Origin: a candidate division WOR-3 bacterium
GTDB taxonomy: Bacteria > Hydrothermota > Tepidihabitantia > Tepidihabitantales > Tepidihabitantaceae
NCBI GenBank assembly: GCA_965648905.1
Contig: CBFGIT010000001.1
Location: 64,001-128,000, forward strand
Reading direction: 5' to 3'
Length of the DNA stretch: 64,000 nucleotides
Shown: piece after piece, positions 1 through 64,000 of the stretch
Layout of the letters: every line of letters starts with the position of its first letter
Position numbering within the stretch: position 1 is the stretch's first letter
Made by a program: the position numbers and the translations under genes
Notes under the pieces: generated by a model
Told to the model about the DNA's origin: nothing
What the model saw: the letters and a program-made list of their open reading frames with translations, nothing else
Database searches by the model: none

Positions 1-1
1 C

Positions 2-913
2 ACGGTCCGGGGTTCAATTGAGGCGCTTGCAGCCAAGCCGCTCACCATTTTCTCCTGCTGCCCGACTGCCCCGCTCAAGTGGAGCGATGTTACTTCTCAG
101 AACCTGGTCGACTGCGCAACCTGCGGCATTCCGGTCGAGTTCATCTCGATGCCTTTGTCCGGGTTCATGGCTCCGGTCACGCTCGTGGGAACACTGGTAC
201 AGCACACGGCTGAGACCCTGAGCGGAGTAGTCATCAGTCAACTTGCCCGGCCGGGTACGCCGGTCCTCTATGGCGGCTCGCCGGCAATCTTCGACGTGCG
301 GCGCGAAACCACGCCGATGGGTGCAATCGAGACGATGATGACCGACTGCGCTTACTCGGAAATCGGCAAGCATCTTGGCCTGCCGACCCAGGCCTATATT
401 TCCTTGAGTGATGCCAAACTGCTCGATGCGCAGGCCGGACTTGAGACCGGGGTCGGCGCAATTCTCGCTGCCCTTTCTGGGATCAACAGCGTCTCCGGCC
501 CGGGTATGCTCGACTTCGAAAGCTGCCAGAGCCTTGAGAAGCTCGTGCTCGACAACGAAGTCTGCGGCATGGCTGTGCGTCTTGTGCAGGGCATCGAGCC
601 GAAGGACGACTTTCCAGCGCTGCCGCTCTTTGAGGAGCTGCTCAAAGAAGGTCATCTGCTCATCAGCCGCCATACCCGGCGCTGGCTCAAGACCGAGCAC
701 TTTTTCCCGGGTCCGGTTATTGATCGCGCCAACCACGGCCGCTGGCTTTCCGAGGGTGCTCTGACTCTGGCTGAGCGTGCCCGGCAGGAGAAAGAGCGTA
801 TCATCAGTCGCTGGCAGCCGACAAGACTGCCTGAGGATGTGAAGAGAGAGCTGACCCGTCTGATGAGTGCTGAAGCCCGTCGCTGCGGGATGGAGCGCCT
901 GCCCGCACTGTGA
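2..913 (+). CDS. mttB: Trimethylamine methyltransferase (MttB) superfamily protein, non-pyrrolysine type, 5'-truncated by window edge
   Basis: Frame is open from base 2 to TGA at 913. MttB-like motifs APVTLVG, PGTPVLYG, LSDAKLLDAQAGLE, GMLDFES, LEKLVLDNE. No in-frame TAG in the visible part. Confidence 0.85.
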   Translation, partial: TVRGSIEALAAKPLTIFSCCPTAPLKWSDVTSQNLVDCATCGIPVEFISMPLSGFMAPVTLVGTLVQHTAETLSGVVISQLARPGTPVLYGGSPAIFDVRRETTPMGAIETMMTDCAYSEIGKHLGLPTQAYISLSDAKLLDAQAGLETGVGAILAALSGINSVSGPGMLDFESCQSLEKLVLDNEVCGMAVRLVQGIEPKDDFPALPLFEELLKEGHLLISRHTRRWLKTEHFFPGPVIDRANHGRWLSEGALTLAERARQEKERIISRWQPTRLPEDVKRELTRLMSAEARRCGMERLPAL

Positions 914-1632
914 GAGCTATCTGCCGATTCGCTGCCACCGACTGCATTCCAGACCGGAGAGACGTGCTTTCAGCCGAAGGCATGGCTGGTTCGAGCCCGG
1001 CTTCAGCCGTGACCGAAGAGCTTCTTACCCGCGCCTTGGCCATGTTCAGCGCGAAGGCAACTCCGGTCGGTGTCTACGCCGACATCAGTATTCCAGAGTT
1101 CAGCGCGGTCTTTGCCGGCGAAGGTCAGAACGACCCTGAGGCGCCGCTTCGTAATATCTTCCCGAGAGCAGACAAGCTCGCCTTGTTTGCCTGTACGGTC
1201 GGCCCAGAGCTGAACCGGCAAATAGCTGACCTGTTCGAGCAGCACGAGTACGCGCTCGGGTATGTGCTTGACGCGGTTTCATCCTGCGGTACCGAGCGTC
1301 TTGCCGACCTGGTTCAGGCTGGCTGGGCGCGGGACATGAACGAATTGTCCGACAATTCGTATCGTGTCCCAAGCCCGCTGGTCGCCCTCGCCTACAGCCC
1401 GGGCTACTGCGGCTGGCACGTTTCTGCTCAGCGGCAGCTGTTCCGGTTTCTGAGGCCGGAGGAGATCGGCATCACCCTCAGGGAAAGCTGCCTGATGGAG
1501 CCGCTCAAGTCGGTTTCGGGCGTGTTCGTTCTTGGCCCGAGAGAGATTCACCAGTTCGACAACACTCTTGGTTTCTGCACCGAGTGTCGGTCTGCCACCT
1601 GTCGCGGCCGGCAGCAATCAGCAAAGGAGTAA
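910..1632 (+). CDS. Methionine synthase activation-domain-like protein
   Basis: LFACTVG, YSPGYCGW, IGITL...MEPLKSVSG and a C-terminal Cys cluster. GTGA overlap with mttB. Confidence 0.75.
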   Translation: MRAICRFAATDCIPDRRDVLSAEGMAGSSPASAVTEELLTRALAMFSAKATPVGVYADISIPEFSAVFAGEGQNDPEAPLRNIFPRADKLALFACTVGPELNRQIADLFEQHEYALGYVLDAVSSCGTERLADLVQAGWARDMNELSDNSYRVPSPLVALAYSPGYCGWHVSAQRQLFRFLRPEEIGITLRESCLMEPLKSVSGVFVLGPREIHQFDNTLGFCTECRSATCRGRQQSAKE

Positions 1633-1633
1633 G

Positions 1634-2269
1634 ATGGAACTACTAGCTCAACTTGGTCAGGCACTGGAGCAGGGCGATGAAGAACGCACTGCCGAACTTG
1701 CCCGGCAGGCGGTCGCAGCCGGCATCCCGGCCAAAGCAATACTCAACCAGGGGCTGATTGCGGGCATGAACAGCGTCGGCGTTCTGTTCCGCGACGGCGA
1801 GATATTCCTGCCTGACGTGCTGCTTGCGGCCCGGGCAATGTATGCCGGACTGGACGTAGTCAAACCTCTGCTCGTCGAACAGAAGGTCGAGCCGCTCGGC
1901 CGGGTTGTCATCGGCACGGTTCAGGGCGACCTGCACGACATCGGCAAGAACCTGGTCGGCATCATGCTGCGGGGCGCCGGGTTCGAAGTCATCGACCTGG
2001 GCAACGACGTTGCACCCGAGCGGTTTGTCGACACGGCGGAAAAAGAAGGCGCACGGGTCATCGGCCTCTCGGCTTTGCTGACGACCACGATGCCGGTGAT
2101 GAAAAAGGTATGCGACCTGGTGACGCAGCGCAACCTGCACGACCGCATCAAGGTCATCATCGGCGGCGCACCGGTGACCGAGGAGTATGCCCGACAGATA
2201 CAGGCTGATGCCTACGGCTTTGACGCCGCAGCCGCAGTCGATCGGGTCAAACAGCTCATGGGGACATGA
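1634..2269 (+). CDS. Corrinoid (cobalamin-binding) protein, MtbC/MttC family
   Basis: B12-binding motif GDLHDIGKNLV plus SALLTTT and IIGGAP. AAGGAG RBS before ATG 1634. Confidence 0.92.
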   Translation: MELLAQLGQALEQGDEERTAELARQAVAAGIPAKAILNQGLIAGMNSVGVLFRDGEIFLPDVLLAARAMYAGLDVVKPLLVEQKVEPLGRVVIGTVQGDLHDIGKNLVGIMLRGAGFEVIDLGNDVAPERFVDTAEKEGARVIGLSALLTTTMPVMKKVCDLVTQRNLHDRIKVIIGGAPVTEEYARQIQADAYGFDAAAAVDRVKQLMGT

Positions 2270-2303
2270 CCAAATCTCGCCTGGGAGATTCGGATCGTGT
2301 CCC
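2261..2303. repeat. REP-like palindrome, copy 1 (GGGACA...TGTCCC)
   Basis: Imperfect inverted repeat GGGACATGACCAAATCTC-gcctgg-GAGATTCGGATCGTGTCCC. Related copies at 3023-3065 and 58516-58555. Confidence 0.8.
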
Positions 2304-3222
2304 CGGACCGCTGCTTGCTGACGGCGCGCTCGGTTCGTTGCTGATGGAGCGCGGACTTGCGCCTGGTGAGCCGCCTGAGACGTTTTGCCTTTTTCGACCG
2401 GACGTGCTGACCGAAATCGTGCGCCAGTACGCTGCCGCTGGTGCTAAGGTGTTCCAGGCCAACACGTTTGGTGCTTCGCCCTTGAAGCTCGCCCGTCACG
2501 GACTCGAATCCCGCTGCGAAGAAATCAACCAGACAGCGGTTCGTATCGTGCGCGAAGCAGTAGCCGGCAAAGGTCTTGTCTGGGCCTCAGTGGGCCCGAG
2601 CGGTTGCCTGCTTAAGCCATACGGTGACACCGACCCGGAGCGTGTCTGCAGGAGCTTTCTTGCACAGGCGCAGGCACTGGCTCGGGCCCGGCCTGATATC
2701 GTCGCGGTCGAGACCATGACCGACCTTGCCGAAGCAGTACTGGCAGTCAGGGCAGTGCGCACAGCCATGCCGGCGGTGCAACTGGCAGCAACCATGGTCT
2801 TTGACAAGCGCAGGCGAGGCTTCTTCACGGTCATGGGCAACACGATTGCGGACTGTGTGCAGGCACTGGCTGACGCTGGTGCGAACATGGTCGGCTCCAA
2901 CTGCGGCAACGGTATCGAGACCATGGTACAAATCGCCCGCGAGTTCAGGCAGGTGACCAGCCTGCCGCTTGTAATTCGCCCGAACGCCGGCCTGCCCCAG
3001 GTCACTGCTGGCAGGGACACGGGAGACATGCCCGAATCTCGCCCGGGAGATTCGGATCGTGTCCCCGGAACGCACAAGGTGACGTATCCTGAGACACCGG
3101 AATTCATGGCTGCGCACCTGCCGGAGCTGCTCGAACAGGGCCTGGCGATTGTCGGCGGCTGCTGCGGCACAACACCAGACCACATCCGTGCGTTCCGCGC
3201 CGTGCTCACGGGAATGTCCTGA
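2266..3222 (+). CDS. Homocysteine S-methyltransferase family protein
   Basis: DGALGS, NTFGAS, GSNC, PNAGLP and GGCCGTTPDHI (Zn ligands). Carries REP-derived peptides. Confidence 0.9.
   Translation: MTKSRLGDSDRVPGPLLADGALGSLLMERGLAPGEPPETFCLFRPDVLTEIVRQYAAAGAKVFQANTFGASPLKLARHGLESRCEEINQTAVRIVREAVAGKGLVWASVGPSGCLLKPYGDTDPERVCRSFLAQAQALARARPDIVAVETMTDLAEAVLAVRAVRTAMPAVQLAATMVFDKRRRGFFTVMGNTIADCVQALADAGANMVGSNCGNGIETMVQIAREFRQVTSLPLVIRPNAGLPQVTAGRDTGDMPESRPGDSDRVPGTHKVTYPETPEFMAAHLPELLEQGLAIVGGCCGTTPDHIRAFRAVLTGMS
3023..3065. repeat. REP-like palindrome, copy 2, inside CDS
   Basis: GAGACATGCCCGAATCTCGCCCGGGAGATTCGGATCGTGTCCC is near-identical to 2261-2303. Confidence 0.8.
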
Positions 3223-3256
3223 CTGCGGCTGCGGTATATCGCCGCGGAGGTAGTCA

Positions 3257-5605
3257 ATGCTCATACTGAAAAAACTCGTGCCCGTGCTCGGCCTGTTCCT
3301 GGGCAATCTGGCCCTGGCCCAGTTGACCGAACTGTCAGAAGAAGACAAGACCCTGTCGCCCTATTTCTTTGTCCAGAGCGACGACCCGTCAGTTGACCGA
3401 CTGCCGCTGCTCAAGACCGAAGCGACAGTTGACATCGCCGGCGTCATCGCCGATGTGAAAGTCACCCAGGTTTACAAGAACGACGGCAAGCGGCCGATTG
3501 AGGCAGTTTACACGTTCCCGGCCTCGACCCGCGCCGCAGTCTACGCCATGAAGATGACCATCGGTGACCGGACCATTGTTGCCCGGATCAAGGAACGTGA
3601 TGAGGCCCGCCTCGACTACGAAGCGGCCAGACAGCAGGGCAAGAGCGCCTCGCTCTTAGAGCAGCAGCGGCCCAACGTGTTCCAGATGAACGTGGCGAAT
3701 ATCATGCCCGGCGACTACATCAAAGTCGAGATGAGTTATACTGAGCTGCTCGTGCCTGTCTCCGGCGTGTATGAGTTTGTCTACCCGACCGTGGTTGGCC
3801 CGCGCTACAACGGCAAGGCCGGGTCCGAGTCGCACAAGCCAGAGCAGTGGGTCAAGAGTCCCTACACCCGCGAGGGCGACGCACCGAGCTACGAGTTCGG
3901 CCTGACGGTCAATATCGTGGCCGGGATGCCACTACAGGACGTCTCCTGCCCGACCCATAAGACAATGATTGCTTTCAACGGCTTGAATGAGGCGAGCGTG
4001 CGGCTCGACCCGTCAGAGAAAGCCGGCGGCAACCGCGACTTCATCCTGCGCTACCGACTCGCCAGCAGCGGAATCCAGACCGGCCTCTTGCTCTACCCGG
4101 GCAAGGACGAGCAGTTCTTCCTCCTTATGCTGCAGCCGCCCAAAAGGGTTGAGGTCAGCCAGATTCCAGCGCGCGAGTACATCTTCATACTCGACGTGTC
4201 CGGCTCGATGCACGGGTTCCCTTTAGACATCTCCAAGAAGCTGATGCGGAACCTGCTCTCCAACCTGCGGCCCAAAGACTGCTTCAACATCCTGTTCTTC
4301 TCCGGCGGCAACTTCGCACTTTCGGAAAAGTCGCTGCCTGCGACCGAGAAGAACGTTGCGGATGCGCTTGCGACAATCGAAAAGCAGCGGGGCAGCGGCG
4401 GAACTGAACTCTTGCCCGCGCTCAGGCACGCGCTGGCGCTGCCGCGTACTGAAGGCGCGTCGCGCACCGTGGTCATTGCCACCGACGGCTACGTGACGGT
4501 CGAAACCGAGGCGTTCGACCTGATTCGGGACAATCTGGACAAGGCCAACCTGTTTGCTTTCGGCATCGGCTCCAGCGTCAACCGGTACATCATCGAAGGC
4601 ATGGCCCATGTCGGAATGGGCGAGCCATTCATCATCGACAAGCCGGAACGAGCCGAGGCCCAGGCCGAGAAGTTCCGAGCGTACATCGAAACTCCGGTGC
4701 TCACCGGTATCGACATCGACTTCCCCGGATTCGACGCCTATGACGTCGAGCCGAAGACTGTTCCGGACGTGACTGCGGACCGGCCCATCATCGTCTTCGG
4801 CAAGTACCGCGGCAGAGCCTCGGGTGCAATTACGGTACGCGGCTGGGCTGGCAAGGGCGGATACTCTGAGGCCGTCAAAGTCACTGACTTCCCGCCGGAC
4901 AAGAGGAACGCGGCCTTGCGCTACCTCTGGGCGCGACACCGGATTCAGCTTCTTGCTGACTACAACAACCTCGACGAGGACAAAGAGCGGGCCAAGGAAG
5001 TCACCAGGCTTGGCCTTGAGTACAACCTGCTGACCCGATACACCTCGTTTGTTGCCATTGACCAGCAGGTGCGTAATGTCGGCGGTAGACCAGAAGTTGT
5101 GGAGCAGCCGCTGCCCATGCCCGAAGGCGTATCCGACTATGCAGTCAGTGGCCGTGGGGTTGCCGGGTACTCTGGTTTGTACAAAGTCGGACGTCCATTT
5201 CTCGGTTCCACCAGTGCGCCGACCAGTGGTGGAGCGCTCATGCCCGAACCTGAAGCCGCATCCCAGTCCCCGGTGCTGCGTGGTACAGTCCGGCTTGTCA
5301 AGCTCGAGGCAATTGGCGGTCGGTCCGAGCAGTCGGTCAAAGGCGTCATCGAGAAGAAGCTTGCGGACATCCGGGCCGCATACGTACAGGAGCTTGCGAC
5401 CGACCCAACGCTCGCGGGCAGGCTCGCGCTTGAGTTCACCATCGGGCCTGACGGCACGGTACGCGAAGCCAGGGCGGTGCGCAACGAACTGAGCCCCGGA
5501 CTTGAGCGCAAGGTGCTCGAACTCGTGAGAAGCCTTCGCTTCCAGAAGTTTCAGGGCCGCACTACAACCGTATCGCTGGCCCTTGATCTAAGGCCATGGC
5601 CATGA
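3257..5605 (+). CDS. Secreted VIT + vWA domain protein with C-terminal TonB-C/AgmX-like domain
   Basis: Signal peptide, VIT-like EAVYTFP, MIDAS DVSGSM and TDG, C-terminal GRLALEFTIGPDGTV. Confidence 0.85.
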   Translation: MLILKKLVPVLGLFLGNLALAQLTELSEEDKTLSPYFFVQSDDPSVDRLPLLKTEATVDIAGVIADVKVTQVYKNDGKRPIEAVYTFPASTRAAVYAMKMTIGDRTIVARIKERDEARLDYEAARQQGKSASLLEQQRPNVFQMNVANIMPGDYIKVEMSYTELLVPVSGVYEFVYPTVVGPRYNGKAGSESHKPEQWVKSPYTREGDAPSYEFGLTVNIVAGMPLQDVSCPTHKTMIAFNGLNEASVRLDPSEKAGGNRDFILRYRLASSGIQTGLLLYPGKDEQFFLLMLQPPKRVEVSQIPAREYIFILDVSGSMHGFPLDISKKLMRNLLSNLRPKDCFNILFFSGGNFALSEKSLPATEKNVADALATIEKQRGSGGTELLPALRHALALPRTEGASRTVVIATDGYVTVETEAFDLIRDNLDKANLFAFGIGSSVNRYIIEGMAHVGMGEPFIIDKPERAEAQAEKFRAYIETPVLTGIDIDFPGFDAYDVEPKTVPDVTADRPIIVFGKYRGRASGAITVRGWAGKGGYSEAVKVTDFPPDKRNAALRYLWARHRIQLLADYNNLDEDKERAKEVTRLGLEYNLLTRYTSFVAIDQQVRNVGGRPEVVEQPLPMPEGVSDYAVSGRGVAGYSGLYKVGRPFLGSTSAPTSGGALMPEPEAASQSPVLRGTVRLVKLEAIGGRSEQSVKGVIEKKLADIRAAYVQELATDPTLAGRLALEFTIGPDGTVREARAVRNELSPGLERKVLELVRSLRFQKFQGRTTTVSLALDLRPWP

Positions 5606-6144
5606 ACGGACCAGACACAAACGACCTGATTGTCGGGTTCTACTCAGGCGCGTGCCCTGATCATGCTGGCCGCACATTGGACCAGATTCTGGGCTGGGAC
5701 GATGAACGCCTGGAAGAAGTCCACGACTACATCCAGTGGCTCTTTCCCATGGAACAGCCCAGCCCGGTCAACCCATCTGCTCCAGTGGTTCGGGAGGGGA
5801 CCCGGCGTGCGTTCAAAACAAGCCCGCTCCTGCGCGACAACCTGTGTCGCGCCTGTGCGCGGATGCTTGCCTTCTACGGTCTTGAGTGCGACCACGATGC
5901 TCTGAGTCCAGATGTCGTGCCCGGAGAAGACTTCGCCGACAAGTCGGGCCACTGGATGCATCCCGGTAACCACAATCTGCTCCGGCTTACAAGGATTCTG
6001 ACCAGTCTGCGCCTGCTCGGCCGAAGTCAGTGCTCAAAGAGCATCCATGCATGCTTGTCCCGACTCGCTGCCGAACACCCCACGCGCATCCCGACTATGA
6101 CCTTGCGCTTCTGGGATAGCACCCAGTCAGCGCCCGAGCCGTAA
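5602..6144 (+). CDS. Opioid growth factor receptor (OGFr) conserved-domain protein
   Basis: LEEVHDYIQWLFP, RMLAFYG, NHNLLRLTRILTSLRLLG. Confidence 0.8.
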   Translation: MNGPDTNDLIVGFYSGACPDHAGRTLDQILGWDDERLEEVHDYIQWLFPMEQPSPVNPSAPVVREGTRRAFKTSPLLRDNLCRACARMLAFYGLECDHDALSPDVVPGEDFADKSGHWMHPGNHNLLRLTRILTSLRLLGRSQCSKSIHACLSRLAAEHPTRIPTMTLRFWDSTQSAPEP

Positions 6145-6177
6145 GCTCCGGGTGACCCGGCGCGGTCTAGACCAAGA

Positions 6178-8028
6178 CTACAGCTTGACCAGCGTTACCG
6201 GACCTGGGCGAGCTGCTGAATCGACGCGGCGCACAACATAGGTGCCGGCAGGAAGTTCACTCAGGTCCAGCTCGATGCTGACGTCAGTTCCAGAACAGCC
6301 TACTGCCATGAGGAGCTGGCCGGCTATGTCGTAGATACCGAATGTCTTGCGGCCTGGCCCGGTCACGCGCAACAGAGCGCGCGACCCAGTGACCGGGTTG
6401 GGCCAAAGCGATAGCCGCTCCGGCCGAGTCGGGGCAGCCGGTGCTTCCACGCCGGGCACCGGACCAGCAATAACCAGCTTGCCATAAGCCGATGACGCAA
6501 GCAGGGAGTCTCCAGACAGCTCGGTCCGCCACCAGCCCGGCCAGGTACTGTCGCCGAGCATGCCGAGGAAAGCAACTCCAACCGTATCGCCGGTCGGGTC
6601 AATGTCCAGCTTGTACGGCAAAGTGCCGACGGGAACCGCGGCCTCGAACACAAGGCTTCCACCCGCCACGCTCACCGCAGCCTGTGAGCCCGCGACCGGC
6701 GAAGGCGGCCCCATGACACCGGCGCGGACATAGCGGTACAGGAGCTGGCTGACGCCCTGCTCGTTCACCAAGGCAAAGTAAGCGCCCTCGCTCATGTCAG
6801 CCGGCCACCGGCCGTCGTTGTTCTCATCGCAGAGCAGGACCACCTGGTCGAACGTGTCACGCCGATGCACTGCTGGCATCTCCGCGGCGATGTAGAGGTA
6901 AGCCGAATCGTGCACGGACCAGCCGCGGACACTGCCAGCCGGGAACGAAAGTCCGTAGACACCGCCGACATTGGAGGCGTCAAAGAAAGCTGCCTGGTCC
7001 CATTCATCCGGCATGAGCACGCCGTCAATCAACGGCGCCGGGCCCGCCGAGAATGAGGAACCGATAGTATCGGTCGAGACCATCAAGTGGGTTCGCATCG
7101 TGTCGTTACCCGGAACCTGGTCGCCAGGCAAACTGGTGAAGCACTCGACCTTGTATCCGGACCAGAGCTCGGCATTGGGAGTCCATGTGCCGGTGCACGT
7201 GACCACGGCCGAGTCAGAAGGCGCAATCGAGCCCAGGACCAGGTTCTCGCTGAATATCCGGTTGCCGGCTGAGTCGATGCGTACCGTTACCGGCACGTTG
7301 GTCTGGGCCGCAGTGCCGAGGTTCGCCACCAGGCAGCTCGGCGTAACCGGAATGCTGCTGTGGAGCCGACCGCCTGCAGGTGCGATGATGCGGCTGACGG
7401 CAACGTCGTTGGCCGGACGGGACAGAATGATGTCGTCGGCGAAGACCTTCGCCCAGGGCGTCCCTCAGCCGCCGCTGGTCCAGGCGTACAGCGCGACCCC
7501 GACCTTGCGCACCCGTGCACGGCTGACTCCGCGCAGATTCTGCGCCAGCTCGTCAGCCAGATTCATCTCGTACTGCTGCCAGCCCGGATTGGTCACTTCA
7601 ATCAGATGGAAGGTATCGGACGGGGCCCACGTGCAGTACTGGTTGTGGTAGTAGAAGTAGGTTTCACCCAGGACCGCGCCGGAAGAGTCAAGAAAACTGA
7701 CCATGATGCTTGCGACCGGCCAGCACGTGGACGAACCGCCACCCAGTTCGAATGCTGCCCAGAACGACAGGTCCATGGACAAAGTCGTGACCGGCACGAC
7801 CTGACGCAGAGCCAACCAGCCTGGCCCGGCGTAAAGGTAGCCTTGAGCTTCGTAGTCCGGGTCAGGATGGTAGGTGACGTCGCGGCCGAACGTGACCGTG
7901 CCGCTGCCGCCCTGTTCCTGATTCCAGCCCACGGTCAACTCCTGCTCAAAGTCACCGTTGGTGAGCAGATTCTGGGCTGGGGTCAGGCCCAGAGCGAGCA
8001 ACGAGCAGACGATTACTCGGGCAATCAT
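6178..8028 (-). CDS. Secreted multidomain protein with C-terminal sorting-like domain; putative selenoprotein (in-frame TGA 7465-7467)
   Basis: ORFs 7465..8028 and 6178..7329 share a frame, joined by 45 stop-free codons (TSGG*GTPWAKVFADDIILSRPANDVAV...). Signal peptide, NLLTNGDFE, CTD (WPNP...YDIAG...LPAGTY). Hairpin 11 nt after the TGA. Confidence 0.72.
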
Positions 8029-8052
8029 AGAACCTCCAGTAGCATCTCTAGG

Positions 8053-8080
8053 ACTCTATGCCGGTCCGGTCGGAAGTCAA
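8053..8080 (-). promoter_or_regulatory. Sigma70-like promoter
   Basis: TTGACT-16 nt-TAGAGT upstream of GGAGG RBS and ATG 8028. Confidence 0.5.
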
Positions 8081-8091
8081 CTGCGGAAGGT

Positions 8092-8670
8092 CTACTTCTT
8101 CTGGCTTCCTCGACCCGGTGCTTCGAGCGGTACGCCGCTCCGGCACAAGGGACACCGAGCCGGCTCAAAGGTCGCGACCGGCTGCCGATACGCGGCAAAG
8201 AACGGTACGCCGAAATCTACGCCCGTACTCCGGTCAATGTACACGCCGACGCCTGCGATATTGGTCGGGAACGACTGAAGCGCTTCCATGGTCTCCCTGA
8301 TTGACCCGCCTGTGGTCATGACATCATCAACCACGAGCACACGGTCGTGCGGCCCGACCTCGAACCCACGGCCAATCCTGCGGCCGGTCTCAGCCTTTTC
8401 CGCAATAATCGAGCGGCAGCCAAGCTGACGGGCGACTTCGTAGGCGATGATGATGCCGCCGGTGGTCGGCCCGCAGACCACGGTGATGCCTGAGGCGCGG
8501 AAGTGCTCGGCGACCGAGCGGGCAAACTGCTCGCACACCGGCGGGTGCTCGAGAATCCGGAACTTCTCGAAGTACTTGTCCGAATGCCGACCCGAGGTCA
8601 GAAGAAAGTGACCCTCGCGCAGCACGCCATACCGCTTCATCGCCTCAATGAGTGCGTCACTCACCTGCAC
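8092..8670 (-). CDS. pyrE: Orotate phosphoribosyltransferase
   Basis: GHFLLTSGRHS, PRPP motif VLVVDDVMTTGGS, pyr operon context. Confidence 0.93.
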   Translation of the reverse strand: MQVSDALIEAMKRYGVLREGHFLLTSGRHSDKYFEKFRILEHPPVCEQFARSVAEHFRASGITVVCGPTTGGIIIAYEVARQLGCRSIIAEKAETGRRIGRGFEVGPHDRVLVVDDVMTTGGSIRETMEALQSFPTNIAGVGVYIDRSTGVDFGVPFFAAYRQPVATFEPARCPLCRSGVPLEAPGRGSQKK

Positions 8671-9358
8671 CTCCGAGTTGTGCTCGAATCTCAGCCACTG
8701 CCTTGAGCGGGTCAGGCGCGTCGTAGACTGGTCGGCCCACGACGATATAGTCGGCTCCGGCCCGGGTTGCCTGGGCCGGAGTCATGGTCCGCGCTTGGTC
8801 GTCCTTGCCGCCACCAAGCCTGATGCCCGGGGTGACAATCTTGAAGCCCGGCCCACACGCGTCGCGTACCACGCCAATCTCATGCGGCGAGCAAACCGCA
8901 CCGTCACAGCCTGACTCGTAGGCCAGCCGCGCCAGCGCCCGCACCCGCTCTTCAACCGACTGCCGACAGCCGGTTACCTGTTCAAGCTCATTTGCGTCAA
9001 GGCTCGTGAGCACGGTCACGCCCAGAATCAGGGGTCGCTTGTCGCCAAACTCGGCTGATGCTCGTGCCGCCTCAGCCATCATCTTCGCACCACCAAAGGC
9101 ATGGACAGTCAGCAGTCGCACGCCCATCTCACCCGCAGCCCGGACTGCGCTGCCGACCACGGACGGAATGTCGTGGAACTTCAGGTCAAGGAACACCTCG
9201 ACCCCGGTGGCTGCGAACTTCCTGATGAACTCGGGCCCGCCCCGGCCGAAAAGGTCCATCTGCAGTTTGTAGCAGTCAACGCTCCGGCCAAGTCGGCGTA
9301 GCCATTCGAGAGCCTTGTCAGTGTCAGCAAGGTTCAGAGCCAGTGCCAGCTTGGTCAT
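8657..9358 (-). CDS. pyrF: Orotidine-5'-phosphate decarboxylase
   Basis: FLDLKFHDIP, VTVLTS, TPGIR, VVGRP. Start moved to ATG 9358, coupled to the pyrD stop. Confidence 0.95.
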   Translation of the reverse strand: MTKLALALNLADTDKALEWLRRLGRSVDCYKLQMDLFGRGGPEFIRKFAATGVEVFLDLKFHDIPSVVGSAVRAAGEMGVRLLTVHAFGGAKMMAEAARASAEFGDKRPLILGVTVLTSLDANELEQVTGCRQSVEERVRALARLAYESGCDGAVCSPHEIGVVRDACGPGFKIVTPGIRLGGGKDDQARTMTPAQATRAGADYIVVGRPVYDAPDPLKAVAEIRAQLGGAGE

Positions 9359-10209
9359 CAGTGTATTCTCCTGTCTGCGAGGTCTGCAACAACCGACAAT
9401 GCCACGTGCGGGTTGACCAGGCTCGCAGTCCCGACCTGCACCATCTGCGCACCGGCACGCAGGAAGTCCTGCGCATCCCGGCCGCACATGATTCCGCCAC
9501 AACCGATGACCGGAATCTTCACCGCGCGGCTGACCCGGTCAACGCAGTACAGGGCGAACGGCTTGAGCGCGGGCCCGGAAATGCCGCCGGTCCGGCCGCC
9601 GAGAAAAGCCCGGCCCGAATCGTCCATGGCCATGCCGAACAGAGTATTGATCACCGTCACCGCATCGGCTCCGGCCGACTCGGCCGCACGCGCGGTCTCA
9701 GCCGGGTCAACGAAGTTGGCAGTGAGCTTGACGATAATGGTTTTCTCAGTTGCCCTGCGTGCGCGCCGCGTTATCTGTTCGACCAGTTTCGGGCTCTGGC
9801 CGAACGCTGCGCCGCCTTCGTTCACGTTGGGACACGAGACGTTCAGCTCAATCGCATCGACCCGCTCATGGTCCAGTCCGAGTACCAGCTCACGGTACTC
9901 GTCGACTGTGAAACCGGCAACGTTCACCACCACGCGACACTTGAGCCGGCCCAGTGACGGCAGGACACTATCCCGGAACGTCTGAAGTCCTGGGTTCTCA
10001 AGTCCGACCGAGTTGATGATTCCGCCCGGGAACTCATAGATTCTGGGCGGTGGATTGCCCGGCCGTGGCTCAAGTGTTATGCCTTTGGTGACCACGCCGC
10101 CGAGCCGGTTCGCAACAAAAGGGAACTGCAGGCCAAAGCCGAACGTGCCCGAGGCAGCCAGCACCGGGTTGGCGAATGTGGTCCGGCCGATGGTCACGCT
10201 GCGGGTCAC
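9358..10209 (-). CDS. pyrD: Dihydroorotate dehydrogenase, family 1B catalytic subunit
   Basis: ASGTFG, ELNVSCPN, GGISGPALKP. Confidence 0.95.
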   Translation of the reverse strand: MTRSVTIGRTTFANPVLAASGTFGFGLQFPFVANRLGGVVTKGITLEPRPGNPPPRIYEFPGGIINSVGLENPGLQTFRDSVLPSLGRLKCRVVVNVAGFTVDEYRELVLGLDHERVDAIELNVSCPNVNEGGAAFGQSPKLVEQITRRARRATEKTIIVKLTANFVDPAETARAAESAGADAVTVINTLFGMAMDDSGRAFLGGRTGGISGPALKPFALYCVDRVSRAVKIPVIGCGGIMCGRDAQDFLRAGAQMVQVGTASLVNPHVALSVVADLADRRIH

Positions 10210-10925
10210 AGCTCAACCTCGTTCAGTTGCACGACCGGCCCTTGTTCGCAGAAGCGCACAAACCCGCCGCCCTTTTTGGGCAGGGCGCAGCAGTAGCAGA
10301 TGCCGGTACCACAGCCCATCCGTTCCTCGACAAATCCCCAGACCGAAACCGGGTCAACTCGTCTCACCAGGTCGGCAAGCATCGGTCTGGGCCCGCACGC
10401 GAAAACAACCGGTTGCGATATTTTCTTGATACCGGGTTCGGCCAGTTCGGTCACCGGCCCGGCATACCCTAGGCTGCCGTCGTCGGTCGCGACGCGGACC
10501 GGAACTTCAAGCGCACGGAAGTCGCGCACTAGTATCAGTTGCTTTCTGGTCCGCGCACCGAGGAACACCCGGACACGATTAGAATGTGCCGACTGCCGAC
10601 ACAAGAACAGCAGCGGTGCTGCGCCGACCCCACCGCCGACAAGAAAGACATCACGGCCCTCAAACATCGGGGCCGGCTTACCCAGAGGCCCGAGCACGTC
10701 AAGCTCACTTCCCTGACCCAACGTTGCCAAGGCTGCCGTACCCCGGCCCTTGACCTGAAACACAAGCCGCAATCGGTCCTGTTCGACATCAGCCACGGAA
10801 ATCGGCCGCCGGAGCAAAGGGTCCGGGCCGGCCGACACCTTCACGTTGAGGAACTGCCCGGGCCTCACCCTGCGGGCGAGGTGCGGCTCTCTTATCCAGA
10901 ACGAAAAAATGCCCGCGGCGAGCAT
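10206..10925 (-). CDS. pyrK: Dihydroorotate dehydrogenase electron transfer subunit
   Basis: RRPIS, GGGVGAAP, CGP and MGCGTGICYCC 2Fe-2S motif. True start may lie slightly upstream. Confidence 0.92.
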   Translation of the reverse strand: MLAAGIFSFWIREPHLARRVRPGQFLNVKVSAGPDPLLRRPISVADVEQDRLRLVFQVKGRGTAALATLGQGSELDVLGPLGKPAPMFEGRDVFLVGGGVGAAPLLFLCRQSAHSNRVRVFLGARTRKQLILVRDFRALEVPVRVATDDGSLGYAGPVTELAEPGIKKISQPVVFACGPRPMLADLVRRVDPVSVWGFVEERMGCGTGICYCCALPKKGGGFVRFCEQGPVVQLNEVEL

Positions 10926-10957
10926 GCGGGCGTCGACAATCCTCGCCTGATGCTGGC

Positions 10958-12982
10958 CTAGCGGGTGCGCGATTCCACCCTCCGGTCCAGCCAGTACTCC
11001 TCAGGTCCGGTCGAACGCAGGTCCTGCTTTCCTCGGCTCCGCACCGTGATGCGCGTCTCGGCGATACCGGCATCAACCAGATATTTCCTTACTGCCTGTG
11101 CCCGACGCAGCCCGAGCGCCATGTTGTACTCGTCTGTGCCGCGTGGGTCGCAGTGACCGACCAGTTCGACCCGGACGTCCGTGTTCGCTTTCAGGAACGC
11201 GACCAGTGCCTCGAGGCTGTCGGCCTCGCCGCGGATGGCCGCACTGTCGGTCTCGAAGTACGCAGCAATCCGGCGGCTCGTATCCGCTGACGGTCTCGCC
11301 ATTGTACTCTCGGCTTTGAGCTCGGAACTCGACGTCTGGGACACGGCAACCGCGGTGTCCGGCTGGGAGACCTGGGTTTGCGGTTCGGGCTTTGGTGTCC
11401 TGGGCTTCTGTTGCTCCTCGACCGGTTCGGGCATGAACTGGGCAGTGCCGGTTGCCTCATCCACGCGCTCACGCATCCGGTCGCGGCCGGGCATTTTCGG
11501 CCGGTGCGGGAACGCATCCGGCTCTCCGGGCACCAGTCCGGCGTGTTCCTCGATTTCCTCCAGTCTCTGTTCACGAGTCGCGGGCGTCTTGCCAGCCTGT
11601 GACGCCAGTTTCATGGTGTCGGCCCGGGTCGTGTCCGCTCGGGGCTCAGGCTTTTTCTTCTCCCGTTTGGGAACCGGCAGACCAAGCCAGGCCCTTGACG
11701 CATCAGCATACTCGGTCTCGGGAAACTCGGCGATGACCTTGCGCAGCAGTGGTTCGGTTCCAGAGGTGTCGTGCTTGACGTTGCGCAGAATCCACGCTTT
11801 CGCAAACAGCCCTTTGGCTGCCCACTCGGTACCGGGGAACGAATCGTAGACCTTCTGGTACAGCTCGATTGCTCCGTCATAGTCGCCAAGGTTCAGGTTG
11901 TGAACTTCGGCCAATAGAAACGCCGCCTCAGCCGGCTCACGCTTGCCCGCCTGCTGCTGAGTGAAGGCGTCGAGCAGGGAGAGGCGCTTGACCGCAAGCA
12001 CGCCGTAGTCGGAGTCGACCCGTCGCAGCCGGGCAGTGTCGTAGTAGGCTCGAGCCTTTTCGAACTCACTGCTCTCCTCGTAGTGCTTGCCGATACGGAA
12101 GTTCGCCTCAGCGCCTTTGTCATTAGCACCCCGCACCCTGGCCCAGGCGGCAATTGCCTCGCTCGGCCGGCCTGACCGGTCGTGCGACTTGCCCAGAATC
12201 AGGTTCGCCTCATCGTCGAGCTCGCTGTACCTGCCCAAGAGGTCCTGCACCTGCCCAATCGCCTCGTTGTACCGGCCCAGCTCATACCGGCAGGCCGCAA
12301 TCCTGAGTCGGGCAAGCGCCCGCTCTTTCGGGTCCTGAGCGAGGCGCACGTACCGCGTATACCACTCCTCGGCTTCGGCAAACCGACCGAGGTTCAGGCA
12401 GGCGTCGGCGAGCAGTTTCACCGCTTCGCGCCGGCGAACCGACTTCGGATACCGCTCGTAGAACCGGGCCAGTGAGTCAACCGCCTGTTCGGGCTCGTCC
12501 CGGTCCAGAAACGACCGGGCCAGGGCGAAAGCTGCCGCGTCGGCCAGGCGCCGATGCCGGGCCCTGACTTCGTCGAGGCGGACACGGGCCGGGCCGTACT
12601 GCTTGTCGGCAAGCAACGCAAGCCCATAGTGAAGCTCGGCCTCCGGCACCAGCCCGGAACCGGAAAAAGCCAGGCTCAACTGGTCGAAGTGACGTATTGC
12701 CTTCGAGTAAGCTCCCTGCTGGTAGTAGCTCATGCCGATAAGAAAGAGCGCATCGTCGGCCCAGCGCGAGCGGGGCCAGCGCTTCAAGACCAGGGCGGAC
12801 TTCTCGATTGCCTTCTCGAATTTGGCTTTGGCCTGAGTGTTCTGTTCTGCCGCTTTCAGCTTCAGCCCGTCCCGGTAGCAGCCCTGGGCATTGTAGAAAG
12901 TGTTGAAATAGGCGCAGGAGGAAACCAGCGCCAGCGACAGCGGCAGCAGTCGCAGAAAAATGGTCCGGGGAAAACTGGTCAA
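10958..12982 (-). CDS. TPR-repeat lipoprotein with C-terminal OmpA/Pal peptidoglycan-binding domain
   Basis: Lipobox-like VSSC-AYFNTFYNA, multiple TPRs, GHCDPRGTDEYNMALGLRRA...RRVE. Confidence 0.85.
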   Translation of the reverse strand: MTSFPRTIFLRLLPLSLALVSSCAYFNTFYNAQGCYRDGLKLKAAEQNTQAKAKFEKAIEKSALVLKRWPRSRWADDALFLIGMSYYQQGAYSKAIRHFDQLSLAFSGSGLVPEAELHYGLALLADKQYGPARVRLDEVRARHRRLADAAAFALARSFLDRDEPEQAVDSLARFYERYPKSVRRREAVKLLADACLNLGRFAEAEEWYTRYVRLAQDPKERALARLRIAACRYELGRYNEAIGQVQDLLGRYSELDDEANLILGKSHDRSGRPSEAIAAWARVRGANDKGAEANFRIGKHYEESSEFEKARAYYDTARLRRVDSDYGVLAVKRLSLLDAFTQQQAGKREPAEAAFLLAEVHNLNLGDYDGAIELYQKVYDSFPGTEWAAKGLFAKAWILRNVKHDTSGTEPLLRKVIAEFPETEYADASRAWLGLPVPKREKKKPEPRADTTRADTMKLASQAGKTPATREQRLEEIEEHAGLVPGEPDAFPHRPKMPGRDRMRERVDEATGTAQFMPEPVEEQQKPRTPKPEPQTQVSQPDTAVAVSQTSSSELKAESTMARPSADTSRRIAAYFETDSAAIRGEADSLEALVAFLKANTDVRVELVGHCDPRGTDEYNMALGLRRAQAVRKYLVDAGIAETRITVRSRGKQDLRSTGPEEYWLDRRVESRTR

Positions 12983-13074
12983 ACTGCTCTCGTGGTAAAG
13001 TTATACCGGAACTGTCTGGTGAGTCAAGGGACACTGTCCTGGCGTCCAGCCTGGGAAGTCGCATCCGGGTCGGT

Positions 13075-13103
13075 TTGACTCCGCCCTTGCGCCGTCTTAC
13101 AAT
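13075..13103 (+). promoter_or_regulatory. Sigma70-like promoter
   Basis: TTGACT-17 nt-TACAAT. AAGGAG RBS precedes TTG 13163. Confidence 0.65.
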
Positions 13104-13162
13104 ACTAGCCTGTGCGTTGTTGACGGTCGACCCAGTCTAGAAACGACGCCAAAGGAGTCTAC

Positions 13163-15376
13163 TTGAGGAAGAAACTGTCTGTTCTGTTTGTCCTGTTCGC
13201 CTTGTGCGCGCCGCTTGCCGCGCAATGGGTAAGCATCGGCCCGCACGGCGGCCCGGTCTACTGCGGCACGGTTACGCCCGGAACCCCGCCCGCGCTGTAT
13301 TTGGCCTCGACCAACACCAGCTATCCGCTGCTCAAGTCCACCGACTACGGTGCGACCTGGGCCACAACGACTGCTGCCCTGGCCAATTACCCGAGAATGC
13401 TAGTTTCCCATCCGACCGACCCAAACCGGCTCTACGGTATCGTCAGCAGCACGTTCTACCGCACGACCGACGGCGGCGCGAGCTGGCTCACGTCTTCGCT
13501 CGGCTCGAACACGAACGGCAACGACATCGCCGTCAATCCGCTCAACCCGGATGTCATCTACGTCGTCTGCTACAAGTACGACGGCGCGGCCTGGAAGCCG
13601 ACCGCCGCCAAGAGCACGAACGGCGGGTCCACCTGGGTGACGACCCAGCTCGACACGCTCACCAGCAGCACGATGTACTCCTGTGCGGTTGACCCGGTCG
13701 ACACAAACGTCGTCTACATGGGCGGCTATGTCAACGGCATGACCGCGGTCTACAAGTCGACCGACTGCGGCTCAACCTGGACCCTCTGCACTTTCCCGGC
13801 CAACTACAACTACGTCTATTCGCTGTTCGTCAGCCCGGTTGACCACAACATCGTCTTCGCCGGCGTGCTCTCCGGTATCTGCCGCTCGACCGACGCGGGC
13901 GCGACCTGGACCCGAATGAGCACCGCAAGCTACAACTACCGCATCGTGGCCGCGCCGGATAACCCGGATATCATGTACTCGGCGGCCTACTCAAACGTCT
14001 ACCGCTCGACCAACGGCGGCCTCAACTGGGCGGTCGCGGGCTCTGGTATCCAGGGCACGACGATTCGCACCGTGCTTGCCCCACCGGGCGCTGACGGCAC
14101 GGTTCTTGCCGGTTCGACTGCCGGCATGTTCAAGTCCACCGATTACGGCGCGACCTGGACCGCAGCCAACTCCGGCATTACGATCGGCAAGATCCCGGTC
14201 GTCGCAGTCAACCCGCATGAACCCGCAACCGTTCATGCCGAGTTCACCGACAACGACGTCTTCAAAACGACCGACGACGGCCTGACCTGGACGCCGCAGA
14301 ACACTCCGCTCTCATGCGGCAGTGTCTGCGCCATCGCGTTCGACCGTAACAACTCGCAACGCATCTGGATGCTCGAAGGGTCCGGCTGAGGCACCGCCGA
14401 GCTCTTCAAGAGCACCAACGGCGGCGCCGCTTGGACAACAATCGAAAGCTGGATGAACGACGGCGGTTACATGGCCGTCTCTCCCCACAGCTCTGATATC
14501 ATCTTCTGCGTCGGCAACGTTTACAACTCGGCCTACTTTTTTGCCGTGTCGCATACGTCGGACGGCGCGACGTTTGAACACGACACCATCGCGCTCGGTA
14601 CGCGCGGCTGGACAGTTGCCTTCGACCCGGTTGACCCAAATCGGGTCTATGTCGGTGGCGACTCGGCCTACAGCTACCCGTGCCTGCTTGTCACCACCGA
14701 CTGCGGCACGACCTGGACCATGAGCCGCACCGGGCTGGCCGGCGCGGTCTGGACAATTGCCGTTGACCCGACCGACCCGCAGCGGGTCTACACCGGCACG
14801 AACAACGGGGTATTCCGCTCCACCAACGCCGGCGCAACCTGGTCTGCAACCAGCCTGACCCAGCAGACAAGGTCTCTTGCCGTCGACCCGAACCACCCGG
14901 AGAACATCTTTGCCGGAACCTACGGCCAGGGCGTGTACGCTTCGACCGACCGCGGCGCAACCTGGACCCCGATGAACGAAGGCCTGACCAACCCAAGAAT
15001 CCTCTCCGTGTCGCTGCGGCCGGGCATCGAGAATACGGTCTTTGTCGGCACTGAAGGCGGCTCGGTCTTCCGCACCTCGCTCCCGACCGCCCTGTCCGGA
15101 CCTTCGTGCTTCGGACTTCGGCCTTCGGACTTCACCGTCACGCCCAACCCGCTCAGAGCCGGCCTGGCAACGCTGAAGCTGAGCGGGCAAGCGGCCCGGG
15201 GTCCGGTGACGGTCAGTATCATCGACGTCTCCGGTCGCCTCGTTCATCACTCGTCGCTCATCACTCATCGCTCCGCCATCCCTCTTGACCTGCGTGGCCT
15301 GAGCGCCGGGGTCTACACGGTGCGTTTGACCGCCGGCGGTTGCTCGGTCAGTCAGAAACTCGTACTCCAGCACTAG
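13163..15376 (+). CDS. Secreted BNR/Asp-box (VPS10-like) beta-propeller with C-terminal sorting-like domain; putative selenoprotein (in-frame TGA 14387-14389)
   Basis: ORFs 13163..14389 and 14453..15376 share a frame. Linker GSG*GTAELFKSTNGGAAW contains an intact Asp-box. Many S-x-D/N-x-G-x-T-W repeats. Hairpin follows the TGA. Confidence 0.75.
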
Positions 15377-15404
15377 CTCGAACCGGCACGGGCGCCGACT
15401 CATT

Positions 15405-15428
15405 CGGGGCGGCCTTCGGGCCGCCCCG
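15405..15428. terminator. GC-rich hairpin between convergent genes
   Basis: Perfect stem CGGGGCGGCC-TTCG-GGCCGCCCCG. No clear U tract. Confidence 0.55.
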
Positions 15429-15760
15429 ACCCGTCTTGCCAAGACCGGATGCTGGCCCGGCTGTCAAGCTCTGCGCTGACCGCCCCGCTTTCGTCGGTTG
15501 GCTGGTCGCGGCTCGCAGGTTCGCGGCCGGCGTTGTCACTATCGATCGGCGGCTCAGAACTGTCACTGCCACCATCGTCGGCTTGCCCGGCCGGAGCAGT
15601 CCGGCTGGAGCCGTGACGCCACGCCTCACCGCCTGCCGCTGCAGCGCAACTTAGGTTACGGCATGTGGCTCTGAGAATTCCTAGGGACGCGGGCGTGGTC
15701 GCGGTGTCCCGGAATGACAAGTGGCGGCACAAAGGCCGCCACTTGGAGCCTTGCAGCGGA

Positions 15761-18157
15761 CTAGCGCTGGAGCACGAGTTTCTGACTGACCGAGCAACCG
15801 CCGGCGGTCAAACGCACCGTGTAGACCCCAGCGGACAGAGCGCGCAGGTCAAGGGAAAATGACGAAGTCCGAATGACGAATGACGAATGCAGCACGACGC
15901 GGCCGAGGACGTCGACGACCGAAAGCGTCGCGGTCTGGCCGGGCGGGACGTGAGTGTGCAGCAGGGCCTGGCCCCGCACCGGGTTAGTGCCGAGGCGCAA
16001 CAGGACGCGCTCCGGAACCTCGCCGGCCTCGACGCCGACGAGGTCGTCGCGGTAGACGGCCAGCCTGTCCTCGCGGTCGCTGGCAAAGACGCGGTTGTCG
16101 ATGATGTTCCACGCGAAATTGTAGGGGCCACTGAGACCGCCGAGGCTGGCGATGACTGAGTCGGTACGGCAGTCAACGACGTTCACACCGCCCAATGAGC
16201 CGAGATAGAGCTTGTCGTTCCGATCGTTCATCAGCCCGGCCTGGTTGACGCCGGCCAGGATGGTGCGGATGAACGTATTGGTGTTGCAGTCGAGGACAAG
16301 GGTCGAGCTCAGGCGGCACAGGTAGGCTTTGTTGAGCGTGCGGTTCCAGAACAAGGTGTCCACGTCAAAGGCGAGCGTCTCCAGGCGAACCAGGGTGTCG
16401 GCCCGTGAGTCGAAGATGTAGAGCCGGTTGTCGCGGTCATTCGCAACGTAGACCAGCGCGTTGGCGGGGTTGGCAAACATCCTCATGCCGCGGCTCTGTC
16501 TGCCGGCCGGAACCCGCGCAGTCACGGCACAACTGACCGGGTCGATGACGGCAACGGTGGGCGCGGCCGACGAGTACACCCCGCAGTAGAAACGGTTGAC
16601 CGTGGGCTGGTACGCCGCGCATGGCACGTTGTTGCCCAGCTCGATGGTGGCGACGAATGAGTCGCGCAGGCAGTCGTAGACGAAGACCGCACTGGCGTCC
16701 CGCCGCGGGAAGACGAAGACGCGGTTCAGGTCCTGGTGCAACAGCGCAATCGGGTCGTCCACTGCGCCCATCGGCACCGACCGAAGCAGGCTGTCCTGGT
16801 TGCAGTCGATTACCCACAGGCTGCCGCGGTCCGCGATGTAGAGCCGGTTGAGAGCCGGGTTGAGCACCGGATAGGGTCTTGTGTCGACCAGCCCGACCGG
16901 GATGTCTTTGAGCACCTGGTTGTCCGGACCCAGCACCCGCACGATGTCAAGAGTGGGCATCAGAAGATACAGCTTGTTGCCGGCCGGGTTGTGGATGAGA
17001 TTTCGAATCTGGTAGAAGACGTAGTCGATGTACGCCTTGACTGTGTCGCCTGAGCCGTCGATGATGGCAGCGTAGTCGCGGGAGAACGCCGAGTAAAGCT
17101 CGTTGCGCAGGGCCGAGAACTGAACTACTTGCGGCGTACCGCGCGTTGTCGGAATGACGGCGGCAACGGTGTCGGTAGAGTCGACGATGGTCACGTAACG
17201 GTCATCATACGTGCCGAGATAGATACGGCCGTCGGTCGGGCTGCAGGTGATGCTGGTTGCGGCCCAATCCAGTTCGAGTTCGCGGCGAACCGAGTCGGTG
17301 GCTGCGTCCACGATGTTCAGGGAGTAGTCTTCGTACGCCGTTGAGTACAGCCGGTCATAGATTGGGTTGTACACAAGGAGCCGGGTCGGTTCATGGGCCT
17401 CGATTGAACGCAGTAGACGCATGGAGTCCACGTCGACCACGAGTATCTGGAACCCGTCGCCCTGGCCGCAGTAGAGCTTGCGTGCCGAAGGCTTGGCCGC
17501 AAAGCTGTAGACGTTCTCTTCTCCGCCCGAAACGCAGCCGACCAGTGTGTCGGCCGAGCAGTCGAACACGAGCAGGTCTGAGGTGTCGCTGGTCCCGGCG
17601 ACATAGAGCCGGTTGTTCAGCTCTTCCCAGAAGATGCCGGTCGGGTCGTTGTCGAAGTCCAGGCCAGCAATGAGCGTGTCGGCCTCGGCGTCGAATGCGA
17701 CCACCGAAAAAGACTGGGCCGGATTGAACGAGAGGTAGAGCTTGCGCGAGGTCGGACTGTACGCCATGCCGGCAAGAGAGCCGAAGTCTTCGATGTCGAG
17801 AGCACGAACCACGGTATCGGCGCGCGCATCAACGACCAGGATACTGTCGCTGTAGAATCCGCCGAGGTAGACTTTCTCGACGCCCGGGCAGTAGAGGGCA
17901 CGGTCGAACTCGCCCGGGATGAGCGGCAGCTTCTCGCCGGTCGCAGGGTCGAAGCGCAGCGTACCATACGAGAAGTCATTTCGGTTCATGACATACACCC
18001 GACCGGTGAGTGGATTCTCAAGCACCTGCGACGGAGAAAGCAGATAGCCGGTCGAATCGGAGAACTTGATGATGGTGTCGAGCCACTGGGCGTGGACCGG
18101 GAATGGGAGGATGCACCCGAGGAAGAGAGCGAGCACGAAAGCACGAAGTGCTCTCAT
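15761..18157 (-). CDS. Secreted YncE/YVTN-type beta-propeller with C-terminal sorting-like domain
   Basis: Signal peptide, repeated NKLY/NRLY...VIDC..DS units, CTD ending GVYTVRL...KLVLQR, GGAGG RBS. Confidence 0.85.
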   Translation of the reverse strand: MRALRAFVLALFLGCILPFPVHAQWLDTIIKFSDSTGYLLSPSQVLENPLTGRVYVMNRNDFSYGTLRFDPATGEKLPLIPGEFDRALYCPGVEKVYLGGFYSDSILVVDARADTVVRALDIEDFGSLAGMAYSPTSRKLYLSFNPAQSFSVVAFDAEADTLIAGLDFDNDPTGIFWEELNNRLYVAGTSDTSDLLVFDCSADTLVGCVSGGEENVYSFAAKPSARKLYCGQGDGFQILVVDVDSMRLLRSIEAHEPTRLLVYNPIYDRLYSTAYEDYSLNIVDAATDSVRRELELDWAATSITCSPTDGRIYLGTYDDRYVTIVDSTDTVAAVIPTTRGTPQVVQFSALRNELYSAFSRDYAAIIDGSGDTVKAYIDYVFYQIRNLIHNPAGNKLYLLMPTLDIVRVLGPDNQVLKDIPVGLVDTRPYPVLNPALNRLYIADRGSLWVIDCNQDSLLRSVPMGAVDDPIALLHQDLNRVFVFPRRDASAVFVYDCLRDSFVATIELGNNVPCAAYQPTVNRFYCGVYSSAAPTVAVIDPVSCAVTARVPAGRQSRGMRMFANPANALVYVANDRDNRLYIFDSRADTLVRLETLAFDVDTLFWNRTLNKAYLCRLSSTLVLDCNTNTFIRTILAGVNQAGLMNDRNDKLYLGSLGGVNVVDCRTDSVIASLGGLSGPYNFAWNIIDNRVFASDREDRLAVYRDDLVGVEAGEVPERVLLRLGTNPVRGQALLHTHVPPGQTATLSVVDVLGRVVLHSSFVIRTSSFSLDLRALSAGVYTVRLTAGGCSVSQKLVLQR

Positions 18158-18382
18158 AGTGCCTCCAGGTTCTGGCGCGGCACGAGCCGCGTCGCTTGAC
18201 TGAACGCCTGGGCGAGTCCCGGGCGCGGCGGGCTGACGGTCAGAGGCCGGACCGGCCCGGAGTTGCCCCTGTCAACACATAATGATGCCGCCGTTTGTCG
18301 GCATTGTCAATCGGGACGAGTCCGGCGCACGCGGCCCAGGCCAGCATCATTGACTGACCGCAGTCTGCCGGTAGAATGGGCC

Positions 18383-19438
18383 GTGCCTAAGAGTCCAGCC
18401 GGTTCGACCGGTGTCCGCCCGGCCCGCAGTCCTGAGCCGGTGTATGTGCTGCTTGGTGATGACCGCCGGGCGGCAGATGAGTTCATTCAGGAGATGAAGA
18501 AAGCACTGGTCGCGCCCGGGTTCGAGCCTTTTGACCTGGAGGAGTTCCACGCCGAGGACGTCCCGGTCCAGCAGGCGCTGCAGCACATGCGCCAGCCGCC
18601 GGTCGGGTCAGCCCGGCGGCTCGTGGTCATGCGCTCGGCCGACACGCTCGGCAAGTCGGCTCTTACCGAGCTCGTCCGCGGTCTGGCCCGGCTGCCGGCC
18701 GGGTCGTGCACCGCGGTCGTGACGTGCGCGTGGAGCCGGCCCGTGGCCGATGCGCTGGCTGCGGCCGGGCTGGCTCGGTCGGTCGTGAATCTGAAGCCGC
18801 CCCAGGGCAGTGAGCTGGTCAGCCGGGTCAGGAGCTGGGCCACCGGGCTTGGTCTTGACATCGCGCCCGACGCGGTCGGGCTGCTCCTCGAGCTTGCGGG
18901 CAGCGATACGACCCTGCTCTGGGGTGAGCTTGAGAAGCTCGCGACCGCGGTTGAGCCCGGAACCCGAATCGACGCCGCGACGGTCCGGCGACTGGCCGGC
19001 CGGTCGCGCGACTTCGAGCTGAAGGAGTACATCGATAGCCTGGCACAGGGCAAGCCGGCGCGGGCGCTTGCGGTGCTGGCCCGGCTCGAGGCCTGGGGCG
19101 AGCAGCCGCACCAGATTGTCGGCTGGCTCGTCACCAGCCTGCTCCGACGGGCCGAAGACCTGACCCGCGGCCGCGAAGAAGAGCGGCAGGCAGAGCTCAC
19201 CCATGTCCGGCGGATGATGCACCAGCTCTACGACGTCAACCGGGCCCTGCTGTCCGGCCATCCCGAGCCGTTTGTGCTGCTTTCGCTGTTCACGGTCTGT
19301 TCCTGCTGCCTGGACCGCGGGCCGGCCTGCCGGCTGAGCAGCCACGGCAGAGTGCCGGACTTCTGTCTGCGCCGTCAGCAGTGGCGAAGCAGGAGGGGCA
19401 GGCGAGGCAAGAGGCAGAAGGCGGAGTGCCAAGCGTAG
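18383..19438 (+). CDS. holA: DNA polymerase III subunit delta
   Basis: VYVLLGDD, RRLVV, ELEKL. Start moved to GTG 18383, just after TTGACT-16-TAGAAT. Confidence 0.8.
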   Translation: MPKSPAGSTGVRPARSPEPVYVLLGDDRRAADEFIQEMKKALVAPGFEPFDLEEFHAEDVPVQQALQHMRQPPVGSARRLVVMRSADTLGKSALTELVRGLARLPAGSCTAVVTCAWSRPVADALAAAGLARSVVNLKPPQGSELVSRVRSWATGLGLDIAPDAVGLLLELAGSDTTLLWGELEKLATAVEPGTRIDAATVRRLAGRSRDFELKEYIDSLAQGKPARALAVLARLEAWGEQPHQIVGWLVTSLLRRAEDLTRGREEERQAELTHVRRMMHQLYDVNRALLSGHPEPFVLLSLFTVCSCCLDRGPACRLSSHGRVPDFCLRRQQWRSRRGRRGKRQKAECQA

Positions 19439-19451
19439 AAGGAACCGAAGA

Positions 19452-21962
19452 ATGACCGAATCGGACAAGCCCCGCGCCGTTTACCCGGTGAAGGAGGTCG
19501 AAGCGCGCTGGCAGCGGTACTGGCATGAGCGCGGAGTTTTCCGCACCAACCCGAACCCGGTCCGGAAGTACTACGTGCTCGAGATGTTCATCTATCCTTC
19601 CGGGGACATGCACATGGGCCATGCCCGGAACTACACGATCGGCGACGTCATCGGCCGGTTTCGGAAGATGCAGGGCTATGACGTGCTCCACCCGTTCGGC
19701 TGGGATGCGTTCGGCCTGCCCGCAGAGAACGCGGCGATTGCCCACGGCAACCATCCGGCTGAGTGGACGTTCGCCTCGATCGACCTGTGCAAGCGCAACC
19801 TGAACCTGATGGGCATCGGCTACGACTGGGACCGGGAAGTGACGACCTGTCTGCCCGACTATTACCGCTGGGACCAGTGGCTGTTCCTGCAGTTCTACAA
19901 GCGCGGCCTGGCCTACCGCAAGGAGGCACTGGTCAACTGGTGCCCGAGCTGTCAGACGGTGCTGGCCAACGAGCAGGTGGTCGATGGCCGCTGCTACCGG
20001 AGCACGTGCAGCGCCCCGATTGAGAAACGGAAACTAACCCAGTGGTTCTTTCGGATTACCGACTATGCTGATGAGCTGCTCGCTGACATTGACAAACTCG
20101 AAGGCTGGCCTGAGAGCGTGCGGACGATGCAGCGCAACTGGATCGGCCGGTCTGAGGGGATCGAGGTCGATTTCACGCTCGAAGGCGACGGCCGCAAACT
20201 GCCGATCTTTACGACCCGGCCCGACACGCTCTGGGGTGTGACGTTCATGGCTCTGGCACCGGATGCACCGCTGGCTGAGGAGCTCGTCGCGGGCACGGCG
20301 CGTGAGGCCGAGGCTCGAGAGTTCATCCGCCGGGTGCTCTTGAAGCCTGAGGTCGAGCGCGCCGCCGAGGGCCGGGACAAAGAAGGGTTCTTCACGGGTC
20401 GGTACGCAATCAATCCGGTGAACGGCGAGCGGGTGCCTATTTATATTGCCGATTTCGTGCTCGGCGGCTACGGCACCGGCATGATCATGGCGGTGCCCGG
20501 CCATGACCAGCGCGACTTCGAGTTTGCCCGGAAGTACTCGATTCCCATCAGGGTCGTTATCCAGAACGAGAAAGGCGACCTCGACCCGGCAACGATGGGC
20601 TGTGCCTGGACCGAAGACGGCGTGATGACCAGCTCGGGGCCGTTCGACGGCATGGTTGCGGGCAAAGGCCCGGCCGGAGCCGCGGGCGTCAGCAAAGTGA
20701 TGGACTGGCTTACCGAGAAGAAGCTCGGCCGCCGCACGGTCAACTACCGGCTCAAGGACTGGCTCGTCTCCCGCCAGCGCTACTGGGGTACGCCGATACC
20801 GATGATTCACTGCGCGAAGTGCGGTATCGTGCCGGTACCGGAGCAGGACCTGCCGGTTCTTCTGCCGCCGGATGTCAGAGACTTCAAGCCCAAGGGCACA
20901 TCGGTGCTTGCGTCGGTACCCGAGTTCTACGAAACCGTCTGCCCGCAGTGTCGGGGTCCGGCGCACCGCGACCCGGACACGATGGACACGTTTGTCAACT
21001 CGTCGTGGTACATGGTGCGCTATGCCGACCCGCATAACGACCGACTGCCGTTCTCGAAACCGGCGGCTGATGCCTGGCTGCCGATTGACGAGTACATCGG
21101 CGGGATTGAGCATGCCACCGGCCATCTGATTTTCTTCCGGTTCTTCACCAAGGTGATGGCTGATTTGGGCCTGCTTTCGTGCCGCGAGCCGTGCAGGGTC
21201 CTGCACACCCAAGGGATGGTCGCCTTCAACGGCGTAACGATGTCGAGCTCCAAGAACGTCGGGGTCTGGGTCGGTCCGTTCACCGCCGAGTACGGTGCTG
21301 ATGCAGCGCGACTGGCGGTGCTGTTCGCCGCGCCGCCGGACAAGAATATGGATTGGACCGATGACCTGGTGCGCGGGGTGACGCGGTTTCTTGGCCGGGT
21401 CTGGCGCCTGTTTGAGGAGCACGGCGCGCGGGCGCGGCTTGAGCCGCCGGAGACCGGTCGCTTGGCCGGCGCGGAGCGCGAGCTTTACATCCGGCTGAAC
21501 CGGACCGTCAGACAGGTGACGGCCGATATCGAGTCGTTCCAGTACAACACCGCGATTGCGGCCCAGATGGAGTTTCTGAACGAGCTGGTCGCTTTTCAGG
21601 ACCCGTCTGCGCCGGTCTTCGGCTTTGCCCTCGGCCGGCTGCTGTACCTGCTGGCGCCGTTTGCGCCCCACCTGGCCGAGGAGCTCTATCACCGTCGCCA
21701 TCCGGCCCGGGGCAGCATCTTCGAAGACACATTCCCGGTGCCCGACCCGGAGTTTCTCGCCTTTGACGATGTCGTGATACCGGTGCAGGTCGATGGGAAG
21801 CTGCGCGACCGGGTAACCGTATCCCGAACCGCCGGTGAGCAGGAAGTCAAAGACAAGGCTCTCGCTGCGCCGGGCGTCGTCCCTCACCTCGCCGGCCGGA
21901 CCGTCGTCAAGGTTATCTACGTCAAGGGCCGGATGGTTTCAATCGTCACCCAGGGGAAATAG
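19452..21962 (+). CDS. leuS: Leucine--tRNA ligase
   Basis: YPSG.MHMGH, GWDAFGLPAENAA, FTTRPDT editing domain, SRQRYWG, YIGGIEHA. KMSKS position reads TMSSS. Confidence 0.97.
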   Translation: MTESDKPRAVYPVKEVEARWQRYWHERGVFRTNPNPVRKYYVLEMFIYPSGDMHMGHARNYTIGDVIGRFRKMQGYDVLHPFGWDAFGLPAENAAIAHGNHPAEWTFASIDLCKRNLNLMGIGYDWDREVTTCLPDYYRWDQWLFLQFYKRGLAYRKEALVNWCPSCQTVLANEQVVDGRCYRSTCSAPIEKRKLTQWFFRITDYADELLADIDKLEGWPESVRTMQRNWIGRSEGIEVDFTLEGDGRKLPIFTTRPDTLWGVTFMALAPDAPLAEELVAGTAREAEAREFIRRVLLKPEVERAAEGRDKEGFFTGRYAINPVNGERVPIYIADFVLGGYGTGMIMAVPGHDQRDFEFARKYSIPIRVVIQNEKGDLDPATMGCAWTEDGVMTSSGPFDGMVAGKGPAGAAGVSKVMDWLTEKKLGRRTVNYRLKDWLVSRQRYWGTPIPMIHCAKCGIVPVPEQDLPVLLPPDVRDFKPKGTSVLASVPEFYETVCPQCRGPAHRDPDTMDTFVNSSWYMVRYADPHNDRLPFSKPAADAWLPIDEYIGGIEHATGHLIFFRFFTKVMADLGLLSCREPCRVLHTQGMVAFNGVTMSSSKNVGVWVGPFTAEYGADAARLAVLFAAPPDKNMDWTDDLVRGVTRFLGRVWRLFEEHGARARLEPPETGRLAGAERELYIRLNRTVRQVTADIESFQYNTAIAAQMEFLNELVAFQDPSAPVFGFALGRLLYLLAPFAPHLAEELYHRRHPARGSIFEDTFPVPDPEFLAFDDVVIPVQVDGKLRDRVTVSRTAGEQEVKDKALAAPGVVPHLAGRTVVKVIYVKGRMVSIVTQGK

Positions 21963-21963
21963 C

Positions 21964-22374
21964 ATGAGAACCATTTTCTGGCTGCTGATGCTCGGTGTCA
22001 CTGGTCTGCTCGGGTACCTGCTTCACTCATTCATCGAGCACCGTAAGACCCAGGTCGAGTTCTACCGTTATGACGTCAGCGCGGAAGTGATTGCCGGGTA
22101 CGCGGCCAAGGCCGACTCGCTCCGCCAGCAGGCCGACTCGCTCCGGGCGCGGCTGGAAGGCGCGGGTCTGCTCCGGCGCCGGGCAGTCCAGGCCCACCTG
22201 ACCCTGCTTGAGGACGAGATCGTCGCGCTCGAGCGAACGGTCGAGAAGTGGGTGAAATCGAAGCGCAGCCGCAGCGACGTTGACATCGAACGTCAGGTCA
22301 TCCTGCTCTACGGCGAGGCCTCGGCCGCAGCCCAGGCTCTGGCTGCCGATACGCTGCTCGAACGCGAACCATAA
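21964..22374 (+). CDS. Hypothetical membrane-anchored coiled-coil protein (paralog A)
   Basis: N-terminal TM helix. Similar to 22384..22785. Confidence 0.65.
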   Translation: MRTIFWLLMLGVTGLLGYLLHSFIEHRKTQVEFYRYDVSAEVIAGYAAKADSLRQQADSLRARLEGAGLLRRRAVQAHLTLLEDEIVALERTVEKWVKSKRSRSDVDIERQVILLYGEASAAAQALAADTLLEREP

Positions 22375-22383
22375 GGAAGAGAC

Positions 22384-22785
22384 ATGAAAACACTTGCCTG
22401 GATTCTTGGGGTCATTGCCCTCGGCCTCCTGGCCTACGTCGTCTATGTCCTGGTTGCATCCCGCAGCCAGCGGTCAGACTACATCTCATCGGCCGAAGTC
22501 AGCGCCGAGTCGATACGAGTTTACATTACCAGAGCGGCGGAACTGGAAGAGCGGGCCGACTCGCTGCGCCGGCGGCTGACCGAGCTGCGGCTTGTCGACC
22601 GGCCCGGGGTGCAGCTCCGCATCACCACTCTGGAGCGCGAGCTGGCCGGGCTGCGCCAGGCGATTGACGAGTGGCAGGCAGCACGCACCGGCATCGGCGG
22701 GCCGGCCGCATTCCGGCAGTGTGTGCTGCTCTACGGCCGGGCCTCAGGGGTGTGCGACGCCTTATCAATCGACACGCTCCACTAG
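22384..22785 (+). CDS. Hypothetical membrane-anchored coiled-coil protein (paralog B)
   Basis: N-terminal TM helix. Shares ADSLR.RL and RQ..LLYG.AS...AL..DTL with paralog A. Confidence 0.65.
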   Translation: MKTLAWILGVIALGLLAYVVYVLVASRSQRSDYISSAEVSAESIRVYITRAAELEERADSLRRRLTELRLVDRPGVQLRITTLERELAGLRQAIDEWQAARTGIGGPAAFRQCVLLYGRASGVCDALSIDTLH

Positions 22786-22802
22786 CCGGCTTCACACCCA
22801 GG

Positions 22803-24335
22803 ATGTTTGACCGCGTTCTCGTCCTCGACTTCGGCTCGCAGTACAACCAACTCATCGCCCGGCGGATCCGCGAGCTGGCGGTCTACAGCGAAATCGTTGC
22901 CCATGACATCGGGGCCGAGGAGGTTCTCGGCCGCAAGGCTCAGGCGCTGGTGCTTTCCGGCGGGCCGGCCAGCGTGCGCACGGCCCGGCCACCCCTACCC
23001 GACCCGGCAATCTTCAATCTCGGCATCCCGGTGCTCGGCATCTGCTACGGGATGCAGGCGATTGTGCAGATGCTGGGCGGCAGGGTTTCGGCCGGGCATC
23101 GGCGGGAGTTCGGGTTCGCGACGCTGAGCCAAACCCGGCCCAGCCCGCTGTTTGCCGGACTGCCCGGACGGTTCCAGGTCTGGATGAGTCACGGCGACAC
23201 TGTCACACGCCTGCCGCGCGGGTTCGCAAGGGTAGGCCTGACCGCGGACGTCGCCTGCGCGGCGTGCGCCGATGAGGAGCGCCGCATCTACGGGGTTCAG
23301 TTCCACCCGGAGGTTGCGCATACGCCGCTCGGTACGAGGCTGCTTGCCAACTTTGTGCTGGGGATTGCCCGGTGCCGGCCGGGCTGGACCATGCGGTCGT
23401 TCATCAAGGAGAAAACGCGCCTGATTCAGGAACTTACGGCCGGCGCGAAGGTGCTCTGCGCAGTTTCGGGTGGGGTTGATTCGTCGGTGCTGGCGGCGCT
23501 GCTGGCCCGGGCAGTGGGCCGGCGGCTGGCGGCCGTGTTTGTCGACAACGGGCTGCTCCGCCAGGGCGAGGCAGCCGAAGTCCGCCGCACCCTGGGCAGA
23601 CGGATGAACCTGCGCATCGTGAATGCTTCGGCCCGGTTCTACCGTGCGCTCCAAGGCGTCGCCGACCCGGAGCGGAAACGGAAGCTCATCGGCCGTGAGT
23701 TCATCAGGGTATTCGAAGAAGAAGCGGCGCGAACCGGCCCGGTCCGGTTCCTTGCCCAAGGCACACTCTACCCGGACCTGATTGAGTCCCGGTCGGCATT
23801 CGGCGGGCCGTCAGCAACCATCAAGACCCATCACAACGTCGGCGGGCTGCCGAGCCGGATGAAGCTTGAGCTGATCGAACCGCTGCGCGAGCTGTTCAAA
23901 GACGAAGTCCGCAGTCTGGGACGGGTTCTGGGGCTGCCTGAGTCCCTGATAAGGCGCCATCCTTTTCCCGGCCCGGGGCTGGCCGTGCGTATCATCGGCG
24001 CGGTGACGCCTGAGCGGGTCCGGCTGCTTAGGGCCGCGGACCACATCTTTATTTCGGAACTGCGCGAGGCCGGGCTTTACGACCAGGTGTGGCAGGCGCT
24101 TGCTGTGCTCTTGCCGGTTCGATCGGTGGGGGTGATGGGTGATAAGCGGACCTACGAGAACGTCGTCGCGCTGCGCGCGGTTACCTCACTCGACGCGATG
24201 ACTGCAGACTGGGCCCGGCTGCCCGAGGGTTTGCTCGCCCGGGTTGCCGGCCGGATTGTGAATGAGGTCCGGGGCATCAACCGCGTGGTTTATGATATCA
24301 CCTCAAAGCCGCCGGCAACGATTGAATGGGAATGA
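22803..24335 (+). CDS. guaA: GMP synthase (glutamine-hydrolysing)
   Basis: LDFGSQY, GICYGMQ, QFHPE, SGGVDS, IKTHHNVGG, KPPATIEWE. Start at ATG 22803. Confidence 0.97.
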   Translation: MFDRVLVLDFGSQYNQLIARRIRELAVYSEIVAHDIGAEEVLGRKAQALVLSGGPASVRTARPPLPDPAIFNLGIPVLGICYGMQAIVQMLGGRVSAGHRREFGFATLSQTRPSPLFAGLPGRFQVWMSHGDTVTRLPRGFARVGLTADVACAACADEERRIYGVQFHPEVAHTPLGTRLLANFVLGIARCRPGWTMRSFIKEKTRLIQELTAGAKVLCAVSGGVDSSVLAALLARAVGRRLAAVFVDNGLLRQGEAAEVRRTLGRRMNLRIVNASARFYRALQGVADPERKRKLIGREFIRVFEEEAARTGPVRFLAQGTLYPDLIESRSAFGGPSATIKTHHNVGGLPSRMKLELIEPLRELFKDEVRSLGRVLGLPESLIRRHPFPGPGLAVRIIGAVTPERVRLLRAADHIFISELREAGLYDQVWQALAVLLPVRSVGVMGDKRTYENVVALRAVTSLDAMTADWARLPEGLLARVAGRIVNEVRGINRVVYDITSKPPATIEWE

Positions 24336-24344
24336 CGGGCGGAG

Positions 24345-24456
24345 AGCAGAAGGCTGAATGCAAGTATCAAAGTGCAAGCGGCGGACAGCGGGCATCAGGT
24401 CAAAGGTCAAAGTGCAAAATGGCGGAAGGCGAATGGCGAATAGCGAACGGCGAACG
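24345..24456 (+). repeat. Degenerate heptamer tandem repeat tract
   Basis: Units such as AATGCAA/AGTGCAA/AGGTCAA and ATGGCGA/ACGGCGA. Related inverted copy at about 27014-27100. Confidence 0.7.
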
Positions 24457-25236
24457 CTGGTCTGGATAGTGTTTGCCGCTGGTCTTATCGGGCTGTGGGG
24501 CTGCGGGGTTCATGAACAGGGTCTGGCCCTGGCTCCGCCCGAGTGGCAGGATGGCGAGCGGGCCGGGTATGAGGTGGTGCGGAATGACTCGGTGGTTTAT
24601 CGGACCTCGGTGAGGGTGGAACTGAGTGAGGAGGTCGCCGGGGTTGCCGGGGTCCGGGTCCCGACGGTTGTGGTGACGAGCGCGGTCGAGCCGGGCGAAG
24701 GCGGCGACTATTTTTTCGATTCGCTGACCGTGGTACTGCGCCGCGACAGTCTTCGGCCGCTCCGCTCGTACCGGAGCATCACGAGCGGGGTGTCGGAGCT
24801 TGAGGTGGCGGCCCGGTTTGAGCCGGGCCGGGCCGTGATTACGAAAACAACCGTCGACGGAGTGCAGGAGGGGTCGGTCAGTCTGCCCAGATGGTGTTAC
24901 AGCCAGGATGCGCTTGGGACCCTGCTCAGGGCGGTGCCCCTGTCGCCGGGAATGTCCTCGCGCACCAGCTTGGTTGTGCCGGTCGACTTCCGGGTCGTGC
25001 CGGTGAAGATTCAGGTCTTGGGAACGAAGCTCATTGCCACCGGGCTAGGTGATGTCCTGTGCCGCGAGGTTGCGGTATCGGCCCCGGGCCGGGAAACCCG
25101 GTTCTGGATTGAGCTGGCTGAGCCGCGCCGGTTCGTCGGCCTGCGCGACCTTCAGACCGGGATTATCCTGCGGCTTGTTTCGTATCAGCCCGGCGGTCAG
25201 GAGCCGACCAGTCAGCCGGCCCCTTCAACCTTCTGA
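24433..25236 (+). CDS. Hypothetical lipoprotein, beta-rich
   Basis: Hydrophobic signal ending LWGC. Follows guaA on the same strand. Confidence 0.65.
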   Translation: MANSERRTLVWIVFAAGLIGLWGCGVHEQGLALAPPEWQDGERAGYEVVRNDSVVYRTSVRVELSEEVAGVAGVRVPTVVVTSAVEPGEGGDYFFDSLTVVLRRDSLRPLRSYRSITSGVSELEVAARFEPGRAVITKTTVDGVQEGSVSLPRWCYSQDALGTLLRAVPLSPGMSSRTSLVVPVDFRVVPVKIQVLGTKLIATGLGDVLCREVAVSAPGRETRFWIELAEPRRFVGLRDLQTGIILRLVSYQPGGQEPTSQPAPSTF

Positions 25237-25291
25237 CCCCGCCCTCCTCCCCTCTGCATTCTGCCTTCAGCATTCCGTTATTCGCTGTCCG

Positions 25292-26299
25292 TCATTTTGC
25301 ACTTTGCCTTCTGCCTTCTGGTTTCTGCCTTCGGTATTCCGTCTTCTCCAGATACAGCAGCAGCCGCTCCATGTCCGCGGGCAGGGGCGATGAGAACTCA
25401 ATGTACTCCCCGGTTCGGGGGTGGTTGAATCCAAGCCGGCAGGCGTGAAGTGCCTGGCGTTTCATCAGGGTGAGGATGTGTCGGAACGCGGCCGCGTGGT
25501 CAGTTCGCGTGAGCACAGCCGGGCTGCGGCCGCCGTACTCCGGGTCGCCGACGACCGGGTGGCCGATGTGCTGGAGATGAACCCGGATCTGATGGGTGCG
25601 GCCGGTCTTGAGCCTGAGTCGGAGCAGGGTGCTGATGCCGTAGCGGCGGAAGACTTCGTAGTTCGTCAGGGCTTCGCGGGAGGCAAAGGGCGTGACCGCC
25701 ATCCGGGTCCGGTCGATGGTGTGACGGCCGATCGGTGCGTCGACAGTTCCTTCGTCGAGTTCGAGGTCGCCCCAGCAGAATGCGGCGTATTCGCGGACCA
25801 CGCTGCGGAGTTCAATCTGCCGGCCGAGCGCGCGCAGGGCCTGGTCGGTCTTGGCGAACATCAACAGGCCGGTGGTGTCTTTGTCAAGGCGGTGGACCAC
25901 GCCGGGCCGGCAGAGGGAGTCCGGGCGCAGGGGCAGGGTTTGACAGTGATACAGGAGTCCGTTGACGAGTGTATGATGCCGGTTGCCGCGGGCCGGGTGG
26001 ACGACGATGCCGGCTGGTTTGTCGAGCACGAGCACATCCTGGTCTTCGTAGACGATGGCGAGTTCGAGCGGCTCGGGCTCAAGGGTAAGCTCGGGCTCAG
26101 GTTCGTACTCGGCGGTGACGAGGTCGCCGGGTTTGACCCGGTAGCTGGGTTTGACCCGGCCCGAGTTTACCAGGACTCTTCCTTCGTCGACCAAGGCCGC
26201 GGCTTTGGTGCGTGAGAGACCGAGTCCGGAGAGGACGAGGTACTGATCGAGCCGCTTGCCCCAGAGTCGGTCGGACGCGACCCGCTCAAAGCGCTTCAT
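25292..26299 (-). CDS. rluD: RluA-family pseudouridine synthase (RluD-like, with S4 domain)
   Basis: S4 domain (RLD.YL...SR), HRLDKDTTG, TGRTHQIRVH, RQALHA. The C-terminal tail is encoded by a heptamer tract. Confidence 0.9.
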   Translation of the reverse strand: MKRFERVASDRLWGKRLDQYLVLSGLGLSRTKAAALVDEGRVLVNSGRVKPSYRVKPGDLVTAEYEPEPELTLEPEPLELAIVYEDQDVLVLDKPAGIVVHPARGNRHHTLVNGLLYHCQTLPLRPDSLCRPGVVHRLDKDTTGLLMFAKTDQALRALGRQIELRSVVREYAAFCWGDLELDEGTVDAPIGRHTIDRTRMAVTPFASREALTNYEVFRRYGISTLLRLRLKTGRTHQIRVHLQHIGHPVVGDPEYGGRSPAVLTRTDHAAAFRHILTLMKRQALHACRLGFNHPRTGEYIEFSSPLPADMERLLLYLEKTEYRRQKPEGRRQSAK

Positions 26300-27002
26300 G
26301 CGTCACTCGACCGATTGCCGCAAAGGCAGGCTGAACCCCGCGTTCGGCGCATTCCATGAGTTGACGAAACTCCTCCTGAGTCAAGGGCACCCGTTCGGCC
26401 GTGCACTGGACCTCGACCAGGCGTCCGCTCCGGGTGAGGACGAAATTTGCGTCCGTGTCGGCACGGGCGTCTTCTTCGTAGGTCAGGTCGACTAGGGTCT
26501 GGCCGGCAACAATGCCGCAGCTTATCCCGGCAACCGGTTCGATGACCGGGTTGCGTTCAATTGCCCCCTGTTTGAGCAGGCAGGCAACCGCCTGCTGCAG
26601 GGCAGCGAATCCGCCGGTTACGGCCAGGGCTCTGGTGCCGCCGTCAGCCTGAATCACGTCGCAGTCGACGATGAGCTGGGATTCGCCCAGGGCCGAGAGG
26701 TCGCATACCGCGCGCAGGCTGCGGCCCAGAAACCGTCTTATCTCCTGGGTCCGGCCGCCAGGGCCCGCGGTCTCGCGCGGGGTCCGTTCGTGCGTCGAGC
26801 GGGGCAGGAGGCTGTACTCCGCGGTCACCCAGCCCTGGCCGCTGCCGACGAGAAACCTCGGAACGCGGCGTTCAAAGGAGACCGCACAGAGCACCCTGGT
26901 GTTCCCGGCGACGGCGAGGCACGACCCTTCAGCATAGCGCAGAAACCCGCGCTCCAGACTGACCGGCCTTGGTTCGTCCGGCCTTCGTCCGTCCAGCCTC
27001 AC
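26286..27002 (-). CDS. rph: Ribonuclease PH
   Basis: AEGS, GWVTAEYSLLP, GRTQEI, DVIQADGGTR, DL.YEED. Confidence 0.95.
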   Translation of the reverse strand: MRLDGRRPDEPRPVSLERGFLRYAEGSCLAVAGNTRVLCAVSFERRVPRFLVGSGQGWVTAEYSLLPRSTHERTPRETAGPGGRTQEIRRFLGRSLRAVCDLSALGESQLIVDCDVIQADGGTRALAVTGGFAALQQAVACLLKQGAIERNPVIEPVAGISCGIVAGQTLVDLTYEEDARADTDANFVLTRSGRLVEVQCTAERVPLTQEEFRQLMECAERGVQPAFAAIGRVTHEAL

Positions 27003-27013
27003 TTACATCTCCG

Positions 27014-27105
27014 CGGTTCGCCGTTCGCCATTCGCCGTTCGCCATTCGCTGCCCGCCATCTTGCACTTTGATACTTGCACTTTGCCTTCTGCATTCAGCC
27101 CTCGC
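27014..27105 (-). repeat. Degenerate heptamer tandem repeat tract
   Basis: Reverse complement shares TGCAAGTATCAAAGTGCAAG and GGCGAAT/GGCGAAC units with 24345-24456. Confidence 0.7.
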
Positions 27106-27114
27106 CCTGCCTCC

Positions 27115-27936
27115 TCAGTCCTCGCTCCTTGCCAGAGTCACGCGAACCGCATCACCGACCGGCGCGCCGAGAAACCGGCCGGCGACTTCTTCCAGACCAG
27201 GACTCAGGTCGGTCAGGTACACCCGCAACTCGCCCGGCGCCGTCCGCCTGGCGCCGTCCGCTTCGGTCGAATCGCCCACGACCAGTTGCGCCACGGTCTC
27301 GGCGGTCGCCGTGGCTGAGTCGACTACCCGCACCCCGTCCCCGACCACGCGGGCGACTACCGGGGCAAGCAGCGGGAAGTGCGTGCAACCAAGCAGCAGG
27401 GCGTCAATCCCTTCTTCAACAAGACCGCCCAAGTACTTCCGGCATACCTGCTCAACCACCGGCCCGTCAACCCAACCTTCTTCGGCCAGGGCAACGAGCA
27501 GAGGCGTCGCTTTGGCCACCACTTCAATCCCGGGTCTCATTCTCCGCACGGCACGTTCGTACGCCCCGGCCCGGATTGTTGCACTCGTGCCGATTACCCC
27601 GACCCGCGATGAGCGCGTGGCCTGCACCAGAGCCTGTGCGCCCGGCTCGACCACGCCGACTACCGGAACCCGCAGCCGCCGAACAAGCTCCGGCAATGCC
27701 ACCGAAGAGGCGGAGTGGCAGGCGACCACGATTGCCCTTGCTCCGCGCCTGAGCAGGAAGCCGGCGTCATCAAGCGCAAACCGGACAATTGTCTCCGCCG
27801 ACTTCGTGCCATACGGGAACCGGGCAACGTCACCCAGATAGTCGATGTCCTGTTCCGGCAACAGGCGCCGGAGTTCGCGCACGACGGTCAGTCCGCCGAT
27901 TCCTGAGTCGAACACGCCGAGCGGGCCGGGGTTCAT
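27115..27936 (-). CDS. murI: Glutamate racemase
   Basis: GVFDSGIGGLTV, PYGTK, VACHSAS, LGCTHF. Start at ATG 27936. Confidence 0.95.
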   Translation of the reverse strand: MNPGPLGVFDSGIGGLTVVRELRRLLPEQDIDYLGDVARFPYGTKSAETIVRFALDDAGFLLRRGARAIVVACHSASSVALPELVRRLRVPVVGVVEPGAQALVQATRSSRVGVIGTSATIRAGAYERAVRRMRPGIEVVAKATPLLVALAEEGWVDGPVVEQVCRKYLGGLVEEGIDALLLGCTHFPLLAPVVARVVGDGVRVVDSATATAETVAQLVVGDSTEADGARRTAPGELRVYLTDLSPGLEEVAGRFLGAPVGDAVRVTLARSED

Positions 27937-29405
27937 TTCTCGCTCTTCGTCTCTTCTTGGTACCGACGGGCAAAGGTGATGATTCCGCGCGCGATGCCTT
28001 CGGCCAGGCGTTCGCGATGCGCCTCGGTGCGGAGGAGCTTGTCTTCGCTTCGGTTGCTCAAGAACCCGCATTCGACAAGGACCGCAGGCATGTAGGTATT
28101 CCGGAGCACGTAGAAGCCGGCCTGGCGCACGCCCCGGTCGAGAATCCGGGCATGGGCGGCAGTTGCTTCCTGAATCCGGGCGGCAAGTTCGCTCGACTCC
28201 CAGAGAAACTCGTTCTGTGCCAGGTCGGCGAGAATCAGGCCGACGTCGTCGCCCGGCCCGGGGTCGCTGGGGCCGCTCAGTTCCAGGGCGGCGTTCTCGC
28301 GGGCAGCCACCGCCCGCTCCCAGTCGGTCTTTGCCTCGGACAGGAAGTAGGTCTCAAGCCCGCACGCTCCCCGGTTCGGCGACGCGTTGGCGTGAATGCT
28401 CACGAAGACGCTGCCGTTCGCCTTGCGCGTTTCGCCTTTCGCCACGCGCTCTCCGCCGTTGCCAATCCGACTCCGCTCACCGAGACTGACAAACGCGTCC
28501 GAACTCCGGGTCATCACCACCTCAAACCCGGCTCGCTCCAGCTTTTTCCTGAGCCGGGTGGCGATATCGAGGACGATCCGCTTCTCCTGTGTGCCCCGAG
28601 CGCTCACCGCACCCGGGTCGGTGCCACCGTGCCCCGGGTCAAGCACGACGCGTTCCATCTTTCGGTTCGGCCGGGGCCACGCCGCGAAGCTGAATCCGGG
28701 CCGGTCGGCCAGCTCCAGAACTTGCACGTTGACCGGCCGGTCGAAGATGAACGTCAGTACGGTCGAGCGGGTTGTATCAGCCGCGACCCGCCGGACAAGA
28801 CCGTTGGTCTGGACTGGAACCTGGGCCAGCTTTCGCTCCACGCCCGAATCCAGCCGCGCGGCCAGACTCACCCGATACTCCAGACTCGACACCTGCTCCC
28901 CACCAGCCGTTGACCGTCCTTCCAGTCCCTCGGCGGCGAGCATCACCTCAACCACGGCAGTCTCGGCCCGACACCAGGCCCGTACCGACGCGAGTACCGC
29001 GCCGCTGCCGCCGGACAGAAGCCCCAGGGCTGATACCGGAACGAATAGCCTTCCGCCAAGTTCAACACAGGGTTCAGGCAGGCGCAGGCGCGCGCCCGCA
29101 ACATGAACAGAAAGAGAATCCGCCCAGAACACCCACTCACTGCTCCTGCTGCCCGGGCCGGGCACAACCGCCACAAAACTCCGGTCCACACACCACCACC
29201 TCCCGCCCACCGCACCCACAACATCGGCAAACCCCACGAACTCCCTGCCCGCCAGACGCAAGCAGGGCAGCTCGGCTCCGGCAAAACGCACAACCGCCGC
29301 ACCCCCGCCTGCCTCAACACCAGCCGGACCAAAGACCAGCAGGAACAGCACAAGACCAAAGGCGAACGGCGAAAGGCGAAAGGCGAAAGGCGAGCTGGCC
29401 ATCAC
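27933..29405 (-). CDS. N-acetylmuramoyl-L-alanine amidase (Amidase_3)
   Basis: LDPGHGG.DPG, EK, SIHANA, LVECGF Zn-amidase motifs. Confidence 0.92.
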   Translation of the reverse strand: MMASSPFAFRLSPFAFGLVLFLLVFGPAGVEAGGGAAVVRFAGAELPCLRLAGREFVGFADVVGAVGGRWWCVDRSFVAVVPGPGSRSSEWVFWADSLSVHVAGARLRLPEPCVELGGRLFVPVSALGLLSGGSGAVLASVRAWCRAETAVVEVMLAAEGLEGRSTAGGEQVSSLEYRVSLAARLDSGVERKLAQVPVQTNGLVRRVAADTTRSTVLTFIFDRPVNVQVLELADRPGFSFAAWPRPNRKMERVVLDPGHGGTDPGAVSARGTQEKRIVLDIATRLRKKLERAGFEVVMTRSSDAFVSLGERSRIGNGGERVAKGETRKANGSVFVSIHANASPNRGACGLETYFLSEAKTDWERAVAARENAALELSGPSDPGPGDDVGLILADLAQNEFLWESSELAARIQEATAAHARILDRGVRQAGFYVLRNTYMPAVLVECGFLSNRSEDKLLRTEAHRERLAEGIARGIITFARRYQEETKSEK

Positions 29406-30265
29406 TCCTCAAACAGAGCCCGGGCAAAGGCCGCCGGGTCGAACTCATCAAGGTCGTCGATCGTCTCGCCGGTACCGATGAACCGGATCGGTACACCGAG
29501 TTCCATGACCACCGGCACAAGCACGCCGCCGCGCGCTGTGCCGTCGAGTTTCGTGACCACGAGCCCGGTCAACCGGAGACGTTCGTTGAAAGCCTGGGCC
29601 TGACGCAGCCCGTTCTGCCCGACGGTCGCATCAAGCACGAGCCAGACGTCGTCCGGCGCACCGGGCTTGAGCCGGGCACACACCCGCTGAATCTTGACGA
29701 CCTCATCCATCAAGTCCTGACGGGTGTGGAGCCGGCCCGCGGTGTCGATGAGCACGATGTCGAGGTTTCGGCTGAGCGCTTTCTGGACCGCGTCGAACGC
29801 CACGGCGGCAGCGTCCTGGCCCTGAGCCGAGAACACGATTTCGACCTCGGCGCGCTCGGCCCAGACCCCAAGCTGGCGGGAAGCAGCGTCACGGTACGTG
29901 TCCGCCGCGGCCACGACCACGCGCCGGCCGTCACGGACAAAGTAGCGACAGAGCTTGCCGACCGTGGTTGTCTTGCCCGAGCCGTTGACACCGACCAGCA
30001 TGATGACACGAGGAACCGTAAGTGACGAGTCACGAATGACCGGCACGGAAGGCGTGAGCAGTCGGGTGATCTCGGCCTCGAGCGCGGCCCGCCGGTCCGA
30101 ACCGGCGTGTTCGATCCGGTCGAGCAGGAGTCCGGTGGCCTTGACGCCGACGTCGGTTGAGAGGAGCAGTTCCTCCAGCTCGGTCGTGTCAGCAGCAACC
30201 AGCAGACGCCGAAACGCCTTGCGGGTCCTGCTCAAGCCGGCTTTCAGCCGATCGAAAAGAGTCAC
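29402..30265 (-). CDS. ftsY: Signal recognition particle receptor FtsY
   Basis: GVNGSGKTTT, DTYR, DTAGR, TKLDGTARGG. Confidence 0.96.
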   Translation of the reverse strand: MTLFDRLKAGLSRTRKAFRRLLVAADTTELEELLLSTDVGVKATGLLLDRIEHAGSDRRAALEAEITRLLTPSVPVIRDSSLTVPRVIMLVGVNGSGKTTTVGKLCRYFVRDGRRVVVAAADTYRDAASRQLGVWAERAEVEIVFSAQGQDAAAVAFDAVQKALSRNLDIVLIDTAGRLHTRQDLMDEVVKIQRVCARLKPGAPDDVWLVLDATVGQNGLRQAQAFNERLRLTGLVVTKLDGTARGGVLVPVVMELGVPIRFIGTGETIDDLDEFDPAAFARALFEE

Positions 30266-30308
30266 CAGGCAGAAGTCAGAAGGCAGAAATCAGAAGGCAG
30301 AATGGCGG

Positions 30309-33300
30309 TCATGCGGGCGCTGGTTCGGGTTCGGGCGTGCGGTATCCGGCGAGTTTGACCGAGATGAGTTTCGAGATGCCCGGTTCTTCCGCGGTGACCC
30401 CGAAGACGACGTCGGCCCGTTCGACCGTCAAACGGTTGTGAGTGATGATGACGACCTGGGTGGCGTGGGCGATGCGGCGCAGGTAGTCGGCGAAGCGGGC
30501 CGCGTTGGCGTCGTCGAGCGGAGCGTCGACTTCGTCCAAGAAGCAGAAGGGTGCCGGGGTAACCTGGTAGAGGGCGAAGAGGAGCGAGAGGGCAAGGAGG
30601 GCTTTTTCGCCGTCGGAGAGCTGTTCGAGGCGTTTGGGGTTCTTGCCCCGAGGTTTGGCAATGATGGCGATTTCCGATTCGAGGGGGTTGGCTTCGTCGA
30701 GGAGAACCAGGTCGGCTTCGCCTTCGAGGAAGAGCTGTTTGAAGGCCTGCTGGAATCCGGCCCGGACGCCGGAGTAAGTCGCGAGGAACTGGTCGCGGGC
30801 GTGCTGGTCGATTTCGGCAAGGGTCTGGTTGAGGTTGAGCCGGGCCTGAGCGACGTCCTCGCGCTGGCGGCGGAGGTTCTGGAGGTCGAGCTTCTCCCGG
30901 CTGTAGTCGGTGTCGGCAAGGGGGTTGACCTGACCGAGTGCAAGGAGGCGCTGGCGCAGGGCAGCGAGGCGGGCGGCAGCGTCGGGCAGGGTCTGAGGCT
31001 GGAGCCGGGTGATGTCGGTGCCGCAGGTCGTTTTCGCCTCGTCGGCGATTGCCGCGAGGCGCAGGGCGATTTCGCGGAGCCGGAGCCGCTGGTCGAGGAG
31101 CAGGGATTGCTCACGTTCCTGGCCGGCGCGGAGTTCGCTCAGGTTCTGTTCGAGTTCTTCTTCGGACTGGGCAAGGTCGGCAAACTGGAGCCGGTCTAGT
31201 TCGGCTTCGAGGTGCAGAAGCTGGTGGCGGGCCTGGTCGAGTTCGAGCGCAGCGTCGGCGGTCTGGCGTTCGAGGGCGGCGGCATCGTCATGGCAGTTGG
31301 CGGCGGTGAGTTCGAGTTCGGCGATGCGGCGGCGCGCCTCGTCAATCTGACGTTTGGCAAAGGCGCTCTCGATTTCGAGGCGGGAGAGGGTCTCGCGCGC
31401 GCGGCCGAGTTCGGCGAGGAGTTCGGCCGATCGTTCGAGTCCGGCGCGAACCAGTTGTTCCTGGGCCGCGACGTCCTGACCCGACTGCTCGAGCAGTGCT
31501 GCCGTTGCCTCAACCCGGGATGAGTTCTGGGCGAGCCGGGTCTGGACATCGGAGAGTGAAGCCGGGGCAGAGCAGGACCGGCCCGGGCGGGCCTGGAGAC
31601 GTTCGTGTTCGCGTTCGAGTTCGTCAACCTGAGCCGCCAGGGCACTGCGGAGGGCGTCCTGGGTATGAGCCTGGCGCTGGAGGTCGGCCAGCTCGACCTC
31701 GCGCACGCCCAGGTCGTTCTCAATTTCGTCGCGGCGCTGAAGAAGCTGCGCTTCGTCGGATGAGAGCCGGGCCTGTTCGGTTTCGATTTCGGCGAGGCGG
31801 CGGAGATGCTCATCGCCGAGCCGCGGCGCGCCGAACGGGCCGGGACCGGTTCCGGCAATGATGAGTCGGCCATCGCTTGAGCGGCACCAGCCGTCCTGGG
31901 TTACGAAGGACCAGTCCGGATGAGCCGCGGCCAGGCGGTCAAGGTCGGCAACGCCGGCCACAACCAGACAGCGCCGAACCATGGCGACGAGGGGCGCAGG
32001 CGTGAGCGGGTCGAAGTCGACGTACTGGACCAGCGGCGAGAGGATGGCGTCGTCTTCGGGCGGAGCAGGCGAGGCAGAGTGCGGCGTATCGGAGGAAGGC
32101 GGGGAGGTGAAGGTGAAAAACCCGAAGGTGAGGTCGGGCCGGGCCTGGACTAGGGCAGTAATCCGTTCTGAGTCGGGGCCAAGAGTGGTGACGAGGAAGT
32201 CGGCGACCGAGTGCAGCGCCGCCTCAAATGCACGTTCCCAGCCCGGACGGATCGAGAGGAATTGACTGACGCTGCCGAACAGGGTGTCGCCGAGCAGGGT
32301 CCGGCAGACTTCGGCCTGGTCGGCCCGAGTTCGGGTTCTGAGCACGGCGAGGTCGGTTTCGCGCCGGACCCGTTCCTGATTGAGGCGGGTGTGGGCGTTC
32401 CGGAGGTCTTTGAGCCGCTGGTTCAGGCCAGCCAGTTCGGTGCGCAGGGTTTCGGTGCGCCGGCAGATGGCCGCGACACTTTCGCGGAGCACGGCCCGAG
32501 TCGCGTCGGCCTGCTCAAGTGCGGCCCGGGTCTCGGTCAGTCGGGCCGCAAGCGCGGCCTGTTCTTCGGCCAGCCGGGCCTGTTCCTCCGACTCGTTCTC
32601 CTTCAGCGCCTCGACCCGGGCGAGTTCGGCCTGGAGCGCGGCCTGCTGTTCCATGAGGTCCTTGAGCTGGTGCTGCAGCGCCGCGTCGTGGTTCTTGAGG
32701 CTGTAGAGCTTTTCTTCTCCGGCCCGAGTCGCCGACCGCTCGGCTTCAAGTGTCTGCTGATACCGGGCTACCAGTTCGCCGGCTTCGGCCAGCCGGGCAA
32801 TGGTCCCGGCAAAGGCCTGTTCGAGCCGGGCAACACTTTCCAAGAGAACCTGGCGTTCCTGGTCGGTGCGGGCCGCGGCCGCGGCAAGGAAGTCAATCCG
32901 CTGCCGGGCCAGCAGAATCCTGCCCTCGAGTTCGGCAACGACCCGGCGTTGCTCGTGCACCCGGCCGGCGGCCTGGTCCCGAGTCGCCTGAAGGTCGCGG
33001 AGTCTGGCCCGCTGGGTCTTGAGCGTCTCGTCGAGCCGGTGGATTTCATTGATGCGGGCACTGGCTGCCTGTTCCAGGACGCGGGCATCGGCCTGAAGAC
33101 GAGCCTGCTCGCGCTCGAGTTCGTCGTATTCTTCCTTGAGCGCGGCCAGGCGCAGCTCGTTTTCCTCGGCCCGGAGCCGGTTGTGGGCCCGGAGCCGGGC
33201 GGCCTGACGAGCAAGGCTGCGCACGAGCCGCTCGCGCTCGGCAATGATGTCGTCAAGGCGGAGAAGGTCGGCCTCGGTCAGGGCGAGTTTGCGTTGACAT

Positions 33301-33812
33301 TCGTCTTTGGCGTCCTGGTACTTGGCCAGGGTCGCGGCCTCCTCGAACATCTTACGGATGTTGCCCGAGATGATTTCGCGCATCTGACGGAGGTCGAAGA
33401 TTGAGTAGGCACGGGTGCCGGTGCCCGAGGACAGAAAGACGTCCTGAATATCCTTGAGCCGGCAGGGTTGACGGTTGAGGAAGTACTCGCTTTCTCCCGA
33501 GCGGAAGTAACGCCGGCGGATTTCGATCTCTGAGGCTGGCCCGGCGTCGTCGTCCGCGGCCAGTACCAGTCTGACCTCGGCGTAGTTGGTCGGCGGAACG
33601 GTGGCGGTGCCGCCGAAAACAACGTCTTCGTTACGGCCACAGCGCAGCAGGGAGAACGACTGCTCGCCGAGAACCCAGCGCAACGAGTCGAGCACATTGG
33701 TCTTGCCGCAGCCATTGGGCCCGACAATCGCATTGATGCCCGGCGCGAAGCGCAGTACGGTCCTTTCCTGGAAAGACTTGAAGCCGATGAGCACGAGCTC
33801 GCGGATGCGCAC
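30309..33812 (-). CDS. smc: Chromosome segregation protein SMC
   Basis: GFKSF, GPNGCGKT, long coiled coils, LSDGEK, LDEVDAPLD, ITHN. Start moved to GTG 33812, just after TTGACT-17-TATATT. Confidence 0.93.
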   Translation of the reverse strand: MRIRELVLIGFKSFQERTVLRFAPGINAIVGPNGCGKTNVLDSLRWVLGEQSFSLLRCGRNEDVVFGGTATVPPTNYAEVRLVLAADDDAGPASEIEIRRRYFRSGESEYFLNRQPCRLKDIQDVFLSSGTGTRAYSIFDLRQMREIISGNIRKMFEEAATLAKYQDAKDECQRKLALTEADLLRLDDIIAERERLVRSLARQAARLRAHNRLRAEENELRLAALKEEYDELEREQARLQADARVLEQAASARINEIHRLDETLKTQRARLRDLQATRDQAAGRVHEQRRVVAELEGRILLARQRIDFLAAAAARTDQERQVLLESVARLEQAFAGTIARLAEAGELVARYQQTLEAERSATRAGEEKLYSLKNHDAALQHQLKDLMEQQAALQAELARVEALKENESEEQARLAEEQAALAARLTETRAALEQADATRAVLRESVAAICRRTETLRTELAGLNQRLKDLRNAHTRLNQERVRRETDLAVLRTRTRADQAEVCRTLLGDTLFGSVSQFLSIRPGWERAFEAALHSVADFLVTTLGPDSERITALVQARPDLTFGFFTFTSPPSSDTPHSASPAPPEDDAILSPLVQYVDFDPLTPAPLVAMVRRCLVVAGVADLDRLAAAHPDWSFVTQDGWCRSSDGRLIIAGTGPGPFGAPRLGDEHLRRLAEIETEQARLSSDEAQLLQRRDEIENDLGVREVELADLQRQAHTQDALRSALAAQVDELEREHERLQARPGRSCSAPASLSDVQTRLAQNSSRVEATAALLEQSGQDVAAQEQLVRAGLERSAELLAELGRARETLSRLEIESAFAKRQIDEARRRIAELELTAANCHDDAAALERQTADAALELDQARHQLLHLEAELDRLQFADLAQSEEELEQNLSELRAGQEREQSLLLDQRLRLREIALRLAAIADEAKTTCGTDITRLQPQTLPDAAARLAALRQRLLALGQVNPLADTDYSREKLDLQNLRRQREDVAQARLNLNQTLAEIDQHARDQFLATYSGVRAGFQQAFKQLFLEGEADLVLLDEANPLESEIAIIAKPRGKNPKRLEQLSDGEKALLALSLLFALYQVTPAPFCFLDEVDAPLDDANAARFADYLRRIAHATQVVIITHNRLTVERADVVFGVTAEEPGISKLISVKLAGYRTPEPEPAPA

Positions 33813-33880
33813 GAGCAAATATAGAAACCTCGTCCGCACAAGTCAACTGACGCTTGAACTGAATCGGCTGCGACCGAGCG

Positions 33881-35005
33881 TCAGGGAGCCGGGGCTCGGG
33901 GCGGATTGCGCATCCTGAGCTCGGCAAGGCGCGTCGCCAGGGTGGCGCTGTCCATGCCGGTGGTGTCGAACGGTAGTCTATCGCCCGAGTCGGAAACGGG
34001 CAGCACATGGTCGGCCGTAACGTAAGCCGGGACCGAGAAGTTCTGCTGAGTCATGAAGTCGAGCGCGTCAAGTTCGGCCTCATCGTGAAGGAATGCCCGG
34101 GCCTGTTTCTCGATTTCACGATAGACCGGCAGGTAGCAGGATAAGGTCATGCCGTAGCGGTTGAGGGTGACGTCGGCTCCGTACCCGACCAGCACCGCCG
34201 GTCTGATGGCGGCCGGTTGGAATCCGGCCCGGCGGAGCTGGCCGGCAATCTGGTTGACTTCCGGGCCGGTCAGGTCGGTGTCCGGGCCGAGAACTGCCAG
34301 GACCCGGCGCAGCAGACCGTCACCGAGGCGGGTATTGGCCAGCCACCAGGTACGGCAGATAATCTGTTTCACCAGCGTGACCGCGTTGCGACAGCGGTCA
34401 ACATCGTCGAAAGGCAGGTTGTTGCGTTGCCGGGCCAGCTTGAGTGCGGCTTCGCGGTCAGCGAGCCGCCGACCACGGACATCGAGCACGCCGACAAACG
34501 AACGGAGCAGGTCATAGACGATGCGGAACGAGTCGAAGTCAAAGGCAATCGAGCGGTGGATAGCGATGCCGAGCAGATGCTCGAGGGTCCGGCGCAGCAG
34601 TTGGTCGCCGCCGATGGCATAGGTGTGGTTGACCTTCTCCATGTTGGCGAAGTCGACGGCCGAGGCGGCACGGGTGATGCCGGGTACCTCGACCAGCAGG
34701 TCGCGCGGCACTGCGACCAGATTGACCGCAGGCCGGTCGAAGTTGATGTGGCCGATGATGATGATGTCGGAATGGGATCGTTCTTCCCGTCTGATGCGGA
34801 TGGTGCCGCGGTCTTCGGACGGATTCAGCGCCCGGGCGTCTTTGCCGACGATAAGGATATTCAGGCTGCCGGTCGGGCCGGTCGGCAAGGCATCGGTGTG
34901 CTGGGTCCGGGAAGGCAGGAAGAGATAGAGCGCCGCACCGAGCAGGATGACCGAAAGCAGGACCAATGCCGGCATGAGCAACCCGCGGTGTTTCTTCATC
35001 CGCAC
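33881..35005 (-). CDS. LytR-CpsA-Psr (LCP) family protein
   Basis: N-terminal TM, NILIVG.D, SD.I, VPRD, KVN..Y. Confidence 0.8.
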   Translation of the reverse strand: MRMKKHRGLLMPALVLLSVILLGAALYLFLPSRTQHTDALPTGPTGSLNILIVGKDARALNPSEDRGTIRIRREERSHSDIIIIGHINFDRPAVNLVAVPRDLLVEVPGITRAASAVDFANMEKVNHTYAIGGDQLLRRTLEHLLGIAIHRSIAFDFDSFRIVYDLLRSFVGVLDVRGRRLADREAALKLARQRNNLPFDDVDRCRNAVTLVKQIICRTWWLANTRLGDGLLRRVLAVLGPDTDLTGPEVNQIAGQLRRAGFQPAAIRPAVLVGYGADVTLNRYGMTLSCYLPVYREIEKQARAFLHDEAELDALDFMTQQNFSVPAYVTADHVLPVSDSGDRLPFDTTGMDSATLATRLAELRMRNPPRAPAP

Positions 35006-36286
35006 CTAGTCGGCGACGCTCAGCCGAATCGGGTAGCCGGCGAACCTGACCAGCTTCCTCAATTCCGAGGCCGCGAACCGCTCCCAGGCCGGGTCGAGAG
35101 CGCAGGGCCGACTCAGCCGCAGAAGAAAACGGGGCGGCCGGATTCCGACCTGGCTCAGTCCCAGGACCCGCACGTCAGGCCGGGGTGGGTGGGACTCAAG
35201 TCGGGGCAGGACGTCCTGACGCAGCCGTGAGCGGGGAATCGTCTTCGCGCCCGAATCCCATACCCGGCCGGCACGGCGCACGATTTCACTGACACCCTGG
35301 CCGTGCAAGACCGAGGAGAAGACGACCGGCACATGGCTGACAAAAGCCAGCTCCTTCTTCACCCAGGCACGCACCAACTCCCTCTTGTCCTCGGGAACAA
35401 GGTCCAGCTTGTTGGCGACGATGACCATGCCTTTGTTCCGCTCTTCGACCAGGTTGACCACGCGCTTGTCCTGGTTGGTCGGCCCGTCAAATGCATCGAA
35501 CATCACTAGGGCGACGTCGCAGCGCTCAATCTGGTCAATCGCCCGAGTTACTGAGTAGTACTCGACCGCCTCTCTGACCCTGGGCTTGCGGCGGATACCA
35601 GCAGTGTCGAGCAGCCGCCAGACCCGGCCGTCAAGCTCGAACTCGTCTTCGACCACATCGCGGGTTGTGCCCGGCGTGGCGGTCACGATTGAGCGCTGCC
35701 GACCGAGCAGCGCATTGAGGAGAGATGACTTGCCGACATTGGGCCGGCCGAGGATCGCCAAGACCAGTGCGGCGGGGGTCGAGCTGCGACCAACTGAAGG
35801 GAGGCGGGCCACGACCGCGTCGAGTAGTTCGTCAACGCCGGTTCCCTGCTCCGCGGACATCGGCACCACGAGTTCGGCACCAAGTTTGTGGAACTCGCCG
35901 GAGTCAAAGACCCGCTTTCGGTCGAGCTTGTTGACGGCAACGATGAAACGACGCCCGGCCCGGCGCAGGCGCGCCGCGATTTCTTCGTCGAGCGGCGCAA
36001 GCCCGGCAGCACCGTCGGTGACAAGCACGATTACCCGGGCGTCGGACAAGGCAATCTGAACCTGGCGCTCGACTTCCCGCGCGATTTCCTCGGCCGAATC
36101 CGGCACCAGCCCGCCGGTATCGACGACCTTGAATCGGCGGCCGAGCCAGTCTGCTTCGCGGATGATACGGTCTCGGGTGATACCCGGCTGCTGGAGCGTA
36201 ATGGCAACCCGACCGCCCACCAGGCGGTTGAAGAGCGTTGACTTGCCGGTATTGGGCCGGCCGACGAGAACGACGATGAAGGCTAT
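35006..36286 (-). CDS. der: Ribosome biogenesis GTPase Der (EngA); start codon non-canonical or uncertain
   Basis: Two GTPase domains. The first P-loop (GRPNTGKSTLFN) lies in frame upstream of the ORF-track start 36220. Second domain GRPNVGKSS, DTAG, NKLD. Confidence 0.92.
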   Translation of the reverse strand: MAFIVVLVGRPNTGKSTLFNRLVGGRVAITLQQPGITRDRIIREADWLGRRFKVVDTGGLVPDSAEEIAREVERQVQIALSDARVIVLVTDGAAGLAPLDEEIAARLRRAGRRFIVAVNKLDRKRVFDSGEFHKLGAELVVPMSAEQGTGVDELLDAVVARLPSVGRSSTPAALVLAILGRPNVGKSSLLNALLGRQRSIVTATPGTTRDVVEDEFELDGRVWRLLDTAGIRRKPRVREAVEYYSVTRAIDQIERCDVALVMFDAFDGPTNQDKRVVNLVEERNKGMVIVANKLDLVPEDKRELVRAWVKKELAFVSHVPVVFSSVLHGQGVSEIVRRAGRVWDSGAKTIPRSRLRQDVLPRLESHPPRPDVRVLGLSQVGIRPPRFLLRLSRPCALDPAWERFAASELRKLVRFAGYPIRLSVAD

Positions 36287-36347
36287 TATAGACTAACCCG
36301 GACCGAAGCCAAGTTTGGCCCGGGCGGATCTCTCGGCCGCTACTCAG

Positions 36348-37085
36348 CTAAGTAGCCTGCGTTCGGCCTGACCTTGCGGCCTTGGCCCAAGCCTCGCAGG
36401 ACCGGGGGTTGTAGAGCACCGTGGTGCCGGTTCGGCTGGCTGCGCCCGGGCCGAACCCGGCGCTGTCCTGTCCGGCGGCGGCATCAACAAGATGACGACA
36501 CTCGTGGCCCGGGCGGCAGAAGTGATGAGGCAGGTACTCGAAATATCCGGGCAGACCGTTGCCGGGTAGACAGGCAAGAGCGAGATGGTCCGGTTCGAGT
36601 CTCTGCACGAGATCAGGCATGTTTGTGTATCGGGGCAGCTCGGAGAGCTCCAGTCCGACCGTCCTGAACCCGGCGTCGCGGAGAACGGCAAACTGATGCT
36701 CCAGGTCGCTGGTCCTGGTCGCCCGCAGTTCAACCCGGTCAAACCCGGACTCGAACAGGACCTTGGCTCGACCGGTGTCTACGGTCTCGGGCAGCACGAC
36801 CAAGGTTTGTTCGACCGGCAAAATGGAGACCGAGTCGTAGAGCACCTGGAGGATGCGGTAGAGCTGGTTCAGGCTCAGGCAGGACGGGCCGCACCCGCCG
36901 AAGTAGACTGTGCTGAAAGTACGACCTTTGAGTGCCGGCGCTCGAGCAGCAATCTCCCGGCAGAGCGCCGAAACGAACCTGTCTCCGGCCTGGGGGGAGA
37001 ACTCGACCGGACGAACGCCGGTGCGCCAGTCCGGTTCCTGACCAAACGGCACGGAGACAAACACGCCGCCGGCCGGTTTGGCCAT
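36348..37085 (-). CDS. Degenerate HemN/HemW-like protein lacking the radical-SAM Cys motif
   Basis: VSVPFG...TVYFGGCGPS.L resembles the HemW N-terminus, but CxxxCxxC is absent and the protein is short. Confidence 0.55.
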   Translation of the reverse strand: MAKPAGGVFVSVPFGQEPDWRTGVRPVEFSPQAGDRFVSALCREIAARAPALKGRTFSTVYFGGCGPSCLSLNQLYRILQVLYDSVSILPVEQTLVVLPETVDTGRAKVLFESGFDRVELRATRTSDLEHQFAVLRDAGFRTVGLELSELPRYTNMPDLVQRLEPDHLALACLPGNGLPGYFEYLPHHFCRPGHECRHLVDAAAGQDSAGFGPGAASRTGTTVLYNPRSCEAWAKAARSGRTQAT

Positions 37086-37094
37086 CTGCCTGCT

Positions 37095-37904
37095 CTAGCG
37101 GACGATGCGGCCAATGCGACTCAGCCGCACGGCCCACGGCGACAGGACGATGCGGGCAATGTTCGGTGCGGCCGACGACGAGAAGTAGAGGACGAGCGGC
37201 TTGCCCTTGAGGTGCCTCAGTTCGAGCGGGCCCCAGAACCGCGCATCTTCAGAGTTATCGCGATTGTCGCCCATCACGAAGATACAGCCTTCCGGCACAA
37301 CCACCGGGCCGAACCGGTCGCGGATATAGGGCGACAGTTCAGTCTGGTAGAACCGCCGGTCCTGCCACAGTCGGGCGAAGTCGGCCGGCATCGGGTCGAA
37401 CCCGGGCAAGGTGCGGTAGTCCTTATGCACGACGAACGGCTCAGATTGGAGCCGGCCGTTGATATGAAGCTGTTTGTCACGGTACTCGACCGTGTCGCCG
37501 GCCACGGCCACACAGCGCTTGATGAAGTTACGCGGCACGTACCAGTTGAAGAAACGGGTCTGCCGGTCCCAGAACAGGGGCAGAAGCTGCAGCCCGGGTG
37601 GAAAGAGCCGGACAAAACGCTCAGGCGGACCGGGCAGGTCGCCATCCACCGGGAACCGGAATACGACGATGTCACCGCGCTTCGGGCTGGACACAGGGAC
37701 CACGGTCCGGTCGGAGAAAGGCAGTTTCACGCCGTAGACGAACTTGTTGACGAGCATGAAATCGCCGATGAGGATCGTGTCCTCCATCGAGCCGGTCGGG
37801 ACCATGAACGCCTCAACGAGGAAAGAGCGGATGAGCAGGACCGCGAGGATGACCGGGGTCCATTCCCGGGCGAAGTTCCTGACCGACGAGCCAAGACGCT
37901 TCAT
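37095..37904 (-). CDS. lepB: Signal peptidase I
   Basis: VPTGSM, GDIVVF, FIKRCV, GDNRDNSEDARFWG. Start moved to ATG 37904 because TTG 37967 is the -35 box. Confidence 0.95.
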   Translation of the reverse strand: MKRLGSSVRNFAREWTPVILAVLLIRSFLVEAFMVPTGSMEDTILIGDFMLVNKFVYGVKLPFSDRTVVPVSSPKRGDIVVFRFPVDGDLPGPPERFVRLFPPGLQLLPLFWDRQTRFFNWYVPRNFIKRCVAVAGDTVEYRDKQLHINGRLQSEPFVVHKDYRTLPGFDPMPADFARLWQDRRFYQTELSPYIRDRFGPVVVPEGCIFVMGDNRDNSEDARFWGPLELRHLKGKPLVLYFSSSAAPNIARIVLSPWAVRLSRIGRIVR

Positions 37905-37938
37905 CAGGTAGAACCGTGGCAGCAGAGCATAACCTGTC

Positions 37939-37967
37939 AGTATAGAACCCAGCTCAGGTTGCGTCAA
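37939..37967 (-). promoter_or_regulatory. Sigma70-like promoter of lepB
   Basis: TTGACG-17 nt-TATACT. Confidence 0.65.
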
Positions 37968-38015
37968 GCCAGGCCACCAGCCCCTAGTTCCGACATTGGG
38001 ACCTCGATTCCGGTG

Positions 38016-38110
38016 AAAAAAGAAGCTGCTCCCCTCGTATCACCTGCGTCCAAACACTATATGACAGTTCACCCGTCAGGTGAAGAAAGGAGCAGCCAGA
38101 TGTTTAGACC
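38016..38110 (-). ncRNA. Candidate structured small RNA ending in hairpin plus U tract
   Basis: Long stem GCUGCUCCUUUC/GAGGGGAGCAGC and UCACCUG/CAGGUGA, then U6. Mismatches resolve as G-U only on the minus strand. Confidence 0.4.
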
Positions 38111-39197
38111 AATGCTAACCCAGAAACGGCTCGACTTCCAGCTTGCGCCAACCTCCGATACTATCACCAGTCGGGCCTGCCCGCGCCCAGGCAGGCGGGC
38201 AGGTCTGGCCCTGTTTTCAGGAAGCCGCGCTGGCACTGGGTGTCCGCAGGAGCCATCTTGGCAGTCGATTCTCACTCTGCCTTCGGCCTTTGTCCGCACT
38301 CCTGCCTCCTTTCGTCTTTTCTGCACCTCTGCCATTCTGCACTCTGCAATCTGTATTCTGCCTTCGTCCTACCATATGACCATCCCCTGGCTGGTAAGGG
38401 GGACGGTTCCCCTTTCGGAACCCCCTGCCCCGACCCCGGCCGAAACCCGTTGGGCAGCCCCAGGCGAAGCGGCTACGCCTTCCCCTGCCCCAGTCCTTTC
38501 GGCAACCCCTGCGCCTGTCGCCGCCCCGGGGGGTTCGGCGGCCCGCGCCCAGGCCCGATGCGTTCGCGGGTCCCCAACCCAGACCCAGACCGGTGCCGAC
38601 CCCCCTGCCCATCCGCCCGCGCCTCCCCTTGCCCAGACCACCGCAGTACCCCTCAGCCCGGCAGAGAAGACGACACCAGAGACCATCCGGACCATCCGGT
38701 TTGCCCGCAAGCGTCTGATAACGGCCGATGCCACAAATGTGTCCGCACTCCGAAACCCATCAGACGACGGTCTACTTAGTCAATCGGACTACCAACCGCG
38801 TGATCCCATCAAGTCCGAAGCTCAATATCGGGATTGGGGACCAGGGGGCCGGAATCTCTCCTGTCGTGGTCACGATTCCGGCAGCGGGCAGAGCAGTCCT
38901 ACCGCTTCTCTCACCACTGCCCACGCGAGCGCTGCCAGACCCGGTGTCGAGTCCGGCCCTGCGCACGACCGCCAACCTGCCCCCGGACCAGCCTTGGGGC
39001 CCGCAACCGCAACCGGCAGCCCTGATGCTGCCCGTCCTGCAACCGCACCCGCCGCCACAACCGGCAAGACATCTGACTCCAGCTCCGACGCGGCAGATGC
39101 CGGCCCAGCCGGCTTCTCGCCCGAACTCGGGTTCGGCAAGGGGAGCCACTCCCCCACTCGCTCCCAGAGCCACCCGAAAGACCCGGCGCGAAACTGA
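38100..39197 (+). CDS. Possible Pro/Ala/Thr-rich low-complexity hypothetical protein
   Basis: AAAGGAG RBS before ATG 38100 and an open frame to 39197. Includes a heptamer tract and CCCCTGCCC-like repeats, so it may be non-coding. Confidence 0.25.
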   Translation: MFRPMLTQKRLDFQLAPTSDTITSRACPRPGRRAGLALFSGSRAGTGCPQEPSWQSILTLPSAFVRTPASFRLFCTSAILHSAICILPSSYHMTIPWLVRGTVPLSEPPAPTPAETRWAAPGEAATPSPAPVLSATPAPVAAPGGSAARAQARCVRGSPTQTQTGADPPAHPPAPPLAQTTAVPLSPAEKTTPETIRTIRFARKRLITADATNVSALRNPSDDGLLSQSDYQPRDPIKSEAQYRDWGPGGRNLSCRGHDSGSGQSSPTASLTTAHASAARPGVESGPAHDRQPAPGPALGPATATGSPDAARPATAPAATTGKTSDSSSDAADAGPAGFSPELGFGKGSHSPTRSQSHPKDPARN

Positions 39198-39409
39198 GGA
39201 CTAGGCTCCAAGTCTCGCAAATGCAAGACTTAACCCGACTGGTCGTGCTTGTGCAATGCGCGGCTCTAGTCAACGCCGGCCTGACTGCATTCCGCCTGGG
39301 GTTTGTCTCTTGGCTTCTACTCTGCCTGTCGCTGTGTCGCCGCCGCTTTGGCCGTCAGTGCCCAGGGGCCAGTGCCTGACGCGCACGCACTGCACCATGC
39401 GGTGCAAGC

Positions 39410-39437
39410 TTGACTTGGTCGCATTGCGCTCTAGACT
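39410..39437 (+). promoter_or_regulatory. Putative cas operon promoter
   Basis: TTGACT-16 nt-TAGACT upstream of cas6. Palindrome TGCACC-atgc-GGTGCA at 39391-39406. Confidence 0.45.
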
Positions 39438-39510
39438 TCGACTCAACAAGCTGCCCCGGCAGAACGCATTGGTTCGGGCAATGCCGCCTGCCGGGGAGCG
39501 CGAGGGAAAG

Positions 39511-40425
39511 ATGAGAGTTGTACGTCTGAGTGTAGAACTGACCGCTCGTGAACCGGCCCGGCTGCCGCGTTACAAAGGCGCTGTTGTCCGCGGCGGTTTC
39601 GGACTTGCGTTTCGGCGGGTGAGCTGTCCGTTCCCGAAACGCGAGTGTGCTGACTGCCTGCTCGTGAAGCAGTGCGTCTGGTCGTACGTCTTCAACACGC
39701 CCCGACCGGACAACGCCACGGTCATGCGCAAATACGAAACCATTCCCCGGCCCTTTGTCATCGAGCCGCCAGAAGACCAGCGCACCCGGCTTGAGCTCCG
39801 CGACCAACTGCAGTTCGGACTTGTCCTGGTCGGCCGGGCAATCGAGCACATCCCCTACTTCATCTACGCCTTTGAGCAGATGGCCGAGCAGGGGCTGGGA
39901 ACAGGCCGGGGCCGGTTTGCCCTGACCGCGGTCCGACAGGATGGTACGCTCTTTTTCGACAGCAGGGCCAAGTGCTTTGTCACCCCGCTCAGGACGATGT
40001 CACTCGAGCTGGCACCCGGCGCTGACAACCCGGCCCGCGTCACCCTCTACTTCACAACTCCGCTCCGAATCATCCACGAAGGCAGAATGGTACGCCGACC
40101 CGAGTTCCATATCCTGATGCGGGCTCTGCTCCGGCGTCTCGGCCTGCTTGCCTACTTTCATGACCAGCCGGTCGAGCTTGACTACAAGACCCTTATCGGG
40201 CAAGCTGAGAGCGTACCGATGGTGGACTGCGCCCTTGCCCGAGTCGAATGGCGCCGCTTCTCCTCGCGTCAAGACCGCGTGGTCGAGATGGAAGGCATGG
40301 AAGGCAGGGCGACGTACGAAGGCAATGTTGGTCTGTTCCTGCCCTTCCTGAAAGCGGGCGAAATACTCCACGTCGGCAAGGGCACAACTTTCGGCATGGG
40401 CAAATACAAGATGGAGGTGAGATGA
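39511..40425 (+). CDS. cas6: CRISPR pre-crRNA endoribonuclease Cas6
   Basis: C-terminal Gly-rich loop HVGKGTTFGMG, N-terminal Cys cluster, PRPFVIEPP. Confidence 0.92.
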   Translation: MRVVRLSVELTAREPARLPRYKGAVVRGGFGLAFRRVSCPFPKRECADCLLVKQCVWSYVFNTPRPDNATVMRKYETIPRPFVIEPPEDQRTRLELRDQLQFGLVLVGRAIEHIPYFIYAFEQMAEQGLGTGRGRFALTAVRQDGTLFFDSRAKCFVTPLRTMSLELAPGADNPARVTLYFTTPLRIIHEGRMVRRPEFHILMRALLRRLGLLAYFHDQPVELDYKTLIGQAESVPMVDCALARVEWRRFSSRQDRVVEMEGMEGRATYEGNVGLFLPFLKAGEILHVGKGTTFGMGKYKMEVR

Positions 40426-42653
40426 ATAACAACGAAGACCGCGAGTTTCAAACCGTCGTCCTCGCTGCCCTGCTCCACGACATCGGCAAATTCGCTCAAC
40501 GGGCCGGAGTAGTCCCGGGCGGCTACGAACATTTCACCGAAGACGACCACGGTGCTCACGGCGCTCACGGCAAGTGGGGCGCATGGTTTGTCGAGCATTA
40601 CCTGCCTGACGAGTATAAAGCCGCTGGTGCCGCCGTGCTATTCCACCATCGACCCCAAGACCCTGTCACAGAGCTGGTCGCGCGTGCTGACCGTCTTTCT
40701 GCCGGTGAAAGAAACCTGGATTCGGGAGGAGACACATCTAAGTCCAGGCTCGTGCCGATTCTCGGCCGGGTCTATCGTCCGGCGTGGGCCGAAAACGGGT
40801 TCCGACTGAGGCCGCTGTCCATTAGGAAGGACGACGTCTTCCCATTGTGTCCGCAGTCGACTCCGGGTCTCACCGATGAGTACGCTTCTCTCTGGTCCCA
40901 GTTCGCACGCGACGTCGCTGTCCTGCGCAGCAGGAATCTGTCGTTCAGCGCACTGCTCATGACCATGCTTCATCTGCTCCACAAGTACACGTGGTGTATC
41001 CCTAGTGCCGTGTGGGGCTCAGAACCGGACATATCGCTTTATGACCATCTGAAGTCAACCGCAGCTATTGCCGCGGCCCTGTTCAGGTCAGGTCAGCCGG
41101 GCAGGTTCCGGCTCGTGGGCGGCGACATTTGCGGCATCCAGAACTTCATCTATCGACTCGCATCACCGGATGAAGCCCAGGCGGGCATGGCACAACGTCT
41201 GCGCGGCCGTTCGTTCTACGTAGCGCTGCTGGCCGATACAATAGCGGCGGCGGTGCTTGATGAGCTGGCACTGCCCGTGACCAACGCCCTATGGTGCGGC
41301 GGTGGCAACTTCACCATTCTGGCGCACGACATGGCCAACACGCGCGAACTCGAGGTCAGACTGGAAAACTGGCTCTTGGAGCGCTTCCAAGGAGAACTCG
41401 GACTGGCACTCGCCTTTGTGGACATCGACGAGACAGGGCTAGTCAACCTAGCCGACTCCTTGGGCCGACTTGGCCATGAGCTTCAGAAGGCGAAGCAGCA
41501 CAGGTTTGCGTCAGTGGAATGGCATCAGCCGTTCGCATTGACCGGTGAAGTGTGCCGCGTCTGCGGGAAAGACAGTGTCGAAGCTCTCTGTGCTGCATGC
41601 CGACAACACGAGCGGGTCGGCCAGGCAATCCCCCGCAGCAGATACTTGTACCGCGTAGCAGCGGCAGAGGAAGACAGTCAAGACCCGATCACGGAGTTCC
41701 GCGAGTTCGGCGCTGCTTGGGGCTTGGCCGGCGACCTGAGCGACGTGCCAAAGGGAGCCACAGAGGTCTACGCACTCAACACCACGGAGATGCCCCTTGC
41801 GTCAGTGCCACCACACGTCGGATGCGGCTTCAGGCTCCTCGCCCAGCGGGTTCCGGGTGACGGTCACGGCATCCTGACCTTTGACGAGATGGAACGCCGG
41901 AGTACCGGTGCGAAGTTCCTCGGCGCCTTGCGAATGGATGTGGACAATCTAGGCAAGACGTTTGGCTTCGGACTCGGCCAAAACAAGACGCTGTCCAGAA
42001 TTGCCGCACTAAGTCGGTCGATTGACCTTTTCTTCAGCGGCTACCTGAATGAGCTTGCTTCAGACTTCGAAACAGCCTACGTACTGTACGCCGGTGGAGA
42101 CGACGTCTTTGTTGTTGCTGCCTGGGACGAGGCTGTGGCCGTGGCGCGCCGGATCCGGGACGAACTGATGGCCTACTCCTGTGACAACGACCACGTGTGC
42201 ATCTCCGCCGGATTACACCTCTTCAAGCACGCATTCCCGATCGGCATCGCGGCCGGGCTGGCACGGGAAAAGCTGGAGAATCTGGCGAAGAAGAATGCGT
42301 CTGAAGGTCGCGAGAAAGATTCTCTCGCCGTCTTTGAATTCCCCTGCACCTGGCACAGAGCACGCGAAGCGCTCGCTCTTGCAGCAGAGGTGCTCAGACC
42401 GAGCATCGAGTCGAAACACTTGTCGCGACGCTTCTTGTACAACCTGCTAGACATCTATCGCACCCATTTCCGCAACGGAGTCGAGCACATTGGCTGGGTA
42501 CCCAGGTTTCGGTACCTGCTGAAGCGCAACGTCCCTGCAGAGGTCGACGGCCACCCCAATGAGCTGTATGCTACGCTTCTGGCGAAAATGCCGACGATGA
42601 TGAGACTCACGCCCCTCTGGGCAAATTGGGTTCTACTGGCAACAAGAGACTAA
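40422..42653 (+). CDS. cas10: Type III-A Cas10/Csm1
   Basis: HD domain LLHDIGKF, SLYDH, LRGRSF, Zn finger, MDVDNLG and YAGGDD palm motif. Confidence 0.96.
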   Translation: MNNNEDREFQTVVLAALLHDIGKFAQRAGVVPGGYEHFTEDDHGAHGAHGKWGAWFVEHYLPDEYKAAGAAVLFHHRPQDPVTELVARADRLSAGERNLDSGGDTSKSRLVPILGRVYRPAWAENGFRLRPLSIRKDDVFPLCPQSTPGLTDEYASLWSQFARDVAVLRSRNLSFSALLMTMLHLLHKYTWCIPSAVWGSEPDISLYDHLKSTAAIAAALFRSGQPGRFRLVGGDICGIQNFIYRLASPDEAQAGMAQRLRGRSFYVALLADTIAAAVLDELALPVTNALWCGGGNFTILAHDMANTRELEVRLENWLLERFQGELGLALAFVDIDETGLVNLADSLGRLGHELQKAKQHRFASVEWHQPFALTGEVCRVCGKDSVEALCAACRQHERVGQAIPRSRYLYRVAAAEEDSQDPITEFREFGAAWGLAGDLSDVPKGATEVYALNTTEMPLASVPPHVGCGFRLLAQRVPGDGHGILTFDEMERRSTGAKFLGALRMDVDNLGKTFGFGLGQNKTLSRIAALSRSIDLFFSGYLNELASDFETAYVLYAGGDDVFVVAAWDEAVAVARRIRDELMAYSCDNDHVCISAGLHLFKHAFPIGIAAGLAREKLENLAKKNASEGREKDSLAVFEFPCTWHRAREALALAAEVLRPSIESKHLSRRFLYNLLDIYRTHFRNGVEHIGWVPRFRYLLKRNVPAEVDGHPNELYATLLAKMPTMMRLTPLWANWVLLATRD

Positions 42654-42663
42654 AGGAGGCAAT

Positions 42664-43086
42664 ATGCCCACGACACTAGATGATTTCGTGACAAGCATCA
42701 GATCCAAGAGCTGCTTGGACGACGATATGATGGCGAAGGCCGAGAAGCTGGGCCAGGAGCTGGGAGGAGTCACCACCAGCAAGATGCGTCAGTACTTCGA
42801 CGACATCAAAGGCCTACGGCGCATGGTCGAGAGCAGGGCAAGTGCGCAGCAGGTCAAGGTGAAGCTGCGCCTCGTGCAGTCGCGGCTTGCCTATGACGTA
42901 GGCCGGGCCAGCAAGAAACAGCGGCCCGACATGGAGAAACTCAAGCGCTTCCTGGACGCAGGTATCTCTCGGGTCTTGAACAGCAACGACGCCTGCCAAG
43001 CGGTCAAGGACTTTGCCGTGTTCTTCGAATGCGTCTATGGGTACTTCTACTCCAACGCCAAACCGGAGAATGAGGAGGAAAGATGA
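42664..43086 (+). CDS. csm2: Type III-A small subunit Csm2
   Basis: TTSKMRQYFD, RLAY.VGR, FFE..YGY. Position after cas10. Confidence 0.88.
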   Translation: MPTTLDDFVTSIRSKSCLDDDMMAKAEKLGQELGGVTTSKMRQYFDDIKGLRRMVESRASAQQVKVKLRLVQSRLAYDVGRASKKQRPDMEKLKRFLDAGISRVLNSNDACQAVKDFAVFFECVYGYFYSNAKPENEEER

Positions 43087-43919
43087 GCTACAGGTTTCTA
43101 GGAAACATCATAGTGACCGGCACAATCAAGTGCGAAACCGCCTTGCACATTGGTGGCACAGTCGAAGGTTATGAAATCGGTGGGATGGATAACCCCGTTA
43201 TCCGTGAACCCGTAACCGGGTATCCCTACATACCAGGGTCTTCGCTCAAAGGGAAGATGCGCAGTCTGCTGGAATGGGCCAAAGGTCACGTACAGGTTGC
43301 CGAGGTCGACAAGAACGGCAAGAAAAGGGAAGTTGGCGAGGTCCACAGTTGCAGCAGAGCAGACTGCCCGGTCTGTCGTTCATTTGGCACACCGGCCGAA
43401 CAGACCAGAATCGTGGGGCCGACTCGGCTCTTGGTGCGGGACGCACACCCGACCGAAGACACCAAGAAGAACCTCGACCGTCTGCAACTCGAAAAGGGCC
43501 TTCCCAAGGCCGAATGGAAGTCGGAGAACTATATGAACCGCGTAACAGCACAGGCCACGCCGCGGACCATCGAGCGTGTTCCACAGGGCGCGGAGTTCGC
43601 GCTTGAGTTGGTCTACGGGCTGTACCGGGTAGAAGGCGAACAGGACATTGTCGACATTGGTCACCTGCAGTACGTGATTGAAGCGATGCGCCTGCTGGAA
43701 GACTCGGCACTGGGCGGGTATGGTTCGCGCGGCTCCGGCAAGATTTCGTTCGACCTTGCCGGGAGTGTCCTTCTCCGAACAACCGCCGACTATGAGACGG
43801 GCAAGCCCGGTATACCGCTTGACTTTGGCTCTCTCAAGGACGCAGACGTTGGCAAGCTTAAAGAGCAGGTGAAAAGGCACCTGGCCCAGGCAGATGAAGG
43901 CGCTGACGCTACATCTTAG
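43083..43919 (+). CDS. csm3: Type III-A RAMP Csm3
   Basis: LHIGG...IGGMDNPV, PYIPGSSLKGKMRS, LGGYGSRGSG. Confidence 0.95.
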   Translation: MSYRFLGNIIVTGTIKCETALHIGGTVEGYEIGGMDNPVIREPVTGYPYIPGSSLKGKMRSLLEWAKGHVQVAEVDKNGKKREVGEVHSCSRADCPVCRSFGTPAEQTRIVGPTRLLVRDAHPTEDTKKNLDRLQLEKGLPKAEWKSENYMNRVTAQATPRTIERVPQGAEFALELVYGLYRVEGEQDIVDIGHLQYVIEAMRLLEDSALGGYGSRGSGKISFDLAGSVLLRTTADYETGKPGIPLDFGSLKDADVGKLKEQVKRHLAQADEGADATS

Positions 43920-44901
43920 GTCCCCGTCGGGATTCAAGGATACCCTGCCTCGCTCTGATACGCTGTTCGGCGCGGTCTGTTGGGGCATCTGGCTACTATA
44001 CGGTGAAGTGAGGCTCAGGCAGTTCCTTGCGAGCTACGCGAACGAGAATCCTGCGCTAGTAGTGTCGTCGGCATTTCCTTACTTGGTAAGCGACGGACAG
44101 ACAACACATCTCTTCCCCAAACCAAAGTCCTGCCCCGCGACACCGCCAGCCGACGAGCGCCACTTCGGGCTTGCCAAGCGTTTCCGAAAGGTCAGATACC
44201 TGGACGACGCGTTGTTCCAAAAGGTCATCGAAAACGGCCTGACCAATCAGGACCTGTGGGATTCGCTGGTTCGGAATGAGACAACTCTTTCAGATGACCA
44301 ACAGGTTCTCTCGCACGTCCGCTCGAAAGGCCCCGGCTTGAAGCTTGAGGTGGTACCTGGCAATGCAATCGACCGGCTCGCCGGAGGTACGCTTGAAGGC
44401 ATGCTCTACCATTCGACCGAATGGTTCTTCGGCCCGGACACGGGGGCGTTCTTTCTTGCCCGCCTTGCTGAAGAATGGGAGAAGGAAGCGCTCGCGGTGT
44501 TCCGCTACTACGGGGACAAAGGGCTGGGCGGCGACAGCTCGGTCGGCAAGGGCAACTACAAACTCGACGTAAATGATGGCTTGCCGTATCGAGAGCCGTC
44601 CGACGGCAAGCGCTGGGTGACGTTGTCGCTGTACTATCCGAAACCGGCTGAGTGGGATTTCTGCCGGAACAATCCCGAACAATCCTGGTACTCGGTGATA
44701 CGGCGCAAGGGCAGAGTCGAGAGCGCCTTCAGCCCGACTACCAACTCCTGGAAGAAATCTGTGCTGATGCTTGAAGAAGGGTCGAGCTTCCCTGTCATTG
44801 ACGGAATCGGTGAGTACGGGATGCTGCCCGAGGTTGGGGCAAGACCGGATGGTGCCAAGGTGCTCCAAAATGGGCTTGCTTTCCCGGTCAAGATGAGGTG
44901 A
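43894..44901 (+). CDS. csm4: Type III-A RAMP Csm4
   Basis: SDTLFGA, SSAFP, GLGGDSSVGKG, EEGS.F. Confidence 0.92.
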   Translation: MKALTLHLRSPSGFKDTLPRSDTLFGAVCWGIWLLYGEVRLRQFLASYANENPALVVSSAFPYLVSDGQTTHLFPKPKSCPATPPADERHFGLAKRFRKVRYLDDALFQKVIENGLTNQDLWDSLVRNETTLSDDQQVLSHVRSKGPGLKLEVVPGNAIDRLAGGTLEGMLYHSTEWFFGPDTGAFFLARLAEEWEKEALAVFRYYGDKGLGGDSSVGKGNYKLDVNDGLPYREPSDGKRWVTLSLYYPKPAEWDFCRNNPEQSWYSVIRRKGRVESAFSPTTNSWKKSVLMLEEGSSFPVIDGIGEYGMLPEVGARPDGAKVLQNGLAFPVKMR

Positions 44902-44904
44902 ACC

Positions 44905-46080
44905 ATGAGCACAAGAGCAACAGACACCTATGAACTGAAGCTCACCCCACTCAGTCCGATCCACATCGGAACTGGCCGCGAGTACTTTCCCCAAGAGTAC
45001 TGTCTTGTCAGCGATCCAGACCGCGTCCTTATTGTAGACCTGAACTCGCTGATTCAGAAGTACCCGGACATTGCCGAACAGAGCTTTGCGGCTGGGAGAC
45101 GCGAACCCCTCTGGAAAACCCCGGCTGGCAACCTGGTCCGACAGGATAAGTCATTGGTTCTATACTCTGACAAGACCGACCGCCATACTGCCGGCGACAT
45201 CAAGACTTACGCCGAGCGCGGCAACGCCGCAACCATACGGGAGTTTACCAAGACGGCAAACTCGCAACCCTACATTCCTGGCAGTTCCGTCAAAGGCGCG
45301 GTTCGTACGGCAATCGCGTACGCCCTGCTCAGCAGTTCGGCTGAGATGTTCACCCGGTTCAAGCGTGCGGTTGTATTGACCGACAATGGCAGGGTTAGGC
45401 AAGGAGACAAGGAGGCAGTCGAGCACGCGGTGTTCGGCGACAGCGGAGACGCACACGAAGACATCATGCGCGTCTGGTCGTTCAGCGACTCATCCTCGCT
45501 GGCCTGTGACCGGACGCTCACTGTGGTGAAGGGCAAACGGCTGTCAAGCACTGGGCCGCTCGGGTATGAGAACTACTATGAGGTCCTGACCGAGACGAGT
45601 GGTCCGCTTCTGCTTCGATCGGCATTTGACCGTGCGTTGGCAGCGTCGGGCGCATGGACGAGCAAGACGTTGTCCGGTCTGCCCAAGACCATGAAAGATG
45701 TTTTCTCGTGCCTGAATCAGTTTGCTGACGACATCATCGCGTATGAACTTACCTATTTCGATAGGCATCCAGCCAAGCCGCAGGAAGTCGTGAACTTCTA
45801 TCAAACCCTCAAGCAGCGACGCGAGCACGGCGAGGTTCTGCTCTGTCTAGGCAAGGGCACTGGTTGGCATAGGAAGACCATAGGCCAGCTTCTGCGCAAG
45901 GACCGAAGCTCCATCTTCCGCGACGTCGTAAGCGCGTACAGCCTCGGCAAGGGCCAACGCCGCTTCACAGACTTTCCGACCTCCCGTGAGATGGCCGTTC
46001 GCGCCCGCATGCCGGGCGTGTTCGGTTGGGCCAGAATTGAACAGATGAGCAGCAAGCAACCAGATGGGAGAACCAGATGA
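44905..46080 (+). CDS. csm5: Type III-A RAMP Csm5
   Basis: TPLSPIHIGTG, YIPGSSVKGA.RTA, LGKGTG, FGW. Confidence 0.92.
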   Translation: MSTRATDTYELKLTPLSPIHIGTGREYFPQEYCLVSDPDRVLIVDLNSLIQKYPDIAEQSFAAGRREPLWKTPAGNLVRQDKSLVLYSDKTDRHTAGDIKTYAERGNAATIREFTKTANSQPYIPGSSVKGAVRTAIAYALLSSSAEMFTRFKRAVVLTDNGRVRQGDKEAVEHAVFGDSGDAHEDIMRVWSFSDSSSLACDRTLTVVKGKRLSSTGPLGYENYYEVLTETSGPLLLRSAFDRALAASGAWTSKTLSGLPKTMKDVFSCLNQFADDIIAYELTYFDRHPAKPQEVVNFYQTLKQRREHGEVLLCLGKGTGWHRKTIGQLLRKDRSSIFRDVVSAYSLGKGQRRFTDFPTSREMAVRARMPGVFGWARIEQMSSKQPDGRTR

Positions 46081-47306
46081 CAGCTTACATTGCCACTGTC
46101 GGCACGAGTGAGGCACGCAAGGGTGACATTGTTGCCGCCCTGTCTTTGTCCGCAGGCCAGATGACCCCCGGTTTCGTTCTGCTGTTGGCCACAGAGAAAT
46201 CTAGGCCCAACGCCGACGCCATCCTCCAGCAACTTGGCCGCGACGACAGCAACTCGCTTATCTACGTCCTCGAGGCCGAGCCTGAACACGCGCAGAACAT
46301 CTATAACGAAACGATTGACGTCATAACGCGGACGCTGAGCCGGCACCATATTCGGCCCGACGACGCCACCGCTGACATTACGTCAGGAACCAAACCGATG
46401 TCCGCAGCTCTGACCTTGGCCGCAGTTAAGCTCGGAATCGGCTATCTACGGTACGTGGCGGTCGAGAAGACTGCTAACAAGGAGGTCTGTACCGGCACCG
46501 AGGAGCTTCGGACGTTCCGGCCACTGGGCTTCCGTGCATCGCTCCTGCTCGACTCGGCGGTCAACCTGATGCGCCAGTACCGTTTCGATGCTGTCCGGCA
46601 ACTGCTTGAACCCATGCCCGAACACCTGTTGAGCGAATCTGAGAGGGCGACAAGGACCTGTCTCCTCTGTCTGGCGCGTGCATATTCCCACTGGGACATG
46701 TTCCGCCACACGCACTTTCAGGGCGAGTACGGCAAGGCGCGCTTTGGCGGCTTACCCGAGCTTCAGCAGTTCCGGCCTCAGCCCGACACGGTGCGAACGG
46801 TCTTGGAACTGGGCGTGGCTCTTGAGCAGGGCAAGCCGACCGACCTGGCTGTCGTCGACCTCATCAACAACGCCCGTCGCCGCATCGAAGAAGGCAAGTT
46901 CGACGACGCGACCGCCCGGCTCTACCGTGCCACCGAGATGCTTGCTCAGTGGCGACTGCACACCAAGCACGGCATCGACACTTCCGATGTTGACATCAAC
47001 AAGGTGCCACAGGCTTCGCGTCAATGGCTGGAGTACAGCCGCGACAACACCGACAAGAAAATCAGAGTCGCCTGCGAACGCGGCTACCGGCTTCTCTTCG
47101 ACCTGGGTGACCCGCTGGGCCCTGCTTTCAAAGACATCAAAGGCAATCTCCGGACTCGCAACGACTCCATCCTGGCCCACGGGCTCACGCCTGTCACCGA
47201 GGAAGTCTGCAACAGCCTGCGCAAAGCGGTCGAGAAGATGGCGAAGGAGGCCATCGCCGACTACGACTCGAAGTCCGCTCTGCTCCGGTTTCCCTGGAGC
47301 AGGTAG
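46077..47306 (+). CDS. CARF-domain effector, TIGR02710/Csm6-like, with HEPN-like motif
   Basis: TVGTS, DITSGTKPMS (CARF), ARLYRA.E, RNDSILAHG. Confidence 0.85.
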   Translation: MTAYIATVGTSEARKGDIVAALSLSAGQMTPGFVLLLATEKSRPNADAILQQLGRDDSNSLIYVLEAEPEHAQNIYNETIDVITRTLSRHHIRPDDATADITSGTKPMSAALTLAAVKLGIGYLRYVAVEKTANKEVCTGTEELRTFRPLGFRASLLLDSAVNLMRQYRFDAVRQLLEPMPEHLLSESERATRTCLLCLARAYSHWDMFRHTHFQGEYGKARFGGLPELQQFRPQPDTVRTVLELGVALEQGKPTDLAVVDLINNARRRIEEGKFDDATARLYRATEMLAQWRLHTKHGIDTSDVDINKVPQASRQWLEYSRDNTDKKIRVACERGYRLLFDLGDPLGPAFKDIKGNLRTRNDSILAHGLTPVTEEVCNSLRKAVEKMAKEAIADYDSKSALLRFPWSR

Positions 47307-47414
47307 CCACCGGCCGACCAGCCGGTGGCACAGGCGGTCCGCGCCTGCTGCTCTTTGACAATTTGGAGTGAAACCGACCCCAACACATCATCGACCAAAC
47401 CTGAGGCGGACACA

Positions 47415-48404
47415 ATGGCTACCCTCTATGTGACTGAACAAGGCGCCAAGCTCACCCGTGAATCACGCCGTCTCCTGGTCGTACGCGGCGACGAAACTCT
47501 GCTTGACGTCCCGACCATCAAAGTCGAACGCGTGCTCATCTTCGGCTACTGCCAGATTACCACCCAGGCGCTCGAACTCCTGCTCAACGAAGGCATTCCG
47601 ACCGCGTTCCTCTCCATGGAAGGCCGGCTCAAAGGCACACTCGAACCGACGAAATCGAAGAACATCCCGCTGCGCGTGGCCCAGTACGAAACCTGCCGCC
47701 AGCCCGACTTCTGCCTCACCATGGCCAAACGCATCGTCGCCGGCAAAGTCAAGAACCAGTCGCGGCTGGTACAGCGCTTTGCTCACAACCGGCCCGAGCT
47801 CGACTTCGCCCAGGTGCAGGCCGACCTTGCCCGCCTGCACAGCGAGGTTGACCACAAGACCGCGGCCGGCGGCCTGCTGGGAATTGAAGGACACGCGACC
47901 GCCGTCTACTTCGACGCCTTCCGCCAGATGTTCCAGCAGCTCTCCTTCGAACGCCGCACGCGCCGGCCGCCAACCGACCCGGTCAACTCGCTCCTGAGCC
48001 TCGGCTACACCATGCTCGCCAACGAATACCTCTCAGCCGTCGCCGCCGTCGGACTCGACCCGCACCTGGGCTACTTCCACTGCGTCAGCTACGGTCGCCC
48101 CTCGCTCGCGCTCGACCTCTGCGAAGAGCTCCGCCACCCGCTTGTCGACATGCTCACGCTCGACCTGGTCAACCGCGCCATCCTCAAAGAAGACGACTTC
48201 AACCAGGAGCAAGGCGGCTTCATGCTCAAACCCGAAGCGAGAAAGCGTTACTTTGCCAAGTACGAACGCCGCATGACCATCCGGTTCAAACACCCGCGCA
48301 CCGGCCAGACTACCAACGTTCGTTCGATAATCCGCGACCAGGCGCTGGCGATGGCGCACGCGATTCAAGAGAAGAAACCCTATGAACCATACTACATCGG
48401 ATAG
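47415..48404 (+). CDS. cas1: CRISPR-associated endonuclease Cas1
   Basis: TLYVTEQG, LLGIEG, DPVNSLLSLGY, GYFH, SLALDLCEELR. No RT fusion. Confidence 0.96.
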   Translation: MATLYVTEQGAKLTRESRRLLVVRGDETLLDVPTIKVERVLIFGYCQITTQALELLLNEGIPTAFLSMEGRLKGTLEPTKSKNIPLRVAQYETCRQPDFCLTMAKRIVAGKVKNQSRLVQRFAHNRPELDFAQVQADLARLHSEVDHKTAAGGLLGIEGHATAVYFDAFRQMFQQLSFERRTRRPPTDPVNSLLSLGYTMLANEYLSAVAAVGLDPHLGYFHCVSYGRPSLALDLCEELRHPLVDMLTLDLVNRAILKEDDFNQEQGGFMLKPEARKRYFAKYERRMTIRFKHPRTGQTTNVRSIIRDQALAMAHAIQEKKPYEPYYIG

Positions 48405-48413
48405 AGGTGGCAG

Positions 48414-48713
48414 ATGAACCAGACCAGCTCCGACCAGTGGCACGTTGTCGTCAGCTACGACATCAAGAGCGACCGCCGCCGCAACAAGGTATGCAAGGCC
48501 ATGAAAGACTACGGCGAACATATCCAGTACAGCGTCTTCGAATGCCTGCTCAAGCCCAAGGACCTCGACCGGATGGCAAAGCGCGTCCAGTCGCTGATTG
48601 ACGAAGCCGAAGACAACGTTAGAATATACGTGCTTTGCGCTGCCTGCCGTGACCGGGCCAGGGTTATCGGCCAGGGCCAGGTCATAGAAGACCCTGACGT
48701 TCTGGTGGTTTAG
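48414..48713 (+). CDS. cas2: CRISPR-associated endoribonuclease Cas2
   Basis: VVSYDI, RR.KV, QYSVFEC. Confidence 0.96.
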   Translation: MNQTSSDQWHVVVSYDIKSDRRRNKVCKAMKDYGEHIQYSVFECLLKPKDLDRMAKRVQSLIDEAEDNVRIYVLCAACRDRARVIGQGQVIEDPDVLVV

Positions 48714-48805
48714 TTCTGGGTTGACGGCAAGAGGCGCAAGAACAGGGGTCTCAACCCAAACGGCCTACTTAAGCTACTGTTTAGCAATAGCTTACAAGGC
48801 CGAGG
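48714..48805 (+). promoter_or_regulatory. CRISPR leader
   Basis: Relatively AT-rich non-coding stretch between cas2 and the first repeat. Degenerate repeats lie at the far end of the array. Confidence 0.65.
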
Positions 48806-49693
48806 GTCAGAATCCTCGCCCTGATGAAAAAGGGATTACGACCTGTAGGCTTACACCCACAGCACGAACACTCAATTGTCGTCAGAATCCTCGCCCTGAT
48901 GAAAAAGGGATTACGACAAGCCGTCCGGTGACTCCCAGTTGTCGTCGTAGCAGGCACGTCAGAATCCTCGCCCTGATGAAAAAGGGATTACGACGCAGAC
49001 GCCAGACTCAAGCTCGACCCAGCTCTGCTGCGTCAGAATCCTCGCCCTGATGAAAAAGGGATTACGACGCTTCTCTGTCAGCGAGTACGAAGCGCGGCCT
49101 ATCGAGTACCGAGTCAGAATCCTCGCCCTGATGAAAAAGGGATTACGACCAAGGTCCAAAGAACCCCATGACGATCACGGAGCATCCAGATTCGGTCAGA
49201 ATCCTCGCCCTGATGAAAAAGGGATTACGACGAGGAGTTCGCAGCGCTTCTGAGAATCGGCGCGAAGTGGGTCAGAATCCTCGCCCTGATGAAAAAGGGA
49301 TTACGACGTGTCGGTGGTTCAAGCGTGTCGTTCTCATCCTGCGTTGAGTCAGAATCCTCGCCCTGATGAAAAAGGGATTACGACCTGACGTGGTGGGCGA
49401 AGATACGCTCGTTCTGGTTCTGCCTGTCAGAATCCTCGCCCTGATGAAAAAGGGATTACGACCCCACATAGGGACCCCAATACCCTGCGCATACATTTCT
49501 CTGGGTCAGAATCCTCGCCCTGATGAAAAAGGGATTACGACCTATCGGTGAGCCTTACTGCCACCTTCCCAACACCAGGTATGTCAGAATCCTCGCCCTG
49601 ATGAAAAAGGGATTACGACTTCAAGAGGGTGTCCACGAACTCCAGCAGGTAGTTGCGGTACGTCAGAATCCTCGCCCTGATGAAAAAGGGATT

Positions 49694-49821
49694 TACCGCG
49701 CCTGACGGCGCAAAGGCAGATTGCAGATTGCAGAATGCAGAAGTCAAAATGCCGGGCCGTCCGATGCTTTGACCTTTGCACTTTGCATTTTGCCTTTTGA
49801 CTTGCGCGCGCAGCGCGCCAG
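49694..49821. mobile_element. Hairpin (MITE/REP-like) element in CRISPR repeat 12, copy 1
   Basis: 128 bp between repeat positions 1-32 and 8-37. Imperfect palindrome of heptamer arms. Confidence 0.7.
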
Positions 49822-49924
49822 TCCTCGCCCTGATGAAAAAGGGATTACGACACCGCCTTTACGAGAGGCGGAAGACTAAGTGCGACGCTCACGTCAGAAT
49901 CCTCGCCCTGATGAAAAAGGGATT

Positions 49925-50353
49925 TACCGCGCCTGACGGCGCCAAGGCAGAGTGCAGATTGCAGAATGCAGAAGTCAAAATGCCGGACCGTCCGATGCTT
50001 TGACCTTTGCACTCTGCATTTTGCCTTTTGACTTGCGCGCGCAGCGCGGTGGAATCCTCGCCCTGATGAAAAAGGGATTTGCCGCACCTGACGGCGCCAA
50101 GGCAGAGTGCAGAATGCAGAAGTCAAAATGCCGGACCGTCCGATGCTTTGACCTTTGCACTCTGCATTTTGCCTTTTGACTTGCGCGCGCAGCGCGCCAG
50201 TCCTCGCCCTGATGAAAAAGGGATTTACCGCGCCTGACGGCGCAAGGGCAAAAGGCAGATTGCAGAATGCAGAAGGCAAAATGCCGGGCCGTCCGACACT
50301 TTGACCTTTGCACTCTGCATTTTGCCTTTTGACTTGCGCGCGCAGCGCGCCAG
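49925..50353. mobile_element. Three tandem hairpin elements in CRISPR repeat 13 (49925-50051, 50080-50200, 50226-50353), separated by repeat cores
   Basis: Near-identical to 49694-49821. Separated by partial repeats 50052-50079 and 50201-50225. Confidence 0.7.
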
Positions 50354-50870
50354 TCCTCGCCCTGATGAGAAAGGGATTACGACTTGACGGGCGGCGAGAG
50401 TTGAGTATGCTCTGCACGATGCCGAGTCAGAATCCTCGCCCTGATGAAAGAGGGATTACGACATGGCGCGTCGTGCCGGAACTGACGATTGGGCTACTAA
50501 CCGCTACCTACGTAGCGTAGCTAAAGAGGTGGTTGATGAACTCACTGCACAAAGCTTTGGAAGAGGTGAAAAATCGGGAGCAGACGCCCGAGGAAGCAGA
50601 GAAGGCGCTGGAAAGCCTGTTGTCAGAGGCGAAGAGCTTCCTCGAGAGAAATGGATTTCCATTGACCACAGAGAATTTGCAAGGCGCTTTGATAATCATC
50701 CGGGCTGGCAGAAGAATGAAGAGGGATTCAAGTTAGCGCACGATGCGCTATCGAACATCCCGGAGCTATCTACCCAATTGCAGCGGCTGGAGAACGGGGA
50801 ACTGCATCCCCGGCTGGCGCTACAGATAGTTGACGCCTACGACCAGGCGCGGTTTCGGTCAGAATCCTCG

Positions 50871-52511
50871 CTAAGGAGTCTGCTCCGACTCTGGCAATTC
50901 TGCTTCTCGCATCTCGGCGATTTCGAGTATCTCGACTGCGCGCAGAGCCGCCTGCTTCACGATGCGCGGCTGCTTGCTCAAAGGCCAGGGCCTTGCCATT
51001 CTACGCAACTGGGGCAGAGCGCGGGTCACCCGGAGCCCGGCCAGTCCGTCAATCGCCGCAGCACGGATTTCCGGCTCCGGGTCGTCAAGAGCGGCGAGAA
51101 GGAATTCGGCGCCAATCGGATTGCCAATCTCGCCAACCGCACGCAGGGCGCAGGCCCGCACCAGGTCGCTCTCATCCTTCAGCCGGTCGAGCAGCGGCAT
51201 GGTCGCACGAAAGTCGCGCAGTTTGCCCAGTGCCTCAGCCGCCATTGCTCTCACGACCGGGTCACGGTCGGAAAGCGCGTTGACGAGCGCCGGTGCGGCC
51301 CGGCTTTCACCAATCTCGCCGAGCGCCTGGGCTGAGACGATTCTCACCCAGACCGTCGCATCAGAAAGACCCTGAATCAGCCGTTCGCAGGCTCCCTTGT
51401 GCCGCAGCCGGCCAAGCACATCGGTTGCGCGCACGCGCACCTCGACCAGATTATGGCCGAGCAACTTGAACGTCGGGTCAAGGGCCAGAGCGGCCTGGGC
51501 CTCAAGACCGTTTGCTGCGGCCGCGGCAACTTTCGGGTCCTCGTCTGCCAGCGCAGCAGCCAACAGCTCGGCCGAACGAGAGTTGTGAATCCGGCCCAGG
51601 GCTGATACCGCTGCCAGCCGTACCCGGTCATCAGCATCGGTCAGCACGCCGGCCAGTGCCTCAATGCAGCTCGGGTCGCCGATACCGCCGAGCACCTCGG
51701 CCGCCGATGCCCGCACGGTCGGATTCTCGTTCACCAGCAGCTCCGCGACCGGAATCAGGGCGGTCTTTCCCTGGTCGAGCAGCGCGGTCATCGCATTCAG
51801 CCGGTCGGAAAGGTCCTCAGATGCAAGCGCACGAATCAGCGGGTCCACGGCCTGAACGCTGACGCTGCGCAAAGCCTCAAGTGCGGCGCGGCGGACTTCC
51901 GGGTCCGGGTCTTCGGATGATATGCGGGCGAGCAGCTCCACTGCCTTGCGGTGGCGGAGCCGACCCAGGGCAGTGGCTGCGGCGCAGCGCATTTCCGGGT
52001 TGTCATCGGCCATCTCATCCATCAGCGCATCAACGGTCGAAGGGTCCCGGATTTCACCCAGCGCGCGCGCGGCCGCGATGCGCACCGAATCGACCAGGTC
52101 GCGCAGCAGGTCAAGGAGCGGAGGGATAGCAGCACGGCCGCCAATTCGGCCCAGGGCCACAGCAATTGCCGCACGGGTCTCAGGGTCGCGGTCGGTCGCA
52201 TTACGGGCCAGCAGTCCGACCGCCGAATCAAGGCCCAGCCGGCCAATCAACTCCGGAACCAAAGTCCCAACCGGCCCCTGCCAGTTACTGACGCAGCGGC
52301 TTACCGGCTCGATTGCAGCCGTTCCCAGTGCGACCAGCGCATCGGCCGCACGGCGCCTGATGCTCTCATCCGGGTCAGAAAGCAGCAAAACCAGCGCACC
52401 CGCAGCCTCGCTGCCGCCGATGTTTGCCAACCGGTCCACTGCCTGACCACGAACAACCGGGTCCGTGCTGTGCAGGTCAGAAACGACCCCGCTCAGCGAG
52501 AGATGCTTCAC
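50871..52511 (-). CDS. HEAT/PBS-lyase repeat protein
   Basis: Many L.D.D..VR..AA.ALG repeats. Start moved to GTG 52511, overlapping the cutA stop (GTGA). Confidence 0.88.
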   Translation of the reverse strand: MKHLSLSGVVSDLHSTDPVVRGQAVDRLANIGGSEAAGALVLLLSDPDESIRRRAADALVALGTAAIEPVSRCVSNWQGPVGTLVPELIGRLGLDSAVGLLARNATDRDPETRAAIAVALGRIGGRAAIPPLLDLLRDLVDSVRIAAARALGEIRDPSTVDALMDEMADDNPEMRCAAATALGRLRHRKAVELLARISSEDPDPEVRRAALEALRSVSVQAVDPLIRALASEDLSDRLNAMTALLDQGKTALIPVAELLVNENPTVRASAAEVLGGIGDPSCIEALAGVLTDADDRVRLAAVSALGRIHNSRSAELLAAALADEDPKVAAAAANGLEAQAALALDPTFKLLGHNLVEVRVRATDVLGRLRHKGACERLIQGLSDATVWVRIVSAQALGEIGESRAAPALVNALSDRDPVVRAMAAEALGKLRDFRATMPLLDRLKDESDLVRACALRAVGEIGNPIGAEFLLAALDDPEPEIRAAAIDGLAGLRVTRALPQLRRMARPWPLSKQPRIVKQAALRAVEILEIAEMREAELPESEQTP

Positions 52512-52900
52512 CGTCGTGCTCCAGCACGCTTGTTCTCCGTCCCACCGGCACGCCCCTTCGTGCTCCTGCCCCGACGGGCGACCGGCCTGGTTTCCGCGGC
52601 CAGCCACTCAAGGTATGCCCGGCTGCCGGCTGCGACCGGCAAGGCGATGATTTCCGGCGTGTCATAGGGGTGCAGGGCCCCGAGTCTGCGCACGAGAGCA
52701 TTATAGCGCGAACCGGTGGTCTTGACAAGGCACAGCCATTCGCCCGTAGTCTCCTCCTTGTTCTGCCACCAGTACGTGCTCTCGACCGGGCCAAGGACCT
52801 GCACGCACGCAGCCAGCCGTGCCTTGACCAGCTCGCGGGCGATATGCCGGGCCACAGCGCGGGTCGGTGCAGTCGTCATAACCTGCAGATACTCTGGCAC
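52508..52900 (-). CDS. cutA: Divalent-cation tolerance protein CutA
   Basis: LVKARLAACVQV, S.YWW, HPYDTPEIIALPV, YLEWL. Start at GTG 52900. Confidence 0.92.
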   Translation of the reverse strand: MPEYLQVMTTAPTRAVARHIARELVKARLAACVQVLGPVESTYWWQNKEETTGEWLCLVKTTGSRYNALVRRLGALHPYDTPEIIALPVAAGSRAYLEWLAAETRPVARRGRSTKGRAGGTENKRAGARR

Positions 52901-53091
52901 TGATGACAGTTTCCCCTTTGGAACGGCTAAGTCAAGAATGAACCGGCCCGGTCTTTCTTGACACTGACAGCCAGGCAGTATTATCTGTTCGGGTCCTGAC
53001 GCCCCGCCTTTGTCCGGATGCGGCGGTGCGAGCGCTCTGGTACGCGGGCGGGACAGGACAAAGGCAGAGAAAGACCGAGAAAGGAGATACC

Positions 53092-53772
53092 ATGAGGCAT
53101 GCAACTATGCTGGTGCTGGTCGGTGTCATTGCTGTTGCCGGCATCACGCGGGCGCAGTCGGGTTTGGGGCTGAGCATCAAGCCGGGCTTCACCCTGAATG
53201 CAGCGCACATCGGCTACAAGGCCGACAATCTGTTCATTGGCGGCGGCCTGGAGTTCGCCAGCGTGTCGCTGTCGGGCAGCTTCGAGCATACCTACACCGA
53301 CACGTGGGGTCCACGTGACACGACGATTTCAGAGAAATACAGTACCAAGCAGGAAGCAAGCGTCTTCCTGCCCCAGGTCGCGTTCAAGGCGCTGTTCGGC
53401 GGTCCAGGTGAAGGGGAAGCTGACCGCGGCTATGCCCGGCCCTATCTCTGGGGCAGCCTCTTCTACTCAATCGCATCGGTTAGGTCATCCTTCACCTACG
53501 GGGACTCAACCAAACACGATACCATCGCTGAGAAGCTTCTGAACGACGTCCTGAGCGGCAATCTGGGCGGTACGGTTGCAGTGGGCGGGGAGTACTACAT
53601 CGCCAAGAGCCTCTCGCTCAGCGGCGAGTTCGGCTGCCGGTTCGTGTTCGGCGGCGTGAAACAGGAGTTCCGTAACGAGGAGTCTTACTATGTGAACGAC
53701 GTAACCAAACTCGACGGTAAGCTCGGGCTGGGTGTAACCTACACGACCCTTGGTCTGAACTTCTACTTCTAG
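53092..53772 (+). CDS. Outer membrane beta-barrel protein
   Basis: AAGGAG RBS, signal peptide, alternating beta strands, C-terminal NFYF. Confidence 0.75.
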   Translation: MRHATMLVLVGVIAVAGITRAQSGLGLSIKPGFTLNAAHIGYKADNLFIGGGLEFASVSLSGSFEHTYTDTWGPRDTTISEKYSTKQEASVFLPQVAFKALFGGPGEGEADRGYARPYLWGSLFYSIASVRSSFTYGDSTKHDTIAEKLLNDVLSGNLGGTVAVGGEYYIAKSLSLSGEFGCRFVFGGVKQEFRNEESYYVNDVTKLDGKLGLGVTYTTLGLNFYF

Positions 53773-53885
53773 CTCCTGTCAACCACTTCGGCCGGCCCAC
53801 GTCGCAAGACGCGGGCCGGCTATGCTTGTAGAGCGGAATGGGGCAGTTACTGCCAGGGTAGATTACAGGCAAGATGCCCGCGAAG

Positions 53886-53914
53886 TTGACTTCACTACTG
53901 GCAGTTCCTAGAAT
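53886..53914 (+). promoter_or_regulatory. Sigma70-like promoter of the redox operon
   Basis: TTGACT-17 nt-TAGAAT, 7 nt before ATG 53922. Confidence 0.65.
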
Positions 53915-53921
53915 AGGGAAT

Positions 53922-54671
53922 ATGTTTGCCTATCGCGGAGCAGTCACTTGGTCAGCCGCGGTCGTGCTTGCGGCGCTGGCCTGCTCGGACGCGCCGGTCG
54001 TGCCGGTCCAGCCTACCAGCCGCAATGTCCTGACCGAAATGGTGTTCGTTGACTCGACTTGAGGGTACTGCGCGCTCGCGGTGCGGGCGCTGGACAGCTT
54101 GTCGAACAACCGCTATGACTCGGCAATGCCGGTAGTCATGTATATGGCAGTTGGCAGATTCCGGGTCACGGAAGAGGACAGTGCACGCCGTTCGCCGCCC
54201 AAGCACCTCTATCTCGATGGCACCCGGGTCCTGAACATGGATGACTACGGCTCGACTCAGTACGGCAGTGTGTTTGCTGCCAGCATCGACGTGGCGAAGT
54301 CGCGGCCGAGCTTTATGTCTCTCGCGGTCGAGAGCACGTATGCCGACACGGCCGATGGTGTCTGCGTCGTGATGGTCACCGCGGATTCGGTTGCGCTTGG
54401 CGCGGACTTGCGTCTTGTGGCCGTTGTCACCGAGGACAGCGTCGTTACGTCCGGCTTCCTCGGCGCCAAGTGGGACCACATGGCCCGCCGCATCGTCCCG
54501 GACTATTCCGGCAAGAGCATTAGCCTTGCGCGCGGGGACACGCTCTACGACACGCTGCGATTCTCAACCACGGGCTGCAATCCGGCAAAGCTGGCGGCAG
54601 CCGTCTACCTGCGCGACGCGCAGGACAACAGCATTGTTCAATCCCTGCGCGTACGCGCTTTCAACCATTAG
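53922..54671 (+). CDS. Omp28-like thioredoxin-fold lipoprotein with UxxC motif (selenoprotein, TGA 54060-54062)
   Basis: Lipobox ALAC. RNVLTEMVFVDST*GYC continues in frame into ORF 54081..54671. VVTED...H..R Omp28-like C-terminus. Hairpin with GGU loop at 54072-54090. Confidence 0.8.
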
Positions 54672-54680
54672 GAGGAGATC

Positions 54681-55247
54681 GTGAGACATCTGGCATGGAC
54701 TCTGTTCGGTCTTGTGTTCGCGGCGGGCGCGGCCCTCGCATCTGCGGCTGAGGAGAAGTACCCGAAAGCACCCAACTTCACCCTGAAGGACGTCAACGGC
54801 AAGTCCTACACCCTGGACTCGCTGCTTCAGAACGGCCCGGTCTATATGGAATGCTGGGACCTGCCTTGCGTCAACTGTATCGCCGAGCTCGATGCCCTGA
54901 TGCCGATTTACGACTCGCTGAAGGCCCGTGGGCTGCAGATAGTGGCCCTGTCGGTTGACAAGCCGGCGGACGAAGCCCGGGTCAAGGCGTTCGTGAAGAG
55001 CAAGAAGTGGCCCTACATCTGCCTCCTGGACCAGCAGAACAAGGTGAAGAAGGCCTACAATATCATCATCAAGCCCACCGCGTATCTCATCAATACCAAG
55101 GGTGAGATTGTCTTCACGCACATCGGGTACAAGAAGGGCGACGAGAAGAAGATCAAAGCCGAGTTCCTGAAATGGCTGCCTGAAGAGCCGGCCAAGGCTG
55201 AACCGGAGACCGAGCCGGAGAAGCCGGTCAAGAACAAAGACAAGTAA
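54681..55247 (+). CDS. TlpA/redoxin family periplasmic thiol-disulfide oxidoreductase
   Basis: Signal peptide, APNFTLKD, CVNC, cis-Pro loop KPTAYLIN. Confidence 0.9.
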   Translation: MRHLAWTLFGLVFAAGAALASAAEEKYPKAPNFTLKDVNGKSYTLDSLLQNGPVYMECWDLPCVNCIAELDALMPIYDSLKARGLQIVALSVDKPADEARVKAFVKSKKWPYICLLDQQNKVKKAYNIIIKPTAYLINTKGEIVFTHIGYKKGDEKKIKAEFLKWLPEEPAKAEPETEPEKPVKNKDK

Positions 55248-55253
55248 CGCTCA

Positions 55254-56729
55254 GTGGCACGGAGAACCAGTATCAGCCTGGCCTGTCTACTGGCGGCGTT
55301 GCCCGCACTGGCCGCCGAACTCTCGATTCAGGGCGTGAATCGCGCCGAGTCCTGGGCGTTTTTCGATTCGGTCTACTCCACGCACTCCGAGGACAAGCTC
55401 GACCTTGACATCGGCTACGGCGACCTGAATGGCTCGCTCGGCCTGTTCCTGTATGAGCCGTCCAAGCCATGGCTGGGCGCACGCCAGCCGATGCGGCTTC
55501 TGGACTATACCATCGCCTACGCGCCCGAGCATTTCGAAGTGCTCTACGGCAAGTACTACCAGACCTTTGGCAAAGGACTGGCCCTGCGCGCTTACTCTGA
55601 CGATGACTTCCGGCACTACAAGAGCCTGCACGGACTCAGAGGCACTGCCCACCTGCCATTCTCGACCGACGTCGTGCTCCTGGGTGGCCGGCTGCGCGAC
55701 ATCTTCTTCCAGGAGAATACCTACAAGACCCTGAACAACACGGACACAACCGACCAGGTCCTGGGCGCGGACCTCTCTACGCGACCAGTCGGTTTCTTTG
55801 GGTTCGGCGGCCGTTATGTGCGCATCAACGGCGAGCGCGACCTGACGCCCAAGGCGTTCAACGAGTTCATCGGCGGCAATGTCTCGACCACGCTCGGCCC
55901 GGTTGACCTGTACGCCGAGCTGTGCCAGCGCCTCGGCACCAAACCCGGCATCGGCGGCCGCGAAAAGGGCCTGGGCTACTACCTGAGCGCGACCGCGTCC
56001 TTTCCCGGCTACTCGCTCCTTGGCGAGTACATGGACTACGACAATCTAAGCCATCCTGCGGCCGGATATCACTACAACGACCCGCCCACGCCCATCAAGT
56101 CCGGCGTGGCCATCGACCGTGGTGTCGACGAGCTGGGCTTCGGCGTCACAGGCACGGCCACACCCCTCGACCCGTTGTACCTCGAGGCCAACTACGGCAA
56201 GCTGTATCGGCACAAGGACAGCCTGACCGGTGTGGTCGAGTGGGAAGGCAAGACTCGCTACTCGCTCGGGACCGAATGGACCTTTGAGGCGAAGTTCAAC
56301 CACATGGTGCAGCAGAACATCGAGTTGCACGTCGCGAACCGCACCACCGACAAACCGACTGTACTCATCAACTACCTGCTGGGGCAACACACCTTCGCGC
56401 TTGAGGCCGAGTACAACTCCGTCACCGAGGACACCGGCCACATGGAAACTCCGTGGCAGTATCACGAGACCGCGCTCGCCCTGAGCTACGGCTTGGGCGA
56501 GGCACTGCTTCTTACCGCGGGCTGGCAGGGCGTGGATTTAAAGCTCGAGCGGCGCTACAACGGCCAGCAGTCGTGGCCGATGTTCGAAACCGTGTGGAAC
56601 ATCAACGAGCGGAACGTCCTACGCGTGCGGCTCGGAGCCGAACGCGGCGGCTACACCTGCTCGGGCGGTGTCTGCCGGTTCGAGTCGCCGTTCCGGGGTG
56701 TGAAGGCGCAGCTTATCAGCCGGTTCTAG
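55254..56729 (+). CDS. Outer membrane protein, DUF6029-like, with C-terminal CxxxxC
   Basis: Signal peptide, YYQTFGKGL.LR, RGGYTCSGGVCRF, terminal Phe. Confidence 0.65.
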   Translation: MARRTSISLACLLAALPALAAELSIQGVNRAESWAFFDSVYSTHSEDKLDLDIGYGDLNGSLGLFLYEPSKPWLGARQPMRLLDYTIAYAPEHFEVLYGKYYQTFGKGLALRAYSDDDFRHYKSLHGLRGTAHLPFSTDVVLLGGRLRDIFFQENTYKTLNNTDTTDQVLGADLSTRPVGFFGFGGRYVRINGERDLTPKAFNEFIGGNVSTTLGPVDLYAELCQRLGTKPGIGGREKGLGYYLSATASFPGYSLLGEYMDYDNLSHPAAGYHYNDPPTPIKSGVAIDRGVDELGFGVTGTATPLDPLYLEANYGKLYRHKDSLTGVVEWEGKTRYSLGTEWTFEAKFNHMVQQNIELHVANRTTDKPTVLINYLLGQHTFALEAEYNSVTEDTGHMETPWQYHETALALSYGLGEALLLTAGWQGVDLKLERRYNGQQSWPMFETVWNINERNVLRVRLGAERGGYTCSGGVCRFESPFRGVKAQLISRF

Positions 56730-56730
56730 C

Positions 56731-56868
56731 ATGAAGCGGAGAATAGCGTTTGTCGTGCTGGCCGTGGTCGGTGTCGCCGCCATTGCCTTAGGTATTGCCA
56801 AAGGCGACCCGGAGACAATCCACCGCTTCGCGGCCCAGATATGACTATCCTGCATGGGGCTCGTGTAG
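56731..56868 (+). CDS. Small membrane CD1871A-like protein with UxxC (selenoprotein, TGA 56842-56844); not in ORF track
   Basis: MKRRIAFVVLAVVGVAAIALGIAKGDPETIHRFAAQI*LSCMGLV. Lies just upstream of a 4Fe-4S membrane protein. Hairpin at 56853-56875. Confidence 0.8.
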
Positions 56869-56891
56869 CCCTGTGAACTAGCATCCAACCC

Positions 56892-58502
56892 GTGACCCAG
56901 GACCGGTTCGACATCAGCAGGAAGACACGAATAATAGTCTTCGCCCTCATCTCGGGCAGTGCGGTCATCGTCACCCTGCTGCTCAAGTTCCTCGGCCGAT
57001 TCGACTGGGGCGTGCTGTACTACGGCTTTGCCACCGTACTCGGCCTCGGGCTTTTTCTCGCCTTGTTTCTGGGTCGGCCCACGGTATTGCGCCGCTGGCT
57101 CTCTTTTCTCACCATATCGCTGACCGGTCTTATCGCGGCCGCGTCGCTTTCGTTCGGCCAGGGCCTCCCCTTTGGCCGGGTGCTCGTCTTCGGCTGGGTG
57201 CCGTTCACCCTTATCATGCTCGCCACGGTCGTGTACGTCCGACGCCGGGTTGCGCCCTACCGCGTCGTTCACATCATCGCCGCAGTAATGCTCAACTCCT
57301 ACATCGTCGCCTACCTTCAGAGCAAGGTGTTGTTCCAGGGTTTCTTCAAGTACGTGCCGCAGCCGATTCTGAACTGCTATGGCGGGCCGCTGGCGGTGTT
57401 CGCCTGCCCGATCGGCTCGACCCAGCAGATGATTGGCATGAAGTTCCTACCCTGGCTGCCGCTCGGCGTATTCATCGTTGTCGGTGCAGTCGTGGGCCGG
57501 GCTGCCTGCGCCTGGCTTTGCCCGTTCGGCATGTGGCAGGACCTGCTGTACAAGGTCAAGGTCGGCCCCAAGGCTGGTGCCAAGCGCTGGGCCGGGCTCG
57601 GCCTCATCGCGGCCATTACTCTGGTCATCGGCGCAGCGCTGGTTACGTGGCTCAAGCTGCCTTGGGTTGCGGTGTTCATCTACGCGTGGCTGCCGTTCAA
57701 TCTGCTCGTGCTGGCCGTCGTTCTCCGCGGCAAGCTTGCTCTGCCCGCGAAGATGTGGATTGGCAGCTTCCTCGCCGCCGTCGGCCTTGCCGCGGTTGTC
57801 TGGTTCAAGCACGAAATCGGGTATGCGGTCGCGGCCGGTTTCGTGGGCATGGTACTGCTGGGCCTGACCGGCCGCTGGTTTGCGGCTGGGGCGAGTGCGG
57901 TTGCCGGTCTGCTTCTGGGTTGGCTCGGCAACCCCGCGTTTCACCTCGGTCCTTTGTCCGGGCTCGGCCTTGGTGTTGCCTTGGCGGTGGCCGGCTTCGC
58001 CTTGGTCTTCGTGCTCGATATCCTCCTCAAGCTGTCTTTGCCCTCGAACTTCCTCAAGTTCGGCATGCTGCTGCTTGTGGCCGGCGTGGCGTCGTACCTC
58101 ACGGCCGAGCCGTGGTTCTGTAAACTCTGCCCGCAAGGCACGTTCGGCGCCGGCATTCCGCTTGTGCTCTGGGACCCGGTCGGCGCACTGCGCGGGCTGG
58201 TCGGCTGGCTGTACTTTGTCAAACTCGGCATCCTGCTTTTCACCATCGTCGCGGCCATCGCCGTCAAGCGGCCTTTCTGCCGCGTGGTCTGCCCAATCGG
58301 CGCTATCTATGCCCTGTTCAACAAAGCCAGCCTGCTGCACCTTGAATTCCCTGGCAGGGATGCGTGCACCAACTGCGGCATCTGCAAGAGAGTCTGCCCG
58401 ATGGACATCGACCCGCATCTCGCCCAGAACCAGCTTGAGTGTATCCGCTGCGGCGAGTGCACCACCGCCTGCCCCAAATCCGGTCTCAAGTTCCGCGTCT
58501 AG
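56892..58502 (+). CDS. Polytopic 4Fe-4S ferredoxin membrane protein (NapH/MauN-like)
   Basis: Many TM helices, CAWLCPFG, FCKLCPQG, FCRVVCPIG, two CxxCxxCxxxCP motifs. Confidence 0.9.
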   Translation: MTQDRFDISRKTRIIVFALISGSAVIVTLLLKFLGRFDWGVLYYGFATVLGLGLFLALFLGRPTVLRRWLSFLTISLTGLIAAASLSFGQGLPFGRVLVFGWVPFTLIMLATVVYVRRRVAPYRVVHIIAAVMLNSYIVAYLQSKVLFQGFFKYVPQPILNCYGGPLAVFACPIGSTQQMIGMKFLPWLPLGVFIVVGAVVGRAACAWLCPFGMWQDLLYKVKVGPKAGAKRWAGLGLIAAITLVIGAALVTWLKLPWVAVFIYAWLPFNLLVLAVVLRGKLALPAKMWIGSFLAAVGLAAVVWFKHEIGYAVAAGFVGMVLLGLTGRWFAAGASAVAGLLLGWLGNPAFHLGPLSGLGLGVALAVAGFALVFVLDILLKLSLPSNFLKFGMLLLVAGVASYLTAEPWFCKLCPQGTFGAGIPLVLWDPVGALRGLVGWLYFVKLGILLFTIVAAIAVKRPFCRVVCPIGAIYALFNKASLLHLEFPGRDACTNCGICKRVCPMDIDPHLAQNQLECIRCGECTTACPKSGLKFRV

Positions 58503-58515
58503 CTCTGCCAGCCTT

Positions 58516-58555
58516 GGGACACGATCCGAAATGTCGGACATTTCGGTCATGTCCC
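58516..58555. repeat. REP-like palindrome, copy 3 (opposite orientation)
   Basis: GGGACACGATCCGAAATGTC-G-GACATTTCGGTCATGTCCC. Outer arms match copies 1 and 2. Confidence 0.75.
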
Positions 58556-58601
58556 GAGAGGTCTTTGTGTCTTCTCGCCTTTGTGGTAAAATCCCGCGCC
58601 C

Positions 58602-59498
58602 ATGCGCAAACCTGACTGGCTGAGAACCCGGCTGCCCTCAGGTCCTGAGTTCGACCGCGTCAACCGCGAACTCCGCGTCCGCGGACTAAATACGGTCTGC
58701 AGTTCGGCCCGCTGCCCGAACCTGGCCGAGTGCTGGGGCAAAGGCACGGCAACCTTCATGATTCTCGGGCGTACCTGCACGCGCCACTGCCGGTTCTGCT
58801 CGGTCGCTTCTGGCAACCCGCACGGCGCACTCGACCCGGACGAACCCCGCCGCGTGGCCGAAGCCGTGGCCGAACTCGGTATCACTTACGTCGTGCTCAC
58901 CTCGGTGGACAGAGACGACCTGCCGGATTTGGGGGCAGGCATATTTGCCGAGACGGTTCGGCAAGTCAGAATGCAGAGTGTAGAATGCAGAATGCAGAGC
59001 GCTCGCGCAGGAATTGGCAATCGGACATCGGAGACACCGCTGGTCGAGGTCCTGACGCCGGATTTTGGCGGTCGCGAAGACCTGGTAAGGCTGGTGGTCG
59101 AAGCCGGGCCAGACGTGTTCGGCCACAATCTTGAGACCGTCGAGCGCCTGACGCCTGCTGTCCGCGACCGCCGGGCTTCGTATCGCCGCTCGCTTGCGGT
59201 GCTCGCCATGGTCAAACGACTCGCGCCGCAGATGACCACCAAGAGCGGCCTGATGGTCGGGCTGGGCGAAACCGATGAAGAACTGCGCCAGGCCCTTGCC
59301 GACCTGCGCTCGGTCAACTGCGAGCTGGTCACGGTGGGCCAGTACCTGCAGCCCGCACGAACCTGCCTGCCGGTCCAGCGCTACCTGACCCAGGAAGAAT
59401 TCCTCGCACTTGAGCACGAGGCCCGAACCATGGGCTTCAGGAACGCTTTCTGCGGCCCACTCGTGCGCAGCTCGTACCATGCCGCCGAGCTGGCCTAG
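58602..59498 (+). CDS. lipA: Lipoyl synthase
   Basis: KPDWL, CxxxxCxxxxxC auxiliary cluster, CTRHCRFC, HNLETV, RSSYHA. Confidence 0.96.
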   Translation: MRKPDWLRTRLPSGPEFDRVNRELRVRGLNTVCSSARCPNLAECWGKGTATFMILGRTCTRHCRFCSVASGNPHGALDPDEPRRVAEAVAELGITYVVLTSVDRDDLPDLGAGIFAETVRQVRMQSVECRMQSARAGIGNRTSETPLVEVLTPDFGGREDLVRLVVEAGPDVFGHNLETVERLTPAVRDRRASYRRSLAVLAMVKRLAPQMTTKSGLMVGLGETDEELRQALADLRSVNCELVTVGQYLQPARTCLPVQRYLTQEEFLALEHEARTMGFRNAFCGPLVRSSYHAAELA

Positions 59499-59501
59499 AC
59501 C

Positions 59502-60872
59502 ATGAACACGCTCTCGTCTAAGGAAATCGATAACGGTCTGCGCGTCTCGATTGTCGAGGGTTCGTTCGCGACCCTGTATGCCACGCTCGCGGGCGGGATG
59601 TTCCTGAATGGCCTTGCGCTCTTTCTCGGCGCCAACTCATTCCAGATCGCTCTGCTCTCGGCCATCCCGGCACTGGTCACCGGCTTCTCGTTCCTTGCCG
59701 GATTCCTCGTGCGCCGGGCCGGCCGCCGTAAGCCGCTCGTACTCTGGACCGCGGGAGTCGGCCGCGCAGTCTTCATCGTCATCGTGCCCTTCCTGCTGCT
59801 CCAGCTCAAAGTCGGCCTCCTGCTCTTCTTCGCCACCATCGTGCTGTCAAGCATCCTTATGGCCATCGCCGGCACAACCTGGCAGTCGTGGATTTCCGAC
59901 CTCGTACCTGAAGAACGCCGGGGCCGGTTCTTCGGTCTGCGCAACGCGATTCATGGCCTTATCGGCGTCCTGACCGCGCTCACTGCCGGCCGCGCAATGG
60001 ACTTCTTGAAGTCACGGGGGCATGAGCTTACCGGCTACGGCCTTGCCTTTGGTCTGGCGGTTGTGTTCGGCCTCATCTCCACTCTGCTGCTCACCCGCCA
60101 GCCTGAACCAGCCATGCCTGAGAAACCGCCGGTCAGCCTGCGCGAACTGCTTTTTGGGCCACTCAAAGAACCGCAGTTCCGGCGCCTCACGACTTTCCTT
60201 GCGGTCTGGTTCCTCACCGGCACGCTCGCCTCGCCGTTCTACATGGTACACCTGCTCAAGAACCTGCATTTTTCCTTCACCGCCATCGGCGTCTACTCGA
60301 TAATCGGCGGGCTGACCGGACTCGTGTTCCAGCAGTTCTGGGGCCGGGTCATAGACAAATTCGGCTCGCGGCCGGTCACTATCCTCAACTTCTCCCTGGT
60401 CGGAATCATGCCGCTGCTCTGGATAATCGCCACCCCGACCTTTCGCCTGCCGATCTGGCTCGACGGCCTGCTCAATGGCATCATCTGGTCTGGTGCAAGC
60501 CTGGGACTCTGGAACCTGCTCCTTGACTTGGCCGACAACCCGCAGCGCAAAGAAAGCTACTTTGCCATCTACGGCGTGGTCACGGGCGTGGGCGCGTTCC
60601 TTGCCTCACTTCTTGCGGGCGCGGTCGCACAGGCCCTGTCCGGACTCCGCCTGCAGATTGCCGGATACACCTTCTTCAACTACGACGTGATGTTCCTTGC
60701 GTCCGGCCTCGCACGGTTCGCGTCTCTGCCCCTGCTGGCACGCGTGCACGAGCGGGACTCGAAGTCGGTGCGTCACACCGTGCGGGTCTTAGGCTCCCTT
60801 GCGCTCTGGCGTCTGAATGCGGGCAAAGACATGCTTCTCGACACCCTCGGCCTGCGCCAGCGAGAAGACTAA
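59502..60872 (+). CDS. MFS transporter
   Basis: About 12 TM helices, D.VPEERRGRFFG, GRVIDKFGSR. Confidence 0.88.
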   Translation: MNTLSSKEIDNGLRVSIVEGSFATLYATLAGGMFLNGLALFLGANSFQIALLSAIPALVTGFSFLAGFLVRRAGRRKPLVLWTAGVGRAVFIVIVPFLLLQLKVGLLLFFATIVLSSILMAIAGTTWQSWISDLVPEERRGRFFGLRNAIHGLIGVLTALTAGRAMDFLKSRGHELTGYGLAFGLAVVFGLISTLLLTRQPEPAMPEKPPVSLRELLFGPLKEPQFRRLTTFLAVWFLTGTLASPFYMVHLLKNLHFSFTAIGVYSIIGGLTGLVFQQFWGRVIDKFGSRPVTILNFSLVGIMPLLWIIATPTFRLPIWLDGLLNGIIWSGASLGLWNLLLDLADNPQRKESYFAIYGVVTGVGAFLASLLAGAVAQALSGLRLQIAGYTFFNYDVMFLASGLARFASLPLLARVHERDSKSVRHTVRVLGSLALWRLNAGKDMLLDTLGLRQRED

Positions 60873-60971
60873 CCGCTCGTCAACACGTTGCTGGAGCTAC
60901 TGGCGTCTGCGACTAACCGGCACGGCCGCAAGGCGTGCGGTTGACTTGCCTTCTGCTGCTGGTAGATTCCC

Positions 60972-62069
60972 GTGGTGCTAAAAGCGTCCTCTGGCTTCAC
61001 GCGAACGGTCTGCCTTGCCCTCGCGCTGGTGCTTTCTGCCTGCGACAGACCAAGCCCGCGACGCCGCCCCCGGCCACGTAGAAGCGTCACCGTACAGCAG
61101 CGGGGGCCAACAGAGAAACCAGTGCCTGCGTCGTCACCGGACTCGCTGCGCTACGAAAAACCGGTCATGGACCAACGGGTCCGCCAAGTGCCCGATGAAC
61201 TCAGCCGCGCAGTCAGACAAGACCCTGAGACCCATCTGCCCAAGCTGGTCGCATTCCTGGTCAGAGACTGCCACACCGACTCGGCCAAGGCCCGGGTAAT
61301 CCACGACTGGCTGGCCGACAATGTCGCCTACGATGTGCAGGGCTATGCCTCTGGTCGGTTGCCGAGCGGAAGGCCGGCTGACGTGCTTCGCACGGGCAGG
61401 TCGGTATGTCAGGGATTCGGCAACTTGTTCGAGCAGATGTGCAGGCTCGCCGGACTCGAGTGTGTCACCATTTCCGGATATGGCCGAGGCTACTCCTTCC
61501 GCCTCTTCGAAAACGAAGACCCAGCCAAGAGCAACCATGCTTGGAACGCCGTCCGAATCGAAGGCCGCTGGCGCCTGGTCGACGTCACCTGGGACGCCGG
61601 TCACATCGCTGGCAGGCAGTACATCAAAGACTACAACCTAGATTACTTCTTCCTCGACCCGAGTGCTTTCATCTTCACCCACTTTCCAGCCGACCCTTCC
61701 TGGCAGTTGCTGACACCGGCACTGACCCCGCAACAGTTCACTAACCTGCCCTTCCTGCGCGGCAACTTCTGGACCTATAAGCTCAAGTTCACTACTCAAT
61801 TCTCGCGAGTCAACCGAGTTGACCGCAAATTGGAGTTCTCAATCATAGCGCCGCCTAACGTCTCAGTGCTGGTCAACCTGTTGTCTGAAGACGAGCGCGA
61901 GATTCCATCAGCGGCCACGGTTCGCCGCGACGGCTGCGCACACGACATAGCGGTCACCTTCCCCAATCCAGGCCGCTGGCTCGTGAGGGTCTATGCTACG
62001 GCCAGCTTGCCTTCAGACATGCACCCTGGGGTCGCGGACTTAGGGTGCCGACTCGATATGTGTCGCTAG
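60972..62069 (+). CDS. Transglutaminase-like lipoprotein
   Basis: Lipobox LSAC. Catalytic triad VCQGF, HAWN, DVTW. Confidence 0.85.
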   Translation: MVLKASSGFTRTVCLALALVLSACDRPSPRRRPRPRRSVTVQQRGPTEKPVPASSPDSLRYEKPVMDQRVRQVPDELSRAVRQDPETHLPKLVAFLVRDCHTDSAKARVIHDWLADNVAYDVQGYASGRLPSGRPADVLRTGRSVCQGFGNLFEQMCRLAGLECVTISGYGRGYSFRLFENEDPAKSNHAWNAVRIEGRWRLVDVTWDAGHIAGRQYIKDYNLDYFFLDPSAFIFTHFPADPSWQLLTPALTPQQFTNLPFLRGNFWTYKLKFTTQFSRVNRVDRKLEFSIIAPPNVSVLVNLLSEDEREIPSAATVRRDGCAHDIAVTFPNPGRWLVRVYATASLPSDMHPGVADLGCRLDMCR

Positions 62070-63955
62070 CGCCGACTCTGCTCCGAGGCATTTGGCCCCG
62101 CGCCGGTAACCCCGTCGCTGCCATCCGTTGGCTCCGACGTACTCGACGGCCCCTTGTTACCTTTCTGCGGCAGCTTCTCAAGCGCCGACGACGCGGCTGC
62201 CATGACGATGGAAACCAGAAGGAAGATAATCACGCCCCAGAACTGAGTCGGGAACGACACGACCTGTCCCCGCCCAAGACACCAGAGCAGGGACAAAGGC
62301 CAAACCATTGGGAGGAGGGGTATGACAAAGAGGAGTGGGTAGACGAGCCACATCCAGCGGGCAGGGACGCGCTTCAGGGCTAGCCGCTTGAGGGATCCCA
62401 ATTGACGGAGCCAAAAATGAGTTGCCAGCGCAGAAGCAAAGAGGACCAGCAGAAATAGCATTGCTGCAGGTATCCCGCGCGGGCGCGCGAACGAACCCAC
62501 GATGACAACACTCCACCATCCCAGGACCACGAGCTCAGCCAAAGCTAACAGCCGCGGCGGTTGCCATGTTGGACAACGTCGGAGCCGCACTGTCGCGCTC
62601 ACGCAGTACACGGCGGCAAGGAAGAGTATCGTTAAGACTACGATTGCCCGGTCGCAGTCGGGGATGATGTAGTCATTGCTGCTGGTTGAGATGTCGATGC
62701 GCGAATTGGCGCGGTCGTGGTCAACCGTAATCAGACTCAGGCGCCTCAGGTCGAAGCTCATGAAACTGGGCGAACCCCCGATATCGGTGAATATCGACTG
62801 CTCCGCCCCGGTTCTGCCAACCCGAGCGGCCTCAGACAACGCCATTGCCCCCCGCAACAGATCGCCACCGGGGTCTGACGATACGAGAGCGACAACCTCT
62901 CGACGACCGGGTCTGTACGTGACCGCAATCTCCTTCTTCCCCGAAATAGCTTTCATCTGCCTGGACTTACCATTCAGTCTGATTCCCAAGGCTTCCATGC
63001 CCGGTAATGAGAAGATGTGGGTAGTACAACGTGCTGCAGCCGACAAGAGCCATGGTGTCACAGCCGAGAGTTGGACGAATCGACCATCTCGTTCGACAGC
63101 GAACGGCCCGAGCTTCTTCTTCGGCAACTCAGAGTTGCACCAGTACGGAGGGTAGATGCAGATGGTGGTCGACTCACCAGTTGCTGAGAAGTCCAGTACA
63201 AATGGTTCAGCAGTACACAGCATCGCCAGTAAGCGGTCGATTGCCTCCCGCACCCTGGCAACGAGGACGGCTGGGTCCCTGTACTGCCATACCCTGACGG
63301 TCAGCGCGGTGTCGCTCAGATCCAGCCTCGGGCACAGGCGCTGCCACAACCTGCCGCGGTAGTATCTGGTCGTGTCACGTGGCCCCTTCTGGAGAAAGAC
63401 AGGGAGCAACACGACCAGTTCGTTGGCTGACTCGAAGAGCCGGACAGAGTTCTCAAACGACGAATCAGCCCGAGCCAAGTTTTCGCCATTGAGTACGACG
63501 CATGAGTTGTCTGACTCCTCGCTCCAGATGCCATCCGTGAGGATGATCGCGAGCTTCACCTTTCTGTCCTTGAGCTCATAACACGCGCGCGGTTCATCCT
63601 CTCTCCGGTCCTGCCCGAACCACCTGAACAAGTCGACCAACCTAGTCTGGGTGTCGGTGCAGCGCACCCTGTCGCACGGATCGAACCCGCGAACGGCATT
63701 ACCGAAGAGAAAAATGGGAATCCTTGTGCCGACGCGCACGACTGAGCCAGGCCGCTTCGCGACCATGTCGAGTAGGGTTTCGACAGCGTGACAGCTTTGT
63801 GAGACATCGAGGAACAAGGCAACCTCGACCGTCTGGTCCAGAGCACTGTAATCTAGCCCGGTCTCCACAACACACTGAGCAAGCTTCCTGTCAAGGAACA
63901 AACCCCGCTTGATCTTACACACGTACTGCACGAGTTTCCCGGCTTGCTCGCTCAT
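62066..63955 (-). CDS. Hypothetical membrane protein with N-terminal vWA-like domain
   Basis: LDVSQS and IILTDG resemble MIDAS. About 5 C-terminal TM helices. Confidence 0.55.
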   Translation of the reverse strand: MSEQAGKLVQYVCKIKRGLFLDRKLAQCVVETGLDYSALDQTVEVALFLDVSQSCHAVETLLDMVAKRPGSVVRVGTRIPIFLFGNAVRGFDPCDRVRCTDTQTRLVDLFRWFGQDRREDEPRACYELKDRKVKLAIILTDGIWSEESDNSCVVLNGENLARADSSFENSVRLFESANELVVLLPVFLQKGPRDTTRYYRGRLWQRLCPRLDLSDTALTVRVWQYRDPAVLVARVREAIDRLLAMLCTAEPFVLDFSATGESTTICIYPPYWCNSELPKKKLGPFAVERDGRFVQLSAVTPWLLSAAARCTTHIFSLPGMEALGIRLNGKSRQMKAISGKKEIAVTYRPGRREVVALVSSDPGGDLLRGAMALSEAARVGRTGAEQSIFTDIGGSPSFMSFDLRRLSLITVDHDRANSRIDISTSSNDYIIPDCDRAIVVLTILFLAAVYCVSATVRLRRCPTWQPPRLLALAELVVLGWWSVVIVGSFARPRGIPAAMLFLLVLFASALATHFWLRQLGSLKRLALKRVPARWMWLVYPLLFVIPLLPMVWPLSLLWCLGRGQVVSFPTQFWGVIIFLLVSIVMAAASSALEKLPQKGNKGPSSTSEPTDGSDGVTGAGPNASEQSRR

Positions 63956-64000
63956 GGGGGAGGTTCCTTCGATCTTCTGTTGTATGTACTCCTCAACATC

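Follow-up and report, generated by a model that had tools for sequence, protein, structure and literature searches.

The window, which is the whole stretch of 64,000 nucleotides that was analysed, carries on its minus strand a frame of 616 codons that runs from an ATG at 8028 to a TAG stop at 6178-6180 and is open apart from one TGA. The frame and its stop (8028..6178) are treated as one gene because the frame is kept across the TGA in homologues. The TGA is codon 188 (7465..7467), lies within the local motif TSGG-U-GTPWAKVFADD and is read as selenocysteine (Sec) from the conservation of its column. An earlier note on this DNA had described this single in-frame TGA and, some 430 codons further on, a sorting-like C-terminal end, and both are confirmed in the minus-strand frame, with about 428 codons downstream of the TGA, up to the sorting domain. 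An SD-like GGAGG (8033..8037) lies 4 nt 5' of the ATG (8028-8026), and no comparable motif was seen before the GTG at 7329, which is the first in-frame start after the TGA. The same note held that the downstream half has no signal peptide of its own, with which the present reading agrees.

The order of domains along 8028..6178 is a signal peptide, a Sec-containing CBM-like domain, an Ig-like domain, a middle domain and a T9SS sorting domain, all on the minus strand. The predicted signal peptide (residues 1-19, MIARVIVCSLLALGLTPAQ, 7972..8028) was recognised by reading the sequence, and paralogues have the same layout. The Sec-containing domain, a CBM-like beta-sandwich (residues 20-206, 7411..7971), was delimited by alignment, AF2 modelling and fold matches. 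It is followed by a possible CARDB/Ig-like domain (residues 207-317, 7078..7410), suggested by a weak match to PF07705 (E 0.022, 15.4 bits, below the cut-off of 22.7). The middle domain (residues 318-530, 6439..7077) is common to three longer paralogues or orthologues and conserved in their alignment; it gave nothing in Pfam at E<=10, and its best PDB sequence match had an E of 0.69. The C-terminal domain (residues 541-616, 6181..6408) matches the type A sorting domain TIGR04183. As in T9SS type A cargo, an N-terminal signal peptide is combined with a TIGR04183 tail, and the tail is common to the paralogues, although its scores are marginal (23.7 bits against a cut-off of 23, and 23.5 bits for Pfam PF18962, under the cut-off of 27) and export is a prediction. 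A homologue of the SprA translocon is present in the genome above cut-off (456 bits summed); PorV-like matches were all under cut-off. The gene is flanked on one side by pyrE, pyrF and pyrD-like genes and on the other by an unrelated ORF of 182 aa, a neighbourhood that gives no pointer to function.

The Sec domain was modelled by AF2 as an all-beta sandwich with a pLDDT of 96.3; a full-length model from a 4-sequence alignment had a pLDDT of 40.5 and was unusable. The last strand of the domain model comprises residues 173-184, in a numbering that starts at residue 20 of the protein, and Sec188 is predicted to lie in the loop preceding it. As this strand is encoded beyond the UGA, the domain appears to require residues from both sides of the codon. 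The nearest folds are carbohydrate-binding modules, with VIA-align Z scores of 10-15 overall (5w6h_A, Z 15.0, rmsd 2.3 Å over 143 aligned residues; 8xmz_B, 13.8; 4d0q_A, 12.8; 2zew_A, 12.2; 1gui_A, 11.1) and Foldseek E values of 3e-8 to 1e-5 (TM about 0.5, probability 1.00). The domain shares the beta-sandwich jelly-roll fold of CBM4, CBM16, CBM61, hyaluronan- and porphyran-binding modules and the C-terminal domain of phage CBA120 tailspike 4, and like those CBMs it is the N-terminal module of multidomain secreted proteins. It differs from them in sequence (identity 9-22%, and no Pfam CBM family at E<=1), sugar binding is putative here, and selenium is not mentioned in the fold-match listings for any of those modules. 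The proposal that the UGA lies in a carbohydrate-binding-like, non-thioredoxin domain is thereby borne out by AF2, Foldseek and VIA-align. In contrast to thioredoxin-fold selenoproteins with UxxC or CxxU motifs, the domain is an all-beta sandwich with the motif GGUGT, and CxxU occurs in just 3 of 58 relatives.

Conservation of the in-frame TGA

The column occupied by codon 188 was followed through homologues at several depths. All 27 domains among the first-round homologues have TGA at the identical position, as do 56 of 58 distinct homologous domains read from their loci; the two exceptions have Cys and Ala, and Trp, Arg and Gly are absent from the column among these 58. Within the phylum, 107 of 272 genomes contain the domain, many in 2-9 copies, and among the 150 matches listed every one has exactly one TGA. 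The genome of the window has 8 copies, and the C-terminal domains of the same proteins have no TGA. A few TGA-free homologues have Cys at the Sec column, these being P0005 (HSCGDGW), P0036, which is the same as L047 (TSCPPPF), and P0058 (GNGCEA). Cysteine is the usual replacement for Sec. In L047, 5 of the 6 stem pairs persist, which may point to a recent change from Sec to Cys. A lone in-frame stop in a metagenome-assembled genome could in principle mark a pseudogene or a sequencing or assembly error, but this reading is refuted by the conservation of the column, in many assemblies and in all 8 paralogues of the genome, and with strong conservation on either side of the codon, and is vanishingly improbable.

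A search of 1.84 billion cluster representatives (public data, clusters at 50% identity) gave 346 matches at E<=1e-3. The best 150 of these contain 152 domain instances, of which 117 stop exactly at the TGA column, and it follows that gene callers cut the protein there; the cluster members are labelled 'hypothetical protein' and are 187 aa long. Such entries are what would be expected if the TGA were a genuine stop, leaving either two genes or a truncated secreted protein of 187 residues, with the downstream frame separately translated or not, and TGA is indeed a common stop in this genome, where it otherwise serves as an ordinary terminator (478 of 1082 open frames of at least 400 codons). 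Nevertheless, the downstream frame would then begin at a GTG that lies 45 codons past the TGA, and would do so with no signal peptide, whereas the stretch between TGA and GTG, which is conserved, supplies the final strand of the beta-sandwich. Termination would also part the T9SS sorting signal from its cargo, and more than 150 genes preserve both the frame and the column. Termination at codon 188 is for these reasons considered very improbable.

The hairpin and the selenocysteine machinery

A 16-nt palindrome, GGCGAAGGUCUUCGCC, begins 11 nt 3' of the UGA (7453..7438) and forms a SECIS-like hairpin. RNAalifold gives a stem of 6 bp (arms 7453-7448 and 7443-7438) closed by a 4-nt loop, GGUC (7447-7444), with a folding energy of only -7.3 kcal/mol for the bare 16-nt hairpin and -8.9 kcal/mol for an 18-nt element. 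The palindrome and its 11-nt spacing had been noticed earlier, together with a 2-nt GU loop and an enclosing helix, GGGAC/GUCCC. Of these, the 2-nt loop cannot form, and the outer helix, which does exist in the sequence of the window, is not conserved; it pairs in only 47% and 30% of cells across 27 homologues and was rejected as part of the element. Within the hairpin itself, pairing was found in 322 of 322 cells, with compensatory changes at 5 of 7 pairs (25 cells in total), the covariation windows of 23 nt being positioned by the protein alignment rather than by structure. None of 500 shuffles reached any of the measures, and slid windows paired in 29-64% of cells. Part of the stem changes are synonymous (GAG/GTC to GAA/GTT).

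The UGA-to-loop distance here is 17 nt, and the bSECIS model of PMC13188914 (section 5) places it at 16-37 nt. The hairpin agrees with that model in its 4-nt loop with a first G, its 6-bp stem, its spacing and the -8.9 kcal/mol of the 18-nt element, and the view that it is SECIS-like is strengthened both by this agreement and by the compensatory covariation. As in genes decoded by SelB through a bSECIS (the E. coli fdhF paradigm; PMC13188914), the in-frame UGA has an intragenic hairpin directly after it, and the family's small apical loop starts with G and carries GU, at a UGA-to-loop distance of 17-20 nt. It departs from the known SelB/bSECIS cases in belonging to an unrelated protein and in consisting of a minimal, perfect 6-bp stem with a GGUC tetraloop, and binding by SelB is putative. 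The hairpin codons specify AKVFA in the last beta-strand, and this double duty would explain how little the hairpin sequence varies among family members. A search of Rfam (E<=10) across 7300-7600 returned only chance-level matches to unrelated families and no model for the hairpin, and the SECIS regions of the genome's own selD genes fold with no architecture obviously in common with it. Across the genome, 185 hairpins combine a 6-bp stem with an [AG]GU[CU] loop. Twelve of them are preceded by a TGA that lies in frame within a long open reading frame, and 8 of these 12 are copies of this domain. The other 4 sites with a TGA and a GGUC-type hairpin (C6, C36, C47 and C50) lie in Arg-, Ser- and Pro-rich, non-coding-looking frames and were rejected as selenoproteins.

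The machinery for Sec insertion, which the earlier note had marked for checking along with the residue at the TGA column in homologues, is present in full. As in other genomes that decode UGA through a bSECIS, selA, selB, selD and tRNA-Sec were all found, with two Sec-type selD genes, each with an in-frame TGA, and a tRNA-Sec with the anticodon UCA, which is the single UCA-anticodon tRNA reported by Aragorn and was typed as Sec. The domain and SelA are also closely associated across genomes. A SelA match is present in 103 of the 107 domain-positive genomes, and the domain in 4 of 137 SelA-negative genomes; the four domain-positive genomes with no SelA match (G022, G199, G168 and G185) are 76-96% complete. 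Among the taxonomic families listed, 15 are SelA-free (74 genomes) and have no domain match. In addition, 8 genomes have a member of the family no more than about 10 kb from selA, the distance being, for instance, 395 bp in G171:C137.

In other systems, read-through can be promoted by hairpins that follow stop codons. The assignment of Sec to the UGA is drawn from sequence, and the codon might be read with no selenium involved, through insertion of Trp, Cys or Gly by a near-cognate or suppressor tRNA or through stimulation or pausing at the hairpin independently of SelB. The confinement of the family to SelA-bearing lineages, with members beside selA in several genomes, argues against this, as do the Cys at the column in TGA-free homologues, the match of loop sequence and spacing to the bSECIS model, and the typing of the sole UCA-anticodon tRNA as Sec. 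Read-through of this kind is accordingly given only a slim chance. The UGA at 7465-7467 is, in our judgement, very probably Sec, and it is scarcely less probable that the codon is so decoded and that the two reading frames form a single gene and protein. If the UGA does encode Sec, the two frames would make up one exported protein, and selenium would presumably be incorporated at codon 188. In the proposed mechanism, the SelB/tRNA-Sec system of the organism would decode the UGA under the direction of the GGUC-loop hairpin, and the product, one protein of 616 residues, would first be exported through the Sec pathway, after which the type IX secretion system would carry it to the cell surface. 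The SECIS would be embedded in the codons of the last beta-strand, which would account for the alternation of AKVFA and AEVSA across the family.

The cysteine partner of Sec188 and its possible chemistry

Two cysteines, in the motifs SSTCWP and NQYCTW, had been put forward earlier as candidate partners of the Sec. The NQYCTW Cys is not conserved and can be set aside, while the SSTCWP residue, Cys102 (codon TGC, 7723..7725), is supported indirectly. It is nearly invariant in the subfamily alignment, 86 positions before Sec188, and its distribution is complementary to that of Cys close to the Sec. Among the 56 Sec domains read from loci, 34 have the Cys at the TCWP position, and just 1 of these 34 also has a Cys at -1; the other 22 all have a Cys at -1 (19 domains) or -3 (3 domains). 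Each of the 56 has, therefore, a candidate partner in the form of the TCWP Cys, CU or CxxU. A similar pattern is seen in the truncated representatives, 17 of which have the TCWP Cys (14 with no nearby Cys, 2 with Cys at -2 or -4, and 1 at -1) and 100 of which lack it. Of the latter, 85 end in a Cys at -1 and 3 have one at -3, and the remaining 12 have no Cys at -1 to -4, as judged upstream of the UGA only. The sequences that make up this pattern are related rather than independent, and the contact between Cys102 and Sec188 is proposed from the complementary pattern itself.

In most relatives the Cys is vicinal to the Sec, often as G-C-U-G; GCUG is also the motif of thioredoxin reductase. The CU-motif families in Table 1 of PMC13188914 (SaoL, HgcA, SaoC, MbdU, KCU-star and Csac_0668) are mostly metal-handling or redox proteins, and the vicinal Cys-Sec shared with them makes a kindred selenylsulfide or soft-metal chemistry plausible. 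Unlike those selenoproteins, the family has a beta-sandwich fold, a location as T9SS cargo and its own sequence, and none of their NCBIfam models matches it. The gene in the window differs further in having G-G-U-G, with the Cys 86 residues upstream instead.

It is proposed that Sec188 pairs with Cys102 in the TCWP loop as a dyad, for which most relatives would use a Cys beside the Sec (CU, sometimes CxxU). Such a dyad may close and reopen as a selenylsulfide, or may chelate soft ligands, among them chalcophile metals and the sulfur of thiols or polysulfides, and would in either case give a surface binding module its reactive site. The pair might also be conceived as a purely structural cross-link, with no role in redox or ligand binding. 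Selenylsulfides have a lower redox potential, and in reducing, sulfidic habitats such a bond would outlast a disulfide. The proteins are predicted to be extracellular, relatives belong to candidate phyla that are uncultured, WOR-3, Stahlbacteria and TA06 among them, and the 86-position separation in the subfamily could staple two loops together. However, vicinal Cys-Sec is the dominant form in the wider family (85 of 117 truncated representatives), and a bond joining neighbouring residues has nothing to staple together and, in known proteins, signals a reactive centre; the metal-handling or redox character of most CU-motif families in Table 1 of PMC13188914 points the same way. A cross-link with a structural role alone is thus regarded as unlikely, if less so than the alternatives to Sec itself. 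A redox or soft-ligand role for the dyad, as against a bond of purely structural character, is given about even odds, and both its chemistry and the export of the protein are predictions.

Relation to known selenoproteins and significance

The suggestion that this is not a known selenoprotein family has held up in the catalogues examined. NCBIfam release 20.0 and Pfam at E<=1 gave only the T9SS tail and weak Ig matches and no selenoprotein family model, including NF049953 ('DG' GUxG) and TIGR04081 (selenobacteriocin SGUG). In the 2026 catalogue of 119 selenoprotein families, no row of Table 1 fits (PMC13188914). Titles and abstract openings of the literature on selenoproteins together with T9SS, bSECIS, metagenomes, Electryoneota, WOR-3 and CBM do not describe the family, and the main texts of PMC13188914 and the BSepDB paper, by term, nowhere refer to selenoproteins that are secreted, carry a signal peptide or bind carbohydrate. 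The absence of the family from NCBIfam 20.0, Pfam and Table 1 of PMC13188914 supports its status as a new selenoprotein family. Rows of the 2026 catalogue do include exported families, namely DUF1573 UGC, UshA-like, the FCYXU TonB-dependent receptor, GOS_C/NF045500 and selenobacteriocin SGUG, and bacterial selenoproteins accordingly exist outside the cytoplasm. Many relatives of the present protein have a local S-G-U-G, as in the selenobacteriocin, but the exported families have other folds, and their models give no match at E<=1.

Catalogued bacterial selenoproteins are mostly thioredoxin-like redox enzymes. The site of Sec in the present family is a lectin-like beta-sandwich with predicted export to the cell surface, and the selenoproteome would gain one fold and one cellular location. 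We tentatively raise the possibility that it represents the first selenium-dependent lectin-like surface module, in which a Cys-Sec dyad on a CBM fold performs extracellular chemistry in anaerobic, uncultured WOR-3-type bacteria. The dyad might capture polysulfide, elemental sulfur or thiol-bearing polymers covalently by selenylsulfide exchange, or might bind chalcophile metals or metal-sulfide surfaces tightly. If so, the family, with its 2-9 copies per genome, could be a main reason why the phylum retains the Sec machinery, and would be a clear case in which the residues of a structural beta-strand, AKVFA or AEVSA, are dictated by a SECIS.

The cutting of these genes at the UGA by gene callers makes a large family effectively invisible, since N-terminal pieces are deposited as hypothetical proteins of 187 aa and the cargo domains are left with no signal peptide. 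Were the family recognised, hundreds of surface proteins from candidate phyla that are uncultured would be correctly annotated. The co-existence of distal-Cys, vicinal CU, Cys-only and dyad-free forms of one domain also constitutes a natural experiment on what Sec contributes outside the cell. In P0005 and P0036, Cys stands at the Sec column with Ser or Asn at the partner position, and the partner is therefore not obligatory in these two. Four homologues (P0015, P0099, P0116 and L048) have neither residue of the dyad, from which it appears that the fold does not need it.

The interrupted gene and its TGA codon

Read from the sequence, the open frame runs on the minus strand from an ATG at 8028-8026, with an SD-like GGAGG ahead of it (8037-8033, minus strand), to a TAG at 6180-6178, and the frame 8028..6178 is broken by a single TGA at 7467-7465 (codon 188). 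Calling with table 11 yields two ORFs, one of 187 aa whose N-terminus resembles a signal peptide and a second downstream, for which the earliest possible start is a GTG 45 codons past the TGA. The palindrome GGCGAAGGUCUUCGCC (7453-7438, minus strand) lies 11 nt past the TGA. Re-reading of the frame, TGA and palindrome showed the coordinates and motifs of the earlier note to be correct. It is very probable, from comparison of homologous sequences, that this conserved UGA truly encodes Sec and that the covarying hairpin is its SECIS.

The genome that carries the gene (60 contigs, 99.6% complete) encodes SelA and SelB with a wing-helix 3 domain, together with two SelD genes, each with an in-frame TGA, and a tRNA-Sec with anticodon UCA was identified with Aragorn; the Sec machinery on which the earlier proposal depended was thus found for SelA, SelB, SelD and tRNA-Sec. 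One Sec-type selD directly adjoins selB, which lies upstream of it (G000:C8:88040-89141 in this genome, outside the window; wing-helix 3 match at 89016-89141), and the second is located at C4:87631-88554. TGA terminates 478 of the 1082 open frames of at least 400 codons and is an ordinary stop elsewhere, and genome-wide reassignment is therefore absent. Aragorn also reported, in the genome, one 90-nt 'tRNA-???' whose anticodon has two bases and, in the window, an unusually long tRNA-Arg of 95 nt (32748-32842, plus strand; anticodon TCG at position 38), which falls inside a 1176-aa minus-strand ORF (30309..33839).

A six-frame search of 40 relatives and the own genome with the read-through protein recovered the N-terminal 200 residues in many copies, nearly all with exactly one TGA, and matches to the C-terminal parts with zero TGA. 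U occupies a single column of a 27-domain alignment, with an insertion shifting it in two of the paralogues, both distant. The A2 profile of these domains has matches at E<=1e-8 in 107 of the 272 phylum genomes, and one TGA was present in all 150 matches listed, with 113 further matches beyond those. Examination of homologues at the Sec column, as the earlier note had proposed, gave TGA in 56 of the 58 distinct domains from all fetched loci, the others being a Cys (locus L047) and an Ala (L048). Against 1.84 billion public cluster representatives, the profile matched 346 proteins at E<=1e-3; in the 150 representatives listed, 117 of 152 domain instances end exactly at the Sec column, and the family is therefore cut short in public gene calls. 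The members of the clusters appear as 187-aa 'hypothetical protein' entries, some with a candidate division WOR-3 label. Tandem pairs of family members are frequent (G019:C22:20557-22124, G021:C44:21710-24404, G147:C11:29875-31355 and G186:C5:80001-82830).

A SelA match is present in 135 of the 272 phylum genomes and, from two lists compared by hand, in 103 of the 107 domain-positive genomes; conversely, the domain occurs in only four of 137 SelA-negative genomes (G022, G199, G168 and G185; completeness 76-96%) and in none of 15 listed SelA-free taxonomic families (74 genomes), these counts standing without a P value because the phylum genomes are mutually related. Eight genomes, spread over at least four taxonomic families, have a domain copy within ~10 kb of selA (0.4-10 kb; G171:C137, G038:C37, G173:C1, G153:C48, G211:C133, G210:C14, G040:C59 and G187:C233), with 395 bp between the two in G171:C137. 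Unlike in those eight, selA and the Sec-domain gene are 52 kb apart in the window's genome.

The hairpin downstream of the TGA

RNAalifold gives the hairpin at 7453-7438 a 6-bp stem and a GGUC loop; the 2-nt loop drawn earlier is impossible, and the GGGAC/GUCCC helix proposed to enclose it was rejected as not conserved, with no more than 47% and 30% of its cells paired in 27 sequences. In these first 27 sequences, the seven proposed pairs formed in 100% of cells, with compensatory changes in three pairs. For the 56 Sec-type domains, 23-nt windows were positioned from the Val codon that is conserved in the protein alignment, and the hairpin alignment is thus independent of RNA structure. All 322 of 322 cells pair, with both-sided changes in five of the seven pairs (25 cells); in the controls, 0 of 500 shuffles reached any measure and slid windows paired at 29-64%. 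Part of the changes are synonymous (GAG..GUC to GAA..GUU) and others are read as coupled amino-acid changes, namely AKVFA (35), AEVSA (17), ARVLA, AQVCA, AWVYA and AEVFA. Which residues the last beta-strand can have is therefore limited by the RNA structure.

The hairpin satisfies the consensus bSECIS model given in section 5 of a 2026 review of prokaryotic selenoproteins (PMC13188914), with a 4-nt loop starting with GG and a 6-bp stem. The distance from UGA to loop start is 17 nt in the window gene and 20-26 nt in relatives (codon offsets), and the energy of the 18-nt element is -8.9 kcal/mol. In the own genome, an in-frame TGA within a long frame precedes twelve hairpins of this type; eight are the family's eight copies, and the other four were rejected, their frames looking non-coding. 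The Cys-type paralogue L047 (324-346, G005:C1) retains 5 of 6 stem pairs, with AGUC as the loop, and a fairly recent Sec-to-Cys conversion is suggested for it; hairpin loss is greater in the Ala-type L048.

Fold, architecture and novelty

The Sec domain (residues 20-206), with Sec modelled as Cys, is predicted to be a beta-sandwich (pLDDT 96.3), in which Sec is placed in the loop joining the last two strands and the final strand (model residues 173-184) is encoded past the UGA. The carbohydrate-binding-like fold suggested earlier is upheld by this model, the closest solved folds being carbohydrate-binding modules (CBMs) and the CBM-like end of a phage tailspike (Z 15.0 to ~10; Foldseek E 3e-8 to 1e-5, TM ~0.5). 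After the Sec domain come a stretch with weak resemblance to CARDB, a domain of 210 residues without a family and, where a sorting-like domain had been noted, a T9SS type A tail matched by an NCBIfam model and, below cut-off, by a Pfam model. The genome encodes a homologue of the SprA translocon, and PorV-like matches score below cut-off. In paralogues and orthologues, the same N-terminal domain is joined to the tail alone (~300 aa) or to a module of ~350 aa without an assigned family (~640 aa), or stands ahead of Kelch repeats.

PMC13188914 catalogues 119 families and subfamilies of prokaryotic selenoproteins, and domain, motif and context are absent from all rows of its Table 1. The domain is covered by no Pfam model and no model of NCBIfam release 20.0, which includes Haft's models, and the earlier remark that no known selenoprotein family was recognised here stands as regards that table and both collections. 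Nothing relevant on secreted, signal-peptide, extracellular or carbohydrate selenoproteins is present in the main text of the review or the BSepDB paper, and among the titles and abstract openings that full-text literature searches listed, none describes the family. The gene very probably belongs to a new selenoprotein family, predicted to be exported and CBM-folded; the decoding mechanism is already known, and the family, fold and predicted location are new.

A proposed cysteine partner for Sec

In alignment A2, the TCWP-loop Cys (C102) hardly varies within the window gene's subfamily. Among the 56 locus Sec domains, this Cys is present in 34 (a further Cys at -1 in one, at -4 in three, none in 30) and absent from 22, in which a Cys stands at -1 (CU; 19) or -3 (CxxU; 3). 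The 117 truncated representatives, which may overlap with the 56 and likewise have related members, comprise 17 with the TCWP-position Cys (none nearby in 14, -2/-4 in two, -1 in one) and 100 without (-1 in 85, -3 in three, none ahead of the UGA in 12). The distal and near-Sec arrangements are complementary across homologues, and this pattern is read as evidence that position 102 may be next to Sec in space, with a Cys-Sec dyad as the putative working unit. Counter to an obligatory dyad, the Cys-type public homologues P0005 and P0036 have no partner Cys, and both residues are missing in P0015, P0099, P0116 and L048. The public metagenome protein P0016 (2727 aa) has three tandem Sec-free, Cys-free domain copies, then Kelch repeats and Ig-like domains, and the fold is therefore also in use without the dyad.

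A purely structural Cys-Sec bond is improbable, since the prevailing form is the vicinal CU, in which a bond would link adjacent residues and staple nothing. A reactive site, either a reversible selenylsulfide or a soft-ligand/metal site, is favoured for this reason, with roughly even confidence. CU-motif families in Table 1 of PMC13188914 are mostly metal-handling or redox proteins. In L058, L059 and L054, the subfamily motif G-C-U-x-G-H-C combines CU with a second Cys four residues past Sec, and the TGA-free P0037 reads G-C-A-E-G-H-C, in which Ala replaces Sec and both cysteines are kept.

Follow-up and report, generated by a model that had tools for sequence, protein, structure and literature searches.

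The small palindromic intergenic elements of bacteria include ERIC, Correia/NEMIS, REP-BIME, and RPE, together with similar stem-loop repeat families. CRISPR repeats are usually viewed as nearly closed to mobile DNA; MITE insertions in CRISPR arrays are described as rare, and the case reported in detail places the element in a spacer. Specifically, the MITE HqIRS37 in an array of Haloquadratum walsbyi is described as lying within a spacer (PMC3119063), a 134-nt MITE is reported to split arrays CR_6 and CR_7 of Anabaena 7120 (bioRxiv 10.1101/2020.04.14.041012), and a 132-bp MITE in a euryarchaeal CRISPR locus is cited in PMC4390879. Tn7-like transposons have been reported to target CRISPR arrays (Chacon Machado and Peters 2025, PMC11837452), and restriction-modification units are described as inserting with a long target duplication and then being amplified through the flanking repeats (Furuta, Abe and Kobayashi 2010, PMC2853133). 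Finally, intergenic TAACTGA heptamer repeats located next to start codons have been reported from Beggiatoaceae, Cyanobacteria, and Bacteroidetes (MacGregor 2015, PMC4679880).

Here, we analyzed a 64,000-nt stretch of DNA (the window; positions 64001-128000 of contig C1) and describe a gene-less DNA palindrome of ~125 bp, termed E, that lies four times inside the repeats of a CRISPR array. All results come from one metagenome-type assembly of 60 contigs. A non-exhaustive literature search brought up no description of an element that lies within a CRISPR repeat and is accompanied by duplication of the repeat hairpin.

E inside the repeats of a type III-A array

The array adjoins a cas operon on the (+) strand (39256..48713), in which Pfam profiles matched Cas10-Cmr2_palm2, Csm1_B, HD, Csm2_III-A, RAMPs, Csm4_C, Csm6 HEPN, Cas1, and Cas2. 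The operon comprises cas6 (39256-40425; PADLOC PDLC01477, E-value of 6.7e-100 over residues 85-387), cas10/csm1 with its HD domain (40248-42653), csm2, csm3, csm4, csm5, csm6 (CARF-HEPN; TIGR02710, E-value of 1.9e-49), cas1 (47325-48404), and cas2 (48414-48713). With a Cas10 that has HD and palm domains, Csm2 to Csm5, Cas6, and an adjoining array, the locus is of type III-A (Csm). Downstream of the leader (48714-48805), the array (48806..50462, (+) strand) contains 11 intact 37-nt repeats, two interrupted repeats at its old (trailer) end, and, after the last spacer (50384-50425), a last full repeat with one substitution (50426-50462). The repeat, R (GTCAGAATCC...ATTACGAC), has 12 full copies with no more than one mismatch, all within 48806-50462, and Rfam CRISPR-DR32 matched the array repeats on the (+) strand below its gathering score. 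A stray R(1-14) on the (+) strand (50858..50871) abuts the stop codon of a convergent HEAT-repeat gene (50871-52607, (−) strand) and is probably a decayed array end. The true spacers (n = 12) range from 37 to 45 nt, and none has a second match longer than 15 nt in the whole genome, which leaves unsupported the idea that E silences a harmful self-targeting spacer.

The layout that had been claimed for repeats 12 and 13, with four E insertions, matches the sequence at 49662-50383, which reads R(1-32)-E1-R(8-37), spacer, R(1-32)-E2-R(5-32)-E3-R(8-32)-E4-R(8-37). Specifically, repeat 12 (49662..49851, (+) strand) is composed of R(1-32) (49662-49693), E1 (49694-49821), and R(8-37) (49822-49851). 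An ordinary 41-nt spacer (49852..49892) that occurs once in the genome separates it from repeat 13 (49893..50383, (+) strand), which runs from R(1-32) (49893-49924) through E2 (49925-50051), R(5-32) (50052-50079), E3 (50080-50200), R(8-32) (50201-50225), and E4 (50226-50353) to an R(8-37) with one substitution (50354-50383; GAGAAAGGG). The 25-nt core R(8-32) was found at 18 places in the array, namely once in every uninterrupted repeat (12/12) and on both sides of every E, at 49669-49693 and 49822-49846 around E1 and at 49900-49924, 50055-50079, 50201-50225, and 50354-50378 around E2 to E4; the Cas6 stem-loop core is therefore duplicated, as had been proposed. An inverted repeat within R itself, AATCC (positions 6-10) and GGATT (positions 28-32), delimits this core.

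The left junctions read GGGATT|T(A/G)CCGC in all four array copies, in agreement with the claim that each falls after GGGATT. Three of the four right junctions read GCGCGCCAG|TCCTCG (R8 onward), while that of E2 reads GCGCGGTG|GAATCC (R5 onward) and keeps R5-7; since the copies on contig C9 (see below) define the right end of E as ...GCGCGCCA(CA), the CCAG at the junction is part of E. The original prediction that E interrupts repeats and is not an ordinary spacer was borne out by its length (121-128 nt versus 37-45 nt for the 12 spacers). Moreover, ACGAC is absent on the left of E, and its right side lacks GTCAGAA in three cases and GTCA in one. The copies all share one orientation and, as anticipated, are near-identical (90.6-95.8% pairwise) and differ in heptamer number, E3 being one heptamer short. 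The six E-flanking cores contain one substitution in total, whereas the E copies differ by 4-9%. Variants are distributed as a mosaic that is consistent with recombination: E2 and E3 share four, E4 has AAGGCAG and GACA in common with the C9 copies, and E1 and E4 share others.

E comprises three hairpins, namely a small GC hairpin (GCGCC-TGAC-GGCGC), a long one with arms built from the lineage heptamer (runs of GCAGAAK in one arm, of its near-complement in the opposite arm), and another GC hairpin (GCGCGC-GCA-GCGCGC). The array copies fold at -57.9 to -71.1 kcal/mol, compared with -38 to -41 kcal/mol (SD 3.3-4.4) for shuffled sequence, and R-E1-R folds with a z score of -3.74; the description of E as a discrete palindromic element, albeit an imperfect one, thus holds. 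By contrast, the many G-U pairs that had been pointed out on the (+) strand are immaterial, because the best folds contain only two to five and the (−) strand folds about equally strongly (-53 to -79 kcal/mol). Since both strands fold equally well, E is a DNA palindrome and not a strand-specific RNA, and folding was rejected as evidence for the latter. Rfam returned only spurious microRNA-family matches.

Copies outside the array and relatives in the family

We found that the E subfamily comprises seven copies at three loci: the array, contig C9, and contig C11. Two copies on the (−) strand of C9 (71269-71393 and 71421-71527) are 83.5-88.8% identical to the array copies, and one on C11 (22206-22332) is 76-80% identical. 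Both sites are upstream of, and co-oriented with, genes for secreted beta-propeller proteins (BNR/Sortilin and FG-GAP, respectively). Other long heptamer palindromes in this genome are restricted to the one on C11 and a 44-nt one on C58. The original prediction of an element that targets CRISPR repeats does not stand as worded, since E also occurs at C9:71269-71527 and C11:22206-22332 in unrelated flanks. The finding that had been named as fatal to it, E genome-wide in unrelated flanks and with no duplication, was made in part, at these two loci.

The C9 site reads E-core-E: two E copies enclose a 25-nt repeat core, and the outer flanks are unrelated. This core is the sole copy outside the array (allowing up to four mismatches), it lies exactly between the two E copies with 24/25 identical positions, and its junctions are R32|E and E|R8, as in the array. 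Local alignment of the outer flanks to R scored no better than 1,288 and 1,294 of 2,000 shuffles, which rules out that they are decayed repeat, and no flanking duplication was found around the C9 pair or at C11 (0/2 non-array loci). C9 also has private variants, namely a substituted core position, the junction CCACAG, and at least five E positions common to the two C9 copies only, and therefore is not an assembly path borrowed from the array. E-core-E in unrelated flanks demonstrates that sequence has been copied from one locus to another, either through homology or as a composite: the module of E plus core has moved.

E is a small subfamily of a heptamer-repeat hairpin class scattered through this bacterial family. 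Full-length E-like heptamer palindromes were present in 10 of 41 family genomes, including this one, and in all eight genomes of genus g10, where they form a dispersed multi-copy family in unrelated flanks. This genome has 80 strict heptamer arrays (8 on the strand of contig C1 that was compared, versus 0 after shuffling), and the most frequent period-7 units reported by TRF were AATGCAG (45) and AAGGCAG (26). One g10 copy (in genome G029) provides a precedent for long flanking duplication in the class, as exact direct repeats of 13 bp lie on either side of it and the start codon of the following gene falls within the repeat (0/300 shuffles). This copy was the only one of nine in g10 with a flanking direct repeat, and with 0/2 at the non-array loci here, a regular target duplication was rejected as a mark of the class. 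Related arrays in three genomes (G009, G047, and G037) are regularly spaced and lack E. The sole other genome of the same genus (G001) has sequences 75-81% identical, no array beside the HEAT gene, and N's at the site equivalent to C9. A 23-nt IUPAC pattern for the left hairpin of E hit two metagenome contigs and one genome contig, and, of these three, the two examined are coding-like DNA that lacks heptamer arms and match by chance; viral contigs gave no match to the repeat core or the right end of E.

The statement that the window holds no transposase proved accurate for the three families searched (Y1_Tnp, DDE_Tnp_1, and rve). The whole genome has two, zero, and five matches, respectively, none next to E. 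The flanks of one of the two Y1_Tnp genes (C3:109583-109918) carry another inverted repeat of 17 nt (GGGGACGCTACCCATTT); its 13-nt core, GGGGACGCTACCC, matches the genome at 17 places with no more than one mismatch. E does not fit a RAYT-mobilized REP/BIME: the Y1_Tnp gene examined has its own repeat family, and E-type hairpins number only seven. With regard to MITEs, E has terminal inverted repeats (T(A/G)CCGCGCC... and ...GGCGCGCCA(CA)). It has no fixed short target-site duplication, since this is 25 or 28 bp in the array and absent at C11 and the C9 pair, and searches for the same three families revealed no parent insertion sequence with its ends and a transposase; the terminal hairpin motifs (up to two mismatches) combined with heptamer arms occur only in E copies.

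Origin and possible function of the interrupted repeats

We favor, at about an even chance, an explanation in which one insertion duplicated the hairpin segment of the repeat (25 nt, or 28 nt at E2), after which homologous recombination through the cores raised its copy number and carried it to other sites. A single E copy would have entered a trailer-proximal repeat and duplicated R(8-32), the segment bounded by AATCC/GGATT that holds the Cas6 stem-loop, in an insertion with long target duplication. E would then lie between 25-bp direct repeats present in all other repeats, and the module of E plus core could spread by homologous recombination alone. Weighing against this step, 25 bp of homology is close to the lower limit for RecA-type recombination. 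Unequal crossing-over between cores would give the tandem E2-core-E3-core-E4. Gene conversion, or a circle of E plus core excised and re-entering another repeat core, would give E1 with no spacer duplicated, and recombination of the module with a resident E on C9 would produce E-core-E. The right junction of E2 may be a secondary change, possibly a palindrome corrected against its left end, or an independent event. The copies in the array show essentially one junction type and one orientation. A single insertion followed by recombination accounts for the four of them no less well than four targeted insertions would, and the tandem E2-E4 could equally have arisen by repeated targeted insertion. 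The C9 copies share variants absent from all present array copies, so a simple crossover needs a lost donor copy or later homogenization.

As judged from the sequence, such an insertion would cost the array little. With R(1-32) kept upstream and R(8-37) downstream, the neighboring spacers would each retain an intact 3′ Cas6 stem-loop and the normal 8-nt 5′ tag (AUUACGAC). The duplicated-hairpin arrangement probably keeps the array working, and it probably also let E multiply by recombination.

In a rival explanation, which was the main one first suggested, E is an active non-autonomous mobile element that inserts specifically into this CRISPR repeat, directly after GGGATT, with a 25- to 28-bp target duplication, in up to four independent events. 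We consider this unlikely, even though the four left junctions are identical, the outer left flank at C9 also ends in GATT(C), and a duplication bounded by the repeat's own inverted repeat is expected if structure is recognized. It would also account for E1 being in a separate repeat from E2-E4 with no duplicated spacer, the class is multi-copy and dispersed in g10 with one member flanked by the exact 13-bp duplication, and mobile elements that choose arrays exist, as described for Tn7-like ones (PMC11837452). Weighing against it, no gene-carrying element shares the ends of E, and the transposase families offer no candidate (the Y1_Tnp gene examined has a different repeat family, DDE_Tnp_1 is absent, and none of the five rve matches is in the window). 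Furthermore, the C9 and C11 copies have no duplication and no repeat-like target, the related arrays are E-free, and a duplication that varies between 25 and 28 bp is far above usual transposase footprints. Mis-integration of an E fragment by Cas1-Cas2, with the strands attacked 7 and 5 nt inside the repeat borders and R(8-32) duplicated by gap repair, seems improbable despite several points in its favor: in spacer integration, too, two staggered strand transfers lead to duplication of the target stretch between them, cas1 and cas2 lie directly upstream, and the junctions are symmetric about the repeat's inverted repeat to within 2 nt. In published accounts, type III-A Cas1-Cas2 alone is promiscuous in vitro (PMC13769266), and a shifted ruler element moves the second integration site and yields wrong duplications (PMC6895254). 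Yet the insert is about three times the length of a spacer, lies at the trailer end instead of the leader end, and recurs as the same sequence four times. This reading would also need both cuts to be shifted and a separate recombination event to account for the C9 composite, and the 11 intact repeats include no further aberrant unit.

The 60-contig assembly and the frequent location of heptamer arrays near contig ends raise the question of whether the assembly of short metagenomic reads took wrong routes through a tangle of repeats and so created the tandem and the C9 composite. This is highly improbable, given that each E copy and junction has its own variants, the passage from the end of E2 through the core to the start of E3 (TGCCGCAC) is distinct from that between E3 and E4 (TACCGCGC), the C9 composite carries a private core substitution and a private junction, and the same type of E|core junction occurs on two contigs.

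Another rival concerns why E was kept. The stem CCCU/AGGG and the G29|A30 cut position are present in all cores, making Cas6 release of E RNAs of 146-155 nt plausible from sequence; Cas6 would excise RNAs of 153, 155, 146, and 153 nt, each with an abnormal tag (AUUUACCG or AUUUGCCG). The E units might be kept for an RNA function, as Cas6-freed hairpin RNAs of ~150 nt (regulators, decoys, or guides), and the C9 core would provide the leader of a secreted-protein gene with a Cas6 site. Besides the conserved stem and cut position, this reading draws on the thermodynamic fold of 49540-50470, in which five of eight core stems have a pair probability of at least 0.74, on the single substitution among the six E-flanking cores as compared with 4-9% divergence among the E copies, and on the co-orientation of the array, C9, and C11 copies with downstream transcription. 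We nevertheless regard it as very doubtful: the other three core stems are predicted to be disrupted, the abnormal 8-nt tag departs from the canonical one at five of eight positions, and equal folding on both strands leaves nothing that marks E as RNA rather than as a DNA palindrome. In addition, the differences among the copies are whole heptamers and scattered substitutions, no compensatory change was seen among the few sequences, the three related arrays do without E, and gene conversion with other repeats explains the core conservation equally well.

A more far-reaching idea, also rather unlikely, is that E plus core forms a self-propagating cassette for which the repeat hairpin is the attachment site. 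Entry would take place at the cruciform base, by the CRISPR integrase or some other structure-specific activity, and duplication of the Cas6 hairpin would keep the array functional. The cassette would hop between repeats and amplify through cores, and it could bring a functional Cas6 site to E copies located in mRNA leaders, as at C9 upstream of the secreted BNR-propeller gene. If this were true, host gene expression and ~150-nt hairpin RNAs would be tied to Cas6 processing.

E in relation to described elements

An E that leaves the neighboring crRNA units complete by duplicating the hairpin would let selfish or passenger DNA inhabit a CRISPR array cheaply, and the 25-nt repeat segment could then act as portable homology or as an attachment site. 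E-core-E outside the array shows that repeat sequence, including the Cas6 hairpin, is exportable to ordinary gene leaders; if Cas6 cuts at the C9 leader, CRISPR processing sites would have a natural route into gene regulation.

Like ERIC, Correia, and REP-type elements, E is a gene-less imperfect palindrome of ~125 bp with GC-rich terminal hairpins that occurs in several copies per genome, is found in transcribed leader regions, and has diverged relatives in sister genera. Unlike them, it has arms made of a 7-base tandem repeat, is limited to seven copies at three loci, four of these copies being inside CRISPR repeats, and shows neither a regular short target duplication nor, in the searches made here, a cognate transposase. 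The lineage-wide 7-base tandem repeats of this family resemble the TAACTGA repeats in that many are just upstream of start codons, but the heptamer is GCAGAAK, and some arrays pair up as long palindromes capped by GC hairpins. As a non-coding inverted-repeat element of ~130 bp in a CRISPR array, E recalls the MITEs reported from arrays, while the hairpin duplication, the tandem copies, and the export of repeat sequence set it apart from the published descriptions of the Haloquadratum, Anabaena, and euryarchaeal cases. With Tn7-like elements, whose insertion is suggested to spare array function, E shares the CRISPR array as a landing site, but those are described as autonomous, with TnsD-type targeting and a fixed spacer position, whereas E is gene-less and lies inside the repeat (PMC11837452).

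As described for restriction-modification units (PMC2853133), E has a direct duplication far above a transposase footprint, no linked mobility gene, and flanks that permit tandem amplification. E therefore qualifies as an insertion with long target duplication in the sense of Furuta et al. (2010), with the reservations that its duplication of 25-28 bp is below their cut-off of >30 bp, and that the "empty sites" are intact sister repeats of the same array and not the same site in another strain. Those units are described as kilobase gene units, as against 125 bp for E, and the duplicated target of E is, unlike theirs, itself a multi-copy repeat. E adds to the increasing number of hairpin elements whose target duplications are unusually long and variable.

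A palindromic element within the repeats of a type III-A array

The window, C1:64001–128000, belongs to a genome of 3.01 Mb in 60 contigs (62% G+C) and carries a complete type III-A operon on the (+) strand (39256–48713), with cas6, cas10 (HD domain), csm2–5, csm6 (CARF-HEPN), cas1 and cas2, and a CRISPR array (48806–50462) preceded by a 92-nt leader. The 37-nt repeat (R; positions x to y are written R(x–y)) ends in ...CCCUGAUGAAAAAGGG|AUUACGAC, which gives it the 4-bp stem, 8-nt loop and 8-nt tag typical of repeats that Cas6 processes; the bar marks what we take, from general knowledge of Cas6, to be the cut position. True spacers are 37–45 nt long, and a search for a second genomic match to each of them found none. 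Each of the two last repeats has one substitution, which fits the right side of the array being its old end.

Directly 5′ of cas6 lies an 870-aa ORF (36585–39197, (+) strand) that had no match in Pfam (E-values up to 0.001), NCBIfam or PADLOC and is a possible accessory gene of this type III system. The Cas6 ORF (39256–40425, (+) strand; 389 aa) matches its family from about residue 85 and shares its last 178 nt with the cas10 ORF; the true start of cas6, cas10 or both probably lies further downstream than the ORF starts. At the other end of the locus, ~395 bp separate the last full repeat from a stray partial repeat, R(1–14), which adjoins the stop codon of a convergent HEAT-repeat gene. This stretch (50463–50871), probably a decayed array tail, contains a degenerate repeat-like piece near 50716–50735 and a 66-codon ORF (50536–50736) that matches no family and has a good ribosome-binding site.

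Within the array, a gene-less element of 121–128 nt, E, is present in four copies (E1–E4; 49662–50383). As originally predicted, repeat 12 reads R(1–32)-E1-R(8–37) and repeat 13 reads R(1–32)-E2-R(5–32)-E3-R(8–32)-E4-R(8–37). The copies share 90.6–95.8% identity; one heptamer sets E3 apart, and scattered substitutions form a mosaic across the copies. All four have the left junction GGGATT|T(A/G)CCGC and three the right junction ...GCGCGCCAG|TCCTCG, while E2 ends in ...GCGCGGTG|GAATCC. The duplicated core is R(8–32), or R(5–32) at E2, and is bounded by an inverted repeat internal to R, AATCC (6–10)/GGATT (28–32); the insertion thus lies at the foot of a hairpin or cruciform that R can form. Since R(1–32) is kept upstream and R(8–37) downstream, each flanking spacer still has its complete Cas6 hairpin and its normal tag, and E should come at little cost to the array.

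E is made up of a GC hairpin, a long hairpin with heptamer-repeat arms and a second GC hairpin. Every copy folded far more stably than shuffled sequence, with comparable energies for the (+) strand (−49 to −78 kcal/mol) and the (−) strand (−50 to −82 kcal/mol), which makes E a DNA palindrome; the case for a (+) strand RNA previously drawn from G-U pairing fails, because the (−) strand folds about as well. In E2, folding extends the element's own stem unbroken into the adjoining repeat bases. The cores keep the stem and the predicted cut position, and cutting by Cas6 would give RNAs of 153, 155, 146 and 153 nt in which the tag AUUUACCG or AUUUGCCG would replace AUUACGAC. When the whole region was folded thermodynamically, five of the eight core stems were predicted at a probability of at least 0.74 and three were disrupted, and adjacent E copies tended to pair together. 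Release of E RNAs by Cas6 would be a reasonable consequence of the sequence and is no evidence of function.

Copies outside the array and related palindromes

E is not confined to the array, with further copies on contigs C9 and C11. Two tandem copies form an E-core-E composite on the (−) strand of C9 (C9:71269–71527; locus L005:1493–1760), outside any CRISPR array; a gene for a secreted propeller protein of the BNR/Sortilin type follows ~55 nt downstream in the same direction. The only copy of the 25-nt core outside the array lies exactly between these two E copies (24 of 25 positions identical), and the composite has the same junctions as the array (E...CCACAG|TCCTCG...GGGATT|TGCCGCGCC). A repeat origin of its outer flanks was rejected by comparison with R. 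Private variants show that the assembly did not build the composite along a path taken from the array; together, the core, the array-type junctions and the non-repeat outer flanks indicate that a copy of E-core-E, or of E plus core, passed between the array and a non-CRISPR locus. The variants common to the C9 copies are absent from all present array copies, a point against spread by recombination, which would need a lost donor or later homogenisation. The composite puts a potential orphan Cas6 site into an mRNA leader. The C11 copy (C11:22206–22332) is more distant (76–80% identical) and lies upstream of a secreted FG-GAP protein gene.

Genome-wide, we found 80 strict arrays of GCAGAA(K)-type heptamers, 3 to 13 units long (e.g., C4:1021–1069, C13:8920–8984, C14:3300–3850 and C21:44847–44937); contig C1 had eight on the strand compared and its shuffled version none. 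The commonest period-7 units reported by TRF were AATGCAG and AAGGCAG. Many arrays stop a few bases short of genes whose secreted products carry signal peptides, or extend into the 5′ ends of these genes. On C13, the heptamers apparently encode the charged beginning of a lipoprotein's signal peptide, and a change in unit number at such sites would shift the frame and could act as an on/off switch.

Heptamer-arm matches occurred in 31 of 61 relatives' genomes (own included), some of them to the CRISPR-repeat part of the query. With a covariance model of E, 10 of 41 family genomes (own included) yielded full-length heptamer palindromes capped by GC hairpins, among them all eight genomes of genus g10 and one of the two of g14. 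The model found no full-length palindrome in the single further genome of this bacterium's own genus. One g10 family is clearly multi-copy and dispersed, with unrelated flanks. Flanking duplications are rare in this class (one of nine g10 copies and neither of two non-array loci of this genome). A member of the multi-copy family in genome G029 (L074:1501–1619; G029:C69:59651–59769) lies between exact 13-bp direct repeats, TGTCGTGAGGACC. The start codon (GTG) of the next gene lies within the repeat and is preserved by the duplication, and the palindrome end provides a GGAGG ribosome-binding site. Four g10 genomes (G036, G064, G018 and G010; loci L067, L068, L070 and L083) have a heptamer palindrome capped by GC hairpins at one shared position, ~20 nt from where a conserved gene starts. 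The heptamers of this palindrome differ from genome to genome through divergence, so some of these hairpins persist in place long-term.

Probable origin and spread of the element

The arrangement R(1–32)-E-R(8–37) can be read as an insertion with a 25-bp target duplication or as recombination of a circle, E plus core, with a repeat core, and the two readings are equivalent. Most likely, only the first insertion requires a mechanism outside homologous recombination. That event would have left E flanked by direct repeats also found in every other repeat; unequal crossing-over could then have produced E2–E4 (E-core-E-core-E), and gene conversion, or excision and re-entry, into the neighbouring repeat could have produced E1, with no spacer duplicated. 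Recombination with a resident E on C9 would give E-core-E with no outer cores. The exact 13-bp duplication in G029 fits the long-duplication reading, and the rarity of flanking duplications in the class counts against it. The reverse complement of E's left end is GCGCGGTA..., and the right end of E2 has GCGCGGTG...; in our reading, the palindrome was secondarily corrected here to match its left end, but the junction could instead come from an independent insertion.

Two findings weaken the original prediction of repeat targeting in its strict sense: E also lies on C9 and C11, and three relatives (G009, G047 and G037) have arrays of related repeats that are regular and E-free. Mis-integration of E by Cas1-Cas2 would yield just such a partial repeat duplication, and excerpts of two reports describe type III-A integrases as error-prone without HU (PMC13769266) and ruler shifts (PMC6895254); however, the insert is three times the length of a spacer, lies at the old end of the array and is present four times. 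An assembly artefact is argued against by the distinct variants of every E copy and junction and by one junction type on two contigs, although the tandem copy number of E2–E4, resting on one assembly, is provisional. Searches for a closely related strain found none. A search of the genome covering three transposase families (Y1_Tnp, DDE_Tnp_1 and rve) revealed neither a parent element nor a transposase sharing the ends of E. Overall, this one assembly leads us to infer that E is a small palindromic element, mobile or recombining, whose insertion came with a long target duplication.

Comparison with known systems

A Y1 (HUH) transposase-like ORF of 222 aa on contig C3 (C3:109276–110007; L061:1194–1921) lies between the arms of a 17-nt inverted repeat, GGGGACGCTACCCATTT, whose 13-nt core, GGGGACGCTACCC, has 17 genomic matches with at most one mismatch. 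Fourteen of these continue ...ATTT, most of them followed by a conserved ...GTTGTCAATAG tail. These repeats represent a REP/RAYT-like family unrelated to E.

In a non-exhaustive literature search, no published case combined a palindromic element located within a repeat, a duplicated processing hairpin, tandem amplification and an exported core. MITEs in CRISPR arrays are described as rare in excerpts of three sources (PMC3119063, bioRxiv 10.1101/2020.04.14.041012 and PMC4390879); the HqIRS37 MITE of the first is located in a spacer, whereas E is inside a repeat, and the excerpts of the other two do not state whether the position is spacer or repeat. Tn7-like array-targeting transposons likewise differ from E, occupying a fixed spacer position according to an excerpt of PMC11837452. 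The proposed history of E matches the process that an excerpt of PMC2853133 describes for restriction-modification units, in which 'insertion with long target duplication' leads to amplification via the flanking repeats.

Follow-up and report, generated by a model that had tools for sequence, protein, structure and literature searches.

A 395-bp coding-like insert at a spacer position near the trailer end of a type III-A array

Introduction

CRISPR arrays are known to collect damage at their trailer ends. The crRNAs of type III systems carry a 5' tag that comes from the repeat and are trimmed at the 3' end. For the repression of transcription, CreTA elements need a DNA-binding effector of type I (Cascade), and their hallmark is a strong SD and start with tandem rare codons immediately after. 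They have been described as RNA toxin-antitoxin pairs that CRISPR regulates in type I systems (PMC9458426). According to the CRISPRDetect paper, overlong spacers reported by array callers usually have degenerate repeats as their cause (PMC4869251). A 2023 study found solitary partial repeats near 10-14% of type III systems and regards them as degraded and non-functional, without conserved position or targets (PMC10120712). Our literature search found nothing on unusually long or gene-sized spacers, and oversized integration by Cas1-Cas2 in vivo was not found documented.

Here we describe a locus of a candidate division WOR-3 bacterium in which 395 bp of coding-like DNA stand between a repeat of a type III-A array and the beginning of another repeat. 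All coordinates are those of the window, the whole stretch of 64,000 nt that was analysed.

Results

The CRISPR locus and the borders of the insert

The features of the locus, in order along the window and with the evidence for each, are as follows.

39256..48713, + strand: cas operon, type III-A (Csm); Pfam matches
48714..48805, + strand: leader, 92 bp, from the cas2 stop to the first repeat; sequence
48806..50462, + strand: CRISPR array with the 37-nt repeat GTCAGAATCCTCGCCCTGATGAAAAAGGGATTACGAC; repeat listing
50426..50462, + strand: last full repeat, with one A-to-G change against the 37-nt consensus; repeat alignment
50463..50857, + strand: non-repeat insert of 395 bp at a spacer position, orphan and coding-like; several tests
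50524..50736, + strand: candidate small gene or 5' part of a broken gene, SD plus 66 codons; ORF list, shuffles and model
50739..50857, + strand: last third of the insert, protein-like in the frame of 50463; GC by codon position, pLDDT and composition score
50858..50871, + strand: truncated repeat GTCAGAATCCTCGC, exact match to repeat positions 1-14; repeat alignment
50871..52607 (stop included), - strand: convergent HEAT-repeat gene, whose stop shares base 50871 with the truncated repeat; ORF list and Pfam

By Pfam the operon consists of cas6, cas10 (with HD and palm domains), csm2, csm3, csm4, csm5, csm6 (CARF-HEPN), cas1 and cas2. NCBIfam assigned Csm6 to TIGR02710 and matched cas6 weakly. 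Eighteen copies of the array repeat were listed, 11 of them perfect, and the last two carry point changes, which identifies this side as the trailer end of the array. The Rfam family CRISPR-DR32 matched the array on the + strand with 33.7 bits, below its gathering score of 48. Apart from the CRISPR repeats, Rfam returned only chance miRNA-like matches on hairpin elements.

As reported by the first-pass annotation, 395 bp follow the last full repeat and lead to an exact 14-nt repeat start, in coordinates as well as letters. The insert is bounded exactly by repeat borders, with a complete repeat before it and bases 1-14 of a repeat after it, and is indeed about ten times as long as normal (395 bp, compared with 37-45 bp for the 10 ordinary spacers). 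The 14-mer GTCAGAATCCTCGC was counted 15 times in the whole genome of 3,011,016 bases, 14 times in array repeats and once at 50858-50871. Since it is otherwise confined to array repeats, its presence here is not due to chance, and the coincidental match that had been raised as an objection can be dismissed. The 14-mer adjoins the stop of the convergent HEAT gene as annotated, base 50871 being both its last base and part of the TAG stop. The genome assembly consists of 60 contigs, and the left junction and the junction between stub and HEAT are read from this one assembly.

Neither blastn nor tblastx found a second copy of the insert in the genome, and no terminal inverted or direct repeats were seen in it beyond short chance words. 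An IS or MITE was considered and rejected on the lack of terminal inverted repeats, a target-site duplication and further genome copies. The RNA fold of the insert was not unusual (z = -0.70), and a scan for promoters and terminators stayed at background level.

Composition and reading frames

The insert has a GC content of 0.54 (A 0.27, T 0.19), compared with 0.66 for the HEAT gene and 0.62 for the genome; the first-pass annotation had described it as more A-rich than the flanking genes. This GC content is under that of the host and within the range of the ordinary spacers (0.50-0.65, n=10). The range of the ordinary spacers is wide, and native intergenic DNA is GC-poor too.

The frame of 50463 is open across all 131 codons of the insert and extends to 51335. 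We used 3000 dinucleotide-preserving shuffles of the insert as the null model. A fully open + frame was found in 0.5% of the shuffles (p about 0.005), an ORF of at least 60 codons with SD and ATG in 0.8% (p about 0.008), and the two together in 0.07%. The insert looks like coding DNA and unlike random or decayed array sequence.

The amino-acid composition score, calibrated at a mean of 0.19 for true frames and -0.19 for wrong frames, was 0.25-0.34 for the frame of ATG 50536 over 50524-50640 and 0.23-0.31 for the frame of 50463 over 50658-50718. Over 50739-50857, GC by codon position was 0.74/0.33/0.72, and residues 81-130 of the frame of 50463 were modelled with a pLDDT of 71-85. The middle of the insert looks protein-like in one frame and its last third in another, and composition together with single-sequence models suggests a frame change near 50700. 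With a programmed frameshift in mind, the region near 50700 was inspected by eye for a slippery heptamer, and none was seen. The segment 50739-50857 is read as a truncated coding fragment because the frame of 50463 has no stop before the repeat. The long + frame of the first-pass annotation is therefore open throughout, as described, and yet is probably not one single protein, its middle not being protein-like while the other frame is.

The ORF noted earlier in a second frame, 50533-50736 behind an SD-like motif, is present and encodes 67 aa if it starts at TTG, or 66 aa with ATG as the start. Its SD, AAGAGGTGG, is located at 50524-50532, its ATG at 50536 and its stop TAG at 50734-50736. Genome-wide, the combination of SD and start, AGAGGTGG-3 nt-ATG, has a single further occurrence, at cas2. 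A single-sequence AlphaFold model of the 66-aa ORF had a pLDDT of 79.9, with residues 21-50 in blocks of 89-96, and the same bases in the other frame stayed under 50; such models often give a high pLDDT to any helical or amphipathic-helix peptide. GC3 of the ORF is 0.61, compared with 0.78-0.79 for cas1 and cas2, and a tandem AGA AGA is found at codons 59-60 of 66.

The HEAT junction and the sister strain

In eight of the nine relatives' loci examined, ftsY is convergent with the HEAT gene and directly follows it. The exception is G001, of the same genus, where a C25-like peptidase gene adjoins HEAT. In the window, ftsY lies 20 kb from HEAT and on the same strand. The C-terminal tail of HEAT is homologous to that of G001 as far as the junction and ends two codons earlier. 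The first-pass annotation had allowed that the segment could be conserved chromosomal DNA beside HEAT; G001 has a different neighbour there and no trace of the insert, which speaks against this. Repeat positions 15-37, the part missing after the cut, were sought with up to 4 mismatches as the sign of an inversion and were found nowhere else in the genome. A simple inversion from ftsY to the stub was dropped as a model, because the other end of ftsY overlaps the next gene by 4 nt.

A related strain is represented by a 351-nt contig in X1, a sequencing run of a hot-spring metagenome. The contig covers 50595-50856, the 3' 262 nt of the insert, with 17 differences and no gaps (93.5% identical). 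Beyond the insert it has 31 letters that match 49112-49142 (repeat positions 1-30), and its final ~58 letters found no match in the 6 kb of the window compared, HEAT included. The HEAT gene differs from that of X1 at 70 of 1152 positions (93.9% identical), which is close to the value for the insert. A strong SD, an intact 66-codon ORF and no indels over 262 nt at 6.5% divergence would fit a gene still in use too. The comparison of the array trailer with a related strain, proposed earlier as a check, thus finds the insert kept in X1 before a repeat of at least 30 nt, and the 14 nt in the window are accordingly a repeat cut by rearrangement. Positions 50463-50594 had no cover among the X1 contigs listed; at a depth of ~4.5 this is no evidence of absence. 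None of the sequencing runs listed as carrying this DNA was an RNA run. The insert persists across strains and is unusual in being both exact at the repeat borders and gene-like.

Searches for a donor or relative

The DNA of the insert had no match in 40 relatives, and both frames, searched as protein against 43 family genomes, gave only chance-level rows (E 0.009-0.09). No match was found by blastn against phages and plasmids or by tblastn against phages. The 10 ordinary spacers had no match among phage records either, so the collections may simply lack the viruses of this habitat. Scans for related loci gave 235 pattern matches in metagenome contigs, 555 in genome contigs, and 5 and 32 in viral contigs, none of which was confirmed. 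The 24-nt repeat core had no match in the genome-contig and metagenome-contig collections, a blank that says little because the relative G009 carries exactly that core.

A protein search with the 136-aa frame gave no match (27 candidates of near length, 639 longer and 0 shorter). The 67-aa ORF was taken through an exhaustive profile search of 1.84 billion cluster representatives, which returned two matches only, of 2559 and 1004 aa; both were rejected as tandem-repeat proteins that sum many weak local matches. The small ORF had no match in Pfam, PHROGs, NCBIfam or PADLOC, the ESM Atlas gave no usable match, and a fold search of PDB and BFVD gave none at E <= 0.001. A known anti-CRISPR or defence protein was set aside, there being no profile match (PHROGs, PADLOC, NCBIfam, Pfam) or fold match (PDB, BFVD). 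We also rejected a 23S rRNA IVP four-helix-bundle gene (PF05635) of the kind found at the G011 trailer. A six-frame genome scan with PF05635 (E <= 10) gave 12 matches, none of them at the insert; Pfam at E <= 10 gave none for either insert frame; and the pairwise comparison of insert and IVP had 8 of 22 positions identical (E 0.02).

The foreign source inferred at first pass was thus not borne out, the phage, plasmid, viral-contig and metagenome searches having found no source sequence, and the word foreign, as used below, is drawn from composition. What is supported of the oversized acquisition is the true spacer position and the coding-like content.

Discussion

We put at about even the chance that the insert, now a passenger, is a fragment with a gene on it that came from foreign or lost DNA and became fixed at a spacer position. 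A piece of non-array DNA would have been fixed between two repeats in the old (trailer) part of the type III-A array, most likely from a foreign or lost gene region. The fragment would comprise a 5' untranslated stretch, a strong RBS, a 66-codon frame and then a coding-like other frame that is still open where the repeat begins. It would have entered exactly at the repeat borders, whether through aberrant integration of an oversized piece or through insertion into what was an ordinary spacer, and before the split from the sister strain. Later, in the lineage of this genome, a rearrangement would have severed the downstream repeat behind its base 14 and brought the stub up against the last codons of HEAT. 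The leader-driven pre-crRNA would be expected to run through the insert. Going by the 5' tags of type III systems, Cas6 would cut in the last full repeat, 8 nt before the repeat end, and Csm would bind the 8-nt AUUACGAC tag. Trimming from the 3' end would then yield a crRNA of normal size with only the first 30-40 nt of the insert, the other ~350 nt being passenger. As the 14-nt stub would be uncuttable by Cas6, the transcript may continue antisense into HEAT.

The small ORF may instead be a working gene, a putative product of 66 aa and three helices carried on the array transcript, which we hold to be possible though doubtful. Ribosomes would read it either on the pre-crRNA or on the long 3' piece that remains once Cas6 has cut the last full repeat, and its expression would in that case be tied to transcription and processing of the array. 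The AGAGGTGG-3 nt-ATG start shared genome-wide only with cas2, the rarity of such an ORF (at least 60 codons with SD and ATG in just 0.8% of shuffles) and the protein-like composition score all agree with a gene, as does X1, which has no indels across 50595-50856 at 6.5% divergence and in which the insert precedes a repeat of at least 30 nt. The model (pLDDT 79.9, core 89-96) points the same way, but amphipathic helices of any kind commonly reach a high pLDDT in single-sequence models. With a GC3 of 0.61, the ORF differs widely from cas1 and cas2 (0.78-0.79). No true relative was found among the 1.84 billion cluster representatives, the two matches being repeat-protein artefacts, and Pfam, PHROGs, NCBIfam, PADLOC, the Atlas, PDB and BFVD (folds at E <= 0.001) gave no match. 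That a putative protein gene lives here as a type III-A 'spacer', with its mRNA defined by Cas6 cuts at the flanking repeats, we regard as unlikely.

Two adjacent arrays would also place non-repeat DNA between repeats: the insert would then be the native DNA that separates them, perhaps a second leader, and only 14 nt would be left of the second array. The last two repeats before the insert carry point changes, as terminal repeats do, a repeat follows the insert in the sister strain X1, and leaders are usually GC-poor, as the insert is. This arrangement is nevertheless improbable. The insert is unlike the real leader (local score 17 against a shuffle mean of 16.4, with 12 of the last 40 nt identical), gene-like open frames are unexpected in a leader, and no native counterpart was found in 40 relatives (DNA) or 43 family genomes (protein; E 0.009-0.09). 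About five old repeat-spacer units with repeats decayed beyond recognition, which the CRISPRDetect paper gives as the common origin of overlong spacers (PMC4869251), are nearly refuted as an origin of the insert. Although 13 nt at 50716-50728 resemble repeat positions 19-32, the best internal repeat match scores 18, compared with a shuffle mean of 16.9 (sd 2.5, 95th percentile 22, maximum 27). The repeats on either side have few mismatches or none, the open frames speak against decay, and a divergence of 6.5% from X1 is too small for internal repeats to have vanished. An assembly chimera, with the insert or the HEAT junction misjoined in a metagenome-derived contig, is very unlikely. In its favour, the assembly comprises 60 contigs, arrays pose difficulties to assemblers, and the left and stub-HEAT junctions come from this assembly alone; however, the independent run X1 has the same insert-to-repeat junction, the HEAT reading frame ends cleanly at its junction, and a 14-nt overlap would be too short to mislead a k-mer assembler.

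If the insert is only a relic, as in the passenger reading that we prefer, a type III array can tolerate a 'spacer' that is tenfold oversized; with crRNAs that are shortened at their 3' ends, as in type III, this would make sense. Programs that call arrays could then conceal comparable loci when they split an array or cut it short. A living small ORF would be a first case, for type III systems, of a protein gene whose transcript is delimited by CRISPR repeats. The dosage of such a gene would report on, or depend on, crRNA biogenesis, and the gene might act as a guard, as a regulator or as an addiction module, in a form so far undescribed in type III.

Like the arrays damaged at the trailer end in PMC4869251, this locus has its oddity distal to the leader, with mutations and partial deletions in the repeats, and a truncated repeat marks the array end. 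Unlike in those arrays, the insert is not made up of decayed repeats and cannot be recognised as a mobile element, and it is exact at the repeat borders and coding-like. Like the solitary repeats of PMC10120712, a lone partial repeat is found close to a type III array. Its partner here is the array's own last repeat, the 'spacer' between them is 395 bp instead of about 40, and the arrangement recurs in the sister strain.

With CreTA, the insert shares a small element of strong SD and start codon beside repeat-like sequence in a cas locus, and a tandem AGA AGA is present. The locus is Cas10/Csm type III-A and not Cascade, however, and the AGA AGA stands at codons 59-60 of 66, not directly after the start. 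A search for a CreTA-like or regulatory guide, in which the first 45 nt of the insert were compared with 36000-53500, gave longest matches of 9-10 nt, in a chance number.

Non-spacer DNA is also found at the array trailer in related arrays of G011 and G004 and in four units of this array, so the trailer tolerates foreign inserts. The hairpin elements at the trailers of this family break the repeat after GGGAT(T), recur in the genome and form long hairpins, in contrast to the insert, which does none of these. What it has in common with them, and with the 23S-rRNA-IVP genes at array ends of the family, is that it places non-spacer DNA at the trailer.

The type III-A locus

The genome (3.0 Mb, 62% GC, 60 contigs, with the window on contig C1) carries a complete type III-A locus, arranged as follows.

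Features of the type III-A locus and its array
39256-48713, + strand: complete type III-A operon with cas6, cas10 (HD + palm), csm2, csm3, csm4, csm5, csm6 (CARF-HEPN), cas1 and cas2
92 bp between operon and array: leader
48806-50462: CRISPR array with the 37-nt repeat GTCAGAATCCTCGCCCTGATGAAAAAGGGATTACGAC
49694-50350: four copies, at spacer positions, of an imperfect-hairpin element of ~125 bp
50426-50462: last full repeat, with one mismatch

The Rfam model CRISPR-DR32 matched the array on the + strand with 33.7 bits, which is under the gathering score. Because the cas genes and this match are on the + strand and the final two array repeats have point changes, the leader was placed at the left and the trailer at the right. 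Immediately 5' of cas6, on the same strand, lies an ORF of 870 aa (36585-39197) without a match in Pfam, NCBIfam or PADLOC, a candidate for an unknown type III accessory gene. The cas6 and cas10 ORFs as listed share 178 nt (40248-40425), and cas10 therefore probably starts more 3' than listed.

The segment and the repeat stub

As described in the first-pass annotation, the last full repeat is followed by 395 bp (50463-50857) without repeat similarity and then by an exact copy of repeat nucleotides 1-14 (50858-50871), the stub. The convergent HEAT-repeat gene (578 aa) is listed as 50871..52607 including the stop codon, and the stub and this stop codon therefore have base 50871 in common. Of the 15 genome-wide occurrences of the 14-mer, 14 are in array repeats and the remaining one is the stub; with none elsewhere, the match is not the coincidence that the annotation had named as a refuting case. 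The sole change in the last full repeat, A to G, creates GAGGG 8 nt upstream of ATG 50463, which opens the long frame (site 50449-50465). A Cas6 cut at the inferred site would separate GAGGG from this ATG.

The only public sequencing run with part of the stretch, X1, is labelled as a hot-springs metagenome. Its contigs were aligned to 47000-53000 (depth ~4.5). They come from a related strain, with 8/425 and 7/515 differences in cas1-cas2 pieces and 70/1152 and 38/793 in HEAT pieces. Within the segment, 50595-50856 was covered; no contig among those listed reached 50463-50594, a gap that carries no weight at this depth. A 351-nt contig aligns without gaps over 50595-50856, where it has 17 differences, and then switches to 49112-49142 (one base and repeat positions 1-30); its final ~58 letters have no match anywhere in the 6 kb. 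In the sister strain the segment therefore precedes a repeat stretch of at least 30 nt, beyond which comes sequence other than HEAT. The anatomy is present in two strains, and on comparison of their sequences the stub is a cut repeat, neither a coincidence nor a decayed end.

Rearrangement at the HEAT gene

In eight of nine loci examined in relatives, ftsY is convergent and directly follows the HEAT gene; in the ninth, from the same-genus relative G001, a C25-like peptidase gene takes its place. This family-wide pair is thus broken both in the window genome and in G001. G001 has no array at the HEAT-adjacent site and gave no match to Cas1 at E <= 1e-60. In the window, ftsY (29405-30265, same strand as HEAT) lies at a distance of 20 kb, together with smc, a LytR-family gene and der; the CRISPR-cas locus separates this group from HEAT. 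The nucleotide alignment of HEAT with G001 (81% identity) extends to 50899, and the protein tails can be aligned up to the junction (…EMREAELPESEQTP, stop, versus …EMQESESPDTGQVPEP, stop), which puts the break at the final codons, with the stop created by the junction. Gene order and these alignments mark the HEAT end as a point of rearrangement. Repeat positions 15-37, missing from the stub, were found at no other place in the assembly, and the event is therefore read either as a deletion or as some rearrangement of greater complexity.

Coding-like signals

Among 3000 dinucleotide-preserving shuffles of the segment, 0.5% had a fully open + frame, 0.8% an ORF of at least 60 codons with SD and ATG, and 0.07% both. 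The segment is non-random. Its coding signals are divided over two frames. One of them, that of ATG 50536, is preceded by AAGAGGTGG; AGAGGTGG-3 nt-ATG has a single further genomic occurrence, at cas2. On a composition scale with means of 0.19 for true and -0.19 for wrong frames, the ATG 50536 frame scored 0.25-0.34 over ~50524-50660, with GC by codon position of 0.48/0.39/0.61. Single-sequence prediction gave its 66-aa product three helices (mean pLDDT 79.9, blocks of 89-96 for residues 21-50); as an internal control, the same bases in the 50463 frame encode a Gly/Arg/Glu-rich stretch with pLDDT <50 (residues 32-66). From ~50700 onward the ATG 50536 frame scored negative and it stops at 50734, and the 50463 frame was protein-like (score 0.23-0.31, GC 0.74/0.33/0.72, pLDDT 71-85) and enters the repeat without a stop. 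The pattern fits a small gene that is intact, with part of a second gene behind it; it also fits one gene start with an old frameshift, truncated at the repeat. Any frameshift would be older than the strain split, since the region is free of indels in the sister strain.

Hairpin elements at array trailers

The trailer half of this array holds much further non-spacer DNA. The hairpin element, three of whose four copies are in tandem, enters after GGGATT of the upstream repeat and leaves at about position 8 of the downstream repeat, so that duplicates of a 25-nt repeat core flank it. Contigs C9 and C11 also carry full or partial copies, and many contigs have scattered occurrences of a 30-nt arm motif. 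At G000:C9:71200-71600, distant from the array, two elements surround a 26-nt CRISPR repeat core, GTCCTCGTCCTGATGAAAAAGGGATT, with one mismatch; it seems that the element took a repeat piece elsewhere or that the core belongs to the element. In related type III arrays of two other genomes (G011:C20, L045:1490-2100; G004:C263, L033:90-260), the terminal repeat is cut after GGGAT(T) and long hairpin arms follow. The 3' part of the repeat looks like a preferred entry site of the hairpin elements. Between the arms in G011 lies a 23S-rRNA-IVP/bAvd-like four-helix-bundle gene of 119 aa (PF05635, E 5e-38); a diverged IVP gene was for this reason sought in the segment and was not detectable.

Origin of the segment

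A captured coding fragment, as first proposed, is the best-supported reading, given the non-random two-frame signals and exact repeat borders, but it is unproven, no relative of the segment having appeared in the collections searched; we put its chance at about even. That Cas6 releases a small gene is possible, at a low probability, with translation of the 66-codon ORF putative. Somewhat less likely again is a pair of arrays separated by native DNA: comparison with the leader ruled out a copy of it in the segment, and 40 relatives gave no DNA match and 43 family genomes only chance-level protein rows, so the conserved chromosomal DNA named at first pass as the counter-case was not found. The absence of relatives from the collections searched carries little weight, because the phage records also gave nothing for the ordinary spacers, and scans with the repeat core came back blank although a relative contains it. 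An assembly error is very improbable. Least probable is a run of decayed repeat-spacer units, against which the best internal repeat match was 18, compared with 16.9 ± 2.5 in shuffles. Also rejected were a repeated mobile element (no second genomic copy by blastn or tblastx, no terminal repeats), a structured RNA (folding energy z = -0.70, no Rfam support) and a source of a guide with a nearby self-target (none found).

The borders of the segment fall exactly on repeat ends, as in units made by an integrase, but the picture would be no different for an insertion within an ordinary spacer. The segment, purine-rich on the + strand, has a GC content of 0.54, inside the range of the ten ordinary spacers (0.50-0.65), which points weakly to a mobile-element source.

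In type III systems Cas6 cuts each repeat 8 nt before its end, Csm holds the 5' tag and the 3' end is trimmed to ~37-45 nt. Transcription would start from the leader, and the first 30-40 nt of the segment would yield one normal-sized crRNA. Because of the 3' trimming only these nucleotides would be used, and the oversized "spacer" would do no harm, which may explain its survival. The transcript may continue antisense into the HEAT gene, because the stub lacks the repeat part needed by Cas6; a scan of the + strand found no terminator-like site.

Literature searches gave no account of gene-sized spacers. The CRISPRDetect authors attribute overlong spacers to degenerate repeats and note indels at 3' ends (PMC4869251), and Shmakov et al. 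describe repeat-like elements beside type III arrays as degraded repeats (PMC10120712). Insertions in array trailers are known, and the segment is a variant of them whose presence is more than chance.
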